From a virus: DNA of 56,409 nucleotides. Numbering within the stretch: position 1 is the stretch's first letter; each line of letters opens with the position of its first letter. The notes under the pieces are model-generated. The model did no database searches, had not been told where the DNA came from, and worked only from the letters and a program-made list of their open reading frames with translations. A program made the position numbers and the translations under genes. The stretch lies in IMG/VR virus record IMGVR_UViG_3300031159_000001, one strand, 5' to 3'. Of the stretch, positions 1-56,409 are shown in pieces.

Positions 1-127
1 CGCTTTGTACCGCATCAGCCGTTCGAATCGATACCGGTTCCGCATGTGTTGCGGCCGCCGGTCGGTTGCATACGTTGCCGCTTTTCGCGTGTAGAACTGG
101 ATGCGACGAATATGTTCGATCATGTCA
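1..127. repeat. Terminal direct repeat, identical to 56283-56409 (circular assembly overlap)
   Basis: Read directly: both copies run cgctttgtaccgcatcag...atgttcgatcatgtca. A length of 127 nt is typical of a k-mer overlap. Confidence 0.95.
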
Positions 128-138
128 ACACTCCTTTC

Positions 139-432
139 TCAACCCATCCCCGTCAGTCCGAGTATGGTCTGCATAATTTGCAGCCCGTCGAGGCCGCAGA
201 AGTAAGCCACCATCACTTCATGCGCGTTCGTCTCGCGAAGCCAGCGGAGGAAGATTGATGCCGTTGGCTCTTTCGCGCCCGTCTCAAACCTGCTGATGTC
301 GCTTTGGCTGTAGTGGAGCCGGGCTGCCAGTTCTTCTTGGCTCAAGCCGGACCGAACGCGCACAGCGCGTAAGATCGCGCCAATTCCAAAATCGCCTTTC
401 ACGCTCACCCCCCCTTCATGCCAATTTGACAT
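139..432 (-). CDS. XRE/Cro-C1-type helix-turn-helix transcriptional regulator
   Basis: HTH motif GLSQEELAARLHYSQSDISRFETG. The probable true start is GTG 402, behind a G-rich SD. Confidence 0.8.
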   Translation of the reverse strand: MSNWHEGGVSVKGDFGIGAILRAVRVRSGLSQEELAARLHYSQSDISRFETGAKEPTASIFLRWLRETNAHEVMVAYFCGLDGLQIMQTILGLTGMG

Positions 433-490
433 GGTGCAGGGTTTGGTATGTTTGTAAAATCATAGTCGAGCCCGACCCTACACCCCTGTG

Positions 491-523
491 CCGCCAGCTC
501 GCGTTGGGCTGGCGGGTTTTTTG
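491..523 (+). terminator. Intrinsic-terminator-like hairpin oriented on the + strand inside a minus-strand operon
   Basis: Stem ccgccagc-N9-gctggcgg is followed by GTTTTTTG on the + strand only. On the minus strand no U-tract follows. Confidence 0.45.
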
Positions 524-529
524 TTATGC

Positions 530-835
530 TCATGCGCCTTTAAGGCCGCTGGCCCCGGCGCCCTGAGCATTTCGCAATCCTTGTTCTTGCATCCAGCGTT
601 CCAGCGTTGGGATGTGAAAGATATACCTGCTGCGGAGACGAACGTGCGGCACCCGAAATGCCTTTGCCTCGGCCATAAGCGTGTCAACGCTGACTCCGAG
701 GAAATCAGCTGCAACATCAGCGTTGACGCCTTTTTCGTGTTTGCCCGATGCAGCGCGCTCGGCCTCCTGCCGGATCAACTGCTGGAGCTCGTCCATGGTC
801 ATCGTGATCTCGGGCATGCTGATCGCTCCTTTCAT
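530..835 (-). CDS. Excisionase/MerR-like (HTH_17-type) DNA-binding protein, possible Xis or early regulator
   Basis: VAADFLGVSVDTLMAEAKAFRVPHVRLRSRYIFHIPTLERW resembles the excisionase-family HTH. ATGA overlap with the cro-like stop. Confidence 0.6.
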   Translation of the reverse strand: MKGAISMPEITMTMDELQQLIRQEAERAASGKHEKGVNADVAADFLGVSVDTLMAEAKAFRVPHVRLRSRYIFHIPTLERWMQEQGLRNAQGAGASGLKGA

Positions 836-1089
836 GCGGATTCTGCGTCGCGGGCACTATTGCCGTTTTTACAAACCCTGTCTTGTTCCTTACGGGAACA
901 TTGCTCGTCAAAAAAAAGAGTCCAATTAAACCCCAATGTTTCGGCAATCGACTTTGCGACTTCAACAGAAGGGGTTTTCATGCCGGATTCAATAGATGTG
1001 TAGTACGAACGCGAAATTCCGGCGTTCTCTGCAACCGTTTCTTGGGTCAGACTCCTTTGCTCTCGCGCTTCTTTCAGCCAGGACCTCAC
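832..1089 (-). CDS. Cro-like XRE HTH repressor, first gene of the leftward early operon
   Basis: HTH motif SLTQETVAENAGISRSYYTSIESG. GTG 1089 has GGAGG 8 nt upstream. The ORF-track start at 1167 lies upstream of the -10 box of its own promoter, so it was not used. Confidence 0.8.
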   Translation of the reverse strand: MRSWLKEAREQRSLTQETVAENAGISRSYYTSIESGMKTPSVEVAKSIAETLGFNWTLFFDEQCSRKEQDRVCKNGNSARDAESA

Positions 1090-1135
1090 CTCTTTCACCT
1101 CCGTGCAGTTCCTTATAGTAACATCGACTAGTTTA

Positions 1136-1164
1136 AGTATATGTTCCTTTCGGAAACATGTCAA
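1136..1164 (-). promoter_or_regulatory. Early leftward promoter TTGACA-17-TATACT
   Basis: The minus strand reads TTGACA (1164-1159), a 17-nt spacer, then TATACT (1141-1136), about 45 nt upstream of GTG 1089. Confidence 0.7.
1141..1159. promoter_or_regulatory. Operator OL: ATGTTCCTTTCGGAAACAT (ATGTT-N9-AACAT inverted pentamers)
   Basis: Fills the spacer of the leftward promoter. 17/19 identical to the site at 1198-1216. Confidence 0.65.
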
Positions 1165-1171
1165 CAATAAA

Positions 1172-1190
1172 TTTATACTTTCAGTAACAT
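1172..1190. promoter_or_regulatory. Operator-like variant/half-site TTTATACTTTCAGTAACAT
   Basis: Shares the right half CTTTC(A/G)G(T/A/C)AACAT with the two flanking operators. The left half is degenerate. Confidence 0.4.
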
Positions 1191-1191
1191 T

Positions 1192-1222
1192 TTGTTTATG
1201 TTTCTTTCGGCAACATTATAAT
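1192..1222 (+). promoter_or_regulatory. Rightward (lysogeny) promoter: TATAAT at 1217-1222 with a weak TTGTTT -35
   Basis: Consensus -10 about 20 nt upstream of the CI-like start. The weak -35 fits an activated or autoregulated maintenance promoter. Confidence 0.5.
1198..1216. promoter_or_regulatory. Operator OR: ATGTTTCTTTCGGCAACAT
   Basis: Abuts the -10 box of the rightward promoter. Near-identical to OL. Confidence 0.65.
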
Positions 1223-1241
1223 TAGGGGTATCAACAAAAGA

Positions 1242-1658
1242 GTGGTGTTAATGATGGATGGATTCGGGCGTAGATTGAAGGCGCTGAGGGAGTCAAGAAA
1301 AATAAAGGATCCTAGGTGGACTCAAGAATATGTTGCGGACTTAATTGGGGTTGCTCGCTCTACTTATACCGCATATGAAAACGGAACGAAGCAACCCCCT
1401 TTGGAGACGGTCTCAAAAATTGCAGATTTGTTTGCTAGTAACGTTGATTATCTTCTCGGACGCAATCATGATCCAAAGCCAAGGAATGTGACAAACGATG
1501 ATCTGGACGAGGACGAGCGAAGATTTATTGAACAACTTCGTGAAGTAGCAAATGAATACGGGGTCGAACTAACTGACCCCGCTTTTCTGAAGGCACTCGA
1601 TGCAGCGTTTGATCTGGCGAAAAGAATTAGGGGATCGGAGGATCAACGAAACCAGTGA
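1242..1658 (+). CDS. CI-like XRE HTH repressor with a C-terminal extension
   Basis: HTH motif WTQEYVADLIGVARSTYTAYENG. Divergent from the cro-like gene across the operators. Start is GTG 1242 or ATG 1251/1254. Confidence 0.8.
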   Translation: MVLMMDGFGRRLKALRESRKIKDPRWTQEYVADLIGVARSTYTAYENGTKQPPLETVSKIADLFASNVDYLLGRNHDPKPRNVTNDDLDEDERRFIEQLREVANEYGVELTDPAFLKALDAAFDLAKRIRGSEDQRNQ

Positions 1659-1753
1659 TGCAACCATATTCTCATCGATGCAATCTTCTTCAAACTCTCG
1701 ACCAATTTTGACGTCTTCCATGGCTCTGATCCTCCGTTTCCTTGTCGTATAGA

Positions 1754-1782
1754 TAAAAAAATTGCGGTTGCCAGCGGTAACC
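1754..1782 (-). terminator. Minus-strand terminator-like hairpin between the CI-like gene and the int sub-operon
   Basis: The minus strand reads GGTTACC-gct-GGCAACC followed by gcaaTTTTTTTa. It is antisense to the surrounding + genes. Confidence 0.4.
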
Positions 1783-1807
1783 ACTATTGTAAGTTCCAGC
1801 GCTCACA

Positions 1808-1826
1808 GTTCTATTTTATATAGAAC
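1808..1826. promoter_or_regulatory. 19-bp perfect palindrome GTTCTAT-tttat-ATAGAAC
   Basis: Read directly. It lies about 40 nt upstream of the next + gene and is a possible regulator binding site. Confidence 0.35.
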
Positions 1827-1864
1827 ATGTGTTCGTATCAAGGTGATTATTTCTAAAAGGGGGT

Positions 1865-2083
1865 GTGCCCGTGATTGTGTTCATCTTAACTTGCGTAGTA
1901 GTGGGGTTGTTTCTCGGCGTCATTTTAGCCGGCGGAAATGGAATAATCACGCTTTTTTCCGATCCTATCGAGTGCCCAGCATGCGGTCGAAAGATCAAGG
2001 TCCGGGGCAATTCTACGCGCTGCTATAAATGCAGGTCGAAATTGTACAAGCACGCCAATGGTCGGTACATGGTGCGACAATAA
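1865..2083 (+). CDS. Small membrane-anchored zinc-ribbon protein
   Basis: Hydrophobic helix VIVFILTCVVVGLFLGVILAG, then CPACG...CYKC. AAGGGGG SD. Start is GTG 1865 or 1871. Confidence 0.6.
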   Translation: MPVIVFILTCVVVGLFLGVILAGGNGIITLFSDPIECPACGRKIKVRGNSTRCYKCRSKLYKHANGRYMVRQ

Positions 2084-2099
2084 GATGGAGGTGAGTATC

Positions 2100-2387
2100 A
2101 TGGGGCTCAGATATCGTCTACAAGTCGATATGAATCAGAAAAAGATTGCTATTCTCAAACCTAATGAGCAACATCTTCCAGACGAACAAAAGACGTTTTT
2201 TATCGAACTCTCGTTCGGAACATCCGATGAGCAGACGGTCATGCTGACGGCCGATGACCTCATCGTCGACGAGACCGGCCGGATCGGCATCGACCGCGGG
2301 CGACTCGGTGAAATTCCGGCCGGCGCACGTTTTGGGATTGAACCGGACGAATTAAGAAAATTCAGAGATAGATGGAAACAGGGATAG
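2100..2387 (+). CDS. Hypothetical protein
   Basis: ATG 2100 is preceded by GGAGG, whereas the ORF-track start at 2058 has no SD. No recognisable domain. Confidence 0.6.
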   Translation: MGLRYRLQVDMNQKKIAILKPNEQHLPDEQKTFFIELSFGTSDEQTVMLTADDLIVDETGRIGIDRGRLGEIPAGARFGIEPDELRKFRDRWKQG

Positions 2388-2391
2388 CATC

Positions 2392-3789
2392 ATGGCGAAG
2401 GGCACGTTTGAGCGTCGCGGCGAAAATTCCTGGCGCCTCACCGTCGATTTGGGGTTCAACGCCCTGGGCGAACGTGAGCGGCGCAGGAAAACGATCTCGA
2501 TCGAGGAAGGTCCGGTATTGAAGGCAGTGCAGAAACTGATGGAGGTGAATCCGGACATTCTCAAATCTTCGGCCTCGCTGAATCGGTTCCTCAAGAACGG
2601 CGGGTCAGCGGATCTCGTCAGGCATGCGAATAAGGTAAAGCAGTTCTTTGACGAGGAGCTCATGCGGCTGAAGGTCGAGGCTGAAACCAGCAATCCGAAA
2701 GAGGTTCCGGAGAAAATGCCTTTTCGGGACTTGGCGAAAATTTGGCGGGAGAAGTATGCACCAGGCAACTATTCTCCTCGTACTTTGGTAAATTATCTCG
2801 ACCGGCTCGATTCTCATGTCATTCCTTATTTTGAGCGGTATTTCGTGGACGAGATCAAACCGCTGCATGTGCTGGATTTCAAAGACTACCTGACGAAGCC
2901 AGAAGCAAGGATGGACGGAAAGGATATCCCCCTTTCTCCCAGTGCCCAGCTCAACATTTTCAAGGTATTCGTCGCAGTCATGAATGCTGCGGTCGATCTG
3001 AAACTGATCAAAGATAACCCGGCGAAATCCGTCCCGGCCCCGAAGGTCCCGAAGAAAAAGAGGCAGAACGCATATGGCGACGAAGAAGCGATCCGGGCGA
3101 TTCTGGCGATGCTTCAGCTTCCATCTGTCTGGCGGCTCTACTACTTTGGCGCCATGATGGGCGGGTTCCGGCGCGGCGAGCTGCTGGCTCTCGAATGGTC
3201 TGACGTCGATTTTGAGAACAACCGCATATTCATCGGGAAAAGCATCTCGTGGACCCAAAATGGACAACCTATGATCAAGGGTACCAAAGAGGATAACGAA
3301 GAATGGGTCGATATGCCGGCATGGTATATGCGCGAACTGAAGGCATTCAAGAAGGAATGGAAGAAAGAAAAGCTAGCTATTCCTGAAAAAGAATGGCTCG
3401 GCGGAGAGTACGAGTTTGTTTTCCACTCCGGCTATGGTAAGCCGTATTACCACGATACTCCAACGCACACATGGCGGAAGTTTCTGAAGAAGCACGGGCT
3501 TCGTCACATTCGCCTCCACGATCTCCGTCATACAACGGCGACGCTGCTCGCCGAAGATGGTGTTGACCTGAAACTGATCCAGGAACGTCTCCGTCATGCC
3601 AAGTATGAGACGACGGCCGATTTTTATACGCACGTCACCAAGAAAGCCAGCCGCGGAGTCGCCAACCGACTCGAAAAATTCGATCCGCTGCAGCTTGCTG
3701 CCTCGCTGGGGACAAATTGGGGACAATCCGAATCAGAAATTATCGATCTCAACCGGTTCAGATACCTCAAACGAAAACACGAGCCTTGA
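2392..3789 (+). CDS. int: Tyrosine-recombinase integrase
   Basis: Catalytic boxes GFRRGELLALEWSDVD, HDLRHTTATLL and RLRHAKYETTADFYTH. The attP lies immediately downstream. Confidence 0.95.
   Translation: MAKGTFERRGENSWRLTVDLGFNALGERERRRKTISIEEGPVLKAVQKLMEVNPDILKSSASLNRFLKNGGSADLVRHANKVKQFFDEELMRLKVEAETSNPKEVPEKMPFRDLAKIWREKYAPGNYSPRTLVNYLDRLDSHVIPYFERYFVDEIKPLHVLDFKDYLTKPEARMDGKDIPLSPSAQLNIFKVFVAVMNAAVDLKLIKDNPAKSVPAPKVPKKKRQNAYGDEEAIRAILAMLQLPSVWRLYYFGAMMGGFRRGELLALEWSDVDFENNRIFIGKSISWTQNGQPMIKGTKEDNEEWVDMPAWYMRELKAFKKEWKKEKLAIPEKEWLGGEYEFVFHSGYGKPYYHDTPTHTWRKFLKKHGLRHIRLHDLRHTTATLLAEDGVDLKLIQERLRHAKYETTADFYTHVTKKASRGVANRLEKFDPLQLAASLGTNWGQSESEIIDLNRFRYLKRKHEP
3707..3727 (+). repeat. Arm-type repeat pair TGGGGACAAAT-TGGGGACAAT (putative P arm integrase sites)
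   Basis: A tandem 10-mer within the int 3' end. A near-identical pair sits at 3980-4000 on the other side of the tRNA-like core. Confidence 0.5.
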
Positions 3790-3842
3790 AATATCGGCCT
3801 TCTTCGGGTATAATCAGTTTCCGTCGGGAGTTGCAATCCAGA

Positions 3843-3886
3843 TTCCCAAGCTTGAGACGAGGGTTCGATTCCCTTCACCCGCTCCA
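3843..3886 (+). other. attP core: 3' 44 nt of a tRNA-Gly(CCC)-like gene (anticodon loop to CCA)
   Basis: ttcccaa/gcttg/agac/gaggg-ttcgatt-ccctt/cacccgc/t/cca folds as anticodon loop, 3' anticodon stem, variable loop, T arm, acceptor strand, discriminator U and CCA. No matching 5' half is found upstream. Confidence 0.7.
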
Positions 3887-3904
3887 TACTACAAATCGCT
3901 GAGA

Positions 3905-3935
3905 AGCCTTGATACACAAGGCTCCTTTCGTTTTC
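3905..3935 (+). terminator. Rho-independent terminator after int and the tRNA fragment
   Basis: Stem-loop agccttg-ataca-caaggct followed by cctttcgttttct. Confidence 0.6.
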
Positions 3936-3979
3936 TGAAAATCATCATCAAGACCTCAAACCAGCGTCAAGAACCCCGA

Positions 3980-4000
3980 TGGGGACAATTTGGGGACATT
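3980..4000 (+). repeat. Arm-type repeat pair TGGGGACAATT-TGGGGACATT (putative P' arm)
   Basis: Same tandem 10-mer family and same orientation as 3707-3727. Confidence 0.5.
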
Positions 4001-4157
4001 TTCGCTGACATTTAAATAGCGAGTGCTCCGGAAATCCATAAAATTGTTGAATTTTGAGCTCATAGGCCGATTTACTTTTTTCATCATTACGCTATAATTG
4101 AATGCATAAAAGCGGGGAGTCCTGCATATGATAATGCAGGAAGGAGGTCAACCTGGT

Positions 4158-4325
4158 ATGGCTACTAGCAGCATTACGCAAAATATCGTTATTAAAGATA
4201 AAAAAAGCAGCCGGAGGTTGATTTCTGCTCTGGAGAACGCAGATAAAAAAAGTGCCGCGGACGTATCATTATCGAAAATGCACCGAGTAATTCGCGGCGA
4301 CACGATCAAAGAAATTTTTAAATGA
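4158..4325 (+). CDS. Small protein overlapping the GNAT gene start, putative antitoxin
   Basis: ATG 4158 lies 10 nt after GGAGG. The stop overlaps the GNAT start (ATGA at 4322-4325). AT-rich, 55 aa, no recognisable fold. Confidence 0.55.
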   Translation: MATSSITQNIVIKDKKSSRRLISALENADKKSAADVSLSKMHRVIRGDTIKEIFK

Positions 4326-4936
4326 CCCTAAAGGGGTATGTTGAGGTCTCCCTGCTAGATCTTATAGATAAACTCGGAGAGGATCATGTTAAAGAGATTC
4401 TTTCCGATTTTTCATGTCCACTGAATAAAGACGTTGAATATTTTCTGAAAAATCGGGCCATTGAATTCGCCAAACAAAGTATTACCCAAACTCACACAGT
4501 TTTCATTCAGTTTCAAGGCAAGCCGAGATTGGTCGGGTATTACTCATTGACCCAAAAATCCATCTCCGTGAAAGACGAGGGCCTTTCCAAAACACTGCGA
4601 AGAAGAATTGGCAAGTTTGGCACAAGAGACGTAAACAATAAAGGATATATTCTTCCCGCACCTCTGATAGCGCAACTCGGGAAAAATTTTACCGATGGCT
4701 TGAACACTCAGATTTCAGGGGACGAATTGCTTAAAATGGCATTAGATCAATTGCGCTTTATCCAACAGTTGATAGGTGGAAGAGTTGTCTATTTGGAATG
4801 TGAAGATAAGCCTAAACTAATCGATTTTTATTCTAGGAATGGATTCGTGAAATTCGGTGAAAGAACAAGAGATTCCGAGGATGAAGGTAGAATTGAAGGC
4901 CAATACTTAGTCCAGATGCTAAAAGTGTTGAAGTAA
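4322..4936 (+). CDS. GNAT-fold acetyltransferase resembling TacT/AtaT/KacT-type toxins
   Basis: N-terminal FSCPLNKDVEYFLKNRA motif and C-terminal VVYLECEDKPKLIDFYSRNGFVKFG GNAT core. The two-gene overlapping arrangement matches that of GNAT toxins. Confidence 0.65.
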   Translation: MTLKGYVEVSLLDLIDKLGEDHVKEILSDFSCPLNKDVEYFLKNRAIEFAKQSITQTHTVFIQFQGKPRLVGYYSLTQKSISVKDEGLSKTLRRRIGKFGTRDVNNKGYILPAPLIAQLGKNFTDGLNTQISGDELLKMALDQLRFIQQLIGGRVVYLECEDKPKLIDFYSRNGFVKFGERTRDSEDEGRIEGQYLVQMLKVLK

Positions 4937-4948
4937 CGACGCCCCGGA

Positions 4949-5308
4949 TTACCATCCGGGGCGTTCTGCTGCCAAAATATCCAGGAACGGCACCTTCTCC
5001 ACTTTGCCGAAATGCGCAATATGCACCCGACGCGTTTCCGGATCCATCTTCACGATTTTTCCCCGGATCGGGATGTCGCGGCCCCAGATCGTGATCTCGA
5101 GTTCTCGGCCCTCCTCCATCGCATCCTGCAGCCGGCCGGCCAACTCCTCGAGCTCGAATTCGTCGCGGACCGGTCTCTTCGGTTTTGCCATGGCAATTTC
5201 CTCCCTGTGGCGCACAAGCGCCTCTTTGTGTTCTGGAATGATCATCCGGCTTCCTTCCCACAGCAGGTTACTACCTGGTGTCAATTTCGTGCGCTTGATT
5301 CCAACCAC
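4949..5308 (-). CDS. YolD-like protein
   Basis: NLLWEGSRMIIPEHKEAL...ITIWGRDIPIRGKIVKMDPETRRVHI matches the YolD-like pattern. Start set to GTG 5308. The ORF-track N-terminus overlaps the RHH gene. Confidence 0.65.
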   Translation of the reverse strand: MVGIKRTKLTPGSNLLWEGSRMIIPEHKEALVRHREEIAMAKPKRPVRDEFELEELAGRLQDAMEEGRELEITIWGRDIPIRGKIVKMDPETRRVHIAHFGKVEKVPFLDILAAERPGW

Positions 5309-5402
5309 CCCCGTGTAAGCGATTATATACGAACATACGTTCCTATTCAAGACAAAAGAAAGGGCCGCAGCGGTGCTTCCGCATACGGCTATACTTATCT
5401 TA

Positions 5403-5597
5403 CTAAATCTGGTTAATACGATCAACCTTTTCTTCCAATGCTGCTATGATAAATTCATTCAAGCTCATGCCAGCTTTTTTGGCTGCCGCTTCGTACACCG
5501 CCTTCCGCCCCTTCGGAACATACGGATACAGCCGGTCATAGTTTGCCGCATTGTATTTGTTCTTGGCCCGCGTTGAAGCTTTTCCTTTCCGCTCCAT
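5403..5597 (-). CDS. Ribbon-helix-helix (Arc/CopG-like) DNA-binding protein
   Basis: GAGGTG SD 7 nt before the ATG. A basic N-terminal strand region is followed by GMSLNEFIIAALEEKV, typical of RHH proteins. Confidence 0.7.
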   Translation of the reverse strand: MERKGKASTRAKNKYNAANYDRLYPYVPKGRKAVYEAAAKKAGMSLNEFIIAALEEKVDRINQI

Positions 5598-5633
5598 TGA
5601 TCATCACCTCAACCTCATCATATCAAAATAAAA

Positions 5634-5651
5634 ATACTCACGCTAGTATAT
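5634..5651. promoter_or_regulatory. Operator copy 1 ATACTCACGCTAGTATAT (ATACT-N6-AGTAT)
   Basis: 17/18 identical to copy 2, 32 bp away. Lies in the promoter region of the RHH gene. Confidence 0.6.
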
Positions 5652-5657
5652 TTTTTC

Positions 5658-5686
5658 TTGACTATATACTCACGTTAGTATATAAT
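5658..5686 (+). promoter_or_regulatory. Promoter TTGACT-17-TATAAT
   Basis: Read directly. The spacer is occupied by operator copy 2. AAAGGAGG SD lies downstream. Confidence 0.7.
5666..5683. promoter_or_regulatory. Operator copy 2 ATACTCACGTTAGTATAT
   Basis: Fills the spacer and first bases of the -10 box of the + promoter. Confidence 0.6.
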
Positions 5687-5714
5687 TATAGGTAGAAAGG
5701 AGGTGAACAAGAGG

Positions 5715-5921
5715 ATGGACAAGCATACCATGAGGGCTTTCGAAAAGCTCCAAAAACGCGAACACCTCCTGCGGGTGCTGAATGACCGGTTGGCGCGCGG
5801 TATCATCACCCCGGAGGAGTTCGAGAAAGAGCAGACCAGCATCTTCGTGGTAACAGAACTGACCGACGAAGAACGCCGAGCCTACCGCCAGTATAACAGT
5901 CGGTCACGAAAAAGCAAGTAA
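5715..5921 (+). CDS. Small SHOCT-like domain protein
   Basis: LLRVLNDRLARGIITPEEFEKEQ resembles the SHOCT motif L..L...G.IT.EEFE..K. The ATG at 5715 is preferred over GTG 5703, which overlaps the SD. Confidence 0.55.
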   Translation: MDKHTMRAFEKLQKREHLLRVLNDRLARGIITPEEFEKEQTSIFVVTELTDEERRAYRQYNSRSRKSK

Positions 5922-5927
5922 TTCAGC

Positions 5928-5960
5928 GAAGGGAGCCGATCAGGCTCCCTTCCTCCGTTT
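5928..5960. terminator. Hairpin between convergent transcription units
   Basis: gaagggagcc-gatca-ggctcccttc forms a 10-bp stem. The U-tracts are weak in both directions. Confidence 0.5.
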
Positions 5961-6095
5961 AGTAACGAACCGAATCTTCCCCGCATATGAATCGTCCAAT
6001 AAGTCGGACATCTCTTGAAACGTCAACAGTACAGCCGGGATCAAGATGTTCCCGTAAACGAAATAGTCAAGGTAACGCCCCTTGCTTCGCTTCAT
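5940..6095 (-). CDS. Small predicted membrane protein (51 aa, below the ORF-track cut-off)
   Basis: ATG 6095 lies 6 nt after GGAAGGTGA and 7 nt after the upstream stop. Hydrophobic stretch YFVYGNILIPAVLLTF. The stop falls inside the hairpin. Confidence 0.4.
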   Translation of the reverse strand: MKRSKGRYLDYFVYGNILIPAVLLTFQEMSDLLDDSYAGKIRFVTKRRKGA

Positions 6096-6101
6096 ACCAT
6101 C

Positions 6102-6620
6102 TCACCTTCCCTTGAACTCGCACACCATCGCCGCCTGCTGGATCAGGTCGTCCGTGGTGTACTGAGCGTATATCCGCCCGAGCGCCGCATCAAACTCCGC
6201 GCGGCTTCGATATCGCGTCATCTGCCCGCGCAGCGCATCTTTGATCGTTCGTTCCGCTTCTTCAGATATGCCGACGGTTCGGATCGCTCTGATCATACCC
6301 TTCGGCCGGTCGACCAGGAACAGATTGACCGCGTTTCCCGGCTGGAAGAACTTCTCCGCATCCTGCTCGCTGATTCCGATCACATTCAGGGAAGCGTCCC
6401 ACGTCCAGCGGCTACCGAGGTATGAGACGGCAATCAGTGGTATGGAATCGATGACCGAAATATGAAGCCGCATGAAGGCATCGCGGAACGTCTTTACTTC
6501 CTTCGCCGTCGGGCCGTCGACGAAAGCGATCATGTCAAAACTGCTGCCGACGAGCTGGGCTGTGCACTGTTCGAACGATGGCACCGGCCCCGGCCACATG
6601 CCGCCTACTTCGTATCGCAC
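6102..6620 (-). CDS. Hypothetical protein (172 aa)
   Basis: Long ORF in the operon frame, overlapping the upstream HTH gene end. No recognisable motif. Confidence 0.65.
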   Translation of the reverse strand: MRYEVGGMWPGPVPSFEQCTAQLVGSSFDMIAFVDGPTAKEVKTFRDAFMRLHISVIDSIPLIAVSYLGSRWTWDASLNVIGISEQDAEKFFQPGNAVNLFLVDRPKGMIRAIRTVGISEEAERTIKDALRGQMTRYRSRAEFDAALGRIYAQYTTDDLIQQAAMVCEFKGR

Positions 6621-6847
6621 TTCGAATCATCCCCCCGATACGCGATCACCTGCTCCACCCGGAGACCGTACACCTGGCACAACTTTTCGATCACTTCCGA
6701 GCGCACCGGGAAGCGATCGTTCCAGATCTTTCCGCAGGTGTTCGAAGAGAAACCGCACTCCGAATACAGGTCTGTTTTTCTCTTCGGCCGGCTGCCGTCT
6801 CTTTGTTGTGCAAACCATTGACGAAAGGGTTCAAATGTCAGCGGCAT
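6605..6847 (-). CDS. XRE-like HTH DNA-binding protein
   Basis: LYSECGFSSNTCGKIWNDR..VRSEVIEKLCQVYG resembles a Cro/C1-type HTH. Overlaps the methyltransferase stop. Confidence 0.65.
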   Translation of the reverse strand: MPLTFEPFRQWFAQQRDGSRPKRKTDLYSECGFSSNTCGKIWNDRFPVRSEVIEKLCQVYGLRVEQVIAYRGDDSKCDTK

Positions 6848-7506
6848 GTTTCGTTCACCCCAGTTACTTCGTATTTCAGACCTTTCTCGAATAACTTCTC
6901 GACGAGTACAGCCAGACGCTTATGGTTTAATTCGGTCGCCACAAAACGCTTGCCGTTCTGGACGGCGTATAAACCGACCGTACCAAGTCCCATACAGAGA
7001 TCTCCGATGCAGGAAAAATCCTCATTCTTGCAGACCCACTCGATGATGTTCTCTTCATCCATGCCATCTAGCGGAAGCTTGACTCTCCTTTGCCCTCCTC
7101 GGATCACATAGCAGAGATTGTCCTTTTTGTGATAGTAGGTGCTATTGTAAAACGTAACCTGCGGGTACAGTTTGCGCATCTCAATCACAAAGTCGGCCAA
7201 ATACTCTTTCCCTACTTCAACATAGCAGGTATTTGGTCGAATCTCTGCGATTTGAGAAAATAAGCGTTTGTAAAACATTTCAAAATCATCCTGGTAATCA
7301 TCCCGATCCGCCTTCGTGTAGAATGAGTTAAGGTTACCCAAGTTCCATGGCGGATCTACAAAGATCAGATCGGCCTCTAGCATAAATTCGGGCAACGGAT
7401 CAAAGAGATTGTGTACTTTTGCCTTGCTACCATCCGAGAAGATGAGAGTATCACCCGGCTGAATCTGGTGGCGCAGATATGCGCCACCATAATCCCAATT
7501 AGACAT
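6838..7506 (-). CDS. DNA methyltransferase with DPPW motif (permuted amino-MTase, N6-adenine or N4-cytosine)
   Basis: IFVDPPW (motif IV) precedes DLCMGLGTVG (motif I-like). ATG 7506 overlaps the upstream stop by 8 nt. Confidence 0.8.
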   Translation of the reverse strand: MSNWDYGGAYLRHQIQPGDTLIFSDGSKAKVHNLFDPLPEFMLEADLIFVDPPWNLGNLNSFYTKADRDDYQDDFEMFYKRLFSQIAEIRPNTCYVEVGKEYLADFVIEMRKLYPQVTFYNSTYYHKKDNLCYVIRGGQRRVKLPLDGMDEENIIEWVCKNEDFSCIGDLCMGLGTVGLYAVQNGKRFVATELNHKRLAVLVEKLFEKGLKYEVTGVNETCR

Positions 7507-8086
7507 GCTCGTCCACCTCCACCATTTCCCATGACCGGGAGTAAATTTGATTTTTGAAGAGTTCCGCAATCCCCGTGATTTGCTTCAGCCGAAAAACCTC
7601 CTCCGGCTCCATTCCGAGCCTTGTAGAGATTTCTTCGTCCGTCAACCCTTGTTCAACCAGCGCGCGCACGAGCTCGGCCATGAGCTCCACCTGATGAACA
7701 CCGCGTGCGCGGTTAAACTGGACGGTCGCCGCCATGCGCTCGGCCATCGTTTGCTCCAGGACGATGATCGGGATAATGTCAGCATCCAACCATCGCTCAC
7801 CGAATATCGTATTCCGGTGGAAACCGTCCACAATCACAAAGCATCTTCGTTCTTCGTCGTACACCGTCACGACAGCAAATGTAAATCCGTTGCTGACGAT
7901 AGACTCCAGCAGCAACTGCATGTTATTGTCTGGAACATGATTCGGGTTGTAGTTGTTTGCCACGACCAGGTGGCGTGGGACAAGGATAGGGCACATCACA
8001 GGAAGTTTGACCTGTCCCTTCTTCGTCTGGATAACCGGAAAATCCGGAACCTCGAACACTCCTGCATCCGTTTCGTATCTTCTCAT
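7499..8086 (-). CDS. ParB-like nuclease-domain protein (IbrB/DndB-like)
   Basis: VIVDGFHR box (ParB/Srx DGxHR) and a C-terminal HTH-like GLTDEEISTRLGM. Confidence 0.8.
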   Translation of the reverse strand: MRRYETDAGVFEVPDFPVIQTKKGQVKLPVMCPILVPRHLVVANNYNPNHVPDNNMQLLLESIVSNGFTFAVVTVYDEERRCFVIVDGFHRNTIFGERWLDADIIPIIVLEQTMAERMAATVQFNRARGVHQVELMAELVRALVEQGLTDEEISTRLGMEPEEVFRLKQITGIAELFKNQIYSRSWEMVEVDEHV

Positions 8087-8087
8087 C

Positions 8088-9206
8088 TCACAATACCTCC
8101 TGCCAGTATTTTAGTCTTTCGATTCTCGGATCTGGTTTGTTATCAACCGGAAGGTTGTTTTCGTAATCGTTCAAAACAAGTTGTCTACATTGTTGTCGCG
8201 CTACATACTCGTTGTCCAGATGTTTCTCAAACCGTCTGACGAATATTTCTTTTTTTGTCTGATCCGGATATGTTTCGAGTAGGAAATCCCTATAATGACG
8301 CCATGATTTGAAATTCTTCGGCAGTTTAGAAACCTGAAGCATTTTCGACTCTTTACCATACAGGTTTCCGACACTGATTCCCTTGACACGTCGTAGCAAC
8401 CTGTCGTATGTTTTCGGCTCGAATTCTGGCAACTCAACGAGAGCCTTAAATGACTTTTCATGTATCAGACTGGATACGCGTATTTCCGACAGACCCAATC
8501 CTTTTTTATACATGTAGTCGTAAATTTTCGAATATCTAAGTTTTTCATCGTAGATGTATTTCCAGATATCATGAAAGTTCCAGTCGTAAAGAGGGTAGAA
8601 ACTGACATTGCCGTTTTCCATCGCAGTGCTCCAGAAAATATCCTTGTATCCTGGATTTTTGGACACAGCCCTCCACCTATTCGGGCTCTCTGTCGCGCGA
8701 AGTCCAACCAGGAATGCGGTATTGTGTCGTGTCAGTTGGAAGTTTTTTAGAACCGCGTAGAAATCGAGCCCGATGTCTTTGTTGAGTATAACTTCCGATT
8801 CACGATCCCATGACGGGTGATGGATCGCATCCTTGCGCTTCGGACGCATCCATATCTTGTGCTTTCCTGCCTCCCAACACCGCAAATACGGCTCGGTAAG
8901 GCTGGTTGCATTGGTCAAATTAAACTCTATCTGCAGCCACAGTTTGATCGTGTTCTGCGGATACAGATTCATGAGATAGTCAACCTGTTCAATGGTGCTT
9001 TCGTAGACTACCTCTTCATCGAGGAAAAACAGGCCGATCCTTCGCCCGCGTCGGTTGGCTTCCTTCAGCGCCAAATGGGCCAATACCGTGCTGTCCTTGC
9101 CGCCGCTGATGGAAACGATGATGTTTTCGAACTCATCGAAGATATAGGCGATCCGCTCGCGCGCTGCCTCCAAAACCGATTTATTCACATAAACTTGCTT
9201 TAGCAT
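8088..9206 (-). CDS. PAPS-reductase-family PP-loop ATP pyrophosphatase (IbrA/DndC-like)
   Basis: PP-loop SISGGKDS near the N-terminus. Long C-terminal extension as in IbrA-type proteins. Confidence 0.85.
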   Translation of the reverse strand: MLKQVYVNKSVLEAARERIAYIFDEFENIIVSISGGKDSTVLAHLALKEANRRGRRIGLFFLDEEVVYESTIEQVDYLMNLYPQNTIKLWLQIEFNLTNATSLTEPYLRCWEAGKHKIWMRPKRKDAIHHPSWDRESEVILNKDIGLDFYAVLKNFQLTRHNTAFLVGLRATESPNRWRAVSKNPGYKDIFWSTAMENGNVSFYPLYDWNFHDIWKYIYDEKLRYSKIYDYMYKKGLGLSEIRVSSLIHEKSFKALVELPEFEPKTYDRLLRRVKGISVGNLYGKESKMLQVSKLPKNFKSWRHYRDFLLETYPDQTKKEIFVRRFEKHLDNEYVARQQCRQLVLNDYENNLPVDNKPDPRIERLKYWQEVL

Positions 9207-10053
9207 AGAATTCTTCTAACCTCCCTATCCAGTGTTGCAGTTCACGAAAATAATGCTGATCGACCTTTAGCCCGGTGTTCAAGAACTGGACGCGACGCAT
9301 ACCTGTCGTTTTCAAAAAGTCGTTGAAGTCCAGTCGGCGGTGCGGGAAGTCGATGACGATATAGTCCCGCCGCTCGACGTGCTTGTACGTCGTGACGTTC
9401 GGCAGCTTAAATCTGTCGTTACGCGCGACGTACTCAAGCCCGGGCAAAATATGAGCGGCCTTGTACCTCCCGACGAAGACATGCAGATTGCGCGGGATCG
9501 TGTCTGGATCGGAGTTGCCAAGACCATCTAACAGCTGCACTTTCTTTTTTTCGTACTCTTGCAGCGCCTTTGCTGTGTGCCCAACATCGATGCTCTCAGC
9601 TATGATCCGCCGCGGCTTGGCGCGTACATCCTCGTCATGCAAAAAGGACCAGTCGAATGATTTTCCCTTGTATTTCCCCTTGTCCAGAAAGTCGAGGAGG
9701 ATCATAAAATCATCCTTGTCCTCGATAAAAGGAAACGTCTCGAACACGATTTTATGCGGCGTCTGATTGCAGTAGTGATGCGCACAGTTGTAGGTCAAAT
9801 CGCTGCGGTTTTGGGTGCGCATGCACTCATTGAAGACCAGGAGCGACCGCTCGTCAATCACCTCGAGCAAGTGGTAAAACGGTTTGTACTCGATGATGTC
9901 CTTGTAACCGTAATACTCGATCGGCACATCCACATCAAAAGAGACGTGGAAACTCTCCCAACTGAATGCATAGACATTTGTGATGCCGTGATTCTGGATG
10001 TATCGCTGCACGATATCTCTCTTCTCGGCATCCGACAGACCGATGCGGATCAT
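9181..10053 (-). CDS. Hypothetical protein (290 aa) with a Cys/His-rich patch
   Basis: Coupled to its neighbours by overlaps at both ends. Contains CMRTQNRSDLTYNCAHHYC. No recognisable domain. Confidence 0.6.
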   Translation of the reverse strand: MIRIGLSDAEKRDIVQRYIQNHGITNVYAFSWESFHVSFDVDVPIEYYGYKDIIEYKPFYHLLEVIDERSLLVFNECMRTQNRSDLTYNCAHHYCNQTPHKIVFETFPFIEDKDDFMILLDFLDKGKYKGKSFDWSFLHDEDVRAKPRRIIAESIDVGHTAKALQEYEKKKVQLLDGLGNSDPDTIPRNLHVFVGRYKAAHILPGLEYVARNDRFKLPNVTTYKHVERRDYIVIDFPHRRLDFNDFLKTTGMRRVQFLNTGLKVDQHYFRELQHWIGRLEEFYAKASLCE

Positions 10054-10256
10054 TGAAAGCGCCCCTTCATAAACTCACCAAAATTGAATCGTTTGGGCTT
10101 CTGCCCATACTTCAGCGCGATCTCGGCCGATCGCTGATTGAACCAATCGCGATACGGTTTCAATCGCTTCATCGCTTCCTTGTAGTCGATAGCCCCGGCG
10201 AGATACAACTCCCGTGTTTCCATGGCCTGCATTTTAATTTTATCCCCCTGGTTCAT
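10050..10256 (-). CDS. Hypothetical small protein (68 aa)
   Basis: ATGA overlaps with both the SNF2 stop and the next gene's start. Confidence 0.55.
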   Translation of the reverse strand: MNQGDKIKMQAMETRELYLAGAIDYKEAMKRLKPYRDWFNQRSAEIALKYGQKPKRFNFGEFMKGRFQ

Positions 10257-11761
10257 AGCGACAAAATCAACTCCTTCACTCGTTCTTTCATCCCCGAATC
10301 CCGAACCCGCTGCACTTCCCTCCGGAAACTTTCAACCGCACAGCCTTTTTCGAAAAGCGCAGCGCGAATACGGTCATCAATGGATTTCACACACCGGATG
10401 TCGATGTAGGTTGGTCTCCTCGTCTGGCCAATCCGGTGACAACGGTCTTCCGCCTGCACACGCTCAGAATACTTGAATCCGTTGTTATAAAACACTACAT
10501 AGGCTGCCTCATTCAAATTGAGGCCATGCCCACCAGTGCCCTGTGTCGCCACGAGGAATCGCGCTTCCCTCCGGAATTTCTCCAACTCCCGATTCCGCTT
10601 CATTTCGTTCAGCGCTCCGTAATAGTAGGCGACTGCATCCGCGCCATACCTTTGTTCGAGCGCCCGGCCGATCTGGGCGATGTCGTAGTGGTATTTCGCC
10701 CAGATGATGACTTTCTCATGCTCCGGGATCATCCAAATGGTGTGCAGGAGCTGTTCCAGCCGTTCGTGTGGAAATTCGTGCAGCTTCCCGCGATCATTCC
10801 AGAACCCGCAAACGATCTGCTGCAGGGCCGTTAACAAGCGGAAGATGCGTACACGATCCATGAATGGATCCGCATATTGCTCCTCTTCCCACAGGAACCG
10901 ATACTTCGCATACTCGTATGCCTCGCGCTGTTCAGGCGTCATTGTCACGCATCGAGTCTCGTACAACTTCGGCGGCAGCGTCATACATTCCTCTTTCGTC
11001 ACCTGGTACACATAGGGCCGGATCCGCGCGGCCAGATATTCTTCATTGTGAGTCCGCACAACCATTCCCGGATACTTCTCGCTGTATTCGAGATGGTTGG
11101 CCGCGAAGGAATAGAACGACTTGTAGCCCAGAATTTTCGGTGACAGGAAACGCATCTGGGCATACAGGTCGACCACCCCTTGTGTCAGCGGCGTACCGGT
11201 CATGGCCAGACGATACCGCGCGCGCTCGGAAAGCCGTGTGATGCGCTCTGTTCGTTTCGCCCGGTGGTTCTTGCAGTATTGGGACTCGTCCAGCGCGACG
11301 AACGAGCGTTCCGTGATCAGCTTGTTCACGGCGAACACAGTCCGCGCGCTGGACTGCATCGACTCGATGCCGACGACATACCAATCGGCCGGCGGGATGT
11401 TCCGCTCGTTGATCCGATCGTCGAAGACGCAGATCTCCGACGGCCGACAGTCGGTATGCTTCAGGATCTCGTGGCGCACCGTCTCCTTGAGAGAGACAGG
11501 GCAGAACCAGATAAAATGATCGATTTTCTGCGCGCGGACGCGCGCCAGTTCGATCGCAGTACGGCTTTTTCCTGTTCCCATCTCCATAAAGAGTGCTCCG
11601 ACGCGGCTCGGAAGCATCTTCGTCGCCGCGTCGAGTTGGTGAGGCATGAGGTCAGTCCGTGTCGCGAAGCTCCTCATCAATGCCCACATCCTCCGGCACT
11701 TCCAATTTCGGCGGTTCAGTAGAGACGACAACGCGCTTCGGATCCTCGGGTTTCTGGACAT
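10253..11761 (-). CDS. SNF2-family helicase/ATPase
   Basis: Motifs MGTGKS (I), LDESQ (II), GTGGHGLNL and RCHRIGQ (V-VI). The start is ambiguous (11761, 11689, 11677 or 11647) because the 5' end overlaps the upstream gene. Confidence 0.9.
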   Translation of the reverse strand: MSRNPRIRSALSSLLNRRNWKCRRMWALMRSFATRTDLMPHQLDAATKMLPSRVGALFMEMGTGKSRTAIELARVRAQKIDHFIWFCPVSLKETVRHEILKHTDCRPSEICVFDDRINERNIPPADWYVVGIESMQSSARTVFAVNKLITERSFVALDESQYCKNHRAKRTERITRLSERARYRLAMTGTPLTQGVVDLYAQMRFLSPKILGYKSFYSFAANHLEYSEKYPGMVVRTHNEEYLAARIRPYVYQVTKEECMTLPPKLYETRCVTMTPEQREAYEYAKYRFLWEEEQYADPFMDRVRIFRLLTALQQIVCGFWNDRGKLHEFPHERLEQLLHTIWMIPEHEKVIIWAKYHYDIAQIGRALEQRYGADAVAYYYGALNEMKRNRELEKFRREARFLVATQGTGGHGLNLNEAAYVVFYNNGFKYSERVQAEDRCHRIGQTRRPTYIDIRCVKSIDDRIRAALFEKGCAVESFRREVQRVRDSGMKERVKELILSL

Positions 11762-12818
11762 TCAGCAGCAGCGCCCGGTCCTTCGCCTCTCTCGCCTTCT
11801 GAACCAGTTCCTCGGCGCCAGGTGAAAGAGCGAAATCGTAACGCTGGGCAAAGTCCATGATCTCGTCGAATTGCTCTGGACGAACAAGCATATAGGGATT
11901 GGACCATTTTGCCGTCGGCAGCCGTTTGGCCACCGAATAGTAATCTTCATTGATCCGGTCCCACATAATGCCGAAATACTCGACTCCGGACTCGGTTCGC
12001 CTGAACACCCAGCGCGTGTGCTCGGGCTCATATGATCCAGAAATTGCCTTTTCCCGGGCCTGCGGATCATCGAGGCGAACGATGAATCCTTCAGAAAGAA
12101 GGTGATGCGCTGCCTCTGCTGCGCGGTCGTGGATGGAACCGCTGAAGAGATCCATCTTTCTCTCCCACACTCCATGTTTCCATGACATCCGAAGTTTTTC
12201 TTGAACCACCTTCCGGAAATCGTCACGGGATTCCGGAAAGCGGATCTGGAGTTTTTTGCCCTCGATCCGAATCTCAGCAATCGTCTCCGTCTTCGGATTC
12301 TCCGGCCGGAGCGGCGGCAACGGTTCGGGTTGGCAGGTCTCCTCTACCTTCTGTGCTTTCGTTCGGCGCTCAATCAGAATATCTTCATATATCTTCTTCA
12401 ACACAACCCCGACTTCCGCATATCGTTCGTTCTCAATCCACCATTTTGCGGATGAGATCTGCAATATCCGGTCGAAAATGACCGGAACTTCGTCCCACGG
12501 GAATCGATAGAAACGTCCGAAACGATCAGCATCATTTTCCCATTTTTCAATGAACTTCTCGATTCTCGAGACGAGCTTCATTCGGCAGGTTTCGCCGTAG
12601 GCGATTTGCTTTTCAGAAACACCTTTAAGATTCGGAAGCTCCATTTCCCGGGCTTTTTCCGCATTCTGTACATTTTCCGCTTGACGTTGCTTCGCCAAAC
12701 ATTCATCGCACGGCCTTTCAAACCATTTCTTTGCCTTCCATTCCCTGTGTTTGTGCGGCCCGTAGATTTGCACGCGGCCGTCATGGCCGCAGGAATGCGT
12801 GCCGTAGTGCCATGCCAT
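11652..12818 (-). CDS. Hypothetical protein (388 aa) with an N-terminal Cys/His cluster
   Basis: First gene after the strong minus-strand promoter, with a GGAGG SD. Contains HSCGH...CDEC. No other recognisable domain. Confidence 0.7.
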   Translation of the reverse strand: MAWHYGTHSCGHDGRVQIYGPHKHREWKAKKWFERPCDECLAKQRQAENVQNAEKAREMELPNLKGVSEKQIAYGETCRMKLVSRIEKFIEKWENDADRFGRFYRFPWDEVPVIFDRILQISSAKWWIENERYAEVGVVLKKIYEDILIERRTKAQKVEETCQPEPLPPLRPENPKTETIAEIRIEGKKLQIRFPESRDDFRKVVQEKLRMSWKHGVWERKMDLFSGSIHDRAAEAAHHLLSEGFIVRLDDPQAREKAISGSYEPEHTRWVFRRTESGVEYFGIMWDRINEDYYSVAKRLPTAKWSNPYMLVRPEQFDEIMDFAQRYDFALSPGAEELVQKAREAKDRALLLNVQKPEDPKRVVVSTEPPKLEVPEDVGIDEELRDTD

Positions 12819-12854
12819 ACTAAATCATCCTCCGCTTTTTATCTTGTTGCCTTC

Positions 12855-12883
12855 ATTATATATTATCGCGCCGATTTAATCAA
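12855..12883 (-). promoter_or_regulatory. Promoter TTGATT-17-TATAAT for the 10-gene minus operon
   Basis: The minus strand reads TTGATT (12883-12878), a 17-nt spacer, then TATAAT (12860-12855). Confidence 0.7.
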
Positions 12884-12937
12884 TACAATCATGCATATTT
12901 TTTTTATGCGTTCGTATTGTTTTTTGCCGGCGATAAT
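12862..12937. promoter_or_regulatory. Inverted 8-mers ATTATCGC (12862-12869) and GCGATAAT (12930-12937) abutting the two divergent -10 boxes
   Basis: Read directly. They are placed mirror-symmetrically 1-2 nt from each -10 hexamer, making them a candidate shared operator pair. Confidence 0.4.
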
Positions 12938-12945
12938 GATATAAT
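12917..12945 (+). promoter_or_regulatory. Promoter TTGTTT-17-TGaTATAAT (extended -10) for the + operon
   Basis: Read directly. GAAGGAGGGG SD and ATG 12975 follow. Confidence 0.7.
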
Positions 12946-12974
12946 GTGGTCAGACATGAAGGAGGGGTTAATAT

Positions 12975-13172
12975 ATGAGGCTCGATAAAAACATGGATGA
13001 GCTTGTTATGATTGGGAAAGAAGGCATCCGCCAAGTCATGGCGGAACTGTTTCGCCACAACGTAGAAGTGCATCCCGACGACATGGACACGATCATCGAC
13101 GCATGCGAAACGCTCGGGATGAGCGACGAGGAAATCGATGAACTGATTGATTCTGCGGCACAGAATCAGTAA
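12975..13172 (+). CDS. Small highly acidic protein (65 aa)
   Basis: Strong SD. D/E-rich C-terminus DDMDTIIDACETLGMSDEEIDELID. No recognisable domain. Confidence 0.65.
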   Translation: MRLDKNMDELVMIGKEGIRQVMAELFRHNVEVHPDDMDTIIDACETLGMSDEEIDELIDSAAQNQ

Positions 13173-13268
13173 AAGCCCGCCTGACGATGACCGGATGGCT
13201 ACCGGTCGAAACATCCCTAATAAGGGGATGTCGCGGGAAGCCGCACAAAACCAAAAGGAGGGGTAATA

Positions 13269-13643
13269 ATGAAAAAGATTCTCTTCGATAAGGAATATGG
13301 CGGCAAGGTCCACATGGTCGCTACATATGAACGAGAAGACTTCTACTATCTTCCGGGTGAAACTCCGTCCGATCACATCATGATCGAACGGAAAACGGAA
13401 AAGGAAAACCACATGGTTGTTCTCACGTTTGAAGAATTGGAGAAAATCTACCTTGAAACGAAGAAAGTGCGGTCCATCACGAAGTGGGTAGTATATGCAA
13501 GGGATCGCGGCGGCGATCCGCACAACGATGAACGCGCACGCATCGTCGACGAGGCCATAGAAAAGTGCCTTGAAGAGCTCGGAATCGGACAAGGAACGGC
13601 GGAAGCGGTCGGCGTGACAGAGGAATTTCTCGAATACTTCTGA
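13269..13643 (+). CDS. Hypothetical protein (124 aa)
   Basis: AAAAGGAGGGG SD 6 nt before the ATG. No recognisable domain. Confidence 0.7.
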   Translation: MKKILFDKEYGGKVHMVATYEREDFYYLPGETPSDHIMIERKTEKENHMVVLTFEELEKIYLETKKVRSITKWVVYARDRGGDPHNDERARIVDEAIEKCLEELGIGQGTAEAVGVTEEFLEYF

Positions 13644-13665
13644 TTAATCATCCAGCCGGCAGAGC

Positions 13666-13749
13666 AAAAAAGTGAAGCCCTCCGGTCTCGCACACCGGAA
13701 GGCTTCAGGGCAGAGACTATGGACAGCCCTCTGCCCCTCCATTATAACA
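13666..13749 (-). ncRNA. Candidate antisense small RNA (extended -10 promoter, two hairpins, terminator)
   Basis: The minus strand reads TGtTATAAT (13749-13741), a GGGCAGAG/CTCTGCCC hairpin, a 12-bp stem (13674-13706), then ACTTTTTTG. Confidence 0.3.
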
Positions 13750-13764
13750 CAGGAGGGTATTTAT

Positions 13765-14829
13765 ATGATCAAGGAAATTTTGTCAAAACACTTCGTTTTT
13801 GTGGATGAGATGGCCGAAGCTCTGGAACTGGCCATCTTCGGAAAAAAGAACTGCATCATCTACGGACCTGGTGGCCACGGGAAGTCCGAGATGGTACAGA
13901 CGGTCATTCGCGAACTGGAGCTGGAAAACGAGACGTTCTTCCAGTTCTTCGGTGAAGGCATGGACGAATCCCGCCTGTTCGGCGGCCTGGACTTTCGGAA
14001 GTTGGAGGAGGAAAAGGTTCTGGAGTATCACCCGGAGCGTTCCTTCATGAACTACAGGATCGCCGTATTCGAAGAACTGTTCGACGCTCCGGCGCAGGTT
14101 CTTTTGGCGCTGAAGGATGTACTGACGGCGCGGGAGCTCCGGAACGGAGCCCAGCGCTTCAAGGTCAGGACGGAAACCATCATCGTCCTGACCAACAAGG
14201 AACCGTCGGAAATCAGCGAACTTGGTCCGTCGGCCCATGCGCTGATCGAACGTTTCCCGCTACAACTGCATCTGCGGTGGGAGCGTTACGGGGCCAAGGA
14301 ATACCTCGCCCTGTTCGAAAAAATCGAAGCCCGCGCCGGAACTCCGATGCTCAACGGATTCAAAAAGGTGCTGGCCGATATTCTCGCGAAGGCCACAGCC
14401 GACGGAAACTTTGTATCGCCACGGACGGCGGTACACGCATACGAGCTTTGCCAAATCTCCGCACGTATGCGCGAGGATTCGGAAGTCCGCAAGGAAGATA
14501 TGTTGCGGTTGAAGTTTCTCCCCGGTCTGGAGGAATTGACGAAGACCGTGGAAGAAGACATCGCCCGCGCCATCGAAAAGGCGCAGGCGGAAGAAAAAAT
14601 CAAACGTTTCGAATCGGCCTTCGCCGACATTCGAAACGAGTTCAATGCGGCTGATTCTCCGATTCGCTACCTGAAGGTAGCGAAAAAGCTCCGTCAGATG
14701 CAAGATGAACTGGCAGAGCTCCGGATCCCGGATGAACTGACTTCCCGGAGAAACGAATTCCGGGGAGAAATAACAAAGTGGATTTCCTACGCGCAGGAAA
14801 AGGCGCTGGAAACCACTTGGGTAAGGTGA
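13765..14829 (+). CDS. MoxR/CobS-like AAA+ ATPase
   Basis: Walker A GPGGHGKS and Walker B-like IAVFEELFDA. ATG 13765 has an AGGAGGG SD 7 nt upstream. Confidence 0.85.
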   Translation: MIKEILSKHFVFVDEMAEALELAIFGKKNCIIYGPGGHGKSEMVQTVIRELELENETFFQFFGEGMDESRLFGGLDFRKLEEEKVLEYHPERSFMNYRIAVFEELFDAPAQVLLALKDVLTARELRNGAQRFKVRTETIIVLTNKEPSEISELGPSAHALIERFPLQLHLRWERYGAKEYLALFEKIEARAGTPMLNGFKKVLADILAKATADGNFVSPRTAVHAYELCQISARMREDSEVRKEDMLRLKFLPGLEELTKTVEEDIARAIEKAQAEEKIKRFESAFADIRNEFNAADSPIRYLKVAKKLRQMQDELAELRIPDELTSRRNEFRGEITKWISYAQEKALETTWVR

Positions 14830-14835
14830 TCTGCC

Positions 14836-16146
14836 ATGACGTTCCGAACATCTCCGCCGGAATTCTACATTCCGCCCTCTCCCGAAGAAATGCGGGAGGC
14901 GGCGGACAAAGCTGGCGTCAGAACTTTTTCCCGTGATCTGGTTGCGGACTTCTGCAACCTGGTCGCGGGAGGGAGAATCAACCATCCGTCCTCGTACATG
15001 AATAATGTGCTTAAACGTGTGGAGGAAAGGCTGCAAGAACCCGATATGTATGGCCGGTGGAAATCTCCGCGTGGCTATGCCAAAAACCGCCACGACGCCT
15101 TGCGTGCTTGGGTGTCGTGGGAAATGCAGTATCACCAGAACGTCTGCGATTTCCTGCAGACGTTGGAGTTTGATAAATTCCCTGGATCTTCTCCGCTGGA
15201 GAAGGCCATGAACATCCTAAAACTCCTCTCGGCCAAATACGGCCGGGAAGGGAGGGGAGAAGAAAACGGAACTCCGATCCCGATTTTTTTGGAATCGGGA
15301 ACCGAAAAGTTTGCGAAAGAGCTGAACCACATCATGGAAGATGTGGACAGCCTTTCTGAGGCAGAGAAAGAGTTGTTGGACCCTGAAGGTTCCGACAACT
15401 ATCTCCGCAATATGAAGATCGCCGAGGACATGGCGAAGGGGAAGGAGGTGATACTGAAAATTTCCCGCCAGCTGGACTCTATGTCCAAAATGGCGGTCAA
15501 ACGGTCAGCGAAAGTCGAATCGTACCCGGAAGGCGACGAGGTCCGCTACCGCCAAATCCGGCACCTGGGCGAACTCGGGCGAATTCCGGCCGCCGAATGG
15601 GCGCTTCCGAATACCTACCGATTGTACCGTGCGATTTCCCGCATGACACCTGTCCGGGAACGGGCTCGCCGGACGGAGAAAAAGCAACTGCTTTACATCC
15701 TCATCGATTGCTCGGGGTCGATGGAGGATGGGCAAAGAATATTCAAGGCTTTCGGTGTGCTCATGAACCGCCTGAAAGCCGTATTGGCGGGGGATGCCGA
15801 GCTGTACGTCCGCCTCTTCGATGAGTCGCTGCGCACCGAGCACTTCGCGGCGACACCGGAAGAGGCAAAGAAACTCATGAACACCTTCTCCGAAAGAAAC
15901 TTCTCCGGTGGTGGTACTGACATTTCCGGCTGCGTGCTTAAGGCGCACAGCCGGATCGAGGAAATCATGCGGGAAGGGCGCCATCATCGGCCAGAGCTGG
16001 TGGTGGTCACCGATGGCGATGACAAAATCACCATCGGAGCGAAGGACATTTCCGGTACTCGACTCCATGCCTTTGTGGTCGAGAACCGGAACGAAAAACT
16101 TATCAACCTCGCCAAAAACACTGGCGGGGTGGGGATTTATCTATAA
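14836..16146 (+). CDS. von Willebrand factor A (VWA) domain protein
   Basis: C-terminal MIDAS elements LIDCSGSM, SGGGTD and VVVTDGDD. Starts 6 nt after the AAA+ stop. Confidence 0.85.
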   Translation: MTFRTSPPEFYIPPSPEEMREAADKAGVRTFSRDLVADFCNLVAGGRINHPSSYMNNVLKRVEERLQEPDMYGRWKSPRGYAKNRHDALRAWVSWEMQYHQNVCDFLQTLEFDKFPGSSPLEKAMNILKLLSAKYGREGRGEENGTPIPIFLESGTEKFAKELNHIMEDVDSLSEAEKELLDPEGSDNYLRNMKIAEDMAKGKEVILKISRQLDSMSKMAVKRSAKVESYPEGDEVRYRQIRHLGELGRIPAAEWALPNTYRLYRAISRMTPVRERARRTEKKQLLYILIDCSGSMEDGQRIFKAFGVLMNRLKAVLAGDAELYVRLFDESLRTEHFAATPEEAKKLMNTFSERNFSGGGTDISGCVLKAHSRIEEIMREGRHHRPELVVVTDGDDKITIGAKDISGTRLHAFVVENRNEKLINLAKNTGGVGIYL

Positions 16147-16159
16147 AGGAGGAATATAC

Positions 16160-16504
16160 ATGAGGATTGTTTGGTTTTCCAGACATACCCCTCTTCCGAA
16201 GCAAGTCGAAGAACTGAAGCGAATTTTCGGACCCGATACGGAAGTGATCCAGGACCCGAATCCATTCTCAACAGCAGATGACGTGGTCCAGCGCTTCCGT
16301 TCCATGGGCGGCGAAGAAATGGTCGTGGTTGCGCCGCTGTCGGTCATCGACCAGCTTCTGAAACGCGGAATCCGTCCTCTTTTCGCTGAAATGGACCTTG
16401 TAAAGGATGGAGGTGAATACGACGTAATTGCGAACGGCCGGATGTATCGCTTCGTCCGGTTCGTCCGCATAACATCAATTGAAATAAAAAAAGAGGTGGT
16501 CTAA
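16160..16504 (+). CDS. Hypothetical protein (114 aa)
   Basis: ATG 16160 lies after AAGGAGG. The ORF-track 5' extension overlaps the VWA gene. Confidence 0.65.
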   Translation: MRIVWFSRHTPLPKQVEELKRIFGPDTEVIQDPNPFSTADDVVQRFRSMGGEEMVVVAPLSVIDQLLKRGIRPLFAEMDLVKDGGEYDVIANGRMYRFVRFVRITSIEIKKEVV

Positions 16505-16505
16505 G

Positions 16506-16781
16506 ATGCGCATATGCAAAGCGTCGGATTGCACCAACCGCGTTCCGCCACGGCCTACGCCAGGGAAGCCGCGGGAATACTGTTCGGATCAATGTCGGGA
16601 TCGGGAAAAAGCGCGGCGGTACAGGAAACTCCGGGCGAAGAAAGGACTGTGCCCCCAGTGCGGCGGACCGATGGACTCGCCGGTATCACCGCACCGGAAC
16701 AAAGTCAGCCCGCAGTACTGTACCCGGTGTCAGGAGTATTTCCGGGAGCGCCACCAGAAAAAGAAAGAACCCGCCAGTTAA
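16506..16781 (+). CDS. Basic Cys-rich zinc-ribbon-like protein
   Basis: Contains C..C...C...C and CPQCG...CTRC pairs. Starts 1 nt after the previous stop. Confidence 0.6.
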   Translation: MRICKASDCTNRVPPRPTPGKPREYCSDQCRDREKARRYRKLRAKKGLCPQCGGPMDSPVSPHRNKVSPQYCTRCQEYFRERHQKKKEPAS

Positions 16782-16794
16782 GCGGGTTCTTTCT
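16766..16794 (+). terminator. Rho-independent terminator of the + accessory operon
   Basis: agaacccgc-cagttaa-gcgggttct followed by ttct. Confidence 0.75.
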
Positions 16795-16862
16795 GCTGAG
16801 AAAGTGTCAGTTTATTTCAAATCCTGGTAGGTACGATCACGAATACAATAACACAACCATCG

Positions 16863-16901
16863 GATAAATAAAAGCCCCGCCCAGCAAAGAGCTGAGCGGG
16901 G
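16863..16901 (-). terminator. Terminator after the endolysin (bidirectional)
   Basis: 11-bp stem ccccgcccagc/gctgagcgggg with T-rich tracts on both strands. Confidence 0.75.
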
Positions 16902-16906
16902 TTTCG

Positions 16907-17632
16907 TCATTTCTGCGCCTTCTGCGCCCTGTACAACATCACCCAGAGCTCGCCGCGCGTCACCGGGTCTTGGGACCGGCTGCCGTCCGTGATGCCCTGC
17001 TCGACCGCCCACTCCCGGGCGGCCGCAAACTCGGCGCGCCAGTCCTCCACGACCGGCGGCTGCGCGGGCTGCTTCGGCCGCAGACCATACGTCTCGACGA
17101 TCCCGGCGACAATCGCATCCGCACATTTGCGGCGGTAGGCGTCCGACTTGAGCAGCTCGCATTCATCCCGGTTCGTCATGAACCCGCATTCGACGAGGAT
17201 CGCCGTCATTTTCGTCTCGCGCAGGACGTGGAAATTCGCAGACTTCACACCGCGATCCGGACGTCCCGTGGCCCGAATCAGTTGCCGATGGACGGCGTTG
17301 GCAAGCGCAACAGCCGCTGGCGGGCGCGTCTCGTACACATACGTCTCAATGCCTTGCGCTGCGTTCCACCCACCGTCTCCATAGGCGTTGGCGTGGATGC
17401 TCACGAACAGGTCAGCCTTCCAGGTGTTCGCCTTGTCCGTGCGCTCCTTGAGCGGCACGTCCCGATCATCTGCGTGCGTCAGCAGGATATCGACGCCCAC
17501 ATATCCATGCAGGAGCGCGTCGGCGACGTACCGGGCGACCGCGCTATTGAATTGGTATTCCCGAAGCGATCCGTCCGGAGAGCGCTTCCCCGGCGTCTCC
17601 GGACCGTGTCCGGCGTCAATGACGATCTTCAT
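16907..17632 (-). CDS. N-acetylmuramoyl-L-alanine amidase endolysin
   Basis: MKIVIDAGHG...VSIHANA...GIETYVY matches the amidase_3 catalytic pattern. Includes a C-terminal extra domain. Confidence 0.9.
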   Translation of the reverse strand: MKIVIDAGHGPETPGKRSPDGSLREYQFNSAVARYVADALLHGYVGVDILLTHADDRDVPLKERTDKANTWKADLFVSIHANAYGDGGWNAAQGIETYVYETRPPAAVALANAVHRQLIRATGRPDRGVKSANFHVLRETKMTAILVECGFMTNRDECELLKSDAYRRKCADAIVAGIVETYGLRPKQPAQPPVVEDWRAEFAAAREWAVEQGITDGSRSQDPVTRGELWVMLYRAQKAQK

Positions 17633-17838
17633 TCGCCATCACCGCTGCCCTTCTCGACCTCCGGCAATCCGGCCAGACTGGTGAGGTACGACAGCAGTGT
17701 CGCCAGCGCGACCGTGCCGCCGACCAGTCGCCAATCCACTTCATAGATCACGGCAGTGGTGCCAATCGTGGCGATGGCTGTCTGTGCGGCCGTCTTGAGT
17801 GCGCGGATCGTAGCCGCCCTCAACCACTTTTTCAGCAT
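17629..17838 (-). CDS. Holin
   Basis: Two hydrophobic helices, KTAAQTAIATIG and VALATLLSYLTSLAGLPE. ATGA overlap with the endolysin. ATG 17838 has a GGGGAG SD. Confidence 0.7.
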   Translation of the reverse strand: MLKKWLRAATIRALKTAAQTAIATIGTTAVIYEVDWRLVGGTVALATLLSYLTSLAGLPEVEKGSGDGE

Positions 17839-17842
17839 TTGA

Positions 17843-18136
17843 TCATCTCCCCTCATTTTCAAGGCGGTCAATCCGCCGATGTGCCTGCTTCGCGCTCTCC
17901 TCCACGCGCGTCAAGCGCTCGGCCAGCAGATCATACCGCTGGCTCTGACTGCGCATCTCTACGCGCATCTCATCTACTGCCTGCCGGATATAATTCACCG
18001 ACGCCCTCAACTCGCCGTCCTCCGCGCCGTCCTGCCGGACCGCCCGGCTCCGGCCGAGCCAACCGAGCACAATCCCTGAAATGGCTGCGGCGGCCGATAT
18101 GACCGCCGTGATCGTGAGAGGTTCCATAAACCCCAC
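17843..18136 (-). CDS. Membrane-anchored coiled-coil lysis-associated protein (XhlA-like)
   Basis: N-terminal TM ITAVISAAAAISGIVLGWL, then RLTRVEESAKQAHRRIDRLE. Sits directly upstream of the holin. Confidence 0.5.
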   Translation of the reverse strand: MGFMEPLTITAVISAAAAISGIVLGWLGRSRAVRQDGAEDGELRASVNYIRQAVDEMRVEMRSQSQRYDLLAERLTRVEESAKQAHRRIDRLENEGR

Positions 18137-18141
18137 CCCTG

Positions 18142-18249
18142 TGATAGAATGATAGTGTTTGCCGTGTCCCTGTGCGCGGCAAACCGGGAGGGATACGATT
18201 GGTAGGTCGGACCCTCCCGCCTACCACACGCAGGGATTTTTCTTTTTTC
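18142..18249 (+). ncRNA. Candidate small RNA antisense to the lysis-cassette leader
   Basis: TGaTAGAAT extended -10 (18142-18150), hairpins 18157-18184 and 18186-18218, a closing stem 18167-18174/18229-18236, then TTTTTCTTTTTT. Confidence 0.3.
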
Positions 18250-18255
18250 GACGTA

Positions 18256-18486
18256 TTACGCCGGATCGGCCCGTTCCTTCTGCGCTTCCTGCTGCTTTGC
18301 CTTCCCCTGCTCGTCCTTGCGCTCGTAGAACGCCAGCGCCTCATCGATGCTCTTCCGCACGCCGCGGAGGATGTCCATCTCGCTCCCCGGATACATCCGG
18401 ATAACGCCAGAGATGACGTTGTTCAGTTCAGCAACGGGCTGCGAGGGATCGATTTCAAATTGTACGATGTTTCGCATTACGGCCAT
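18256..18486 (-). CDS. Hypothetical protein
   Basis: ATG 18486 lies 8 nt after AAAGGA. No recognisable domain. Confidence 0.55.
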   Translation of the reverse strand: MAVMRNIVQFEIDPSQPVAELNNVISGVIRMYPGSEMDILRGVRKSIDEALAFYERKDEQGKAKQQEAQKERADPA

Positions 18487-18502
18487 GAGGATCATCCTTT
18501 CT

Positions 18503-18535
18503 GGAAAAAGTTAAACCCTCCGTGTTGGAGGGTTT
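18503..18535 (-). terminator. Terminator after the secreted-protein moron
   Basis: The minus strand reads AAACCCTCC-aacac-GGAGGGTTT followed by aaCTTTTTCC. Confidence 0.65.
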
Positions 18536-18563
18536 AGTAAACGCACCGCAAGGAAGTCATGTC

Positions 18564-19211
18564 TTATTCCGCGGTTTCGTTCGAGCTGTTTTCAAGTTTT
18601 GCTTTCTTCTGTTGTAATTCCTCAAGTTCCGCCTCAAGCTTCGCCAATTGAGAACGCAAACTTTCGAGCTTTTCAAGGTCCTTCTGGTATTGCTCAGTTT
18701 CTTTGTAGGGGATAAATCCCCCATCAATTGATGCAGATCCAGGCTCAAGCTCCATCTTTTTTTGATGCTGTTCAATCTCATTGTTCAGGTAGTTTATTCT
18801 GCCTTGAACAAATTCTATACGGCTGTTTATCTCAAAAAGCGATTGCGTTCTCTCCTGTTCCTTAATCTTCTCGTTAATCGCACGTGTCTGCTTGTCGAAT
18901 TCTTCTTGTTCCGTCCTCGCTTTTTCAGCCAACTCCTCGGGCGTAAGTTGGGATTCAGGAAGTTTGTTCATTTGTATCTCCCCGTCTATCCAGGATACTT
19001 TAGCACCAAAAAGCTCGCCTGCGGCTCGAAGTGGGATGTACGATACACCATCGATTGTTATAGCCGGAACCTCGGACAGTTCACCGTTCACACGGATCGG
19101 GAACTGCCCGTCAATCCTTTTTCCAATGAGTGAAGCTACATCCGCATGGACTACACTGGTACCGATCGCCACCAAAATTCCGGCGATAAACGACACAACA
19201 ATCCTTTTCAC
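18564..19211 (-). CDS. Secreted protein with a copper-amine-oxidase-N-like (stalk) domain plus a coiled coil
   Basis: Signal peptide (M)KRIVVSFIAGILVAIGTSVVHA. PAITIDGVSYIPLRAAGELFGAKVSW motif. K/E-rich coiled coil. AT-rich. GTG 19211 lies after GGAGG. Confidence 0.7.
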   Translation of the reverse strand: MKRIVVSFIAGILVAIGTSVVHADVASLIGKRIDGQFPIRVNGELSEVPAITIDGVSYIPLRAAGELFGAKVSWIDGEIQMNKLPESQLTPEELAEKARTEQEEFDKQTRAINEKIKEQERTQSLFEINSRIEFVQGRINYLNNEIEQHQKKMELEPGSASIDGGFIPYKETEQYQKDLEKLESLRSQLAKLEAELEELQQKKAKLENSSNETAE

Positions 19212-19241
19212 GGTATTCGCCTCCGCATAGATTTTAGGCAC

Positions 19242-19250
19242 ATTATACCA
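19242..19250 (-). promoter_or_regulatory. Extended -10 promoter TGgTATAAT for the moron
   Basis: Read on the minus strand, about 30 nt upstream of GTG 19211. A second TATAAT lies 10 nt further upstream. Confidence 0.5.
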
Positions 19251-19277
19251 AATTATACGAAGGCATAAAGATTTGTA

Positions 19278-21401
19278 CTAGGTTTGCACATGGCCATGTG
19301 CAGGAATGCCCGCCCACGTGACAACTCCGGTCGTGGTCTGAATGTTGGTCCCGATAGGTATTCCGCCGTTGAACGGACCGGCCAAACCGGACAGCGCGCC
19401 TTTCGATGCTTTGCTGTCGAGTGCAGTCCAGAGATTCATGATGTTATTCTCGATGTTTTGGAGTCGGTTGCTCAACCCTGTAATATCGTCTACAGACATT
19501 CTCAACCCATACACAGGGACGTTAGAGAAGTTAATGTAGGTGGTTGACGCATCGATTACAATCGGGGTGCCCTTAAAAACCATGATTGAATTGTTGAACG
19601 TCCCGAAGTTAAATTGGCCGGTCGTTCCAGATATAACCCCTGTACGTATGCTGTCCTCACCGAAAAATTGAAGTTGGTGATAGTTGTATCCCGGAAAATC
19701 TTCAATGGAAATACGGACAACATTATTGGAGTCGTAAGAACGGAACGCATCGGACAAGACAATGCGTCTGCCTAAAGCCGACGTCTGAATTATCGCGCCT
19801 TGGATCAATGCACCAGTGATTGTGCCACCCGAGATCGTCACACCCTGTATGGTTCCTGCCGTCACCGTCCCGAGATTGGCGGTAATGGCTGAAAGCGTAG
19901 CGGCATTGATCTGATTCGCCTGGATCGTCCCGGTGTAAATCCCCGACGGCGTCAAAAGCGTCGTTTTCCCGTTCCATGTGGCCGCACTGTCGATCAGGTT
20001 GTCCCCGATCTTCTCCCCAGCTTCACCCACAATGATCTGGGTGGCTCGAACTGTCCCGGTATATATGCCATTTGGCAGCAGCAACGTCGTCTTTCCGTTC
20101 CAGTTGGCCGCACTCGCAATCTGAGAATCCGGGAGCTTTCCGACGATCTCAATATAGCCACTGTCAACACGGAGGCCATATCTCCCGGGCCCGATCTGAC
20201 CGATCCGCACGCGCTCAACGTTTTGCGGGTCCGTAACCTTCATGCCCATGCCGTCAACGAGTGTCAGGCTGTCGTCGTATTTGACTCCCTTGAGCACCGC
20301 GTTCTTCGTGGTGTACGTGATCGCTTTTTTGCTGCCGACCGTCGCCTGGAAGATATAGTCGCTCGTCTTGTACTCGCGAAAGTTCGCCAGCGTCACGGAT
20401 CCGCGCTTCGGTTCGAAGGGATAGCGGATGTATCGGTGCACGCGCGCATCGAACGCGTACCCGAGTGCTTCATCGAAAACCGCAACCGTGTCGCCAACGC
20501 CAATCCGCTCGCCTGCGAAAGCGTCCGGATCGACTTTGAACAACTCAACCATGTCGATCTCATAGCTGACTTTCGGCGTCTCGTGCTTCTTGAGGTACTG
20601 CTGCATGGCTACGAGCAGCGCACCTTGATCCTCAATCTCCGGCCATTCCATCTTCCCCATGTAGGGATTGTTCGGGTCGAAATATTCGGAGTCGATGTAT
20701 TTGTCTGTTCGGCCCTGGTATCCTTCGATGGTCAGGCCGTTCTTGCCGTACCCGTACAGCCGCGTGATGCGTTCCATGCTGTGGCTGGTGCGCTTGATGC
20801 CGTTCAGGTTCTTTCGGTATCGGATGCTGACGTTTCGGTTCTCGCCTTTGCGTGTCGTGAAAGTGATGTCGTAGTTGTCGAACGAGAGCTCGGCGCCGTA
20901 AAGCTCCCGGGCCTCCTGCAGCAAGTCGATCCTCGACTTTTCGCCCCACTCGAAAACGTCCTGCGACGTGAACGAGCCTTCGAGGAAGAAGTTGAACGGC
21001 GTGCCGCTGCCGAGTTTCCCGAGCAGCGTTTCCGGCGGGACGGCCGCTTGGAAGTCGATGTACTCGTCGAGGTAGTATTGACTGAGGGTCAGCGCAACGT
21101 GGTGCGCCTCCACCAGCTTGTACACGCGCCGCTTGTCCCGTACTTCTTCGACGCGCAGGATACGGAAGTGCTGGCCGTTTTCGACGTCCGCCGGAAACCG
21201 CACCTCGTTCATGCCGCCGTCCGTCAGCGCGTTGTAGCGCTCTTCGTCTCCCGGCTCTTTCGGGTACAGGAACTGAACGAAGTACTCACCGTTCAGCGTT
21301 TCGCTGACCTGAACGTCGAACGCTTTGCGAAGGACGCCGACCATGCCGGCCGGCGTCCAAAGCTCGAGGCGGGATTCGAATTTACTCGACAAAATAATCA
21401 C
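19278..21401 (-). CDS. Tail tip protein (Tal-like, minor structural protein N-terminal region) with a C-terminal fibre-like repeat region
   Basis: The N-terminus ETLNGEYFVQFLYP...QHFRILRVEE...VEAHHVALTL resembles the prophage-tail endopeptidase/Tal family. 707 aa. Confidence 0.75.
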   Translation of the reverse strand: MIILSSKFESRLELWTPAGMVGVLRKAFDVQVSETLNGEYFVQFLYPKEPGDEERYNALTDGGMNEVRFPADVENGQHFRILRVEEVRDKRRVYKLVEAHHVALTLSQYYLDEYIDFQAAVPPETLLGKLGSGTPFNFFLEGSFTSQDVFEWGEKSRIDLLQEARELYGAELSFDNYDITFTTRKGENRNVSIRYRKNLNGIKRTSHSMERITRLYGYGKNGLTIEGYQGRTDKYIDSEYFDPNNPYMGKMEWPEIEDQGALLVAMQQYLKKHETPKVSYEIDMVELFKVDPDAFAGERIGVGDTVAVFDEALGYAFDARVHRYIRYPFEPKRGSVTLANFREYKTSDYIFQATVGSKKAITYTTKNAVLKGVKYDDSLTLVDGMGMKVTDPQNVERVRIGQIGPGRYGLRVDSGYIEIVGKLPDSQIASAANWNGKTTLLLPNGIYTGTVRATQIIVGEAGEKIGDNLIDSAATWNGKTTLLTPSGIYTGTIQANQINAATLSAITANLGTVTAGTIQGVTISGGTITGALIQGAIIQTSALGRRIVLSDAFRSYDSNNVVRISIEDFPGYNYHQLQFFGEDSIRTGVISGTTGQFNFGTFNNSIMVFKGTPIVIDASTTYINFSNVPVYGLRMSVDDITGLSNRLQNIENNIMNLWTALDSKASKGALSGLAGPFNGGIPIGTNIQTTTGVVTWAGIPAHGHVQT

Positions 21402-21529
21402 CCCGCGATTTGCGGAGTCTGCAGGATCTCATCCGCCTGCTCCTGCGTGATCCAGCGCGGAACCTGAGCCTGAACCCATGCTGCATCAACCTTGCGCATG
21501 ATCCACTGGCCGAGAATGAACTTAAACAT
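21398..21529 (-). CDS. xkdX: XkdX-family small protein (43 aa, below the ORF-track cut-off)
   Basis: MFKFILGQWIMRKVDAAWVQAQVPRWITQEQADEILQTPQIAG. Start and stop overlap both neighbours. The WIT.EQ..EI motif is typical of XkdX. Confidence 0.6.
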   Translation of the reverse strand: MFKFILGQWIMRKVDAAWVQAQVPRWITQEQADEILQTPQIAG

Positions 21530-21854
21530 CGTTCATCGCCTCCATCAGAGCGCGCAGGGCTTCTTCAGATGCTTCCAGCCGCTCTTCAAGTGTCGGCGGA
21601 TCCGGCGGCCGCTGCGCCCATTCGTCGTCAAGTTCCTGTTGCGTCCGCTCGACGCGCTGACCGTCGATCCACCGGAAACGATACTGCCCGCGCTCGTTCG
21701 TGAGCGGCTCGGGCCACGCCAGATGAAAATGACGCGGCCCGTTTTCGAGCACGAGAATATCGCCCGGGTCCGGCGTCTCAAACGCATCAGAAAAGCCGTG
21801 GACGATCTCCCCGGCTTCGTTCGTGCGGATGTAGTGGTTATAGCCTGTACGCAT
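21522..21854 (-). CDS. Hypothetical tail-fibre-associated protein (XkdW position)
   Basis: Called from its position between the fibre gene and xkdX. No diagnostic motif. Confidence 0.5.
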   Translation of the reverse strand: MRTGYNHYIRTNEAGEIVHGFSDAFETPDPGDILVLENGPRHFHLAWPEPLTNERGQYRFRWIDGQRVERTQQELDDEWAQRPPDPPTLEERLEASEEALRALMEAMNDV

Positions 21855-21865
21855 GGCGTGCCTCC

Positions 21866-22843
21866 TTACAACTCAGCATCAAGATAGATTGAGTCGTTGA
21901 GCAGCCGTACAAACCGGTACGTGTTGGCTCCTGTAAAGCCGTCTACATCGAACCGGCTTGCGGACTCTGATGTGATGGTGTTGAACGGCGAGTTGGAAGT
22001 TGTCAGGCTTCCGGCGCCCACGTCATCGAGTATAATCGATATACCCGGCAACTTTTCTAATGTCGGGGCTATGCGCATCGGGACGATATGCGGCACGATA
22101 ATTGATGCCGCGCTGGCCGTATAAAACGTTCCGACAGATCGATACTGCAACCCGCGTTGGTAATACCGCTGACACAGCGCCAGTTCTTCCGCAAGGTGGC
22201 GCGGTTGGAAGGGGAGTACCACGTCTCCGACATTTACTTGGACTTGAGCGATATTTACCCCTTCTCCGACCGCAGCTCCGCCGCGGTTTACGCGAAGTAT
22301 AAAAGACAACGAGCTTATACCCGCCGGCAATTGCTGAACAAAAGAGAACTGAGTAAATGACGTTGCAGAAATCGGAGTTCCCACATAAACATTCCCGCCC
22401 GCAAAAATGAGTGGCGTCACCGATCTTCCCGCGTCGCACTTTACCCATCCAGAAAAGACTACTTTTTTGCCACTGAATAGGGCAGCGTCTTCAATGGGCT
22501 GTGAAATATCGCTGTAGTCGCCAGACGCTCCCGTACTACCCATTTGTTCGACGCGAAGAGAGTACCTGCTGTTTGCGTTCGGTACGGTCGTTGATCTCAG
22601 GACTTTGACGTTGTTGGAAACATTGTTAAAGCTCACTTTCCAGCGATCAGCCGTATACGTCCCTGCGCTTACGTTGTCAAAACTCGTCCCCCGCTGCCAC
22701 ACATCGAAGTTGCCGTTGATGATGGCGTTGCGATAGAGGGCGTGCGGAACATTGACGATGTCATCGTTCAACGCCGCAAAGTTGTCGTTGAGCGGCTGAC
22801 TCTCAATATACGGTCCGATTGTCTGCAAATTTGCCACATTCAT
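21866..22843 (-). CDS. Tail fibre / receptor-binding protein
   Basis: The NAIINGNFDVWQRGTSF and ELALCQRYYQ motifs recur in phage fibre proteins. Confidence 0.65.
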   Translation of the reverse strand: MNVANLQTIGPYIESQPLNDNFAALNDDIVNVPHALYRNAIINGNFDVWQRGTSFDNVSAGTYTADRWKVSFNNVSNNVKVLRSTTVPNANSRYSLRVEQMGSTGASGDYSDISQPIEDAALFSGKKVVFSGWVKCDAGRSVTPLIFAGGNVYVGTPISATSFTQFSFVQQLPAGISSLSFILRVNRGGAAVGEGVNIAQVQVNVGDVVLPFQPRHLAEELALCQRYYQRGLQYRSVGTFYTASAASIIVPHIVPMRIAPTLEKLPGISIILDDVGAGSLTTSNSPFNTITSESASRFDVDGFTGANTYRFVRLLNDSIYLDAEL

Positions 22844-22848
22844 TCACC

Positions 22849-23649
22849 TCACAGATGCAAGAAGTTGTAATCCCATGTCAGCGTTCCCGTCCCACCCGTG
22901 ATCTCAAAGAAGCATTCGCAGCCACCCGGTGGGATCGGGGCGAAATCCGAGTGCGTCAGCGTCTGCAGGGCGCCGTTCTTAGTGATACGGCCGTTCAGCG
23001 TATCGATCACCAGCACGTCTCCGGGAGCCAGAGTGGACGCGCTGCCGGCCGTCTTCCCATTGATCGTGAGCCGCGGGTTCGATCCGCTGCCCGTGTACGT
23101 GATGACCGGGTATGCGTCCTCGAAACCGCGGTTCTGCATGTACATGGGCAGGCGCGGAACAGAGATCGTAAACTGCGTCTCGTTTGGATACATCAGGCCC
23201 GTGTCGTACAGCAATCCGGTGTCGTATTTCAGCGTCGGCGTGTCCGTCGCTTCTTCCCGACCGAACGGATCGGTGCATTTCATGGTCAGTTCTATCGTGC
23301 CGTACCGGTTGAACTGCTGAATGCCGATCCGGCTAGTCAGTTTGGCCATGTATGTGATGTTCGGCATTTCGTCGAAAACCAGCGGGCCCGCGGGTAGCGT
23401 CGGGTTGAGCCAGGTGTAAATTTCGGACTGCCGGAGTTTGAACGGCTTGCTATTGGGCGTGATGTCGATCACGAGGTCGATCTGCCGCTTGCCAAACTCC
23501 GTTCCGTAGTCGATGACGCCTGCCAGCCCGGATATTTCCTCTTCATACTCGCGAAGTTCAGGTGGATGGATGACATATTTCAGCAGATTCACGCCGAACT
23601 CCGAGCAATGTCTGCCGCGATAAGTGAAACCATATGCCAACTCATCCAC
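22849..23649 (-). CDS. Distal tail protein (Dit)
   Basis: FTYRGRHCSEFGV...LVFDEMPNITYMAKL...TMKCTDPFG matches the Sipho_tail pattern. GTG 23649 overlaps the TMP stop. Confidence 0.75.
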   Translation of the reverse strand: MDELAYGFTYRGRHCSEFGVNLLKYVIHPPELREYEEEISGLAGVIDYGTEFGKRQIDLVIDITPNSKPFKLRQSEIYTWLNPTLPAGPLVFDEMPNITYMAKLTSRIGIQQFNRYGTIELTMKCTDPFGREEATDTPTLKYDTGLLYDTGLMYPNETQFTISVPRLPMYMQNRGFEDAYPVITYTGSGSNPRLTINGKTAGSASTLAPGDVLVIDTLNGRITKNGALQTLTHSDFAPIPPGGCECFFEITGGTGTLTWDYNFLHL

Positions 23650-26600
23650 CCCCCGATATCTTCTTGCGCAGAATTTCGGCCGCCGTATCCCCGGTTTCCC
23701 GACCGAAAGCACGAAGGTCAATGCCGTCCTCGAAGACCGGATCATTGACCTCCATGATCTTCTCGATATAGACGTTTCCGCCTGTTGGGGCGGACAACGC
23801 TTCGACGAGCGAACCGACCTGCCGGTCTGTCAATGTGACCTCGCCAACCTTCAGGATGGCCGCAATCTCGTCGGGCAACAAAATGTCCGGCGACCGGAAA
23901 TTCATCATACCGGCAATACCGCCTGTATGATAGAGCGGCACGCCATCCTTGTACCAACGTCCGTCACGGGTGTTGAATGTCGCGCCGATCATAGCAGCCA
24001 GCCGCTGGTTCTCGGCCTGCAATCTCTGGCGCTCGGTCGGAGACGCCGAATGCCATGCGGCGCTGTTTGCCTGCATCTGCTGGATAATGGACATGGTTTG
24101 CGCGCCAGTCGTCGTTCCGGATGCCGAACCGGGCGAAACGGTTCCGTATCCTCCGGAGAGCGCCGCAAGGTCGGCAGTCAGCTTCGCCATTTCTTCCTTG
24201 ATACGCTGGTTGGTCGTGATGAATGACGCGAGCCGCTCGTCATCGGCCAGCTTGTAGAGCGTCGTCAAGTCGCCCGTGAACTCTTGCGTTGCCTCGCGCA
24301 GATCGTCGTACCACGACTCGATGTCCGCCTTGCGCCGGTCGAGCGCTTCGAGTTCTTGATCGCGTTGCTTTTCAAGCGACCGCTTTTGATCTTCCACGTC
24401 CATCTGCCGGAGCTTCTCCTGCAGTTCTTGAAAGTGCTTCTGTCCCTTCTCAGACGTGGCGTAGCGGTACTTCTCCATCTCCGCGATGAGCTCGTTCCGC
24501 TCTTTCAAGCGCTCAGAATCATCGATCGCTTCGAGCTGCTCGTCATAGAACTTCTGGATGGCTTTCCTCCGCTCGTCCAGAGCATCGAGTTCGGCCTTCC
24601 GCTGCTTCTCGATGGCCGACAGGGCGGCTTTGGTGACGTCGTTGATTTGACGCTCGCGCTCCTTTGCTAGCTCCTCCGCGGCGCGCTGTTCCTGCCGCAT
24701 GAGCCACACGCGCAGGTTGTAGACTTGCGTGTCAGCCTTTTTGTAGTACTCACTGTCCTTCTCATACCGGTTGCGGACGCGGGTCCAGGCGTCGAGCTTC
24801 ATACGCGCGATTTCTTCCTCGGACTTGCCTGCGAGAACCATCCGGCGCTCTTCCTGCTCGATCCACTCAGCGGACGCTTCGAAGCGCTCTTTGGCCGCCT
24901 TTTCCTCTTCCTTCTGGCGCTGCTCCTGCCGCTTCTTCTCGTCCTCGGCCATTTGCTGTCGTGCGCGATAAATCGCAACCTCGAGTTCGCGAGTGATCTC
25001 GACATTGCCTTTGAAGCGTTCAAGCAGACGCTCTATGGCTTCGATTTCTTCTTGCTCGCTCATCCGGTTCAACTCGCGACGGTAGCGGATCCAGTCCATG
25101 GCGGCCTGGAACTGCTCGCGCTGGATCTGCTCCCGCGTTTTCTCCTTCTTCTTTTTCTTTTTTTCTTCGGCGGGAACGTCGAACGAGGGAATCGTGAACA
25201 GATCTGCATAGGAACCGTTCTGAATCGCAGCGATGCGCCTGTCGATTTCGACCAGCGCACGTTCGAGTGCTGTGATTTCGTCGAGCGCTTCCGAAGCTCG
25301 CTCATCGGCAAGACGTTTCGATGTCAGGCCGGCCGCCCGTGCATACGGCGGAAGATTCTCCGGCACTTTCTCATGTGCTTTCGAAAACTCCTGAAGTGAT
25401 GTGACTTCGGCACGGAGTAATTCGAGACGCGCAGCCGTATGCTGCTTCATGTTCTCAAGGTCTTCACGCATCTTCTCAGCGCGCTTGTTGTAATAGTTCG
25501 CCTCAGCCTCGATCGCGTGGTCGAGAACGTCCAGACTCTCGATTCGGAGCTGATTCTCTTCGTCATAATAGACTAGCAGGTTTGGATACTCCTCCTTGAG
25601 CTGGCGCACGACGCTGGCCATCTCAATGCGCTGCTCGATGCTCAACTCCTCTAGTCGGTTCATTTCCTCGTACCGATCTCGAAGCGCTCGCATCCGGTCG
25701 ATGTGTTCGACCATCGTCGATATCTCCCGGAATTCGGCCTTCTGAAGCTCGAGCATGGCCGGAATTGCGTTTTCAAGCTGTTCGTTCAGTTCCTTCAACA
25801 CTTCAGGCGCCCTGTCAGGTGTGTCAATGCCAAACTCCTCAAGTTGCTTGTCGATCTTCTCCAATTCCTGGCGAAGCCGGCTTAGTTCCTGAACCTCTGG
25901 CGTTATGGCTCGCGTCTGTGCGAGCTTCTGGACGTCAATCTGTGCGAGCTTCTCTTCGATCTTTCGCCGTCGATCAAGCAATTCATTCAATTTCTCGATG
26001 TCGGCCTGAAGGTTCTGATATTCCTGCGCTGTTCGCTTTATCGGCGATTCAGCGAGTTTCTTGTTCAACTCCTCTTGATTTTTCGCAAACTTCCAGACCG
26101 ATCCAGCAGCCGCTTCTGCTGCCAATCCATACGCAACGGTACCGGTTACGACCGCGCCGATTGCAAGTACCGCCCATCCGACCGGTCCCATTGCGGCATT
26201 GAGCGCGATGAAAGCGGCAGTTAGGGCTCCGACAACGGTGATAAGTCCGGTGACGGCCGTAGTAGACGCCACAACGCCGGCGACGACTTCTTTGTTCTCG
26301 TCGGCGAAAAGCGCGAACTCACGAATGAGAGGCGTCACGAGTTCGAACACTTCTTGTAGCACCGGGATAAACGCCTCGCCGAGTTCTTGACGTGCCGTCG
26401 CAAGCGTCTGATTGAACGATGCCTGCGTCCCCGTATATCCGGTCATCGCTTGATCGGCGTTCCCGGCGAAGATCGAAGCTTCAAGCATCATGCCGTTGTA
26501 TGCGGCTTGCACCTTCTCCGCTTCGGTCAGCGTCGCCGCCGTCTTTCCTATCGTCCGGGCGTACCGCTCGTACATGACGGAAAGGTTCGTCGTGATGCCG

Positions 26601-27445
26601 GCAGCGTCCGTCAGGTTCGAGTTGCCAGCCTTGATCCCTTGCGCGACCTGCTTGATCGCTTCTTCCCAACTCAGATGCGCTTGCCGGTTATAAGCGGCGG
26701 CATCGGCCGTTGCGACGATCAGGTCCTCGGTTTGTTGGAGCGTCAGGCCCATCGAGAGATACGTCTTCACGGTGTCGGCGATGACGGCCCGGTTCATCCC
26801 CCACCGGTCAGCCAGGCGGTCGGCGAGGTCGGCGGCCGCCTCCACGTCAACGTTGTATGATTTCGCGACGGAGGCAAGGCCGCTATATGAGTTGGCGAGT
26901 TGGTTTGCTTCTTCGGCGAGTGTGGTCATGGTGTTTTTGAGCTTCGAGAATGCGGCGCCGGCGCCGAGGGCTGCGATGGCTGACGCGAATCCTTGCATGC
27001 TGCCGCTGGCTTTTTTCGATTTTTCGTCGGTTTCATCGAGTTCTTTGTTTGCCGCGGAGAGACTGTCTTCGAGCTTCCAGATTTCACGAGCCGTCCGATC
27101 GGATGTTTGGGTAAGCTTGAGGAGCGATGCTTCCGTCTTCAGGATCTGCTCCTGCAGTCTCGACCGCCTGTCCTCGTTGAACGTGGCGTCGTATGCTTTT
27201 TTCAGCCGCTCGAGCTTCTGCTGCTGGATCTCGATCCGGGCGTTCACGTTGTCCAGTGTTTGGGTGAGATGCCCGATTTTTTCGCGAGTCAGCGCGATTT
27301 TCTCCATCTCGGCCGCGGTCTTCTTGCTCTCCGCCCCCAGGTCGGAAAACTCTTGTTTGACCGCCCGGATTTCGCGCTTCATCTGGTTCGTTTCAGCAAC
27401 AAGACGCGCCCTCAGTTCGCCAATTTCAACCGCCATGTCATCCAC
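23642..27445 (-). CDS. Tape measure protein
   Basis: 1267 aa, rich in coiled coil, with a central hydrophobic Gly/Ala segment. Located between the chaperones and Dit. Confidence 0.9.
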   Translation of the reverse strand: MDDMAVEIGELRARLVAETNQMKREIRAVKQEFSDLGAESKKTAAEMEKIALTREKIGHLTQTLDNVNARIEIQQQKLERLKKAYDATFNEDRRSRLQEQILKTEASLLKLTQTSDRTAREIWKLEDSLSAANKELDETDEKSKKASGSMQGFASAIAALGAGAAFSKLKNTMTTLAEEANQLANSYSGLASVAKSYNVDVEAAADLADRLADRWGMNRAVIADTVKTYLSMGLTLQQTEDLIVATADAAAYNRQAHLSWEEAIKQVAQGIKAGNSNLTDAAGITTNLSVMYERYARTIGKTAATLTEAEKVQAAYNGMMLEASIFAGNADQAMTGYTGTQASFNQTLATARQELGEAFIPVLQEVFELVTPLIREFALFADENKEVVAGVVASTTAVTGLITVVGALTAAFIALNAAMGPVGWAVLAIGAVVTGTVAYGLAAEAAAGSVWKFAKNQEELNKKLAESPIKRTAQEYQNLQADIEKLNELLDRRRKIEEKLAQIDVQKLAQTRAITPEVQELSRLRQELEKIDKQLEEFGIDTPDRAPEVLKELNEQLENAIPAMLELQKAEFREISTMVEHIDRMRALRDRYEEMNRLEELSIEQRIEMASVVRQLKEEYPNLLVYYDEENQLRIESLDVLDHAIEAEANYYNKRAEKMREDLENMKQHTAARLELLRAEVTSLQEFSKAHEKVPENLPPYARAAGLTSKRLADERASEALDEITALERALVEIDRRIAAIQNGSYADLFTIPSFDVPAEEKKKKKKEKTREQIQREQFQAAMDWIRYRRELNRMSEQEEIEAIERLLERFKGNVEITRELEVAIYRARQQMAEDEKKRQEQRQKEEEKAAKERFEASAEWIEQEERRMVLAGKSEEEIARMKLDAWTRVRNRYEKDSEYYKKADTQVYNLRVWLMRQEQRAAEELAKERERQINDVTKAALSAIEKQRKAELDALDERRKAIQKFYDEQLEAIDDSERLKERNELIAEMEKYRYATSEKGQKHFQELQEKLRQMDVEDQKRSLEKQRDQELEALDRRKADIESWYDDLREATQEFTGDLTTLYKLADDERLASFITTNQRIKEEMAKLTADLAALSGGYGTVSPGSASGTTTGAQTMSIIQQMQANSAAWHSASPTERQRLQAENQRLAAMIGATFNTRDGRWYKDGVPLYHTGGIAGMMNFRSPDILLPDEIAAILKVGEVTLTDRQVGSLVEALSAPTGGNVYIEKIMEVNDPVFEDGIDLRAFGRETGDTAAEILRKKISGGG

Positions 27446-28150
27446 CCGCTTTCATACGTGCAAGCAGCTCCTGATACTGTTCCTCCGCCGACTTTGGCGA
27501 CGCCGGCGGCGGTTTGGGCAGCCGGATTCTATACCGCTCCAAGATCGACTTCTTGGCCTTCTGATCCGTCACATGCGGAAAAACCGTGGCATCCAGCAGT
27601 TCAAACCATTCTCGCGCCTTCATCTCGTTCCGAATCTTGAGCAATTCAGGCAGATCAACCCACGCATACTCGTTCTCGATCTCCTGCGGAGTCTTGCCCA
27701 GTGCGACAGCGCAGCGCCGAACGAACTCATCCGGGGTTATACGCTGGCCTGATCCATCCGCTTGATGATGCTCTCCACGAACTGCCGGGCCAGCGGCGGA
27801 ATCAGGCCGTTCAAGTTTCCCAGCGCCCGGTTCATATCGTTCCTTTCCCAAGTCAGCTTCAGGAAGTTCGTGCATTCAGCAAGGCTGGCGTGCTTGTCCA
27901 GGTATTCGAGCGGTATGTCGCTCAGGATCGACGTCAGCTCGTAGATTTCATCTATCGCAACGTCAGCGGCCGCCACGATGAAGACCGCGCGCTCATTTTC
28001 GGGAGTCAGAAAAAGCTTGACGAGGTAGTCGCCAATGGTGCCGATGTGCTCGGTCATCTTCTTCAGCCGGGCGCGGGTAAGCTTCGGGATTTCAACTTGC
28101 TTCTTGCCGAGCGTCACGCGCTCGGTTTTCAAAAACGGAATCGTGAACAT
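27438..28150 (-). CDS. Tail assembly chaperone GT-like fusion made by a -1 frameshift
   Basis: The -1 frame stays open from 27875 to 27438. The slippery G_GGA_AAC lies in the overlap. Confidence 0.6.
27737..28150 (-). CDS. Tail assembly chaperone (gpG-like)
   Basis: Position between the major tail protein and TMP. Overlapping -1 ORF downstream. Confidence 0.8.
   Translation of the reverse strand: MFTIPFLKTERVTLGKKQVEIPKLTRARLKKMTEHIGTIGDYLVKLFLTPENERAVFIVAAADVAIDEIYELTSILSDIPLEYLDKHASLAECTNFLKLTWERNDMNRALGNLNGLIPPLARQFVESIIKRMDQASV
27815..27821 (-). other. Slippery heptamer GGGAAAC for programmed -1 frameshifting
   Basis: The zero frame reads CTG GGA AAC TTG and the -1 frame reads GGG AAA CTT. 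Confidence 0.6.
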
Positions 28151-28201
28151 GATACTTCCCTCCTCGGGATGAATGAAAGAGGGGCCGAATTGGCCCCTGA
28201 A

Positions 28202-28753
28202 TCATGCCGTCGCCGTGATGTCGCCCCACGTATAGAGCAGGCCGAATTTCGCTGGGTCCGTGCTCGGATACGCGGCAGCCGTGATGTTGAAACGCAGGTT
28301 GTTGTCAATGGTGTACTGTGCGTTCATGTCGAATTTGACGCCGCACGCTTCGATGTAGATGTAACGACTCGGGTCGGTCACACCGGCCGGCTTGATCACG
28401 GCACGCCGGCGCGGCAGTTCTTTGCCCGCGAGGCCGTAGACCTCGTACTTGACCTTATTCGGATCAAGACCATCCACGATCTTGTCCGCGTTCGGATTGA
28501 ACTTCACAACCTTTTCAAAATCGATGTCGGGCGTCTCGAAACTGATTTCCCCGACGATACCCGTGATGATCGACTTCACCGGCGCCGAGCCGAACTGGTC
28601 GACGGTCGGCTCGAAATAGCTGGTCGTCGTCGTGAAGGTAAGGCCACCCTGCGTTACGTCGATGATGACGCCATCGCTTTCAAGCTCGCCGTCCTCATCG
28701 ACGCCCCACTCGAAAATGGCGGGGCCGGCGTAAATCTTCGTCACATCAGCCAT
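28202..28753 (-). CDS. Major tail (tube) protein
   Basis: 183 aa, immediately upstream of the chaperone pair. Confidence 0.8.
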   Translation of the reverse strand: MADVTKIYAGPAIFEWGVDEDGELESDGVIIDVTQGGLTFTTTTSYFEPTVDQFGSAPVKSIITGIVGEISFETPDIDFEKVVKFNPNADKIVDGLDPNKVKYEVYGLAGKELPRRRAVIKPAGVTDPSRYIYIEACGVKFDMNAQYTIDNNLRFNITAAAYPSTDPAKFGLLYTWGDITATA

Positions 28754-28759
28754 CTTTTC

Positions 28760-29164
28760 TCACGCCTCCCTCAGATAGAAAGTGAAATTGGTTGAGTACA
28801 TCGGCCGGTCTTCCTCGTCCCTCCCGAGATGGATGGGGTTGGACTGAGAAGCCAGGCACGAAAAAACCTGCACGCTGCCAACCGTGAAGTTGGCCTTGCG
28901 GTGCAGGTGTCGAATGAGTGATTTTGCCAGCGCCTCAGCTGCGCTCATATTGGCCGGATCGCTCTTGTACGGCTTGCCCTTGATGATGATCTGGAACGTC
29001 ACGCGCTCCGTCGGAACATATGGATGTGGCGCGAATCCGCCGGTACCGAACACGAACAGGCACGGATATTTGTTCGCCGGCAGGTTGGCCGGGATGAAGT
29101 TCGGGTCCGGATACACGGTGAAGCCCGCGGACGTGAGATATGCAATCAGGTCGCTCGCAAGCAT
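28760..29164 (-). CDS. Tail terminator / tail completion protein
   Basis: Called from position and size (134 aa) in the neck module. Confidence 0.55.
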   Translation of the reverse strand: MLASDLIAYLTSAGFTVYPDPNFIPANLPANKYPCLFVFGTGGFAPHPYVPTERVTFQIIIKGKPYKSDPANMSAAEALAKSLIRHLHRKANFTVGSVQVFSCLASQSNPIHLGRDEEDRPMYSTNFTFYLREA

Positions 29165-29168
29165 TCAA

Positions 29169-29609
29169 TCACCCCTTCAGTACCCGGGCCATTTCCTCGA
29201 AGAACGCCTGCGCGTTCATCTTGACGGCGTTCTCAAGAAACTTCTTCCCCGGCATGTATCCGTTGTACGGCCCCTTGCTTCTCGTCTTCTCGCCCGGCGT
29301 GAGCTCGATCAGTCGGCCATTTCGCTGCATGAATCCCTCATGCTGGACGACGGCGTAATGGTCGACCTCCGGGCTCGTGCCGATGTCGATGTACTTCGTT
29401 CCGCCCTCCTGCTGAACATCGCCGGCATTGATCGCGGCTTCGAGGTCTCCCGAATCGATGGGCGCCAGCCGGCGGCCGTCATGGACGATTTTAGCGCCGA
29501 ACTTCACCAGCGTCTGGTCGACACCCTCATCAATAGCGCGTTCGATCTCACCCAACGACCTTACGATAGCATCGAGCCCGTCCAGTCGGAACTCGAACTT
29601 CTCAGCCAT
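29169..29609 (-). CDS. HK97 gp10-family neck/tail-completion protein
   Basis: LAPIDSGDLEAAI and YAVVQHEG motifs resemble HK97 gp10-like proteins. Confidence 0.7.
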   Translation of the reverse strand: MAEKFEFRLDGLDAIVRSLGEIERAIDEGVDQTLVKFGAKIVHDGRRLAPIDSGDLEAAINAGDVQQEGGTKYIDIGTSPEVDHYAVVQHEGFMQRNGRLIELTPGEKTRSKGPYNGYMPGKKFLENAVKMNAQAFFEEMARVLKG

Positions 29610-29919
29610 AGACGACCACCTTCTTCACATCGTCGGTTCCGATGAACTTCTTGACCTCGATGTGCCGCACGTGAACCGTGATCGTCTCGCCGAGCGCGTT
29701 CACGTATTCGAAGGTATCGTCGAAACTGACCGCGTTCGGTCCCTCGAGGTGGATCTCATAGGCGACCTGGATTTCCTCTCCGCGAGCATTCCGAATCAAC
29801 TTCTGCTCCTCCACCACCTTCGCGGCCTTATCGGTGGCGACAGGCGGCAACGGACGGCCCCATTCGTCAGTGCCGGAATGGTAGTGCGTCACCTTCGCCG
29901 GGTATCCAAACAGGCTCAT
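29602..29919 (-). CDS. Head closure / head-tail joining protein
   Basis: Called from position and size. Overlaps both neighbours. Confidence 0.5.
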   Translation of the reverse strand: MSLFGYPAKVTHYHSGTDEWGRPLPPVATDKAAKVVEEQKLIRNARGEEIQVAYEIHLEGPNAVSFDDTFEYVNALGETITVHVRHIEVKKFIGTDDVKKVVVYG

Positions 29920-30290
29920 ATGAGGGCACCGCCGTACTGTCGGCCACCTTCGTTCCCGCCAGTCGGCGTCCCGAGGATCGAGGTGACGTCCGGGGCAATG
30001 ACCGGTCGCTCACCGTTCGCATAAGTGACCAGTTCGCCCGCGTCCATCATCGAGCGGACGTTGTGCCGCTGATATCTCAGCACCGGATCGACGCCGTAGA
30101 GTTCCCACACAGCCTGATAGGCGACTATTTCAACCGTCAGCTTCGCGTCCGGGTACCAGCGGGAGAGGTTTCGCTCTGCCTGCCGGACAGCGACCGTCTG
30201 CTTATGTTCGCTCGCTCGGTCCCAGATGTCGGAATCAAGGAGGTTGTCCGCGATCCAATCAGCCACTTGTTGGCGATCCATGGCGATCAC
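29916..30290 (-). CDS. Head-tail connector (gp6/gp15-like) protein
   Basis: Called from its position after the capsid genes. ATGA coupling. Confidence 0.5.
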   Translation of the reverse strand: MIAMDRQQVADWIADNLLDSDIWDRASEHKQTVAVRQAERNLSRWYPDAKLTVEIVAYQAVWELYGVDPVLRYQRHNVRSMMDAGELVTYANGERPVIAPDVTSILGTPTGGNEGGRQYGGALI

Positions 30291-30499
30291 CCGCCGTCAT
30301 CATCGGATTTCTTGCTTCCCTTGCCCTTCGACGCTTTTTCTGCCGCCTGATACTGCTGTTCAACCGGCTCCGCCACGACTTCCGCAACACCGGAATCAAT
30401 AAGGCGCTTGACATCGTCTGGTTTGACATCCTTGATGACTTCCCCCGGCTGGTACCAAACGCCGTCGTGTTTGACGACGCCTTTCACTTTCAGATCCAT
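30287..30499 (-). CDS. Small hypothetical head-module protein
   Basis: 70 aa with a K/D-rich tail. Coupled to the downstream gene. Confidence 0.5.
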   Translation of the reverse strand: MDLKVKGVVKHDGVWYQPGEVIKDVKPDDVKRLIDSGVAEVVAEPVEQQYQAAEKASKGKGSKKSDDDGG

Positions 30500-30547
30500 G
30501 CTTCATCATCCTTTCGTGAGAAAGAGCGCCCCGAAGGGCGCCCTTCA

Positions 30548-31633
30548 TCAGATCACCTTCGCCGAAATGACGGAGTCCGCGTACGGGAACACCGGGAACG
30601 CGAGGTTCACGCCGACCGTGCGGATCCGCAGCGGGTGCTTCGACACCAGATCGCGGAACACATAGATGCCCGCGTCTCCCGTGGTTTCCGCCTCGATGCC
30701 GTCGACCAGTTCCTCCGTGGACGTCGCCCACAGGTAGTTGCCGAGCGAGCCGTCAGGCAGCATCACGAACCGGTCTTGCGGCGCCATGCGGACCGTTTGG
30801 AACTGGAGTTTGCCGCTCGCCAGCTCATCCACTTCGACGCGTGCCTGCGTGTCGTACGTGATGATCCGCGGCAGACCGAGCGAATCCATCACGGAATCAA
30901 GCTGCGATTGGTTGAGTTGCGGCGGCTCCGCCGTGCCGCTCGGGTTGCCGAAGTAGTGCCGGCGCAGCGACAGGTTTTGCAGCAGATACGACAGCACCTG
31001 CCGGCTCGTGAAGGCGCGCGTCAGCCGCACACCGCGGTCGGCTTGGTAGTTCCACCAGGTTTGGATGTCCTGCAGCGGCTTCGACTCAGTCGTGTTGCTC
31101 CACAAGCTTGTGCCGGACAGTTCGGGTTTTTGTTCCGGCTTGTAGCCCCAGTCGACTTGGATGCGAACGTCGCCTTCAACATAGTTGATTGCGCCAAGTG
31201 AAACGGCCTGCATGGCGACCCATTCTTTCCGCGCGCGGATGGCGTCCACGCAGTATTGCGCGTCGTTCAGTTGCTCGCGTACGATTTGCGCGACTTCTTG
31301 CCGGCGCAGGCCGCCACCTTGCCCAGCCATCAGGAGCAGTCGGATCAGCTTTTCGTCCATCCAGCGACCGCGCTGAATTTTCGGGATTTCCACCCGTTGA
31401 CCCTTCATGCCCTCGCGCGAACCGTAGCGCGTCTCCGTACCCAGCTCGGCGATTTGCGCCATGACCGGCAGGCGGTTTTCGCTCATGATGACGTCAACCG
31501 TCAGTTCATCGGTCTGACGCGACGGGAACAACGTTTCGTGCAGGTATTCTCTCGGGATCGAAAGGTTGCGCGCGTATACGAGCAGTTCTTCGCCCGACAG
31601 CGCTTCTTCAAGCATCAACAGTTCGTCAGCCAT
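30548..31633 (-). CDS. Major capsid protein (lambda gpE-like family)
   Basis: 361 aa. The N-terminal region LVYARNLSIPREYLHETLFP and its position after the decoration/scaffold genes fit the capsid E family. Confidence 0.85.
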   Translation of the reverse strand: MADELLMLEEALSGEELLVYARNLSIPREYLHETLFPSRQTDELTVDVIMSENRLPVMAQIAELGTETRYGSREGMKGQRVEIPKIQRGRWMDEKLIRLLLMAGQGGGLRRQEVAQIVREQLNDAQYCVDAIRARKEWVAMQAVSLGAINYVEGDVRIQVDWGYKPEQKPELSGTSLWSNTTESKPLQDIQTWWNYQADRGVRLTRAFTSRQVLSYLLQNLSLRRHYFGNPSGTAEPPQLNQSQLDSVMDSLGLPRIITYDTQARVEVDELASGKLQFQTVRMAPQDRFVMLPDGSLGNYLWATSTEELVDGIEAETTGDAGIYVFRDLVSKHPLRIRTVGVNLAFPVFPYADSVISAKVI

Positions 31634-31661
31634 GATTCCACCTCATCCCCTTCTGTTGAGA

Positions 31662-32036
31662 TTAAGCAAAGACGATATGCGGCATCTTTTGCCGCAGCGT
31701 GTCGTCCACGGTGACCGGGATACGGGCCGCGATGACTTTCGCCACCTCGTAAGCACCGACGACGTGGTCGCCATCCCGGACGTTCACAGTCCGTTTCAGG
31801 ATGACCGACGGTTTTTCGCTGCCATCGTTGCCGGCCGGGTTGTACGGCACATATTTGCCGTTGGCCAGTTTCGCCATCGGCATGCCCTTCTTGATGATCT
31901 TGTCGCCGTTGCTGTCGGCGGTGATTGTCGAAGAATCGATCGTGATGCCGTTCGTCACCTCGCGGACGACTTCCAGCGACGCCAGGATTTCGTAATCGTC
32001 GTCGACGATGAACTGTTCCTTCGGTTGCAGTCGCAT
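31662..32036 (-). CDS. Head decoration protein (gpD-like)
   Basis: 124 aa, between the scaffold and the E-like capsid gene. Confidence 0.55.
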   Translation of the reverse strand: MRLQPKEQFIVDDDYEILASLEVVREVTNGITIDSSTITADSNGDKIIKKGMPMAKLANGKYVPYNPAGNDGSEKPSVILKRTVNVRDGDHVVGAYEVAKVIAARIPVTVDDTLRQKMPHIVFA

Positions 32037-32052
32037 CCTTCATGCACCTCCG

Positions 32053-32766
32053 TTATTTTCGTGCCCACGGGTCGTTTTCGGGTTTAGTGACGACGCCGCG
32101 GTTCTTCGCGAGTTCGATCAGCCGCTCATGCGACTTCTTTTTCTCGTCCGGGGAGTTGCGGACGTCGGCGCCGAAGCGGCCGGCACCCGGTTTTGGCTTC
32201 AGCAGGTGCGGCTTCTTCTTGGCCAGCGCCTCGAGCGCTTCTTTCACGCCCTCGATCTCGCCCTTGTCGTTTTCCTTGCATTTCGACAGGTCGGCGAGCT
32301 TCAGAGCGTCCTCCCAGTCGGCGAACCCGAGTTCATTCGCCACGATTTTGACCTCGGCAGTGAGCAGGCGCTGATATGTCTTCGCGTTCTGCTCTTTCAG
32401 GCGCTCATCCAGCAGCTTTTCGATGTCGGCCGGATCGGTCTTCTTGTCATCGCCTTCTTTGCCTTTGGAGCCTCCATCGGGCTTTTTCAGCGCCGCTTGG
32501 AGTGCTTCTACCGAGTCGAAGCCCAACTCCTTCGCCAGCGCCTTTTGCGCGGCCTTCTCAGCCCGTGAGAGCCGCGACTGAATGGCTGCGTCAAGCTCGG
32601 CCTGCGTGAACTTCTTTTCGCCACCGTCGCCAGCGCCTCCGCCTTTCGCCCCGTCACCATCACCGCCACCATTGCCGCCGCCGGAGCCGCCGGAGCCGCC
32701 CCCATCTTCGGCGAACAGTTGCAGATCGAGCGGAAGCAGAAAGGGTCTTCTTATGGTTTCGAACAT
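32053..32766 (-). CDS. Scaffolding protein
   Basis: N-terminal LDLQLFAE, a Gly-rich linker, FTQAELDAAIQSRLSR and charged helices. Confidence 0.8.
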   Translation of the reverse strand: MFETIRRPFLLPLDLQLFAEDGGGSGGSGGGNGGGDGDGAKGGGAGDGGEKKFTQAELDAAIQSRLSRAEKAAQKALAKELGFDSVEALQAALKKPDGGSKGKEGDDKKTDPADIEKLLDERLKEQNAKTYQRLLTAEVKIVANELGFADWEDALKLADLSKCKENDKGEIEGVKEALEALAKKKPHLLKPKPGAGRFGADVRNSPDEKKKSHERLIELAKNRGVVTKPENDPWARK

Positions 32767-32840
32767 GGTTTTGACCTCCGTTTTTAAGCCTGGGTCGGCT
32801 GATTCCTCGATCGCAGTTTAACGTCATGCAACGGTTAGGA

Positions 32841-32869
32841 CAAAAGAAAAAGCCGCTCAATTGAGCGAC
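32841..32869 (-). terminator. Terminator hairpin element, copy A (29 nt identical to 35809-35837)
   Basis: The minus strand reads GTCGCTCAATTGAGCGGC followed by TTTTTCTTTTG. Confidence 0.7.
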
Positions 32870-32871
32870 CT

Positions 32872-33240
32872 TTACTTGCGATATAGTTTGATTAGCGCAT
32901 CCGTTATCATGTTCAAGGCTTGTTCTTCTGCGTCCTGCAGCGCTCCTTCAAGTTCCTCTGTGAACTGCCAAAGATGAATGTGCAACAACTCATGAACCAG
33001 GGATTTCTCCATATCCTGCGGATTCAAATTGTCAGGATGGTAGTCGATAGGATCGATCACTCTCAAACGCGCGAGTTTATGCTGCACATTGACGTTGATC
33101 TCTGCGTTCGATTCCTTCGTCAGCATTTGATTTTCGCGAACAATCGAAACGCGAACATCCCAATCCTGCAGCCGCAGAATCTTTTGCCACTCCGCGCACT
33201 TGGCACGAAGCTCGTCCTCCGTATAAATGACTGGATTCAA
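32872..33240 (-). CDS. Small HExxH protein (putative zinc metallopeptidase-like)
   Basis: SLVHELLHIHLW motif. AT-richer than its neighbours. Sits between the minor head protein and the scaffold. Confidence 0.6.
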   Translation of the reverse strand: MNPVIYTEDELRAKCAEWQKILRLQDWDVRVSIVRENQMLTKESNAEINVNVQHKLARLRVIDPIDYHPDNLNPQDMEKSLVHELLHIHLWQFTEELEGALQDAEEQALNMITDALIKLYRK

Positions 33241-34295
33241 GTCGCTCCCTCCTTTCGGATTTCCGCATTAACCTGCCGGTAAGCTTCCTGCAGCTCCCGG
33301 TACGATTTCGTGTTCCGCGCCTTCATGTTCGCGAATTGCTTCAAGCTCGGCGTATCGTTAGGCAGCACCGCTTTGTACCGGATCCATTGCTTCCGCGTCG
33401 CGTTCTTTCGCGACTTCTCGCGCTGCAACTCGTTGTACCTCTGGATGTTCGCTTCCGTGCGGTTGTCGACGAACGGCCGGTTAGACTGCTCAATCATGCG
33501 CTTGACCTCGTCCGGAGGCGTCAGCTCTTCGATCCACGGCGTCAGCGAGTGGACGCAGTGGGAGTGATACGGCGGCCGCTGCTCCAGTTTCGGAAACCTC
33601 GGGTCATTGCCGCTGATCGAGTACACGCGGCCCTGGTATTTGGCGCAATACTCGCACGTGATGCCGACGGAATTGACGTACACGAGATCAATGCCATTCT
33701 GGACGGCCATGTTCTCGGAGCCGGTGACATGCGCCTTGCGCTGGTGGTAATGGATTACCCCGGCCATGTACTTGTCAGCCGGCACCCGGGCGCCGTTCTT
33801 CGTGACGATGCCGGTGATGCCCTGCTGGTTCAGCTCGGCGACGGCCTGATGCGTCGCCTCCCGGCGGCTCGTACCGGTCAGCAGCGACCGCTCGTTCGCC
33901 CTCCTGACAGCCTCCTCGATGCGCCGCTTCGCGTCCGCGCTCATGTTGTCGCTGGCCTCAAGGATCGAGTAAAACGCCTCGTCCATGATCGCCTGCGCGG
34001 CGCGCTGGTGGATGAGCGGCCTGAGCGTCGTATTGATCTTTTCCGCAGCCAAACCAGCCCGAATCATGCTCGATACGGCTTCTGCGGCGCCGGCGTGGTA
34101 CGAGCTGCCGAGCAGCTGCGCCATCTCCTGCCCGGCCTGTCCGGTCAGTTCGGAGATGATCGCTTCGACCTGACGGAGCAGTTCTTGCTTCCGCCGCTGC
34201 GATATCGATCCATCCTCAAGCGACTGGATCAACTCGCGCAGTCGCTCATCCGCGCGGACGTAGAGAGCGATGATTTGATCTGCCGTCGTCGCCAT
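33237..34295 (-). CDS. Minor head / head morphogenesis protein (SPP1 gp7 / Mu F family)
   Basis: C-terminal CEYCAKYQGRVYS...PPYHSHCVHSLTPW signature. Follows the portal gene. Confidence 0.85.
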   Translation of the reverse strand: MATTADQIIALYVRADERLRELIQSLEDGSISQRRKQELLRQVEAIISELTGQAGQEMAQLLGSSYHAGAAEAVSSMIRAGLAAEKINTTLRPLIHQRAAQAIMDEAFYSILEASDNMSADAKRRIEEAVRRANERSLLTGTSRREATHQAVAELNQQGITGIVTKNGARVPADKYMAGVIHYHQRKAHVTGSENMAVQNGIDLVYVNSVGITCEYCAKYQGRVYSISGNDPRFPKLEQRPPYHSHCVHSLTPWIEELTPPDEVKRMIEQSNRPFVDNRTEANIQRYNELQREKSRKNATRKQWIRYKAVLPNDTPSLKQFANMKARNTKSYRELQEAYRQVNAEIRKEGAT

Positions 34296-34296
34296 G

Positions 34297-35799
34297 TCAC
34301 AGCGTCACCCGCGGCGGCTGTGTGTATGTCGGGTTCAGCGAATCGACTGCCTTTTCGTCCTGGATCTTGCGGATTTCCTCCTCGATCGCCTCTTCCGACC
34401 AATCCGGGTGCAGGCGGCGAACCGTTGTCTCGAGCGATTGCACGCCGGCTTCGTAGTTTGCCCGCTCTTCCTTGTTCTGCTCAGCCTCGGCCTTTGGCAG
34501 CATGTCGCCCCACTCGATGACCGGCGCCTTTACCTCGTACTGTGTGCCTCCGAGCGTGTTTTCGAGGATGATGCACTTGCGGATAGCATCCTTGATAGCC
34601 ACGTCGAACTTGTCGCGGATCGCTTCAGCTTTGATCACGCTTTGAATCCACAGGTACAGCAGCGCTATTGCCGACTGTCCCGTGCCATTCTCAAGCCCTG
34701 CAGCCTGCGGAGATGTCTTTGTGATAGCGAGCATGTACTTGATCAGCCGCGTCACATGTTCGAACGATTGCTGCGTCTTCGCGTCCCAGGTGATGTATTG
34801 CGGCACAGCGCCTTTGTTCTCGTCATAGCTGACGACTTCGAGATCAGCGTTCCGAACGAACCGCTGTCCATAGTGTGCGTTGTTCGTTTCCGCCACTGTA
34901 TTCCACAGCGCCCGAGGAATCGCAAGTTTCGGCTTGCCGTGCTTTTCAAAGATGACCGCGTCTCGAGTGATCGTCCAGTTGATCTCTTCCTGGAGCTCGA
35001 CAACATTACGCAACGCAGAACGGCCACGCGGATGCCGCAGCGTGGCTTCGTTCGTCACCATACCGCACATGAGTTCGGTCACACCTGGAAGCTCTACATC
35101 CTCCGGGATTTCTACGTTGTATTCGCGGGCGTACTCCTGCACGTCCATCTCTTCGCCTACGCTGTCGCCATCCATGCGGAATACCATTTGCTGCATGGTC
35201 AATCCGGTTTCCGTCAGGCGCTGGCGTTCGACGCGCAGGAATTGCTTCTTGTTGTCGTCCTCGCCTCGTTCTTCAATCCACGCGATGTCGGCGCCCAGGT
35301 CATCATCGTGCGGCAGAAACTTGTCGCGAAGAATCCATTCGAACCAGACCTTATTTCGCACAGGTTCCCGGCGCACGCGGTACGCAATCATGCCGTCGAC
35401 CTGGTGTTGCGTGATGGCCGCCCATATCCCGTCGTTGACCTTCGATGCCTCGACGACACCGGACACAAAATCGAGTTCGGGCTGATCCTCCGAATCGGCT
35501 GAAATGTTCCCGAGTGAGCGGTTGATTAGGTCGGCCGGAAGCTCCGCGATCAGGCTGCAGAAATTGACGACGATATACGGAACGCCACTCTCTACGACCT
35601 CTGTGACCTGTTCCCATTCCTTCAGTGACTTCCGGCGCCAGCGGTATCGTTTGTCTTTCCCCGCGTGCCGCGCCCGAGGGAAGATGTCCGCGTGGTCGCC
35701 GTCGTACAACTTGCGGTGGAAATTGGCTTCGGCGACTTCGATGTCGAACGGTGGTGGAGGGAACTGCTTGCGTGCGTATTGGATGGTCAGAGGAATCAC
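34297..35799 (-). CDS. Portal protein
   Basis: About 500 aa, downstream of terL. The ORF-track start at 35946 reads through terminator copy B, so GTG 35799 after AAAGGGG was chosen. Confidence 0.85.
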   Translation of the reverse strand: MIPLTIQYARKQFPPPPFDIEVAEANFHRKLYDGDHADIFPRARHAGKDKRYRWRRKSLKEWEQVTEVVESGVPYIVVNFCSLIAELPADLINRSLGNISADSEDQPELDFVSGVVEASKVNDGIWAAITQHQVDGMIAYRVRREPVRNKVWFEWILRDKFLPHDDDLGADIAWIEERGEDDNKKQFLRVERQRLTETGLTMQQMVFRMDGDSVGEEMDVQEYAREYNVEIPEDVELPGVTELMCGMVTNEATLRHPRGRSALRNVVELQEEINWTITRDAVIFEKHGKPKLAIPRALWNTVAETNNAHYGQRFVRNADLEVVSYDENKGAVPQYITWDAKTQQSFEHVTRLIKYMLAITKTSPQAAGLENGTGQSAIALLYLWIQSVIKAEAIRDKFDVAIKDAIRKCIILENTLGGTQYEVKAPVIEWGDMLPKAEAEQNKEERANYEAGVQSLETTVRRLHPDWSEEAIEEEIRKIQDEKAVDSLNPTYTQPPRVTL

Positions 35800-35808
35800 C
35801 CCTTTCGG

Positions 35809-35837
35809 CAAAAGAAAAAGCCGCTCAATTGAGCGAC
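35809..35837 (-). terminator. Terminator hairpin element, copy B
   Basis: Identical 29-mer caaaagaaaaagccgctcaattgagcgac (+ strand). Confidence 0.7.
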
Positions 35838-35842
35838 TTTCA

Positions 35843-36190
35843 TCAAACAGTTTCGAGTTCAAAACACGGTAAGTTTCGAGTCGTTTCGATATACGAAAAG
35901 TGTTCCGATTTGATCGCACAACTCCTACTAATTTCGAGATCGTCATCGAACTTATAATTCCGGCATCGTATGCAACAACGTTCTTCCTTTTCTTCCACCC
36001 CAGACCGAATGACCTCTACATATTGATGCGAGAGAGGAAGTTTGTCTTCAGCCAAATTCGTCCAATAAATATATTGATTCGGCCAGAGTGTCGCATCTGC
36101 TTTAATTATCCCCTTCTTCCCCAGTTCGGAGAGAACAAATCCGACAGCAGATGAATTAACTTGAATGATGAACTTGTTCCTGAAACCCAA
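35843..36190 (-). CDS. Hypothetical AT-rich moron between terL and the portal gene
   Basis: TTG 36190 lies 8 nt after AAGGAGG. 115 aa. Contains CCIRC. No recognisable domain. Confidence 0.55.
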   Translation of the reverse strand: MGFRNKFIIQVNSSAVGFVLSELGKKGIIKADATLWPNQYIYWTNLAEDKLPLSHQYVEVIRSGVEEKEERCCIRCRNYKFDDDLEISRSCAIKSEHFSYIETTRNLPCFELETV

Positions 36191-36222
36191 CTGCAACGCC
36201 TCCTTTTCGGTATTTTACCACA

Positions 36223-37530
36223 TTACCAGCCCGCCGGCCGCTGGCTGCTGTAAGGCATTTCGCCGCGGAACAGAATCGTATGGACAAAATAGCGATCCGC
36301 GTCCATTTGGTGATCGTTCTCTTTCAGCGGCTTGTCCTCGCCGCGTTTCGCCGCCTTCTCGTCCCAAATATAGGATGAAAACTCGCGGAATGTCTCGGTG
36401 CAGCAATCGTTGTATGCGATCAACTCCCGCTGTAGCGCTGTCGCTACGTTGCGGATGCCGTTGACTACGTCGTTATTTGCAGGCTCGACGTAAAAACGGC
36501 CTCGCTTATCGATCGCCGCAATGAACGATGCTGCTGACGGGTCGATAACAACCGCGTGGATGTACAAGTCCCCGGCAAACGCCTCCAGATCGTCGCAATA
36601 CTCTTCGTCCGTCTTTTGCCGGCCGTTAGCGCGCCCGTCATAGTGGTATTCCTTAACCTTGTACCACTTGGCGTCATACTTGCCCCAAAGACCGAATGTC
36701 GTCGGGTTTTTGGTGCCATAGTCGACGGAAATGTAATACTCAGTGTAAGGCCGATCAACAGTAGGAACGATATGCTTCCCGCCGGGCGTAGAGTCGAACA
36801 TATCGTAGATGACACCCTCTGCCATCACCCACAAGCCGAGAATGTAGCGCTTGAAGAATATGCCGGAGTACATCCGGAGGTACCGCTCTTTCACGCGCTC
36901 CGACAGGCTCGGGTTGTCGTCCATGGTGAAATGCAAATGCAGGGCGCGTTTGTCGTCCAGTTTGTCCAACCAATCGAGCTTGAACCAGTGATAGGGGCCA
37001 GCCGGGTTACAGTTGAACCACAGCTTCGCGCCGTCCACGCTACAGCGCGCCGTTGCCTGGTTGACGAACGACTGCGGCATCAGCGCGACCTCGTCGAAGA
37101 ACATGCCGGCGAGGGTGATACCCTGAATCAGATCCTGCGAGCGCTCGTCCTTGCCGCCGAAGAGATAGAAATCGTTGACCTTTCCGCCGCGCGAGATGGT
37201 CAGCAGATTGTCCGCTCTATGATCTCGCACATGGTAGCCACGGCTCGTCAGCATCTGCTTCAGCGGTCCGATCACATTGCGACGCAGCGCACCGATCGTC
37301 TTGCCGGCCATACCGAGCTGCTGGCCGTTGAACGTCTCCATAGCCCAGACGACATAGCTGAACGACATTGACGCTGTTTTCCCGGCGCGGACGGACCCGT
37401 CACAGATGATCGCGTCTTTGTCATGGTGCGGACTCTCCGGCATCCACCACGTCAGCACCTTCAACTGCTTCGGACTGAATGGCTGCCAGCGAAACGTGGG
37501 TTTAAGCTTCCTCGTCGTTCGGCTCGCCAT
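36223..37530 (-). CDS. terL: Terminase large subunit (PBSX-type)
   Basis: Walker A GSVRAGKT and a C-terminal nuclease region. 435 aa. Confidence 0.95.
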   Translation of the reverse strand: MASRTTRKLKPTFRWQPFSPKQLKVLTWWMPESPHHDKDAIICDGSVRAGKTASMSFSYVVWAMETFNGQQLGMAGKTIGALRRNVIGPLKQMLTSRGYHVRDHRADNLLTISRGGKVNDFYLFGGKDERSQDLIQGITLAGMFFDEVALMPQSFVNQATARCSVDGAKLWFNCNPAGPYHWFKLDWLDKLDDKRALHLHFTMDDNPSLSERVKERYLRMYSGIFFKRYILGLWVMAEGVIYDMFDSTPGGKHIVPTVDRPYTEYYISVDYGTKNPTTFGLWGKYDAKWYKVKEYHYDGRANGRQKTDEEYCDDLEAFAGDLYIHAVVIDPSAASFIAAIDKRGRFYVEPANNDVVNGIRNVATALQRELIAYNDCCTETFREFSSYIWDEKAAKRGEDKPLKENDHQMDADRYFVHTILFRGEMPYSSQRPAGW

Positions 37531-38293
37531 CGTCCCACACCTCCGCCGCTTTGCCGCGCAGGGCGTCTATGAAACCGTCGTCGCCGGCCTCGCCCTGGTC
37601 GTTCTCGGCAGCCTTGCGCTTGATCTCTTCCGTCTCCGCCCGCACCTTCGCGACCTGCGCCTGCATGAGTTCGAGCTTCGCGCGGCGCTCGTCGTTCTCG
37701 GGGGCTGCAGCAAGGAACTGCTTGATCGCAGAGCGCAGTTCCTTGTTGATCGTCGCGAACGCCTTCAGCTGGGCAGCTTCTTTATCCCAGGCGAATTGCA
37801 GCTCCCATTCACGCTCACTCAGCTTGCCGCCTTCCTTTACTCGTTTCAGTTCGCGTGTCGTGTCATTTTTGCCCTGAACAAACATGATCCGCTGTGCCCA
37901 TAGCATTTTGGCGTAGGCCAGTTCCACGCCGTGCCAGAGCATGTCCAGCGGATCGAGATTTTCGACTTCTTTCATGAGTTCGCTGAGCTCATCGGGAAGC
38001 AGTTTGCGGTAGAGCCCGTGTTTCAGTGCATTTTGGTTACCGGGCGGGGCGCCGCCTCCGCGATTGCCCTTCGCGTTCTTGTTGCCCTTCGGGGCGCCGC
38101 GCGGCCGTTTGGCGGGGATCTCGTCCCATTTGTCCTGAAACTTCCACTTGCGAACGAGCACGTCGGACACACCGAGTTCGTTCGCAATATCGACAAGCTT
38201 CATTTGCCGGCCGGATTTCAGCCAGAGCTGAAGAGCTTTCTTGCGGTTATCGCTGCGCGGTCGAGACACTACATTCACCCCACCTCCGGGCAT
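37502..38293 (-). CDS. terS: Terminase small subunit
   Basis: N-terminal HTH LVDIANELGVSDVLVRKWK and the GAPKGNKNAKGN...GNQNALKHGLY motif typical of Bacillota TerS. Confidence 0.85.
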   Translation of the reverse strand: MPGGGVNVVSRPRSDNRKKALQLWLKSGRQMKLVDIANELGVSDVLVRKWKFQDKWDEIPAKRPRGAPKGNKNAKGNRGGGAPPGNQNALKHGLYRKLLPDELSELMKEVENLDPLDMLWHGVELAYAKMLWAQRIMFVQGKNDTTRELKRVKEGGKLSEREWELQFAWDKEAAQLKAFATINKELRSAIKQFLAAAPENDERRAKLELMQAQVAKVRAETEEIKRKAAENDQGEAGDDGFIDALRGKAAEVWDDGEPNDEEA

Positions 38294-38422
38294 TTGAGTT
38301 TGAAAGAACGGAACGCGTCGTTTGGTAACGCGACGTTACCATTGATTCTTGCGAGTTTGGTGCCTTTCCGCCGTCACAATATTCCCATTTTGTGGTTCTA
38401 CACTAACCCATAACATAAATTC

Positions 38423-38497
38423 TGTTGCACTCATAAACTGCTGTTTTTCTTCGATTCTTCTAGGCTTTGTTTATGGTGCAGTGGTTTGAGTGCAACA
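38423..38497. repeat. Inverted repeat TGTTGCACTCAtAAAC / GTTTGAGTGCAACA separated by about 45 nt
   Basis: Read directly. Lies between the small recombinase stop (38507) and terS. Confidence 0.5.
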
Positions 38498-38506
38498 CAA
38501 CCCAAA

Positions 38507-39073
38507 TTATGCGTACTTCAGGCGGCGGATTGCGCTGTCCATGAGGTCCTGTGTGAGGCCCAAATACATCAAAGTGACGGTTTCCGACGTGTGATTGAAC
38601 ATGCGCATTAGTAACGCCAGATTGCGCGGGTCCTGCATATACAGGTGATAGCCCCAGGTCTTTCTCATGGTATGCGTACCAATGTCGGTCAGGCCGAAAT
38701 GATCAGCCGCCTCGCGCAGCATCTTGTAGGCTGTGCTGCGGTCGATCGGCCGGCCGGCGAAGCCGGTATGCTTCTTCCGCTGTCTGGATGGGAATAAATA
38801 TTCATGATCCTGCTTGTCCCGAATGAAGAAGTCCAGATCCGCGCGGATCGACGGATGGATAATGAACCGTTTCCGCTTCTTCGTCTTCGACTCCACAATG
38901 TCGATATGGGTGCCGCGCACCTGCCCGACCTTCAGATTCAAGAGGTCCGACACGCGCAGGCCGCTGTAGACGCCGAGCGAAAAGAAGATATAGTTTCGAA
39001 AGTTCCGGACTTTGAAGTATTGCCGGATCGCTTCCACCATCTGCGGATCCCGGATCGGTTGAACGAAGTTCAT
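38507..39073 (-). CDS. Small tyrosine recombinase (catalytic domain only, Xer/integrase family)
   Basis: GLRVSDLLNL (R), HTMRKTW (HxxR), FNHTS and TLMYLG (Y). 188 aa, with no N-terminal core-binding domain. ATG 39073 lies after GAGGTG. Confidence 0.85.
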   Translation of the reverse strand: MNFVQPIRDPQMVEAIRQYFKVRNFRNYIFFSLGVYSGLRVSDLLNLKVGQVRGTHIDIVESKTKKRKRFIIHPSIRADLDFFIRDKQDHEYLFPSRQRKKHTGFAGRPIDRSTAYKMLREAADHFGLTDIGTHTMRKTWGYHLYMQDPRNLALLMRMFNHTSETVTLMYLGLTQDLMDSAIRRLKYA

Positions 39074-39094
39074 GATCACCACCTCGCAAGGCAA

Positions 39095-39125
39095 ATAAAA
39101 AAGCGCCCGAAGGCGCCTTTATTTC
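39095..39125 (-). terminator. Terminator after the AT-rich orphan gene
   Basis: gcgcc-cgaa-ggcgc stem with T-rich tracts on both strands. Confidence 0.7.
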
Positions 39126-39520
39126 TGCGGATTCGTATTATTTTTTATGAAGTTGGTTAAAAACTCATTGGCTTCTGACCATTTTTCTCTTAACTTATTG
39201 CATGCTGTGTACAACCATGAGGTATTATTATCTTTATCCTTTACGAAATTTCTCAATTGAAAAACGAAATCATCGTACTCAATGATGAATGGATTCAATT
39301 CATAGTGATCTAATCCTTTATCATGTAAAAGTCTTTTAAATTCAATATAATATTGCTGTGACAGTTGTAAAAACTGCAGCGATAAGATGTATTGTTCCTC
39401 GCCATCAAAATTGCCATTACCGAGAACCTCATATGCATCCTCGGCAAATATCTTTGCTTTCTCCATTGCATCCTGCAAATACAACGCGTCGTTCAAAATT
39501 TCATTTTTTTCTATTTTCAT
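39119..39520 (-). CDS. Hypothetical AT-rich protein (133 aa)
   Basis: ATG 39520 lies 9 nt after GGAGGG. Strongly AT-rich compared with its neighbours. No recognisable domain. Confidence 0.65.
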   Translation of the reverse strand: MKIEKNEILNDALYLQDAMEKAKIFAEDAYEVLGNGNFDGEEQYILSLQFLQLSQQYYIEFKRLLHDKGLDHYELNPFIIEYDDFVFQLRNFVKDKDNNTSWLYTACNKLREKWSEANEFLTNFIKNNTNPQK

Positions 39521-39680
39521 GTCGATCTTCCCTCCTTGCTCACATAATTCGACACAAGGAGGATTTTTCCTGTCTTGGATCAATAGTAGAGTCTTCTGCA
39601 GCTCTCCCGCCGCTCTCTCCGGTTCCGCGGCTCCGGCCCAGCAAACGGTGCCAACCGCCGCACCAGTCGATAGATCCACC

Positions 39681-39806
39681 TCACGGCCGCACCACCCCCG
39701 TTCGCTTGTCGCGCCGGTACTTGTTGACCGACCAGATGATGCGATGCTTCACGCTGATCCAGCCCGCGAAATTGGGCGGAACAGCGATTTTGTCCTTTTT
39801 CTTCAC
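39681..39806 (-). CDS. Possible very basic 41-aa protein
   Basis: GTG 39806 lies 8 nt after GGGAGG. VKKKDKIAVPPNFAGWISVKHRIIWSVNKYRRDKRTGVVRP. Confidence 0.35.
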   Translation of the reverse strand: MKKKDKIAVPPNFAGWISVKHRIIWSVNKYRRDKRTGVVRP

Positions 39807-39984
39807 AATCAATTCCTCCCTGCATGTGATGTGCCGGCACTTCCGAACGATTCGCGCGGCCGGCTGGCGCCCGGGTCCTGCCCATTCACCGCTCCGGTCG
39901 CGGTCGAAAGGAGGGAGCCGCACCTGTCTCGCTTTGCCCCGCGAACAGGCTTCGGTCATGCGGCAATTTGGGGATGAGCAGGCG

Positions 39985-40014
39985 AAAAGAAAAAAGCCGC
40001 CGATCATCGGCGAC
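39985..40014 (-). terminator. Strong terminator closing the late leader (element copy C, related to copies A and B)
   Basis: The minus strand reads GTCGCCGA-tga-TCGGCGGC followed by TTTTTTCTTTTCG. It shares the aaaagaaaaa(a)gccgc...gcgac flanks with copies A and B. Confidence 0.8.
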
Positions 40015-40190
40015 CCTAAATGCAATTTGGAAGTTTAATCCCGACCGTCACACCCGTGGACCCTATATATCCGCTGCCGAGCGGCTTGATTTGGCATGAC
40101 AGGCGGGATTCGCCCGCCGTCCCGGGATGCCGCGTCACCGGCCGCCTAGGACAGACAGTTCAGCGGCGCGGCGGGCAAATGCTTCACTGA
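40015..40190 (-). ncRNA. Structured GC-rich non-coding leader RNA of the late operon (function unknown)
   Basis: No credible ORF. Several helices are visible, including mutually exclusive pairings of 40113-40118 with 40102-40107 or with 40169-40176. Confidence 0.35.
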
Positions 40191-40226
40191 TATCATAGTA
40201 GCACGGAATTTCCCAAAAAGTCGGCC

Positions 40227-40262
40227 ATAATGCGGACAAAATGCAGACATAGAGCGGACATG
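40227..40262 (-). promoter_or_regulatory. Direct repeats ATGTCCGCTCTATG / TTGTCCGCATTATG upstream of a TACTATGAT box (candidate ArpU-dependent late promoter)
   Basis: Read on the minus strand. 22-nt phasing. No sigmaA -35 is present. Confidence 0.35.
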
Positions 40263-40266
40263 ATTT

Positions 40267-40713
40267 TCAGTCTTCTTTCAGCACCACCAGTCCCAGGGCT
40301 GCCGCCAACCTGTAGATGGCGATCGACTTGATCCGTCGATAGTGCCGGGTGCTGTACCCGAGAGCTGTAGCCACATCGACATCAAGCACATTGTCTTCGT
40401 CCAGGTAGCGCATCCGGATCAGCTTTTGCTGCCGGGCACCCAGCCGGCTGACCGCCTTCTCTACGCGCTCGACGTGCTTTCGGCGCCGCTCCTGCTCGTC
40501 CACATTCAGGATGGCAATTTTCTCTACCTGCGACACGACCGAATTCGTCTGGCCATGGTAGCGCGGTTCGTACAGCGGCGTGACCTTCTGTTCCAGCGGG
40601 ATGTATTCGGTAACTTTGTACTCCCGGGCCAGCAGCAGATACCGCTCGACCGCCTCTTTCGTCTTTTCTTCGTCGATCTCGTATATGCCGAAGCAAAGTT
40701 GTTGTGCGCCCAT
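40267..40713 (-). CDS. arpU: ArpU-family late transcriptional regulator (sigma region-4-like)
   Basis: 148 aa. RLGARQQKLIRMRYLDEDNVLDVDVATALGYSTRHYRRIKSIAIYRLA matches ArpU/RinA-type regulators. Confidence 0.85.
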   Translation of the reverse strand: MGAQQLCFGIYEIDEEKTKEAVERYLLLAREYKVTEYIPLEQKVTPLYEPRYHGQTNSVVSQVEKIAILNVDEQERRRKHVERVEKAVSRLGARQQKLIRMRYLDEDNVLDVDVATALGYSTRHYRRIKSIAIYRLAAALGLVVLKED

Positions 40714-40716
40714 ACC

Positions 40717-40750
40717 CCTACACCTCGCTGTATGGTAAAATAGGTGTAGG
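40717..40750 (-). promoter_or_regulatory. 9-bp stem CCTACACCT/AGGTGTAGG that sequesters the arpU Shine-Dalgarno
   Basis: The 3' arm (40725-40717) contains the GAGGTG located 4 nt before ATG 40713. Confidence 0.5.
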
Positions 40751-40812
40751 AACGTCTGTTTGCTTTTTCCCCTGCATGGCCCAAATGCAGGGGAAGTTTT
40801 TTATTTCTTTTG
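40733..40812 (+). ncRNA. Candidate short + strand RNA antisense to the arpU upstream region
   Basis: TGgTAAAAT extended -10 (40733-40741). 9-bp hairpin at 40769-40793 followed by aagTTTTTTATTTCTTTT. Confidence 0.3.
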
Positions 40813-40947
40813 CGGCCTCGGCTGCATGTTGAACTGGTCCGGCGTCCGCAGCACGTACTCCCTTCCACTGACCCGAATGACGGTCGGCACGCCCTTCTTG
40901 ATCTTCAGCACTGTCACAACGGGCCTATATATGTGTCCGACGATCAC
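40801..40947 (-). CDS. Possible small protein (48 aa)
   Basis: GTG 40947 lies 10 nt after AAGGAG. The ORF-track 5' part overlaps the DUF551-like gene. Confidence 0.4.
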   Translation of the reverse strand: MIVGHIYRPVVTVLKIKKGVPTVIRVSGREYVLRTPDQFNMQPRPQKK

Positions 40948-40954
40948 TCTGCCA

Positions 40955-41125
40955 TCACTCCTTCGGCGGCTCCGGTAGCGGTTGCCAGTGGGTGACTTCT
41001 TCGAACCACGGCATGTATGTCTGATCATCGTACTCGACAATGAATCGATGTCCGCGAATATCACAGAAAATGCATTCCTGCCCGTTTTCCGGCAACCTTT
41101 CCTTGACGCTGATCCATTGGCTCAT
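40955..41125 (-). CDS. DUF551-like protein
   Basis: WISVKERLPE...THWQPLPEPP pattern. ATGA overlap with the upstream stop. Confidence 0.7.
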   Translation of the reverse strand: MSQWISVKERLPENGQECIFCDIRGHRFIVEYDDQTYMPWFEEVTHWQPLPEPPKE

Positions 41126-41565
41126 TCCACCGCCACCCCTATCTCTTTTAGAAGGTCGCACAGTTTGTTATAGACGCCCCAAAGTCTTGCATCATTCATG
41201 GGGACAGTTCCGAGCACATCTGTAGCTATCCGCAACCCCTCGATCAGCTTGTCGCGTTGTTCCCGCAACCGCTCAATCTCCTGTTGGGAGGATAGGAGTT
41301 GTTCTTCCAGTGAGTCAATCTCTTTCCACGCTTCCTCTGCTTTTCTTCTTGCCTCGTCCCGTTCCGCCTTATGATGGTTCGCGGCCTTGATCGCCAATTC
41401 CTGAAACTTATGCAATTCTTCACGCAACATGTTGCTTTCTTTGCGCGTTTGTTCCAACTCGTCCAGCAGGAACCGGATTGCGTCTATGACTTCGTAACTG
41501 TAGTTGTAATGACCTGTCGAATGTTTTTCCCGAATCTCCGCGATCTTCTGTTCCCGGTCAGTCAT
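41122..41565 (-). CDS. Coiled-coil hypothetical protein
   Basis: ATG 41565 overlaps the upstream stop (ATGACTGA). Heptad-rich sequence. Confidence 0.6.
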   Translation of the reverse strand: MTDREQKIAEIREKHSTGHYNYSYEVIDAIRFLLDELEQTRKESNMLREELHKFQELAIKAANHHKAERDEARRKAEEAWKEIDSLEEQLLSSQQEIERLREQRDKLIEGLRIATDVLGTVPMNDARLWGVYNKLCDLLKEIGVAVE

Positions 41566-41917
41566 GGTTCGGATCCTCCAATCCGGCAGATCGACTTGTC
41601 CTATTCTCACCATATCCCCACGCATAAACGTCTGCGAATGCCGCTGATGCGATTGTATCAATTGTGCTTGGTTTTACATCGCAAAAGTCGTTGTCACAAT
41701 ACACTGTTATACTCGGCATTTTCCGAATAAGATAGATTTCCATTTTCAAGTTCGTGTGGCAAAACTGGCATTGTATTCCCAGTGTTGTCGGGGATTCGGT
41801 TACAAAGCAAACGCCGGACGCTGTATTGATTTGGGAATATCCATTATCTCCCGGTTCGACCGATACGATTTTTTCAGCGGCAATGTAGACATCCCCTTTA
41901 TTCGTCAACCGTATCAT
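41558..41917 (-). CDS. Hypothetical protein
   Basis: Coupled ORF with several Cys pairs. Confidence 0.6.
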   Translation of the reverse strand: MIRLTNKGDVYIAAEKIVSVEPGDNGYSQINTASGVCFVTESPTTLGIQCQFCHTNLKMEIYLIRKMPSITVYCDNDFCDVKPSTIDTIASAAFADVYAWGYGENRTSRSAGLEDPNHD

Positions 41918-42108
41918 GCGTTCTCCTCCTTCAATTCTTCTTCAAGCTGTTCTATCGCCTTCCGACTGCGCCCCAAAAATTCCACGTAGTATATCGCACA
42001 ATGCCACCCAAGTCCCGATATGCGCCCTTTTTCCGTATACTCTGCCAAGTCGGATTCGTAGGCACTTTTCATCATACGGAGACGGATTTCCTTGGCTTCC
42101 CTATTCAT
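41914..42108 (-). CDS. Hypothetical protein
   Basis: Coupled ORF (ATGA overlap downstream). Confidence 0.55.
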   Translation of the reverse strand: MNREAKEIRLRMMKSAYESDLAEYTEKGRISGLGWHCAIYYVEFLGRSRKAIEQLEEELKEENA

Positions 42109-42232
42109 CTTCTTCCCTCACATGGTCAAGCAGCATGATTCCAAGCGTTTCGGCACAGTCGCGGCATAGAAAGATACTGTCTCCGCTTATTTCGACAAGC
42201 AGGTGCGTGTTATGAAACTTTATCTCACGCAT
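42101..42232 (-). CDS. Possible 43-aa protein (below the ORF-track cut-off)
   Basis: MREIKFHNTHLLVEISGDSIFLCRDCAETLGIMLLDHVREEDE. Start and stop overlap both neighbours. Confidence 0.4.
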   Translation of the reverse strand: MREIKFHNTHLLVEISGDSIFLCRDCAETLGIMLLDHVREEDE

Positions 42233-42380
42233 CGTTCTCGTCTCCTTTTTCCATTGCCTTTATTGCCGCCAATTTTTCCTTATACGGTACTTTTCTGTAG
42301 CAGAGTTTGCACAGAATTTTGTTCCCAAGCAATATACGTCCGGGTCTATCACAGCCTTTGGTTGAGCACGCAAGATTCAT
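42225..42380 (-). CDS. Small Cys-rich protein
   Basis: ATG 42380 overlaps the upstream stop. Contains C..C...C..C. Confidence 0.5.
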   Translation of the reverse strand: MNLACSTKGCDRPGRILLGNKILCKLCYRKVPYKEKLAAIKAMEKGDENDA

Positions 42381-42949
42381 TCCGTCCGCCCCTCCTTCTT
42401 CGGCGCGTTGATGCCGGGGATGGTGATGCCGAGAAAATCCAATACATTGCAAATATCAGTCATTCGTTGCTCATACTCAATGGCAGCATCACGATATTTT
42501 GTTCGATTTCGCAATTCTTCAAGTTTGTGATAATATTCCCTCACCCGTTCCGCCCCGGTTGGTTCGGTTGTGGTGGAGAGGGCTTGTTCAGCTACCGTCT
42601 CAATCAACAGATAGTTGTCCACGTAATACTTGGCTTCGCGAGATTCTTTCGTAATCTTTCGGATGCGTTCCAACGCCGCCCGCAGACGCTGGATTTCGCT
42701 GTCAAGTTGAGCATTCTCGCGTCCCAATACTTCTGCTGTCGCCTTCCATGTACCCTCGGATTCATCGGCGTCAAATGCGCCGGATTGGATTCTTCCCCTT
42801 AAAGACGCAAATTCACTAATAACCTTTGAAAATTCGCAGGCCTTATTTTCGTGTCCACACGACCGGTAGTCTTCGCTTCGTCCGATCAACCAATCAATTT
42901 TTCCGCTAATTTCTTGCACAAGCGCCTGTTTCCGCACATACTCGCTCAT
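42377..42949 (-). CDS. Hypothetical protein
   Basis: ATG 42949 lies 7 nt after AAAGGAG. Confidence 0.6.
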   Translation of the reverse strand: MSEYVRKQALVQEISGKIDWLIGRSEDYRSCGHENKACEFSKVISEFASLRGRIQSGAFDADESEGTWKATAEVLGRENAQLDSEIQRLRAALERIRKITKESREAKYYVDNYLLIETVAEQALSTTTEPTGAERVREYYHKLEELRNRTKYRDAAIEYEQRMTDICNVLDFLGITIPGINAPKKEGRTE

Positions 42950-43021
42950 TGGGATTCTCCTTTCGGATACCATATTTCTGCCACGTCCGCGATCATCATA
43001 GCGAAATTCGCAACGTCCGCA

Positions 43022-43423
43022 TCACAGCACCTTTCCACCATGCCGGATCGGTCGGGTCGCGTTGTACGCCATTTTCTCCTTGATCGCCTTCTCTAGGTCG
43101 ATACAGTACCGACCGCAGGCGTCGAATACGCGGATCACGATGTCAGCCAATTCACTCGGGATGCCGCACGGTTTTCCCATAACCAGTTCTCCACTACCGG
43201 TTTGGATGAACCGTTCTCTACTGATCACCAACTCGCCATTGATCTTGTGTTCATACCAAACCTCCGTCGGCTTATGGCCTTTTCGGAAGTCCTCCAACGC
43301 CTCCGACGCCTCACTGTGGATCAACGCGATCAGCTCACCGAAGCTTCTGTCCTCTTCCCACCAACCTTTCGCGACAGCGTTCGCGTGCGCCTCCCGTACC
43401 AGCTTATTGATCGACTTGGTCAT
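43022..43423 (-). CDS. MazG-like nucleoside triphosphate pyrophosphohydrolase
   Basis: GELIALIHSEASEALED and ELADIVIRVFD...IKEKMAYNATR fit the all-alpha NTP-PPase pattern. Confidence 0.8.
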   Translation of the reverse strand: MTKSINKLVREAHANAVAKGWWEEDRSFGELIALIHSEASEALEDFRKGHKPTEVWYEHKINGELVISRERFIQTGSGELVMGKPCGIPSELADIVIRVFDACGRYCIDLEKAIKEKMAYNATRPIRHGGKVL

Positions 43424-43664
43424 CGTTTGCAGCCTCCTCTCTCAGCCTGAACGGCGTCACCGACTCCAACCACGCCACCAACGCCTCGTATCCCGGCCGC
43501 TGATCCGACGTCGGTTCGAAATCCCGGATAGCCTGATAGACCGGATCCTCGGCTTTAAGCCGCTTAAGTATGTCGATAACCCTTTGCTTTGATCTGGTTT
43601 CCAGTCTGCTCAACGTAACGCTTTCGATCGCAAGGTTGAGTGCCTTTAACTTCGCCTTGTTCAT
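43404..43664 (-). CDS. Hypothetical protein
   Basis: AAGGAGGAG SD 8 nt before the ATG. Confidence 0.55.
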   Translation of the reverse strand: MNKAKLKALNLAIESVTLSRLETRSKQRVIDILKRLKAEDPVYQAIRDFEPTSDQRPGYEALVAWLESVTPFRLREEAANDDQVDQ

Positions 43665-43679
43665 CGTCCCATCTCCTCC

Positions 43680-43859
43680 TTACGCTTTCCGCGATATTGA
43701 CGCATGGTTCAGCGCTCGTTGTGCCGCTTCAGCTAACTCCTGCGTGCATCCTTTGCACAGGTGACGAGCGCTCAGCAGGGTAAAAGTATCGCCGTCGGGG
43801 AGCGGCACGCGCTTGACGCGCTCCGCTCCGATTGCCCCGCATTTTATGCATTTGTTCAT
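43680..43859 (-). CDS. Small zinc-ribbon protein (59 aa, below the ORF-track cut-off)
   Basis: MNKCIKCGA...HLCKGCTQ. AAAGGAG SD 8 nt before ATG 43859. Confidence 0.5.
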   Translation of the reverse strand: MNKCIKCGAIGAERVKRVPLPDGDTFTLLSARHLCKGCTQELAEAAQRALNHASISRKA

Positions 43860-43862
43860 GGT

Positions 43863-44093
43863 TCATACTCCTTTCACAATTTCTTTGGGTACTTTAGCCA
43901 CTAGCTCCGCGCCCGGGCCGCAGGCGTCGCAATACGTCTCGTTGCCTCGCAGCTCACCCGGGCGGCCGCATTGTTTGCAGAGGTAGGTTGTGATCTCACC
44001 CAGACCGCCGCAAATCTCACAAGATATCGGCTCCGCATTTGGTCCGATACCGTCATACCATCCTCCGCGACCGTCACACACTTCGCACTTCAT
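43863..44093 (-). CDS. DnaJ-type CxxCxGxG zinc-finger protein
   Basis: CEVCDGRG and CEICGGLG repeats plus further Cys pairs. Confidence 0.6.
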   Translation of the reverse strand: MKCEVCDGRGGWYDGIGPNAEPISCEICGGLGEITTYLCKQCGRPGELRGNETYCDACGPGAELVAKVPKEIVKGV

Positions 44094-44197
44094 CGTCCCA
44101 TCTCCTCCCGTTCCATCCGTTCGATCTCACGCTTCAACCAGCGCATCTTCCGTATGACCCATCCTTGCGCTCGCCATATCCATTGACCGAAGGTCAT
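44090..44197 (-). CDS. Possible 35-aa protein
   Basis: ATGA overlaps at both ends. MTFGQWIWRAQGWVIRKMRWLKREIERMEREEMGR. Confidence 0.3.
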   Translation of the reverse strand: MTFGQWIWRAQGWVIRKMRWLKREIERMEREEMGR

Positions 44198-44397
44198 GCC
44201 TCGCTCAACTCCTCTCTCACAATCTCCGCAATCATCGTCCGGCGCTCAACCGGCGACAGCCGCCGCAGGATCGCCGTAATCTCTTCCTTCGCCACTTGGT
44301 ACCGCGTCGGCCCGGGATCGCCGATCATCGCGCTGATGGCGACCCCGGTTTCGCTGCTCACGCGGTTGCTGTGGCGGTAGAGGCGATGCGTCTTCAC
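44194..44397 (-). CDS. Hypothetical protein
   Basis: Coupled ORF. Confidence 0.5.
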   Translation of the reverse strand: MKTHRLYRHSNRVSSETGVAISAMIGDPGPTRYQVAKEEITAILRRLSPVERRTMIAEIVREELSEA

Positions 44398-44657
44398 ATC
44401 TCACACCGCCCATCCCGGCAGTTGTTGCCGTAGACGGTGGATTCGTCGGTGGTGTTCATCGAAGCATCAACCCAGGTATAGACTTCTCTTTCAAGCGCAT
44501 ATTCGTAGCTGCTATGGATTTCATTTCCGCATTTGCATTGCACGAAATCGCGAAGATCAGTACCGAATCTGATCGGTTCGTTCGGAACATCGCGAAATCC
44601 GGGCTCAACTTTCATCGACGTTCCGCACCGCAAACATGTAATCTGGAATCCGTTCAT
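44394..44657 (-). CDS. Hypothetical Cys-rich protein
   Basis: Contains C..C...C.C pairs. Coupled ORF. Confidence 0.55.
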   Translation of the reverse strand: MNGFQITCLRCGTSMKVEPGFRDVPNEPIRFGTDLRDFVQCKCGNEIHSSYEYALEREVYTWVDASMNTTDESTVYGNNCRDGRCEM

Positions 44658-44854
44658 CCCTTTTCCCTCCCCTCAATGTCATTCCCGGTCCGTTCGTCTT
44701 CCAGCTTTCGGACAGCACAGTCAAAGCAATATTCCCATCCATCCATAAGGATTCCGTCGCACTTCCCTTCCATCTCCCCATATCCGGGGCAGCGTGGCGT
44801 ATTTTTCGCCCACGTCCGATGCCAATATTTGATCTCTCTCATGTAGTCGCCCAT
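44654..44854 (-). CDS. Hypothetical Cys-rich protein
   Basis: Coupled ORF. Confidence 0.55.
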   Translation of the reverse strand: MGDYMREIKYWHRTWAKNTPRCPGYGEMEGKCDGILMDGWEYCFDCAVRKLEDERTGNDIEGREKG

Positions 44855-44926
44855 TGGTTTTCTCCTTTCTCAAAACAGCGTCAGTTGCCGGCCGCTATGC
44901 GAGGTGCGGTCATGTCACCCCTCCCC

Positions 44927-45160
44927 TCAAAATTGCATCTCCAATTGCCCTTCCTGCACCGCCTCAAACAGCCACTGTTCGAACTGTTTTCGCTGTTCCT
45001 CCGTTACCTTCGCCCATCTGTCCAGCCCGTTCAACTCTCGCCATTCCCGCCATTTGCTGCTGATCCAGAGGATGTATCCTGTCGCATCCCACGGATCAGC
45101 GCCGGTATGGAGAAGATAGGCGCGGAAGTAGGGTTGGAATTCGTCGTACTGACCACTCAC
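44927..45160 (-). CDS. Hypothetical Trp-rich protein
   Basis: GTG 45160 lies 9 nt after GAGGAG and overlaps the upstream stop (GTGA). Confidence 0.5.
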   Translation of the reverse strand: MSGQYDEFQPYFRAYLLHTGADPWDATGYILWISSKWREWRELNGLDRWAKVTEEQRKQFEQWLFEAVQEGQLEMQF

Positions 45161-45405
45161 GATGACCGTCTCCTCTGCCAAAGTCCGTATTGGCTTGCCA
45201 CCCCGATCACAGTCGGAACGGTAACATTCAGCATCGCCGCAATCTCGGAAGGCGTGTAATGCGGCCACAACAGCACCAACTCATAGGATTTGCGTGTGCT
45301 GAGCGTGCGGCGCTGCAACTCCCGGGCGGCTGCGTATCGTTCCTCAAGCGGTTGGCTTTCGTCGACTGCGATCTCATAGAACTGTTGCTTAGCTTGGCTT
45401 GCCAT
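45157..45405 (-). CDS. Putative HTH DNA-binding protein
   Basis: YTPSEIAAMLNVTVPTVIGVASQYG looks like an HTH. ATG 45405 lies after GGTGGTG. Confidence 0.55.
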   Translation of the reverse strand: MASQAKQQFYEIAVDESQPLEERYAAARELQRRTLSTRKSYELVLLWPHYTPSEIAAMLNVTVPTVIGVASQYGLWQRRRSS

Positions 45406-45430
45406 CTCAATGCACCACCGCTGGCTGTTC

Positions 45431-45790
45431 TTATTCATGGGCATACACGCCTTGCTCAACCATGCGTATCAACACTTGCGCCACTTTAGTCCACGCGAAC
45501 CACTTCTCGACTTCTTTACCGTCTTGCGTCCATCGAAGAGTCATTCCCTTGCTGTCGTAATGACCGCCGTGCAATTCTCCATCGGTGCGCGTCGGTCTGC
45601 CCCATCCTCCGATGCCGTATTCGTTTCTCAGGAGGTTCGCAAGTTCACCGATCGGCGGATGAGACTGTGCGAATTGCCAAATTCGAGCCTTTCCCCCGGA
45701 AAAACAGCTGCCGCGAAGAAGGGCTTTCTCGATCATTTGGTCTTCTGTACCTGGTGAGTCAAAAATATCGTCAAAAAGTGTAAGTTGCAT
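45431..45790 (-). CDS. Hypothetical protein
   Basis: ATG 45790 (MQLTLFDD...). LLRNEYGIGGWG motif seen in N-terminal domains of conjugative-element polyproteins (from memory only). Confidence 0.55.
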   Translation of the reverse strand: MQLTLFDDIFDSPGTEDQMIEKALLRGSCFSGGKARIWQFAQSHPPIGELANLLRNEYGIGGWGRPTRTDGELHGGHYDSKGMTLRWTQDGKEVEKWFAWTKVAQVLIRMVEQGVYAHE

Positions 45791-45845
45791 TCCCGTCACC
45801 CCGCCGAGAACCCGCCGATGCCGCCGAAAAGGATTGCTGCTGTGT

Positions 45846-46631
45846 TCACGCGGTCGTACATTGTTCCGCATTCCTTTCGTCCAGCATCTTTTTGATCACG
45901 TCAGCCCGTTTGAGTAGGTATTGCAATTCACTCTCAAGCCTTGGATCAAGACCGTTCGCAAGCGCCTTTCGAAGTTCTTCTTTCCAGGACGTTCCCCAGC
46001 CGTCTATCCAGATTCCGTACTCACGCAGAATGTCGCTCACTTCTTTTAAGCGCTGAAGCTTTTCTTTTCTGTCGCTCAGTCTCTCAAGTTCCCGGCGCAA
46101 TTTCCCGATTTCTTCCGTCACCTTGATGCCGAAGCTTTCCCCTATTTCCTTTCGCTCGTCCTTGTCCTGCAGGTATGCTTCGATATATTCGCGCTGGGAA
46201 GAGAAAAACGGATGCCTGTCATTTTCGAGCCTGGTCATGATGATGTACATGAGCAGGTTCGAAGGAACGGTTACATTCCGATATGCCGGCTTGCGCTTCG
46301 TGACGAGTGCCTCCGTCTCGGAATTGTAGTAGATCAGCCCGACCTCTTCGGGCAGTTCCTCCGGTTGGATCAGTCCCTTCGGGCAGACGAACGCGAATTG
46401 ATGGCAGTTTTGCAGGTACGCCGGCCATTTGTCGTCACGCGCGAAGTCACTCCGATCGACCTTCACTTCATAGGCCGTTATGCACGGATTCGCCCAGGAT
46501 TTTTTGATGGCGAGCGCGTCGATGCGATGATGCTCGTAGCCGGTTGGACCGGTCTTGACCTCGGTGAGAAAGAAATCTTCACGATGCCGCTTGCTCAACG
46601 CTCGCTTGATCATGTCCGCCCGGATCTTCAC
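45846..46631 (-). CDS. MmcB-like PD-(D/E)xK nuclease-fold protein
   Basis: RIDALAI...AYEVKVDRSDFARDDKWPAYLQNCHQFAFVCP pattern. Confidence 0.65.
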   Translation of the reverse strand: MKIRADMIKRALSKRHREDFFLTEVKTGPTGYEHHRIDALAIKKSWANPCITAYEVKVDRSDFARDDKWPAYLQNCHQFAFVCPKGLIQPEELPEEVGLIYYNSETEALVTKRKPAYRNVTVPSNLLMYIIMTRLENDRHPFFSSQREYIEAYLQDKDERKEIGESFGIKVTEEIGKLRRELERLSDRKEKLQRLKEVSDILREYGIWIDGWGTSWKEELRKALANGLDPRLESELQYLLKRADVIKKMLDERNAEQCTTA

Positions 46632-46873
46632 GCTTCCACCTCCATTATTGATAGTGCCGCTTTCCTGCGTTTGTGCCTCTCAACTTGCGCCTGGGATTTC
46701 GCCTTGCTGTCGTAGCTCTCGCCGCGAAAGATGGTATGATAGGCGCTCAGCAGCCTATCACCCGAGACTTTCCATCCCCGTTCTTGGCTTTCCCGCGCCG
46801 CGAAGGACACCAGCAGGCAAAATCGCCGCATATGCGCTCGCCCGACCGTTTCGAACCAGTCCGGAGCGATCAT
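46628..46873 (-). CDS. Hypothetical protein
   Basis: Coupled ORF. Confidence 0.5.
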   Translation of the reverse strand: MIAPDWFETVGRAHMRRFCLLVSFAARESQERGWKVSGDRLLSAYHTIFRGESYDSKAKSQAQVERHKRRKAALSIMEVEA

Positions 46874-47115
46874 TTTCTCTTACCCATCCCCAGCCTTTGC
46901 TTTGCTTCCATCGTATGGATAGGGCAGAAATGCGTGTCACCGCCGAGATGTATCGCACACTGCTCGCAAATTCGCCGATCGCAGGTCTGTGGTGTTTTCC
47001 GGAAGTCGATCGTCGTCCAAACCCACCCTACGACGAAATCGCAGAGTAGCGTGGCTTTTCGTTTATGGCAGAACCAGCAACGCTCTTTGTAGTGAACAAT
47101 CTCCGCCGGGCTCAT
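46870..47115 (-). CDS. Cys-rich hypothetical protein
   Basis: ATG 47115 overlaps the upstream stop (ATGA). Contains CWFC...C and CEQC...C. Confidence 0.5.
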   Translation of the reverse strand: MSPAEIVHYKERCWFCHKRKATLLCDFVVGWVWTTIDFRKTPQTCDRRICEQCAIHLGGDTHFCPIHTMEAKQRLGMGKRK

Positions 47116-47498
47116 GCTTCCACCTCCACAAGTCGCAACGTCGGGTATCGCTTCTCGAACATGTTCCGCTTCATGCTGAATTCCCGGGTCCGCATGCCCT
47201 TCACATCCTCGACAGTGATCGACCCGTCGGCCCAGCAGATCAGGAAGTCGGCCACGTACTCGATCTTCCCGAAGGTGATGTCCCCCTTCTGAAAACCCTC
47301 CTGCAGCAGGAACCGAGGCTGCCGGATAAACCACTGGATCGCGCCGGCTTGCTGAAGGGCTTTCAGCTCGCTGTACCGGTTCGCCTCAGCCTGTGAGTCG
47401 AACGTGATGCCGTCGACCTTCGTTTTTTTGTTCCGGTACTTCGACGGTTTCTTTCCGGCCGTCAGAGCCCGGTATTCCTCGACCGTCATCCGCTCCAT
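47112..47498 (-). CDS. DUF1064-like protein (putative Holliday-junction resolvase/endonuclease fold)
   Basis: KYRNKKTKVDGITFDSQAEANRYSEL...YVADF...VEDVKG pattern. Confidence 0.7.
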   Translation of the reverse strand: MERMTVEEYRALTAGKKPSKYRNKKTKVDGITFDSQAEANRYSELKALQQAGAIQWFIRQPRFLLQEGFQKGDITFGKIEYVADFLICWADGSITVEDVKGMRTREFSMKRNMFEKRYPTLRLVEVEA

Positions 47499-47694
47499 CC
47501 GTCGTCAACTCCTTCACGAGCGACCAGAATCGCTCACGCATTTTGCGTTCGACCATAGAAGCCGGGACTCCGCATATTCGTGCCTCATACCAAATCGTCC
47601 GAAGTCTGTGATCGAGCCGTTCGATGTCCTGCCGAAGCTCTGGTTCGAGGCTCTCCCATATGGCGTCGAATTCACGTTCCTGCCGGCCGCTCAT
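47386..47694 (-). CDS. Hypothetical protein overlapping the DUF1064-like gene by about 110 nt
   Basis: ATG 47694 overlaps the dnaB stop (ATGA). The 3' third overlaps the next gene out of frame. Confidence 0.45.
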   Translation of the reverse strand: MSGRQEREFDAIWESLEPELRQDIERLDHRLRTIWYEARICGVPASMVERKMRERFWSLVKELTTDGADDGRGIPGSDGRKETVEVPEQKNEGRRHHVRLTG

Positions 47695-49085
47695 GCCCAC
47701 TGCCTCCTCGGGTCCGGTTCCCGGCGCGCCGGCTGCTCATGCCCGCGGTCGAGACTGACGAACTTGTTGAAGTTCTTCAGGAACACGAGCTCCACCGTTC
47801 CTACCGGGCCGTTCCGCTGCTTGGCCACGATGACCTCGACGATGTTCTTGCGCTCCGTTTCCTTGTCGTAGTAGTCGTCCCTGTACAGGAAGGCGACGAT
47901 GTCCGCGTCCTGCTCGATCGAGCCCGATTCGCGCAGGTCGGAGAGCATCGGCCGCTTGTCCTGCCGCTGCTCGACCGCCCGGCTGAGCTGTGACAGCGCG
48001 ATGACCGGCACGTTCAGCTCGCGCGCGATCTGCTTCAGCGTCCGTGAGATCTCCGACACCTCCTGCTGCCGATTCTCGCCGCGGCGCCGTGTCTGGACAA
48101 GCTGCAGGTAGTCGACGATCAGGAGCCCGAGTCCGCGTTCGCGCTGCAGACGGCGAGCCTTGATCCGGATGTCCTGCACCGTGATCGCCGGAGTGTCGTC
48201 GATGTAGATCGGTGCCTCGGACAGCCGACTGATGGCCTCCACCACCTTCGCCCAATCCTCCGGATCCAATCGTCCGGTCCGGAGTTTTCCGGCATCTACG
48301 CCGGATTCCGCCGCTATCAACCGGTCGACGAGTTGCGCCGCGGACATCTCGAGGCTGAAGATTCCGACCGTTTCCCGCGCCAATACTCCGACGTTCGTCG
48401 CGATGTTGAGGGCAAATGCCGTTTTCCCGACCGACGGCCGGGCGGCCACGATGATCATGTCGCTGGGCTGGAAACCGGTCGTCATCCGGTCGAGATCCGG
48501 GTATCCCGTCGGAAGCCCGGTCACGCCGTTTCCCACCGGAGCTTCCGCCCGCCGCTCGATCTCTTCGTAGCGGCTGACCGCCACCTCGCCGATCGGCCGG
48601 AACGTCTTTTCAGCCGCCGTGCTCTGCTCGAGGATGGCCGTCGCTTTGTCCTGGACAGCCGCCGAGATTTGGCCAGCCTCGCCGTCTCCCTGCATGGCCT
48701 TTTCGAGCATTTCGCGGAGCATCAGGATTTCGCAGCGCCGCACGTATTTCTCGCGGACAATGCCCGCGTAATACTCGCAGTTTGACGCCGTGGGAACGAT
48801 GCTCAGGAGCCGGGACAGGTATTCCACGCCGCCGACCGTTTCGAGCTCTCCGCTATCCATGAGACGGGCTGTCAGCGTCAGAAGGTCGATCGGCTCGCCG
48901 GTCTCGCGCATCTCCTGCATGGTGCGGTAAATCCGTGCGTTGACCTCGCTGTAAAACTCGCCGCCGCGCAGGATGTTTTCGGCCATGTCGAACACTTCGT
49001 TCTCGATCAGGATCGATCCGAGCACCGCCTGCTCGGCCTCGATGTTGTGTGGCAGTTCAGCCGCCATAAGCTCTGCGAGCCGCAA
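47691..49085 (-). CDS. dnaB: Replicative DNA helicase DnaB
   Basis: PHNIEAEQAVLGSIL N-terminus, Walker A ARPSVGKT and IVDYLQL. Confidence 0.95.
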   Translation of the reverse strand: MRLAELMAAELPHNIEAEQAVLGSILIENEVFDMAENILRGGEFYSEVNARIYRTMQEMRETGEPIDLLTLTARLMDSGELETVGGVEYLSRLLSIVPTASNCEYYAGIVREKYVRRCEILMLREMLEKAMQGDGEAGQISAAVQDKATAILEQSTAAEKTFRPIGEVAVSRYEEIERRAEAPVGNGVTGLPTGYPDLDRMTTGFQPSDMIIVAARPSVGKTAFALNIATNVGVLARETVGIFSLEMSAAQLVDRLIAAESGVDAGKLRTGRLDPEDWAKVVEAISRLSEAPIYIDDTPAITVQDIRIKARRLQRERGLGLLIVDYLQLVQTRRRGENRQQEVSEISRTLKQIARELNVPVIALSQLSRAVEQRQDKRPMLSDLRESGSIEQDADIVAFLYRDDYYDKETERKNIVEVIVAKQRNGPVGTVELVFLKNFNKFVSLDRGHEQPARREPDPRRQWA

Positions 49086-49416
49086 GCTGCCTCATCCTCT
49101 CTTTCACTTCCGGCGGCGCTGGGACGGCTGTCCGGGCGAACTCATCGAGCCGCCGGAAATGCTCTTCGCTCTCGCGCCTAAGTTGCTCGTGGTAGACCGT
49201 CTCCGGCTCTTTGTGGTCGAGCGGGCGCCGCAGGTCGGCGATCGTCGGCGGGAATCGCTCGCTCGTGATATGCCGGTCCAGATTCGCCTTCGCTTGTTCG
49301 TATGGCGTATCTACGAGGTATTTGTGCCAGAAGCGCACGTTATCGCTGCTTCCGTCGAAACTCGGATATGCCCGCTTGATCGCAACAAACAGTTCAGCGA
49401 CTTCCGCTAGCTTCAC
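49057..49416 (-). CDS. Helicase loader/inhibitor (SPP1 G39P-like)
   Basis: IKRAYPSF...WHKYLVD...RFPPTIADL pattern. Directly upstream of dnaB. Confidence 0.65.
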   Translation of the reverse strand: MKLAEVAELFVAIKRAYPSFDGSSDNVRFWHKYLVDTPYEQAKANLDRHITSERFPPTIADLRRPLDHKEPETVYHEQLRRESEEHFRRLDEFARTAVPAPPEVKERMRQLAARRAYGG

Positions 49417-50437
49417 GAGTCCTCTCCTCCTCGATCAGTCTCGTCAGTTCGTCGATCTGCGCCTGATGACGTGATTTTCGTGGCAGCGAGCCAAGGGCGA
49501 CCGGAGGGACTGGCACCCCCTCGGGGACTGGCACCCCTTCGGTTATGACTCTCTCTGCCATCCACGCTTCTAAAATGGCGTCTTTGTAGTACGTGAACGA
49601 AGTAGGTGGTCTGAATGTCAGCCCGTCCTCTTCTTCTCGCCGCTTTTTTGCCTCGTAAATTTTTCGCATCGTGTCGATCACGAAATTGGCAGGAACACCG
49701 CAGGATAAGAGCCACCGAATCGACATCCGTTCTTTTTCCCTGATATGGATGTCCATCTTCTTGTGGAGTTCGCAATAAGCATCAAGTATCTGGATGAACG
49801 GATCGTCTTTATCCCGTTTAGGCATGGTGTCGATTCCTTCGAGAAAGATATCGCTCGCCTGTCCGATCGGGTCAGTAGTATTAGTAGTAGTAGTATTTAT
49901 GTCTTTAATAATGTCTTTCGGCGGCTCAGATCCCGCATCCCGTAAGGGATCTCGGGCCGTTGAACTTCCCTTTTTGGGAAGTTCTTCATTCCCTTTTTGG
50001 GAATCACAACTTCCCATTTCGGGATGTTTTTCTTCCTCTTTCGGGATGTCTCGACCTTTGGCCGGTGGTGATTTTCGGGCGAGGTTCAGCGCGATCAGGT
50101 CGTTGAATTTTACCTCGTCCCAGGTCTTCACGAGACTGACGAACCATTCCTCATAGTTCTTGTTGATCTCGAATATGTGGTCGTCTCGATCCCAAAACAT
50201 GACGCGACACTTTTCTAGGTACTCCAGTTCCGGCCGTATCTTTGTCGCTGGCACGCCGCACAGTTCGAAATCCTTCATCTTCGGGACGTATGCGGTGCGC
50301 TTCTGACACCCGTATGAGAGTCGCCAGATGAAGAACAAAATGTCCTTTTGGCGTTTGGTGAAGTCGCGACGGATGACTTCGTCCCACAACTCATTGGCGA
50401 GCCTTATGTATCCGTTTTCTGCCTGCGGATTCGCCAT
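49394..50437 (-). CDS. Replication initiator/organizer (phage replication protein O N-terminal plus DnaD-like C-terminal region)
   Basis: NGYIRLANELWDEVIRRDFTKRQKDILFFIWRLSYG N-terminus. Sits upstream of the loader and helicase. Confidence 0.8.
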   Translation of the reverse strand: MANPQAENGYIRLANELWDEVIRRDFTKRQKDILFFIWRLSYGCQKRTAYVPKMKDFELCGVPATKIRPELEYLEKCRVMFWDRDDHIFEINKNYEEWFVSLVKTWDEVKFNDLIALNLARKSPPAKGRDIPKEEEKHPEMGSCDSQKGNEELPKKGSSTARDPLRDAGSEPPKDIIKDINTTTTNTTDPIGQASDIFLEGIDTMPKRDKDDPFIQILDAYCELHKKMDIHIREKERMSIRWLLSCGVPANFVIDTMRKIYEAKKRREEEDGLTFRPPTSFTYYKDAILEAWMAERVITEGVPVPEGVPVPPVALGSLPRKSRHQAQIDELTRLIEEERTREASGSR

Positions 50438-50451
50438 CCGTCGAACCTCCC

Positions 50452-50925
50452 CTAATCATCGTTTCCGATCCCGAACGACTCCCTGAAATTCTCGGGAATC
50501 AAAATTGCGTCCACGTCTTGCATGATCTTGTATGGATCCCTGCAAAGTTCGGATCCCGTATACCTCAGGACGATATAACCGCGTTTCGTAAAGAACCTGT
50601 CTCGCTGTTTGTCGTGCGCAGCCTGCTCTTTCGTCCGCTCGTGGTAGTCGTGCCCGTCGCACTCGATGATGATCTTTCGGTCAATCGCCGGATTGTCCAG
50701 AGGTTGGTACCGAATCAGAAAATCCACCCGGTACTTACCAATTTGCTCCTGACAACTGAAGCTGAAATTGTTCATCCCGTACTGAAGTTGCAGATCATAG
50801 ATGGCTAAGAATGCGATCCGTTCAATTGGCGTTAACTCGTGCTCAACCATCTTCAGTGTTTCGCTCCACAACCAATCGCGAATACCGGTGATTCTGTTTT
50901 TCCAATAATTCCAGTCCTTGAGCAT
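50452..50925 (-). CDS. DUF559/Vsr-like endonuclease-fold protein
   Basis: YRVDFLI...IIIECDGHDYH...GYIVLRYTG pattern. Confidence 0.7.
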   Translation of the reverse strand: MLKDWNYWKNRITGIRDWLWSETLKMVEHELTPIERIAFLAIYDLQLQYGMNNFSFSCQEQIGKYRVDFLIRYQPLDNPAIDRKIIIECDGHDYHERTKEQAAHDKQRDRFFTKRGYIVLRYTGSELCRDPYKIMQDVDAILIPENFRESFGIGNDD

Positions 50926-50939
50926 CGAATCACTCGCCT

Positions 50940-51089
50940 TCAGGCCGGAATGACCTTCCTCGTTCCCGTGAAACGATGTACCAAATGCAGTGCCCCCGGA
51001 GGAGCCTTCGCGACGAGCCAGTTTTCAGGGTTGAGCCCCATGCCGGCGATCGTCTTCTTCTGCCGCAGCGTCGGTCGTTTGCCCATCAT
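50940..51089 (-). CDS. Small conserved phage/ICE-type protein (49 aa, below the ORF-track cut-off)
   Basis: MMGKRPTLRQKKTIAGMGLNPENWLVAKAPPGALHLVHRFTGTRKVIPA. GGAGG lies 9 nt upstream. The motif is recalled from a DUF6906-like family. Confidence 0.5.
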   Translation of the reverse strand: MMGKRPTLRQKKTIAGMGLNPENWLVAKAPPGALHLVHRFTGTRKVIPA

Positions 51090-51217
51090 TTCCGCTTTCC
51101 TCCCCTGCTCCGTCGCGGGCGAGCGAGAATCGCCCGGACATATTGGCTATATGACGGTATGAAACTTTCGTGGACGGTTCGCGACATGCCGATCCATCTG
51201 CCAAAGAACCAGCCCAT
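51086..51217 (-). CDS. Possible 43-aa protein
   Basis: GGGAGG SD and an ATGA overlap with the next ORF. The basic low-complexity tail makes it doubtful. Confidence 0.25.
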   Translation of the reverse strand: MGWFFGRWIGMSRTVHESFIPSYSQYVRAILARPRRSRGGKRK

Positions 51218-51224
51218 TCGGTCC

Positions 51225-51932
51225 TTACCTCCCTGCAACATATACCGGTTTCCCGGTTACTTCTTGCACCCGGCGCCGGAAAAACACCTCATCGCTGTTG
51301 TTGTCACTCAGGTGAAGCAGGTGGATCTCCTGCACCTTCGACAGGTCGTTCGCTCGTAAGAAATCCAGCACGTTTTCGAGGCTGAAGTGCGACCTGAGCA
51401 GCCGCGGCCGCATCGCCGGATGAACACGGCCGGCAGCGATGTTTTCATCCAGCAACCGGAGCGAATAGTTGCACTCGACCGCGATATGCGTCAGGCCGCT
51501 GAACGTGTAGCGGCAGTAATACGAATCCGTGATAAACACCATCTTCTCGCCCGTCTGGTTCGCGAGCAGGAAGCCCAACGGCTGCTCCGCGTCATGCTCC
51601 ACGTCGAACGGCATGATCATCCACGTCCCGACTTCGAACTGACGCTTCGGCTCGATTACCTTGATCCGGTGGCCACTTAAGCCTCGGGCGGCGGCTGTGC
51701 CGGCGCTGACGTAGACGTTGACGCCGGCTTTTGCGAGGTCTGCGGCTGCCCGGGAGTGGTCCATGTGCTCGTGGCTGATCAGGACGCCCGCAAGGCGCGA
51801 GACGCGGAAATCCAGCGCCTTGCGGATGTCGGCAAACCGTATGCCGGCCTCGATGAGCAGCTCTGTACGGCCGTCCGTGACGTGGTAGCAGTTGCCGGCG
51901 GACGAGCTGGCGATAGAACGAAACCGAATCAT
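51225..51932 (-). CDS. Metallo-beta-lactamase-fold hydrolase (probable recombination nuclease)
   Basis: HEHMDH motif. Directly downstream of the annealing-protein gene. Confidence 0.85.
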   Translation of the reverse strand: MIRFRSIASSSAGNCYHVTDGRTELLIEAGIRFADIRKALDFRVSRLAGVLISHEHMDHSRAAADLAKAGVNVYVSAGTAAARGLSGHRIKVIEPKRQFEVGTWMIMPFDVEHDAEQPLGFLLANQTGEKMVFITDSYYCRYTFSGLTHIAVECNYSLRLLDENIAAGRVHPAMRPRLLRSHFSLENVLDFLRANDLSKVQEIHLLHLSDNNSDEVFFRRRVQEVTGKPVYVAGR

Positions 51933-53068
51933 CAGAATCCCGGTCCATCGCCGGCCGCCACAGGTTCGCCGAAGTCAAATGCGCTCTGGCCGGTGTCGAA
52001 GCTCGTGCTGACCGGTTGTTGCGTAACTGCAGATTCAGGTGATTGTGACGATTGTTGTTGAGGTTCTGGTGCAGCTTCCGGTTCGGACTGCGGCGCCGGC
52101 TGCTCCTCCGGACCGGGTTTGATCGAGTAGTCGACGTCGATCGGCTCGCTGTTGGCGTGTTCCTGCAGCTCACGACGCACTTCCGCATAGTCCGGATCCG
52201 TGGCCTCCGCGTGGATCATCTCGACAAACGCGCTGCCGAAGTCCTTCGGGATCTTCTTCACGATGTTGTTCCGCATTTTACGGATCAGCATCGCCTCGCG
52301 GCTCTGGTACTCCGTCCATGCCGGACTGATCCACTGTTGCAGTTCCGGATCGTCCAGCGCGTTCAGACCGAGCGATTTTGCCTTATCAAGGATCGCCTTC
52401 TTCTTTTCGGCGATCTGTTTCTTCTGCTCCGGGGTTGCCCTGAACCGGTCGGCGCAAATGCCGAACATTTCGTTCATGAGATTGTTGTTGATGTGAGCGA
52501 TGAGGTTTTTGACCACATCGTCACGCTCAGCGATGAAAAACTGAATGCTGTCGTCTTGGAAGATGATCGGGTACACGACGCGGACGACCTCGCCTTTCCC
52601 GGTCGGCGTCCACTTCGGCGGTGTCATCTCCAGTCCGTTGTAAGAGGGATATTCGAAGTGATCGTGCTCGCGCACGAGCCAGAAGGGGCGAACCTGCTTC
52701 ACGTTTCGTCCGAAACGAGCGAGGATGGCGTCGTTCCCGTCACCCTCAATGCCCATCTCGATTTGTTTCTTCCAGCTGTCGCCGATTTTGACGTTGCGCA
52801 GCTGGAAGTACACTTCCCGCGGGCTCGCCGCAGCGTTCAGCTTGAGAGCGGCAACGTTCAGCAGGATTTGCGTCACGTTGTTCCGGTCCAGTTGGGGATC
52901 GTTCCAGTCGATCCCCTTCCCGTCCAGAACAGCGTTGATCGCGCTGATCGCGTTGATGACGCATTGTTTCGCGTATTGATCCATATGGACACCGTTCGCC
53001 GTAAGCTGGCGCTCAATCATCGGCGCGAACGTGTCCGTAATCTTGACAAGTCCCGTTGCGTATGCCAT
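51932..53068 (-). CDS. recT: RecT-like single-strand annealing protein with an acidic/Pro-rich C-terminal tail
   Basis: Called from its position between the SbcC-like ATPase and the MBL nuclease, plus weak RecT-like motifs. Not verified. Confidence 0.55.
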   Translation of the reverse strand: MAYATGLVKITDTFAPMIERQLTANGVHMDQYAKQCVINAISAINAVLDGKGIDWNDPQLDRNNVTQILLNVAALKLNAAASPREVYFQLRNVKIGDSWKKQIEMGIEGDGNDAILARFGRNVKQVRPFWLVREHDHFEYPSYNGLEMTPPKWTPTGKGEVVRVVYPIIFQDDSIQFFIAERDDVVKNLIAHINNNLMNEMFGICADRFRATPEQKKQIAEKKKAILDKAKSLGLNALDDPELQQWISPAWTEYQSREAMLIRKMRNNIVKKIPKDFGSAFVEMIHAEATDPDYAEVRRELQEHANSEPIDVDYSIKPGPEEQPAPQSEPEAAPEPQQQSSQSPESAVTQQPVSTSFDTGQSAFDFGEPVAAGDGPGF

Positions 53069-53071
53069 GGA

Positions 53072-55066
53072 TCAGACTACCTCCTTGATTTGGGATTGTT
53101 CCGTCTCCACCCTGAGCGTCTTGTCTCCGGCGCTGACGATCAGTCGGATTTGCTGTCCCGGTGTCGGCAGCGGACGGGTGACCGACTCCGCATTGTCGAG
53201 GAATATCGGAGCGCAGACTCCGAAATGCTCGGACAGCGTCGCGATGATGTCGAGGCCGACATTGTGTCGAGCGGCGTTGTTCAGGCTGCCGTAGGGCACG
53301 CCGTCGACCATGACTTCGCACGTCTCCTCGAGTCCGCCGTGCAAAAGTTGGTTGAAGAGTTTGAACCGAGCCATCAGGAACCGCGAATTGATCCGGTTTT
53401 CCAGCAGATCGACCTTCGCCCGCGTGAACAGATCGAGCAAATGCAGTTCGTGCTCAAGCCGTTCGAACTCCTCGGCCAGCGCCTTTTCCTGCACTTCCAA
53501 CTCGGCGATCCGGGCTTCCTGTTGCCGGACGATGGCGAACCGCGCGAACCGCTGTTCGAACATCTCCAGTTCGTTCCGCAACTTGGCGGTCTCGAGACGC
53601 ACGGCGTCCAGAGCGCCGAGATTGGACGACCGCAGCGCAGCGATATCTGCCTTCACGGTCTCCAGTTCCTGATGCTTCGCGATGTACCGCGGATCATCCG
53701 AAACGTTCGTCATGCCGGCCTGCAGTTCCGCCAGTTCCTTCTCTGCGGCTTCCACAGCCTCCCAGCGCGTCCCGCGGACTTCCTGCAGTTCGAAGAGCGT
53801 CCGCTCATGTTCAGCCTTCGCTTCCCTGTACCGTTCAGCTTCAGCGACCACAGCCTTCCCGCGCTGGTTGATCTGCTCCAACCGCTCTGCTTTCTTGCGA
53901 TTGAAGTCAGCCTCAGCCTTCTGACGCGCCGCTGCTACCTGTTCCTCCGGCAGCGCTTGGCCGCACGTCGGGCAGTTGGCGTCGCCGCAAGTCGATTCGT
54001 CGAACTGCTCGGCGTTCACGCGGCGCCATTCTTCGCGGAGCCGTTCTGCTTCCGTGTTGAGCGCGGCAATCTCACGTTCAGCTTTCTCGATGTATTGCCT
54101 GCTCTTCTGGATGCCGTAGTCCGCTTCTTCGGCGCGCCGGCGAAGTTCGGCGAGTTCCTGACGCTTTGCGGCCAGCTTGTCCATCGTGCCGGCTAGCAAC
54201 TCATTCTTGATGGCTAGAAGCTCTCCCTCAAGCTCGCGGAGACGCTTTTCCTTCTCAGCGATTTCGCCGCCGTTCTGGATGCGCCGGAGCTCGTCCTGCT
54301 TCTCCTCGATCCTGATCTTCAGCGTGTCGATCTTCGCCCGAAGCTCGTCCTCGCTGTAGCCGCTGACGTCCGGCTTCGCGCGGTTCGCTTCATCAATCCG
54401 GTCCGGGATCCGCTCCAGCTCGTCGTTGATCTCCTTGCGACGAGCCAGCACCACTTTGCGATGCTGTTCGATCGTTCGGCCGCCCAGAATCGCCGGCAGT
54501 TCTGCGAGTGCCGGCGACGATGCGATCACTTCGTCGTCCGTCATATCGCCGCAGACCTCCAGCAGGATCTTCCGCCGGTCGTTCCACTTCAGCACCTCGT
54601 TGAAATAGCGCGGGTCGGTCAGCAGGCGGAAGATGTCTTCGTCGACGATAGAAGCGACGGCCGCCTCATACTCGCCTTTCTTGACCGGCACACCGTCGAC
54701 GAAATAGTCCGTCGTGTGCCTGCTGAATTCGGATTTCGCGCTGCCGCGCTTCTTCGTCCAGACTTCGCGGTACACCTTGCGGAGCGTCGTCCGGCGTCCT
54801 TCGATCAGCAGCACGCCCTCGACCTCGTGTTCGAGATTGTGGATCGGCGATCCGTCCGGCCGCAGCGTCTTGATTTCGAAGTTGCCCGTGCTCTTGTTCT
54901 CGCTGTCCTTGTCGAAGAGAAGCCAGTTCCAGGCGTCGAACAACGTGGTCTTGCCCGCAGCATTGTCTCCGTAGACGTTCACGTTTGCGCCGCGGGCATC
55001 CAGCGTGAACTCCCGGATGCCCTTGAAATTGCGCAACACCAACCGTTCCAGAACGATCTGCTTCAT
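53072..55066 (-). CDS. SMC/Rad50/SbcC-like ATPase with a CxxC zinc hook
   Basis: Walker A GDNAAGKTT, a long coiled coil, a central CPTCGQ hook and a C-terminal IFLDNAES (Walker B). ATG 55066 lies after GGAGGGG. Confidence 0.8.
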   Translation of the reverse strand: MKQIVLERLVLRNFKGIREFTLDARGANVNVYGDNAAGKTTLFDAWNWLLFDKDSENKSTGNFEIKTLRPDGSPIHNLEHEVEGVLLIEGRRTTLRKVYREVWTKKRGSAKSEFSRHTTDYFVDGVPVKKGEYEAAVASIVDEDIFRLLTDPRYFNEVLKWNDRRKILLEVCGDMTDDEVIASSPALAELPAILGGRTIEQHRKVVLARRKEINDELERIPDRIDEANRAKPDVSGYSEDELRAKIDTLKIRIEEKQDELRRIQNGGEIAEKEKRLRELEGELLAIKNELLAGTMDKLAAKRQELAELRRRAEEADYGIQKSRQYIEKAEREIAALNTEAERLREEWRRVNAEQFDESTCGDANCPTCGQALPEEQVAAARQKAEADFNRKKAERLEQINQRGKAVVAEAERYREAKAEHERTLFELQEVRGTRWEAVEAAEKELAELQAGMTNVSDDPRYIAKHQELETVKADIAALRSSNLGALDAVRLETAKLRNELEMFEQRFARFAIVRQQEARIAELEVQEKALAEEFERLEHELHLLDLFTRAKVDLLENRINSRFLMARFKLFNQLLHGGLEETCEVMVDGVPYGSLNNAARHNVGLDIIATLSEHFGVCAPIFLDNAESVTRPLPTPGQQIRLIVSAGDKTLRVETEQSQIKEVV

Positions 55067-55149
55067 CGAACCCCTCCTTGTTGCCATTCCCCGTCCGTGG
55101 TAAAATGGCGGTAATTGAACGTTTTGCAGATGGCCCGCCTGCCCGCGGG

Positions 55150-55425
55150 TCATTCTTCGTTTACAGGTTCGTACGTCTGTTCAAAGATGTCGGGCTTGCA
55201 GGGGTAGATTTCGCCAGCAATCCCCCGAATAATGTAATCCCCCGGCACGGCGCGGTGAACGCCTTCCAGCGTCTCGATGAACATCAATCCCGCGTCAAAG
55301 GTGATTTTGCAGTCCCTGATCGCCTCAACAATCCATTCCGGATCTTCTGTTTGATCAGGCCCACCGGTCCAGCGAAACGCTTCAATTACAACCGGCTTTT
55401 TGCGATACATACCCATCCTTTTCAC
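55150..55425 (-). CDS. Hypothetical protein
   Basis: KKPVVIEAFRW...PGDYIIRGIAGEIYPCKPDIFEQTYE. A recurrent small phage protein pattern of unknown function. Confidence 0.6.
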   Translation of the reverse strand: MKRMGMYRKKPVVIEAFRWTGGPDQTEDPEWIVEAIRDCKITFDAGLMFIETLEGVHRAVPGDYIIRGIAGEIYPCKPDIFEQTYEPVNEE

Positions 55426-55528
55426 CTGCCTTTCGTCTGGATTGATGCGATCAGCCGCATCGTGGAGCGCTCGATCCGGTGAAGGGGGCGAACACCGTTC
55501 GAACGCTCTACGACGGGGCCGACGGCCC

Positions 55529-55726
55529 CTATGCGCTTGTCTGGATCTTTCTCATCAAATGTCTCCTAATCTTCTCGTTGATTTCTTTCAAGTCTTCATC
55601 TGTGAGTTTCATCCTAACCTCGTCATTCCCGTCCGAAATCACCAGTTCCGGCGGGTCCCATCGCGATTCCGGCAAGATACGGACGGAAATGCTTAAGCGG
55701 GAAAAATCAACCTCGATCTCCGCCAT
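55529..55726 (-). CDS. Hypothetical protein
   Basis: ATG 55726 lies 9 nt after AAAGGAG. Confidence 0.5.
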   Translation of the reverse strand: MAEIEVDFSRLSISVRILPESRWDPPELVISDGNDEVRMKLTDEDLKEINEKIRRHLMRKIQTSA

Positions 55727-55730
55727 GCCC

Positions 55731-55943
55731 TCACGCTCCTTTCTTCTTCCGCAGTTCTTCAACCGCCCGGCAGAGGCGGGCGAACGTTCCAGGTGCGATC
55801 TCTTCCGGATGCCGGCAATGCAACCCGTTCGCCAGCGTCTCCCGGATCGCATCCTCGACCGCCATTCCGCGGCACATCACCCGGGCGTAAGCCATCGTGA
55901 CGGCTGCCTGTTCGGACCGTTTCGAAAGCCAGCGAAATTTCAT
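55731..55943 (-). CDS. Hypothetical protein
   Basis: Coupled ORF. Confidence 0.5.
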   Translation of the reverse strand: MKFRWLSKRSEQAAVTMAYARVMCRGMAVEDAIRETLANGLHCRHPEEIAPGTFARLCRAVEELRKKKGA

Positions 55944-56224
55944 GCTTGCCGCTCCCTTTCACGCGGGAAACGTGGTATAATGAAAGCAAGGAAATTTCCA
56001 AAACGTATCATCCGAGACGTCCGGCCCGCCCGCCGGGCGTTTCGCTTTTCTTCGCGCGCGAAACGGATCAGTTTCCGCAGGTACGCTTCCATGTCCGCGC
56101 GTTTCGCAGGGTCGATCCGATCCGGATGCTTCCGGATCCATTCGAGATTGTGCCGCGCCCTCCGAGCTGCCGCCTCAGCTTCACGCGCCAGTGTTTGTCT
56201 GTCCAACTTGCTCCCCCTCCTCAT
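55940..56224 (-). CDS. Hypothetical basic protein
   Basis: Coupled ORF. Confidence 0.5.
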   Translation of the reverse strand: MRRGSKLDRQTLAREAEAAARRARHNLEWIRKHPDRIDPAKRADMEAYLRKLIRFAREEKRNARRAGRTSRMIRFGNFLAFIIPRFPRERERQA

Positions 56225-56405
56225 TGAGCGGTATATCCGGTTTCCAACGATAACCGGATGCTTTGATCCTGCGATTGAGCTCCGCTTTGTACCGCATCAG
56301 CCGTTCGAATCGATACCGGTTCCGCATGTGTTGCGGCCGCCGGTCGGTTGCATACGTTGCCGCTTTTCGCGTGTAGAACTGGATGCGACGAATATGTTCG
56401 ATCAT
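56181..56405 (-). CDS. Hypothetical basic protein, with its 5' end inside the terminal repeat
   Basis: The start codon at 56405 equals position 123 of the circle. It continues the early operon across the junction. Confidence 0.5.
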   Translation of the reverse strand: MIEHIRRIQFYTRKAATYATDRRPQHMRNRYRFERLMRYKAELNRRIKASGYRWKPDIPLNEEGEQVGQTNTGA

Positions 56406-56409
56406 GTCA
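56283..56409. repeat. Second copy of the 127-nt terminal overlap
   Basis: Identical to 1-127. Confidence 0.95.

Follow-up and report, generated by a model that had tools for sequence, protein, structure and literature searches.

What does a temperate phage gain from carrying, in a single run of genes, an SNF2-family ATPase, a PP-loop enzyme, a ParB-like protein and an amino-methyltransferase? Such a run lies in the 56,409 nt stretch of viral DNA analysed here (IMG/VR record IMGVR_UViG_3300031159_000001, referred to below as the window), where a first-pass annotation had proposed an undescribed system. All ten open reading frames are present on the minus strand from 12818 to 5940 (Table 1) and abut or overlap as that annotation described, with junctions from p388 to p51 of -26, -4, -4, -26, +1, -8, -10, -16 and +6 nt. 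GGAGG-type ribosome-binding sites precede most starts, including the p388 ATG at 12818. The reading-frame coordinates stand, but two starts have been corrected: the likeliest SNF2 start is ATG 11677 (474 aa), in agreement with an independent gene call, rather than the start of the longest frame at 11761, and that of the methyltransferase is ATG 7506 (222 aa) rather than TTG 7569. Compared with a related locus, L005, dN/dS is 0.03-0.16 in the eight of ten genes for which it could be computed, and the genes of the run are under purifying selection. The promoter said to drive the run, TTGATT-17-TATAAT, is found at exactly 12883-12855, upstream of p388 in the divergent intergenic region, although shuffled sequence yields similar sites about as often (8.0 ± 2.9 expected, 9 found); we retain it as a candidate sigma-70-like promoter for which position is the sole argument.

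Table 1. Features of the gene run and its upstream region, with the basis for each assignment
Feature	Coordinates	Strand	Basis
Sigma-70-like promoter candidate TTGATT-17-TATAAT	12855..12883	-	hexamer positions, upstream of p388
p388, SNF2 motor accessory subunit	11652..12818	-	homologs, AlphaFold2 model, fusions
SNF2-family ATPase, 474 aa	10253..11677	-	Pfam, phrog_62, intact motifs
p68, small protein	10050..10256	-	phrog_10302
p290, predicted SNF2-like two-lobe core	9181..10053	-	AlphaFold2, Foldseek, fusions
IbrA-like PP-loop ATP pyrophosphatase	8088..9206	-	Pfam, phrog_2302, SGGKDS
IbrB-like ParB/Srx-fold protein	7499..8086	-	phrog_2159, profile matches
Beta-class amino-methyltransferase, 222 aa	6838..7506	-	DPPW, weak N6_N4_Mtase/phrog_67/MTase_II
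HTH80, Cro/C1-type helix-turn-helix	6605..6847	-	Pfam HTH_26
p172, frequent accessory	6102..6620	-	phrog_12389
p51, last small ORF of run	5940..6095	-	conserved in L005

The cassette is accessory in its location, as first proposed: it lies between the lysis genes and attP/integrase, downstream of the former and 2-3 kb from attR, and away from the DnaB/replication-O module. Its neighbour is another accessory pair, encoding MoxR AAA+ and VWA proteins. The IbrA-IbrB stretch is lower in GC (0.44-0.49) than the structural genes (roughly 0.52-0.60), and IbrA is 76% identical to a Pelotomaculum copy; the lower GC and this identity across hosts fit a horizontally mobile accessory cassette.

Profile searches bear out the component calls (SNF2, IbrA PP-loop, IbrB ParB/Srx, DPPW methyltransferase and HTH, the methyltransferase below the Pfam cut-off), and the SGGKDS, DGxHR and DPPW motifs are all present, the second as DGFHR. 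The SNF2 ATPase contains SNF2-rel_dom (67 bits, 1.9e-18) and Helicase_C (48 bits, 1.9e-12), both above Pfam gathering scores, matches phrog_62 (1.8e-100), has intact motifs (Walker A GTGKS, DESQ and QAEDRCHRIGQ) and is closest among solved structures to the Sulfolobus SNF2/Rad54 core 1z63 (2.6e-26). Two of the three proteins originally left without a recognisable fold, p388 and p290, can now be assigned. p388 (103 homologs; AlphaFold2 pLDDT 91) has no Pfam match, but its N-terminus matches phrog_16123 and its BFVD matches include 'zinc-ribbon domain protein' and 'HepA-related protein'. Its zinc-ribbon-like N-terminal element has three invariant cysteines, C10, C37 and C40. A helical domain follows at approximately residues 60-160 (motif LxGTEKQIAWAExIR...AKWWIxNR), with a segment matching AcrIF23 (E 4e-5), and then come two possibly HARP-like beta-beta-alpha repeats, at about 180-250 and 270-330. 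p290 (290 aa) has no match in Pfam, PHROG or PADLOC and represents a new family, with 646 homologs in 220 clusters at 50% identity. When its AlphaFold2 model (pLDDT 90.9, pTM 0.88) is searched with Foldseek, SNF2 ATPases fill the top 40+ places (E about 1e-6, TM up to 0.65). The protein is predicted with high confidence to have a two-lobe SNF2-like core without Walker A, with a degenerate motif II (FNECMRTQNRS versus DEGHRIKNxxS) and an invariant YNCAHHY patch.

Gene fusions connect these three proteins. p290 is fused C-terminally to SNF2 in five cases (L011, P0130, P0133, P0252 and P0132), and p388 is fused to SNF2 in P0132, a 1144 aa p388-SNF2-p290 triple fusion, and in P0372, which joins the C-terminal part of p388 to SNF2. 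Because they occur as single polypeptides in other genomes, we regard p388, SNF2 and p290 as one functional unit, in which p290 is probably an adaptor linking the motor to IbrA. In an alternative reading, p388 and SNF2 would simply assist replication or repair as a SMARCAL1-like fork-remodelling (annealing) helicase, with IbrAB and the methyltransferase as unrelated neighbours. In its favour, phage DNA-metabolism modules commonly include SNF2 helicases (phrog_62), and the p388 repeats bear a weak resemblance to HARP and XPB damage-recognition domains. We consider this reading very unlikely, as the cassette is far from the replication genes, the motor is fused to p290, which is seen only beside IbrA, SNF2/IbrAB synteny spans phyla, and the cassette moves as a unit, for example on a Fusobacterium plasmid where a p290 remnant is followed by IbrA, IbrB and the methyltransferase.

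IbrA contains PAPS_reduct (64 bits, 2.2e-17) and a shortened DUF3440 (45 bits, 1.5e-11), both above Pfam gathering scores, and matches phrog_2302 (1.2e-86); its nearest solved relatives are FAD synthase, CysH and CysD. SGGKDS is invariant across distant relatives, but their alignment contains no invariant cysteine, which makes sulfur chemistry of the kind used by DndC and SspD in the Dnd and Ssp systems unlikely. IbrB matches phrog_2159 (4.2e-50) and carries the motifs ANxYNPN, DGFHR and NRARG, of which DG.HR is invariant across distant relatives; its profile matches are Noc, ParB/Spo0J, SbnI and free serine kinase, with Noc and ParB the closest. IbrB also matches phrog_498, a 633-position family annotated 'DNA methyltransferase', and the coupling of a ParB domain to a methyltransferase is a wider theme among phages.

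IbrA and IbrB are a named and very common pair (223 phage and 721 plasmid records), adjacent in 78 of 80 viral loci and very often on their own, as in Klebsiella plasmids, E. coli ybdNM and most of the 80 loci, so the pair must have a role independent of both motor and methyltransferase. The literature that could be searched offers no mechanism for it. The sole experimental phenotype known, reported by Sandt et al. (2002), is the switching on of silent prophage eib genes in E. coli, which the database annotation 'co-activator of prophage gene expression' follows. The cassette might accordingly be a transcriptional co-activator or anti-silencing module that switches on phage or host genes, with IbrB as a ParB-like DNA clamp, SNF2 remodelling nucleoid-protein/DNA or RNA polymerase/DNA complexes in the manner of RapA, and IbrA and the methyltransferase as cofactors or makers of regulatory marks. 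The nearness of IbrB to Noc and ParB is consistent with this, as are p290 Foldseek matches to RapA and a vaccinia RNA-polymerase-associated ATPase, and the IbrAB pair of FP_Taranis lies between RinA-like activator and terminase genes. However, those p290 matches fall within the general SNF2 match list, the position of the cassette relative to late genes is not fixed, and a purely regulatory role would call for neither an invariant PP-loop enzyme nor an active-looking methyltransferase under strong purifying selection. It is a live rival, but in our judgement a distinctly improbable one.

The methyltransferase scores 19.8 bits against N6_N4_Mtase, below the Pfam cut-off of 26.7, with further weak matches to phrog_67 and MTase_II and, among solved structures, to the DpnA-type N6A methyltransferases DpnA/M1.HpyAVI (E 1e-3). 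Motif IV (DPPW) precedes motif I (IGDLCMGxG); the motifs are invariant in 18 homologs, and D-[PS]-P-W is invariant among cassette methyltransferases. It is an orphan, with no obvious target-recognition domain in its 222 aa, and in viral loci elsewhere its family flanks IbrAB in both gene orders. p68, which has ATGA overlaps with both neighbours, matches phrog_10302 (2e-13; dN/dS 0.06) but is restricted to L005 and copies of the same phage, and is lineage-specific and outside the conserved core. HTH80 (HTH_26, 30 bits, 5.7e-7, above the gathering score; dN/dS 0.06) is present in L005, while L013 carries an unrelated HTH of 61 aa in that position; it is a variable accessory, possibly the cassette regulator. 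p172 (phrog_12389, 2e-13; dN/dS 0.16) follows the methyltransferase in L005, L012/L018, L020, L025, L026 and L029, and is thus frequent without being universal. p51 is conserved in L005 (1.6e-22) and has no family match in Pfam, PHROG or PADLOC searches.

p290 and p388 co-occur with IbrAB in about 25 loci, mostly Clostridia prophages, that share the order p388-SNF2-p290-IbrA-IbrB-methyltransferase. This arrangement is shared by 7 IMG/VR loci, by 16 of 17 genome loci and additionally by L012, L013 and L035-L044, down to 46-54% p290 identity, and the 26-nt p290/IbrA overlap recurs in L012 and L013. Parts of the cassette re-assort in distant phages, some of which have no annotated integrase: SNF2-IbrAB in Flavobacterium, Lactobacillus and Streptococcus phages, including triads in the cultured phages FCL-2, CR28 and CHPC1148; methyltransferase-IbrA-IbrB, in reverse order, in L053, L062, L065 and L110; and p388-SNF2-IbrAB lacking p290 in L048 and L113. 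The strong synteny together with the fusions argues for a coherent multi-gene system. What is new is the extended cassette, not the SNF2-IbrAB triad, and not the IbrAB pairing, which is already named and annotated in hundreds of phages and plasmids.

The claim of an undescribed combination therefore stands in part: the IbrAB pair and SNF2-IbrAB core were known, but no described defence system fits. Searches of the cassette with PADLOC return no specific system, only partial matches to ZorD, DpdE, DrmD, DndC, BrxP and MTase_II, and Pfam and PADLOC profiles find no signatures of Dnd, BREX-4, Dpd, DISARM or Zorya. The partners not recognised by eye (cysteine desulfurase, DndD/E, TGT, PglZ/BrxC, DUF1998/PLD) are likewise absent from profile searches. 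One rival is a prophage defence or superinfection exclusion system akin to DISARM, Dnd and BREX, which depend on modification: lysogen and prophage DNA would be marked, and incoming DNA without the mark would be attacked, for instance by the SNF2 motor together with IbrB acting as a nuclease or NTPase of the ParB/Srx type. The SNF2, PP-loop, ParB-like and methyltransferase components are of types found in known defence systems, and the site near attR after the lysis genes, the promoter-like sequence and the adjoining MoxR/VWA pair are also in its favour. Against it, the PADLOC matches are all confined to generic helicase, PP-loop and methyltransferase cores, IbrB has none at all, and profile searches recognise no nuclease or other restriction effector (PLD, HNH, REase, Mrr or PglZ). 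Furthermore, SNF2-IbrAB modules occur in FCL-2 and CHPC1148, which we take to be lytic phages and which show no integrase in the genome stretches examined; protection of a lysogen would make no sense there. Defence is a second live rival, though an unlikely one.

The explanation we favour, at somewhat less than even chances, is a DNA-modification machine coupled to a motor and working for the phage itself, as suggested by SNF2-IbrAB in FCL-2 and CHPC1148, the lack of a recognised effector, the orphan methyltransferase and the ParB-methyltransferase coupling. The SNF2-p290-p388 unit is joined genetically, by kept order and overlaps, to IbrA with its intact PP-loop, IbrB and the DPPW methyltransferase, and the catalytic parts look active because their motifs are intact and invariant and dN/dS is low. 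That DNA is the substrate, and that it is modified, is inferred. Points against this reading are that IbrA has no conserved cysteine and the cassette supplies neither an amidotransferase nor another nucleophile donor, that the methyltransferase falls below the gathering cut-off, and that IbrAB pairs so often stand alone with gene activation as their one phenotype.

Enzymes of the PP-loop/PAPS-reductase family, such as TilS, ThiI, CysD and FAD synthase, generally work by adenylation. In a motor-coupled modification machine, the structure-specific DNA-binding repeats and zinc-ribbon-like element of p388 would put the SNF2 translocase on DNA and p290 would tether the enzymes to it. IbrB would bind or open DNA in an NTP-dependent manner, as DpdB does for DpdA, and IbrA would use ATP to adenylate a DNA oxygen (base carbonyl or phosphate), to be displaced by a non-sulfur nucleophile. 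The methyltransferase, having no recognition domain of its own, would methylate an exocyclic amine wherever the complex carries it, on ordinary A or C or on the IbrA product. Action may be late, before packaging, as with Mu mom, which is compatible with the place downstream of the lysis genes; expression in the lysogen is equally possible, given the cassette's own promoter candidate and its site near attR, a typical place of lysogen-expressed accessory genes. The phage would gain a covalent mark on its own DNA, which would let it evade restriction or other DNA-targeting immunity or would serve as an epigenetic label, and the cassette could reveal what IbrA and IbrB do.

The six-gene cassette p388–SNF2–p290–IbrA–IbrB–MTase is genuine: it holds together as a coherent unit, is conserved widely, and varies in its accessories. 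In the window it belongs to a run of ten coupled genes proposed in the first-pass annotation, and this run is upheld: ten minus-strand ORFs lie head to tail from 12818 to 5940, with junctions of -26, -4, -4, -26, +1, -8, -10, -16 and +6 nt when the best-supported starts are taken, and GGAGG-like sites precede most of these starts. The best starts of the SNF2 gene (ATG 11677, 474 aa) and of the methyltransferase (MTase) gene (ATG 7506, 222 aa) are also those called independently in further copies of this phage. Against a relative 63–92% identical (locus L005), dN/dS is 0.03–0.16 in eight of the ten genes, dS being saturated in the remaining two; by this measure the small ORFs, too, are genuine genes. 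The promoter proposed for the run fared less well. The TTGATT-17-TATAAT site is present where it was described, in the intergenic region common to the cassette and a divergent plus-strand operon, but near-consensus sites are no commoner here than in shuffled sequence (9 promoter-like sites in the region, 8.0 ± 2.9 in shuffles), and it is by position only that the site is a plausible cassette promoter.

The center of the cassette belongs to the IbrAB pair family, as both defining architectures are present. The protein first read as an IbrA-like PP-loop enzyme (IbrA, 372 aa) matches PF01507 (PAPS_reduct; 64.1 bits, cut-off 22.5) and PF11922 (DUF3440; 44.8 bits, cut-off 25), which together constitute the IbrA architecture, as well as phrog_2302 (1.2e-86), with a DUF3440 that is shortened (372 aa versus 400–446 aa). 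Its SGGKDS motif is intact and, together with several Arg, Trp and Asp residues, is invariant from Clostridia prophages to phages of Flavobacterium, Lactobacillus, Streptococcus, Faecalibacterium and Mycobacterium. The reading of its neighbor, only 1 nt away, as a ParB-like DGxHR protein holds equally: IbrB (195 aa) matches phrog_2159 (4.2e-50), carries the invariant motifs ANxYNPN, DG.HR and NRARG, and has a profile matching Noc, ParB/Spo0J, SbnI and free serine kinase, all of them NTP-binding proteins of the ParB/Srx fold. Structure matches included no close solved structure for either protein.

The nearest relatives of the IbrA family by profile are FAD synthase, in its PAPS-reductase-like domain, CysH and CysD, and some enzymes of these types transfer AMP to an oxygen of phosphate or sulfate. 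No cysteine is invariant in the alignment of IbrA relatives, so that sulfur insertion through an Fe-S cluster or persulfide is unlikely. Because of these nearest profiles together with the lack of a conserved cysteine, we infer that adenylation is favored over a DndC- or ThiI-like sulfur transfer. A true PAPS reductase, acting as a sulfur-metabolism auxiliary gene, was rejected as IbrA has no catalytic cysteine and is paired with a DNA-binding ParB-like protein. Also rejected were a part for IbrB in DNA packaging, suggested by terminase neighbors in some phages (FP_Taranis has IbrAB upstream of its terminase genes), since ~25 kb separate the window cassette from the genes for head and packaging, and the guess of automated predictors that IbrAB is a toxin–antitoxin pair, with which the protein sizes, invariant catalytic motifs and multi-enzyme synteny disagree.

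IbrAB reportedly activates silent prophage genes, the phenotype for which Sandt and co-workers are said to have named the pair in 2002. To our knowledge there is no biochemistry for IbrAB, gene activation being its only phenotype. Our literature search found no IbrA or IbrB mechanism published since that naming and no functional or structural study of phage IbrAB, DUF3440 or the cassette; the Aravind-lab surveys of Dnd and BREX make no mention of phage IbrAB. Transcriptional co-activation or anti-silencing has in its favor that no other IbrAB activity has been reported experimentally; we regard it as quite unlikely to be what the cassette does.

The SNF2 helicase call is borne out, with SNF2-rel_dom (67.1 bits) and Helicase_C (47.8 bits) both above their Pfam cut-offs, the motifs GTGKS, DESQ and QAEDRCHRIGQ in place, and a Sulfolobus SNF2/Rad54 core as the nearest solved structure. 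Two further proteins of the run, p290 and p388, had been described as lacking any recognizable fold, which is now only partly so. p290 indeed matches nothing in Pfam, PHROG, NCBIfam or PADLOC, but its AlphaFold2 model (pLDDT 90.9, pTM 0.88) has a predicted SNF2-like core, the top Foldseek matches being uniformly SNF2-family ATPase cores (E ~1e-6, probability 1.0, TM up to 0.65), among them Chd1, ISWI, Snf2h, INO80, Mot1, RapA and the vaccinia RNA-polymerase-associated ATPase. In the modeled structure the likeness is one of fold only, and p290 lacks the glycine-rich P-loop after strand 1 in its sequence; it is therefore not an active member of the SNF2 family. The profile of p290 shows no sequence-level relation to the window SNF2 protein or to Gaia gp102 by hhalign. 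Its FNECMRTQNRS segment, which is followed by an invariant RT..R....YNCAHHY.QT patch, resembles a decayed SNF2 motif II/IIa, the consensus of which we take to be DEGHRIKNxxS. We read p290 as derived from SNF2 and as having probably lost its ATPase activity. The family is well conserved, with 646 homologs in 220 clusters at 50% identity (those listed are ~290 aa and at least 54% identical); its members come solely from metagenomes, MAGs and a handful of genomes of Clostridia, and phages and plasmids yielded none when searched with p290 by tblastn.

Much the same applies to p388, for which the PDB fold search by Foldseek gives nothing at E ≤ 1e-3 (top match XPB, E 0.028, probability 0.63), but in which three parts can now be assigned, with 103 homologs and an AlphaFold2 model of pLDDT 91. 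These are a zinc-ribbon-like N-terminus with C10, C37 and C40 invariant, a helical domain (residues ~60–160) with the motif LxGTEKQIAWAExIR...AKWWIxNR, and two beta-beta-alpha repeats. The repeats are suggestive of HARP in the predicted structure: Pfam HARP has no match in p388, and the BFVD matches are a 'zinc-ribbon domain protein' and a Bacillus phage 'HepA-related protein' (HARP-like; E 5.8e-3, probability 1.0). The helical motif matches AcrIF23 residues 58–143 (7fia, E 4e-5) and, faintly, AcrIE7, and looks like a widespread phage helical module. An anti-CRISPR role was rejected, since the Cas2/3-binding loop of AcrIF23 (residues 17–28) lies outside the matched segment and no functional transfer to p388 is therefore justified. 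A single-sequence pattern scan of IMG/VR found nothing for p388, its homologs being recovered later with HMMs.

That p388, SNF2 and p290 act together in a complex is best supported by independent fusions. SNF2 and p290 are one polypeptide in locus L011 and in the related proteins P0130, P0133 and P0252; a protein of 1144 aa (P0132) runs from a p388-like part through SNF2 to p290; and in a 665-aa protein (P0372) the C-terminal repeats of p388 are joined to SNF2. This layout, an SNF2 ATPase after tandem beta-beta-alpha repeats that may bind DNA structures, resembles that of the SMARCAL1/HARP annealing helicases and of phage 'HepA-related' proteins, split between p388 and SNF2 in the window and fused in P0132 and P0372. 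SMARCAL1 differs in having no zinc-ribbon-like element, AcrIF23-like helical domain or p290 partner. A fork-remodeling helicase that happens to lie beside unrelated accessory genes would share the HARP-like layout; with the fusions to p290 and the conserved gene order described below, we give it very little credence.

The MTase has the beta-class motif order, with an invariant D-[PS]-P-W (motif IV) ahead of IGDLCxGxG (motif I). Its designation as a DPPW amino-methyltransferase rests on this order and invariance, but the Pfam N6_N4_Mtase score falls below the cut-off (19.8 versus 26.7 bits) and the match to its nearest solved relatives, the very small N6-adenine MTases DpnA/M1.HpyAVI, is weak (profile, E 1.3e-3). 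Given its short length, the protein would seem to have no room for a conventional target-recognition domain.

Synteny further defines the unit. All seven IMG/VR loci found with p290 read p290–IbrA–IbrB–MTase, and a profile scan for p290 with one genome per species found 17 loci, in Caldicoprobacter, Pelotomaculum, three Clostridium, Anaerobacterium, Peptostreptococcus and MAGs binned, with some uncertainty, to other phyla. The order SNF2–p290–IbrA–IbrB–MTase is kept in 16 of the 17 as far as the contig extends, with p388 upstream as well in 12 of these. The coupling is also conserved: a Pelotomaculum propionicicum prophage (L012) and a second locus (L013) have the same six genes with an identical 26-nt p290/IbrA overlap in the gene calls. 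Megablast found no counterpart of the 7-kb region among cultured phages. In one locus (L044, 5218–10694) there is a tandem duplication, p290–IbrA–IbrB followed by p290–IbrA–IbrB–MTase, behind SNF2 and a short p388-like gene.

Viewed from IbrA the association is looser. With IbrA as the query at least 276 IMG/VR loci were obtained, and in the best 80, scanned with local HMMs, IbrB is adjacent in 78, the MTase family of the cassette is a neighbor in 20 (in both gene orders, including MTase–IbrA–IbrB beside an IbrA only 30–45% identical), SNF2 in 16, p290 in 11 (all with an IbrA of 61% identity or more), and p388 in 7, among them two (L048 and L113) without p290. A variant (L007–L010, L015) has a second, small PAPS_reduct protein in place of SNF2 and p388; such proteins (230–263 aa, no DUF3440) recur beside motor-less IbrAB cassettes, also in L036 and L047. 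Short SNF2–IbrA/IbrB triads occur in the cultured phages FCL-2 (Flavobacterium), CR28 (Lactobacillus) and CHPC1148 (S. thermophilus). Mycobacterium phage Gaia (L014) has a PD-(D/E)XK protein, IbrA and a cupin::IbrB fusion; the upstream gene is annotated as a 'helicase' but is really the PD-(D/E)XK protein, and the helicase–IbrAB triad is therefore not universal. The ectoine-synthase-like cupin domain fused to IbrB in Gaia (5608–6507) is found also in Pseudoalteromonas phage XCL1123 and hints at further enzymatic chemistry attached to IbrAB. The system is modular: an IbrA–IbrB core is joined time and again by the MTase, the SNF2 unit or p290, and the window holds the full set.

That the cassette corresponds to no described system is confirmed, as every signature partner of Dnd, Ssp, BREX-4, Dpd, DISARM and Zorya is missing and the equivalog models score 19–63 bits against cut-offs of 290–1500. 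IbrAB of E. coli ECOR-9 (paralogs YbdN/YbdM in E. coli K-12) has the same PAPS_reduct+DUF3440 protein next to a ParB/Srx DGxHR protein, on prophages and plasmids, whereas in the window the pair sits inside a six-gene cassette with SNF2, p388, p290 and a small MTase. Dnd and Ssp likewise combine a PAPS-reductase-like PP-loop protein (DndC/SspD) with a ParB-like DGxHR protein (DndB) on a mobile element and share the proposed logic of ATP activation of DNA, but DndA/IscS, DndD and DndE have no match in the ten proteins (Pfam, NCBIfam, PADLOC), the DndC equivalog TIGR03183 scores 19 bits (cut-off 290.4), and the DndC Cys dyad/Fe-S cluster is lacking. From BREX type 4, PglZ, BrxC/PglY and BrxL are absent by PADLOC, and the sole match is a partial one to BrxP (66 residues, 4.3e-5). 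Dpd resembles the cassette in setting a ParB-like NTPase (DpdB) beside a modifying enzyme (the TGT DpdA) and SF2 helicases (DpdE/J/K), but the cassette is without a TGT, DpdC or preQ0 synthesis genes and its candidate modifying enzyme is a PP-loop protein. Pfam and PADLOC find no DpdA, DpdB or TGT domain in the cassette, only generic DpdE/DpdF helicase-core matches (DpdE equivalog 23 bits, cut-off 500, with partial matches to the SNF2 core), and IbrB has no PADLOC match.

DISARM also places an SNF2 ATPase (DrmD) and a DNA MTase (DrmMI/MII) in one operon, but DrmA, DrmB (DUF1998) and DrmC (PLD) are absent here, neither DUF1998 nor PLD domains being found in the cassette by Pfam; the DrmD equivalog NF038318 scores 32.5 bits (cut-off 950), the cassette is carried by a phage, and modules related to it are found in phages for which no integrase is annotated. 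For Zorya, ZorA, ZorB, ZorC and a ZorD with an Mrr-like nuclease are lacking, the ZorD model NF041790 matching the helicase core only (63 bits, cut-off 1500). Fusions of a ParB/Srx N-domain to a beta-class amino-MTase on phages and plasmids (PHROG 498, for example) are a further likeness, and IbrB matches phrog_498 at 3.9e-6; in the system described here ParB and MTase are separate genes, always accompanied by IbrA and usually by the SNF2 unit. By analogy, the cassette may act in a Dpd/Dnd-like mode, with a ParB-like NTPase assisting the modifying enzyme, or may resemble DISARM in pairing an SNF2 motor with an MTase.

The cassette lies between the lysis genes and attP, apart from the replication module (DnaB/replication-O 35 kb off), as had been noted at the outset.

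Features of the window around the cassette, mainly in phage direction
Feature	Coordinates	Strand	Place or remark
Tail genes			first
Holin and amidase	17632-16907		after the tail genes
MoxR-AAA+/VWA operon	12975-16781	+	next; divergent; includes two small proteins
zf-CGNR gene	16506-16781	+	in this operon
VWA gene	14836-16146	+	in this operon
MoxR-type AAA+ gene	13672-14829	+	in this operon; bpMoxR 4e-16
p388	11652-12818	-	cassette, after the MoxR/VWA operon
SNF2	10253-11677	-	cassette
p290	9181-10053	-	cassette
IbrA	8088-9206	-	cassette
IbrB	7499-8086	-	cassette
MTase	6838-7506	-	cassette
72-aa ORF	5703-5921	+	among the few small genes between cassette and attP; weak SHOCT match (corresponding gene call)
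Promoter-like site, 11/12 consensus	5658-5686		ahead of the 72-aa ORF
64-aa ORF	5403-5597	-	convergent with the 72-aa ORF (pair, 5403-5921)
attP core	~3843-3886		after the small genes
Tyrosine integrase	2392-3789		last, beyond attP
DUF559/REase_MTES_1575 gene (Vsr-like endonuclease fold)	50452-50925	-	inside the replication module, between replication-O-like and metallo-beta-lactamase-fold genes

The MoxR/VWA operon shares the accessory island and is possibly another conflict or accessory system; beyond the convergent ORF pair downstream of the cassette there is a YolD-like ORF. The attP core corresponds to the 3' part of a tRNA-Gly(CCC) gene, and in an 85-kb metagenomic contig (L115, 16168–16241) the same phage is integrated in this gene, diverging from the window at ~3843–3848, with host genes for a GerE regulator, an MFS transporter and trigger factor past the junction. 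The window is the excised or circular form, and the phage is thus seen in both states.

GC content is 0.44–0.49 in the IbrA–IbrB stretch (7001–9000) and ~0.52–0.60 in the greater part of the structural region. The window phage and the Pelotomaculum prophage share 76% identity in IbrA but much less in p388 (E 1e-80 versus 2e-202 for IbrA), which fits a horizontally exchanged enzyme core. A decayed cassette lies beside mobA on the mobilizable Fusobacterium varium plasmid pFV113-g1-2 (L032, 661–3811) in the order p290 remnant (41 aa), IbrA (68% identical), IbrB, MTase and resolvase. Stand-alone IbrAB pairs occur in 721 plasmid records, among them plasmids of Klebsiella and E. coli, and IbrA/IbrB-type pairs in 223 cultured-phage records.

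The analysis establishes what the cassette is composed of, that its catalytic motifs are intact, that fusions link its proteins physically, that the coupling of its genes is conserved, and that it lies in a phage. A plausible mechanism is that p388–SNF2–p290 would form a DNA translocase carrying IbrA, IbrB and the MTase along DNA. IbrB would serve as an NTP-dependent DNA-binding or DNA-opening partner, much as DpdB does for DpdA according to a review. IbrA would adenylate a DNA oxygen and so make it replaceable, and the MTase would methylate an exocyclic amine wherever the complex goes. We tentatively prefer, as a reading with a reasonable chance of being right, such a motor-coupled DNA-modification machine serving the phage. 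A role for the phage is favored because SNF2–IbrAB occurs in FCL-2 and CHPC1148, which are lytic phages (the stretches of these genomes that were read contain no integrase), because no nuclease or other effector domain is recognized by Pfam, PHROG, PADLOC or NCBIfam, because the MTase is an orphan, and because the place after the lysis genes, within reach of late transcription, recalls Mu mom. Defense of the lysogen we think unlikely. Equally doubtful is an undescribed IbrA/IbrB chemistry, in which ATP-dependent, sulfur-free adenylation of a base carbonyl or backbone phosphate on DNA in place, delivered processively by the motor, would be completed by the MTase in a two-step, post-replicative route to a hypermodified nucleotide. 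If this were true, the thousands of stand-alone IbrAB pairs, including E. coli ybdNM, the Klebsiella plasmid pairs and many phage pairs, would represent in minimal form a new class of DNA-writing enzyme.

The cassette is built on a known pair that is mechanistically unexplained; what is new is the extended cassette and two protein families, p290 and p388, of which p290 offers a rare bacterial case of an SNF2-like protein without Walker A placed beside an SNF2 protein with active motifs. IbrA/IbrB pairs are among the commonest uncharacterized two-gene modules on mobile elements, and E. coli K-12 has the ybdNM paralogs. The fixed partners in the cassette, namely a presumed DNA translocase with a structure-reading subunit, a motor-like adaptor without Walker A and an MTase that seems to have no recognition domain of its own, strongly suggest that IbrAB acts on DNA, and they turn the open question of what IbrA and IbrB do into a testable DNA-modification hypothesis. 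If the DNA is modified, phages of anaerobic Firmicutes would have a new way of evading restriction or of marking DNA epigenetically, and the chemistry, at base or backbone, would perhaps be new as well.

Follow-up and report, generated by a model that had tools for sequence, protein, structure and literature searches.

Results

Organization of the late promoter region

The window, a 56,409-nt stretch of viral DNA (IMG/VR record IMGVR_UViG_3300031159_000001), carries arpU on its minus strand and, 3' of it, a recombinase-like gene, terS (PF10668) and terL. The noncoding gap of ~460 nt that the first-pass annotation had described between arpU and the ORF at 39806 is borne out: 460 nt separate arpU from that position, where the next real ORF begins. 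Comparison with about 25 related loci indicates that the region probably serves a temperate phage of the Ltr/ArpU type, a Paenibacillus-type prophage, as its late promoter unit. Its features are, in the direction of late transcription:

40267..40713, minus strand: arpU, late transcriptional regulator of the Ltr superfamily and last gene of the early module
40219..40261, minus strand: four predicted ArpU boxes, ATGTCCGCTCT, ATGTCTGCATT, TTGTCCGCATT and ATGGCCGACTT, in 11-nt phase
40195..40203, minus strand: predicted extended -10, TGCTACTAT (TGcTACTAT), with no -35
40028..40177, minus strand: variable cargo RNA comprising modules A and B, the remaining 5' part of a larger structured leader
39985..40017, minus strand: T0, intrinsic terminator (AGGGUCGCCGAUGAUCGGCGGCUUU followed by a U-tract), conserved together with the late promoter
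39805..39984, minus strand: motif X, conserved multi-helix RNA directly 3' of T0, ending at the Shine-Dalgarno of ORF1
39681..39806, minus strand: ORF1, 41-aa basic protein (..NFAGWISVKHRIIWSVNKYRRDKRTGVVRP), first late gene
39580..39684, minus strand: ORF2, 34-aa arginine-rich peptide (VRWIYRLVRRLAPFAGPEPRNRRERRESCRRLYY), its start overlapping the ORF1 stop (GTGA)
39546..39571, minus strand: sigmaH-type promoter-like motif, AGGAAAAAT-N11-GTCGAATT, preceding the moron at 39523-39119

The order of four boxes, extended -10, T0 and a first late gene just past T0 is conserved, and the boxes, the -10 and T0 recur at fixed geometry in about 20 independent relatives. The leader DNA of the window has no match in 50,697 phage records.

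The regulator and its promoter

ArpU matches NCBIfam TIGR01637 (81 bits, cut-off 43) and PHROG 248, 'transcriptional activator' (E = 9e-31). Sigma region 4 domains can be superposed, with an rmsd of 1.5-2 Å, on the last 60-70 residues of its AlphaFold model (pLDDT 81). Assignment as a Q-like or a full sigma protein was considered and rejected, the PDB sequence search and the fold search having returned sigma region 4 only; ArpU has no similarity to Q proteins, and no Q-family match was found among the eight neighbouring ORFs scanned.

The first box begins 5 nt past the arpU stop, and the box cores lie at 40260-40255, 40249-40244, 40238-40233 and 40227-40222, so that the array extends from about -72 to -34 relative to the predicted start. 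Two direct repeats with 22-nt phasing had been noted here previously; the repeats are real, their number being four and their phase 11 nt. The array is kept in all relatives. Its boxes read TGTCCG/TGGCCG in loci with an ArpU 57-99% identical to that of the window, TGGCGG in L020 (ArpU 41%), TTGCAGA in Paisley (43%) and TGGCAGT for phi11 RinA; the box sequence co-varies with the regulator and appears specific to the cognate protein. Repeats at this position are proven binding sites of Ltr proteins, which bind them and suffice for late activation (PMC3753634). By analogy with these other members of the family, for which binding is proven, the four boxes are predicted ArpU sites.

The -10 hexamer begins exactly 27 nt past the T of the last box. 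This distance (24 nt to the TG) is invariant in 17 loci with ArpU 57-99% identical, and the 27-nt spacing is also found in phi11 and TP901-1. The -10-like box without a sigmaA -35 described in the first-pass annotation is present, in the form of an extended -10 at 40203-40195, and an ArpU-dependent late promoter that lacks a sigmaA -35 is supported. Transcription is predicted from the promoter sequence to start near 40188. Most loci have a second -10-like hexamer, TAnnnT, 2-4 nt past the -10, at about -4 to +2; it is not in the transcribed region, a position unlike that of the pause elements of lambda, 82 and 21.

T0 is conserved with the promoter

The very strong terminator reported at 40014-39985 is indeed present and has 11 pairs, a 3-nt loop, a dG of -15.2 kcal/mol and the tail UUUUUUCUUUU. 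A terminator of this kind is the first one past the -10 in 20 of 21 informative loci. Its stem varies by compensatory and wobble (G-U) changes (for example GGUCGUCG/CGGCGACC in L012), which indicates that selection acts on T0 as an RNA transcribed from the late strand. The window has three hairpins of the type GUCGC..GCGGC plus U-run, where 0.06 are expected, and each of the three is on the late strand. The U-tracts of some relatives are weak, as in L011 (UUUUCGUCUCU) and TP901-1 (UUUAUUGUU).

In seven lineages (L011, L162, L017, L020, L005, L029 and L001) the RBS and start codon lie 10-40 nt past the U-tract of T0, too close for another promoter to fit in between. The promoter-plus-T0 unit of L001 is located 2.3 kb from arpU, which there has a hairpin of its own; T0 thus travels with the promoter and not with arpU. 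Because T0 lies between the predicted start and the first late gene, late expression would require read-through of T0, in agreement with the earlier view of a leader followed by a strong terminator that late transcription must cross.

The GC-rich RNA is optional cargo

The GC-rich RNA between start and T0 had been proposed to be an antitermination device or a riboswitch. Delimitation by blastn and alignment reveals that it is an indel, absent from close relatives that keep the promoter and the same T0 hairpin: L010/L026/L167 (ArpU 95% identical), L162 (94%), L011 (82%) and L014 (80%), all of them metagenome-derived loci of unproven viability. In these cargo-less relatives the T0 hairpin lies ~19 nt past the predicted start, and L167 retains, besides T0, at least three internal terminators; one internal terminator was seen in L011. 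Cargo length among close relatives is 0, 150, 400 or 750 nt: L012/L023 have a homologous version of about 400 nt, and L159 has one of about 750 nt. Since it is missing or expanded in relatives, the GC-rich RNA is a variable cargo in a promoter-terminator slot.

The longer versions end in a tRNA-like domain that the window copy lacks. This tRNA-like leader RNA family, defined by an acceptor stem, a class-II D arm (GGCGGAAUAGGUAGACGC) and a T arm (loop UGCAAAU) around a variable insert, is represented in L012, L023, L015 and L159. In the window no D-arm match was found at up to three mismatches and no convincing T-arm match, and ARAGORN detected no tRNA in the window or in nine relatives. Rfam 15 gave no match in the window at the gathering score and none in the leader at the E-value threshold (the best E-value in 39600-40400 is 7); L012 and 20 relatives likewise gave none, the only hit being a DUF3800-VII RNA in L030.

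The helices singled out earlier in the GC-rich segment are unexceptional: the MFE z-score of the cargo is -1.84, and 8 of 200 shuffled sequences fold as well. For modules A/B, five closely similar sequences yield a covariation term of -0.12; one pair is compensatory and one is broken, the latter in the recombinant L163. The same segment had been credited with mutually exclusive helices. Complementarity exists, and the 8-bp pairing of 40176-40169 with 40119-40112 belongs to the MFE structure, but the local alternative 40118-40113/40107-40102 has a probability of about 0 and the register 40172-40167/40134-40129 one of 0.02. For the single informative substitution, found in L159, the 8-bp helix shows a compensating change and the local hairpin does not. 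No part of the cargo competes with the T0 hairpin in the predicted fold, T0 being independent in both the MFE and the centroid structure.

Two other identities of the cargo were rejected. Comparison of the window with L012 shows no conservation of its short ORFs on either strand, and a 24-nt cargo pattern, run against viral contigs in looking for a repeated mobile element, matched only the L012/L013 contigs; neither terminal inverted repeats nor a clear target duplication were seen. On these comparative grounds the cargo is an optional, truncated passenger and not an element of the put/EAR type, and it could have a function in this phage that is invisible to comparison.

Motif X

RNAalifold resolves motif X into helices H1-H5 with the loop GGGGCAAA, the junction CUCCCUCCUUU and a hairpin with the loop GACCGGA. 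The covariance model R1 matches it in L020, L003, L032 and L015 (E = 1e-4 to 0.03). Of the alignment cells, 95.4% are paired, and both sides have changed in 23 of 44 pairs, counts that are inflated because the alignment was fitted to the model; none of 500 shuffles reaches them, and slid controls give 1-6. Wherever it occurs, motif X lies on the late strand, upstream of late-operon terminators, and in L003, L032 and L015 it is located upstream of a T0-type hairpin. It is GC-rich, contains no -10-like element and is missing from L011 and L162. A cis-acting leader RNA that aids read-through survives as a proposal only for motif X, which lies outside the interval 39985-40266 of the first-pass annotation.

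ORF1, ORF2 and the moron

ORF1 is kept in L010, L011, L012, L014, L019, L023, L159 and L162, and most of the differences between its DNA and that of L012 fall on third codon positions; they include a serine switch from TCG to AGC (read by eye). ORF2 is kept in L011, L012, L014, L017, L023, L159 and L162. Neither belongs to a Pfam or PHROG family. In our own reading of its sequence, ORF2 resembles arginine-rich RNA-binding motifs, and this ORF (39684-39580) had been overlooked when it was stated that no N-like protein is recognisable. Co-occurrence of ORF2 with the GUCGC..GCGGC hairpin is imperfect, being broken by L019, L015 and L003.

The motif at 39571-39546, which we take to be of the sigmaH type from the published Bacillus consensus, has one match in the window where 0.01 is expected, and stands at the same place in L003, L008-L013, L026 and L027. 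The moron behind it is AT-rich, with GC down to 30-36% across 39100-39500.

Downstream terminators

All four further terminators that had been claimed downstream are present, at 39120-39099, 35841-35806, 32873-32838 and 18536-18512, and are listed here with the intervals assigned to them:

39090..39120, minus strand: T1, closes the moron cassette, dG -13.3
35806..35841, minus strand: T2, T0-type, GUCGCUCAAUUGAGCGGC plus U-run, internal late-operon terminator before the portal gene
32838..32873, minus strand: T3, near-identical copy of T2, before the scaffold and capsid genes
18500..18536, minus strand: T4, terminator-like hairpin inside the late region, dG -16.0

T2 and T3 are 97% identical over 32 nt (repeat family D13), and a hairpin homologous to T3 is found at the same place in the cargo-less L167 (16867-16882). 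The U-run of T4 begins 2 nt past the stem. At T2, T3 and T4, Shine-Dalgarno-like purine runs (AAAGGGGTGAT, AAAGGATGAT; tails and repeat family D10) follow a few bases past the U-tract. The companion claim, that internal promoters have no room, fits these purine runs at T2-T4 and needs correction at the conserved sigmaH-type motif, which lies inside the supposedly promoter-free stretch.

Discussion

Relation to known late promoters

The unit probably falls into the same Ltr late-promoter class as those of RinA in phi11/80alpha, ArpU in phiFL2A, LtrC in phi55/Phi13 and Alt in TP901-1 (PMC3152322, PMC3753634, PMC13123087). As in these systems, the regulator is the last early gene, direct repeats follow right after its stop, the -10 has no -35, packaging and morphogenesis genes lie downstream, and a terminator separates the regulator from the first late gene. 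In the published accounts, however, the hairpin is treated as the terminator of the ltr gene and not as an element downstream of the late start, and the Ltr papers compared make no mention of variable cargo between the start and the hairpin, of motif X or of ORF1/ORF2. The boxes of Alt span -76 to -32 relative to a mapped start (as quoted in PMC3152322), in agreement with the TP901-1 coordinates under the 27-nt rule. In TP901-1 the leader contains a genuine tRNA-Lys (55 bits in Rfam) together with a tRNA-like element, and a hairpin and terS follow; in phi11 the boxes are followed by a -10 (TATTAT, 27 nt past the second TGGCAGT), a leader of 60 nt, a terminator and then terS.

The arrangement also resembles the lambdoid PR'-tR'/Q system, including 6S/StxS (PMC7547250), in that a promoter-proximal intrinsic terminator precedes all late genes, the terminated leader is a short RNA that may have a function of its own, and more terminators occur within a long late operon. 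The two differ in that neither ArpU nor the eight neighbouring ORFs scanned provide a Q homologue or a Q-like fold, and in that lambda PR' is constitutive whereas the promoter here is activator-dependent. Nor is the unit known to have a Q-binding element or a proven promoter-proximal pause.

A model for the promoter-terminator unit

In the model that we put forward, ArpU would bind the four phased boxes from -72 to -34 through its sigma region 4-like C-terminus and thereby replace the -35, and host sigmaA polymerase would use the extended -10 and start near 40188. T0 would halt transcription arriving from upstream and probably part of the late transcription as well. The slot between start and T0 appears to be filled variously, with nothing, short hairpins, a DUF3800-VII RNA, tRNAs or tRNA-like RNAs; in the window it would hold a 150-nt GC-rich remnant of a 400-750-nt leader, giving a T0-ended transcript of ~200 nt. 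The cargo is probably not what carries polymerase past T0 or the later terminators. Candidates for read-through are, in decreasing order, ArpU-modified polymerase or partial leak, motif X, and ORF2.

Generalized, the proposal is that Ltr-type late promoters (ArpU, RinA, Alt) are promoter-plus-terminator units, in which a regulator-bearing polymerase would be terminator-resistant in a Q-like manner without homology to Q, possibly with the help of motif X or ORF2, other transcription would end at T0, and the slot would carry noncoding RNAs, among them a widespread tRNA-like family absent from Rfam. We offer this generalization tentatively and regard it as less likely than not. In the literature we found neither antitermination attributed to Ltr proteins nor late leaders that are tRNA-like.

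Alternative explanations

It is a real possibility, if short of probable, that no special antitermination operates, and that T0-T4 are partial terminators or mRNA-stability hairpins that set expression ratios and shield processed late mRNA from 3'/5' exonucleases, the cargo being a small RNA or a decaying remnant. The hairpins do stand directly between genes with an RBS right behind, the U-tracts in L011 and TP901-1 are weak, and the late operon of 80alpha, which has a single promoter, yielded only 2-4-kb RNAs, for which the authors suspected processing (PMC3152322). Five serial hairpins of -13 to -16 kcal/mol, several of them with long U-tracts, would however strongly attenuate the distal tail and lysis genes unless read-through were high, and in phi11 the rinA-terS terminator blocked read-through from a plasmid promoter (PMC3152322).

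Whether motif X is itself a processive antitermination RNA, protecting polymerase at T1-T4 and also at the T0-type hairpin in L003/L032/L015, is doubtful. Its multiple conserved helices with covariation support, its invariant loops, which suggest a binding surface, and its constant placement on the late strand ahead of late-operon terminators would all suit such a role. Against this, it is absent from L011 and L162, both of which have T0 and the former a T1-like terminator as well, and in the window, where it is made only once T0 has been passed, it has no way to influence T0; translational control would account just as well for the CCUCCUUU junction and for the CCC that pairs with the ORF1 Shine-Dalgarno, and the inflated pair counts weaken the covariation argument.

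T0 might instead end only the early (arpU) transcript, with the real late start past T0 and the box-adjacent -10 unused for late mRNA. This is what the mapping in phi11 and 80alpha would imply, where a TEX-resistant 5' end was found past the terminator, 23 bp before terS (PMC3152322), and the hairpin is called the ltr-gene terminator (PMC3753634). If that 5' end is a true start, the box-adjacent promoter may not make late mRNA in that family. We regard this explanation as quite unlikely: in seven lineages the start codon follows T0 too closely to accommodate a promoter, motif X is GC-rich and has no -10-like element, the 27-nt spacing is invariant across three regulator families, the mapped TP901-1 start adjoins the boxes, upstream of tRNA cargo and hairpin, and in L001 the arpU gene has its own hairpin while T0 stays with the promoter 2.3 kb away.

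That the GC-rich RNA at 40177-40028 confers resistance to T0 and the later terminators in cis is decidedly unlikely, even though its position between promoter and first terminator is that of Tn916 canT (PMC11658703), it is GC-rich with long helices, and larger versions occupy the same place in relatives. HK022 put, Bacillus EAR, pLS20 conAn2 and canT are likewise structured leader RNAs, placed in long operons of mobile elements upstream of several intrinsic terminators, and canT (452 nt) and the cargo of relatives (400-750 nt) are of comparable length. Such an element would be kept wherever the terminators are kept, and the cargo is not: L010/L167, L162, L011 and L014 lack it and keep promoter and T0, with internal terminators past T0 in L167 and one in L011. 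The window copy is moreover truncated, with no sequence or model similarity to these elements and no Rfam match to EAR or others, its folding z-score is -1.84, and its covariation evidence is one pair; motif X is the better structural candidate, but it stands after T0 and is missing in some relatives. Finally, a riboswitch or attenuator, in which a ligand or factor acting on the GC-rich RNA decides T0 formation, is very improbable, since the classic layout of a structured leader directly upstream of a terminator is here accompanied by no conserved aptamer, no predicted alternative pairing of the T0 arms (independent in MFE and centroid) and no Rfam match, and the segment is absent or replaced in relatives.

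In our model the slot is a place for RNAs of more than one kind. The RNAs of Weinberg et al. 2017 (DUF3800-I to XI, drum, skipping-rope and FuFi-1; PMC5737381) are conserved structured RNAs that also end in a Rho-independent terminator; no function has been assigned to them, and several structures appear to fill one role (PMC5737381). The window cargo differs from them in matching none. In L030, however, a DUF3800-VII RNA (42.7 bits, gathering score 36.2) occupies the slot between the ArpU promoter and a T0-type hairpin, so that DUF3800-type motifs are linked to an Ltr-type late promoter at one locus.

Implications for Ltr-controlled phages

For the window the practical result is negative, the GC-rich RNA being an optional, truncated passenger. 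Ltr regulators govern packaging and lysis in a large share of the temperate phages of Firmicutes, including mobilisers of staphylococcal pathogenicity islands. If their late promoter is always coupled to a downstream terminator, a read-through step is missing from current models. This would, if true, explain an old puzzle, the gap of more than 155 bp that separates the RinA binding site from the mapped terS 5' end downstream of it; the distance would then be directly testable in phi11, 80alpha or TP901-1, for which strains and reporters exist. The promoter-to-terminator slot would, furthermore, be a predictable site for phage noncoding RNAs such as tRNAs, tRNA-like RNAs, DUF3800-VII and motif X.

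A conserved promoter–terminator unit downstream of arpU

The window holds a prophage whose reading direction is the minus strand. The arpU gene, assigned by NCBIfam TIGR01637 (81 bits against a cut-off of 43) and PHROG 248, is followed by a small tyrosine recombinase, terS and terL, and a gap of about 460 nt without a credible ORF, as had been described, separates its stop from a GTG at 39806. Relatives of arpU were collected as seven loci from Paenibacillus, Cohnella and Thermobacillus genomes, thirteen viral-contig loci and thirteen metagenome loci, and additional loci were added via exact look-up of homologous proteins; loci are numbered L, and percentages give ArpU identity to that of the window. 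The promoter region comprises:

40713–40267 (−), arpU
40261–40219 (−), four ArpU boxes, ATGTCCGCTCT, ATGTCTGCATT, TTGTCCGCATT and ATGGCCGACTT, in 11-nt phase
40203–40195 (−), extended −10, TGcTACTAT
40017–39985 (−), terminator T0, 11 pairs, 3-nt loop, ΔG −15.2 kcal/mol, long U-tract

The direct repeats reported by the first-pass annotation are thus present, but as four boxes at 11 nt instead of two at 22 nt, and its TACTATGAT box forms part of the extended −10. In the promoter alignment, 24 nt separate the T of the last box from the TG of the extended −10 in 17 of 17 readable loci (27 nt to the hexamer), and this invariant spacing places the boxes at about −72, −61, −50 and −39, with the last box covering the −35 position. 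The C-terminal domain of ArpU models as sigma region 4 in structure prediction and may take over −35 recognition, with transcription probably starting near 40188. Among relatives with ArpU about 60% identical, the box array is the sole conserved part of the leader (blastn of the leader against the collected loci). The region is a variant of the known late promoter of the Ltr type (the regulator superfamily including ArpU, RinA and Alt), and is new as such.

The strong terminator proposed to end the leader is borne out by T0. A first intrinsic terminator sits 3′ of the ArpU promoter in 20 of 21 informative loci, 23 to ~470 nt from the −10. In L011, L162, L017, L020, L005, L029 and L001, the first late gene has its ribosome-binding site and start codon within 10–40 nt of the end of the U-tract, which, judging from these sequences, leaves no room for a second promoter between T0 and that gene. 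In L001, promoter and T0 sit side by side at a distance of 2.3 kb from arpU, which has a separate hairpin there; T0 travels with the promoter. Stem changes are compensatory or wobble (e.g., GGUCGCCG/CGGCGGCC, GGUCGUCG/CGGCGACC, GGUUGCCG/CGGCGACC), which points to selection on T0 as a late-strand RNA hairpin.

The GC-rich RNA between promoter and terminator

The slot between promoter and T0 holds in the window a GC-rich RNA, the cargo (40177–40028, −), proposed earlier to be an antitermination RNA like put or EAR, or a riboregulator. A counterpart is absent from L008–L010, L026 and L167 (95%), L162 (94%), L011 (82%) and L014 (80%), where GAAGAATTGCAAT links the start region straight to T0; this comparison shows that the window's cargo is apparently dispensable in relatives. 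Other slots hold ~400 nt (L012/L013/L027 and L023/L024, 85% and 99%) or ~750 nt (L159, 93%). The initial ~150 nt (modules A and B) are common to all cargo versions, and the longer ones carry a 3′ tRNA-like domain with acceptor stem, class-II D arm and T arm, which was not found in the window's cargo. In L163:3022–3170 (98%), the 5′ half resembles the window and the 3′ half L159, with one P1 pair broken, and this cargo looks like a recombinant.

The put- or EAR-like reading of the cargo is not supported, because the cargo is absent in close relatives, matches no Rfam family, has a predicted fold that is not unusual (folding z = −1.84) and gives a covariation term of −0.12 over five close sequences. 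L167, too, speaks against this reading, since it lacks the cargo and keeps T0 and three more late-operon terminator-like hairpins, one of them a homologue of the downstream terminator T3. As for the mutually exclusive helices proposed within the cargo, the 8-bp helix occurs in the MFE structure, and L159 shows a single compensatory change in it. That substitution weakens the competing local hairpin, whose predicted probability is close to zero. The first-pass observation is largely real; the comparison does not support what it made of the GC-rich RNA.

Structured RNAs in relatives and in further viral loci

In L030:1243–1356, Rfam DUF3800-VII RNA (42.7 bits against a gathering score of 36.2) occupies the slot, flanked by a late promoter of the ArpU type and a terminator of the T0 type. 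DUF3800-VII belongs with other structured RNAs that carry terminators at the 3′ end and have no assigned function (PMC5737381), and L030 may offer a genomic context for this orphan family.

The tRNA-like RNA occurs at L012:4803–4923, L023:3805–3925, L015:4655–4800 and L159:3573–3710, and at ~45 more viral loci (e.g., L145:5677, L113, L126 and L094); it is absent from Rfam, and ARAGORN makes no call. A 7-bp acceptor stem and a class-II D arm, GGCGGAAUAGGUAGACGC, are followed by a variable insert of 9–203 nt that replaces the anticodon and variable arms, and then by CAUG and a T arm whose loop reads UGCAAAU; one linker nucleotide separates this arm from the 3′ acceptor strand. Both the acceptor stem and the T stem show covariation between loci, and in many copies a ribosome-binding site lies 10–40 nt downstream. 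Where ordinary tRNA-Leu genes fit the same D-arm pattern, they lack the linker and have loops UUCxAxU.

Elements downstream of T0

39984–39805 (−), motif X, conserved 180-nt element directly 3′ of T0
within 39580–39806 (−), ORF1, 41 aa, 3′ of X, conserved in several relatives
within 39580–39806 (−), ORF2, 34 aa, arginine-rich, overlapping the ORF1 stop codon, conserved in several relatives
39571–39546 (−), conserved sigmaH-type promoter-like motif AGGAAAAAT-N11-GTCGAATT, preceding the AT-rich moron
39523–39119 (−), AT-rich moron, GC 30–36%, closed by terminator T1
35841–35806 (−), T2, internal late-operon terminator
32873–32838 (−), T3, internal late-operon terminator

Motif X folds into five helices (RNAalifold) and has no Rfam family. 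A covariance model trained on six close copies found further copies, all on the late strand, in L020 (41%), L003, L032 and L015; in L003, L032 and L015, X lies upstream of a T0-type hairpin. X is missing from L011 and L162. In the alignment, 95.4% of cells are paired and 23 of 44 pairs are changed at both positions, whereas slid controls yield 1–6 and 0 of 500 shuffles reach the observed value. These counts lean high, as the alignment was made to fit the model; even so, helix H1 in L020 has a wholly different yet complementary sequence, GCCAAUCCU/AGGAUUGGC. Invariant are the loop GGGGCAAA, the anti-Shine-Dalgarno-like junction CUCCCUCCUUU and the hairpin loop GACCNNA (GACCGGA in the window).

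ORF1 and ORF2, which match no Pfam or PHROG family, form an overlapping pair that opens the late operon. Differences between ORF1 and its L012 counterpart are mainly synonymous, and PRNRRERRE in ORF2 resembles arginine-rich RNA-binding motifs, a likeness of sequence. The motif AGGAAAAAT-N11-GTCGAATT, which we take to be sigmaH-type from the Bacillus consensus, recurs at L003:4845–4870, L010:4880–4905, L011:4817–4842 and L012:5390–5415 and precedes whatever gene comes after ORF2 or X.

All four terminators described farther downstream (T1–T4) are present. T2 and T3 share a 32-nt repeat with 97% identity, and the stem type GUCGC..GCGGC with a U-run is common to T0, T2 and T3. These are the three places where the window has this pattern; 0.06 would be expected, and every one is on the late strand. 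A U-G wobble is conserved in this stem in T0, T2, T3 and the hairpins of many relatives, which suggests that the stem type is more than a generic terminator.

The same layout in studied phages

As in the window, TP901-1 (L166) has four Alt boxes and a −10 at 27 nt from the last box. Relative to the mapped start, the published position of the Alt boxes is −76 to −32 (quoted in PMC3152322), and published position, four boxes and 27-nt −10 are mutually consistent. Downstream of the mapped Alt-dependent start, the 480-nt leader of TP901-1 carries a tRNA-Lys (L166 2135–2209; 55.3 bits in Rfam) and a tRNA-like element (2289–2376). A hairpin whose tail is U-rich comes next, ahead of terS and its ribosome-binding site.

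In phi11 (L165 1343–1490), two TGGCAGT boxes are followed by TATTAT at 27 nt, the spacing of the window, and then by a 60-nt leader, a 10-bp terminator and terS. A 5′ end has been mapped past the terminator, which lies between rinA and terS, with the RinA site >155 bp upstream of that end (PMC3152322). The −10 next to the boxes, upstream of this terminator, is relevant to the unexplained gap that separates the RinA site from the mapped terS 5′ end.

Implications for late transcription

T0 would insulate the late genes, and late expression would need read-through of T0, by polymerase modified by ArpU at the promoter, by partial termination, or through motif X or the ORF2 peptide; we found no paper testing any of these in read-through. 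Across the collected loci, the comparison shows ArpU-type boxes, extended −10 and downstream terminator as one unit with a variable RNA in between. The interest of the region lies in this conserved promoter–terminator coupling and its cargo slot, and not in the window's own cargo.
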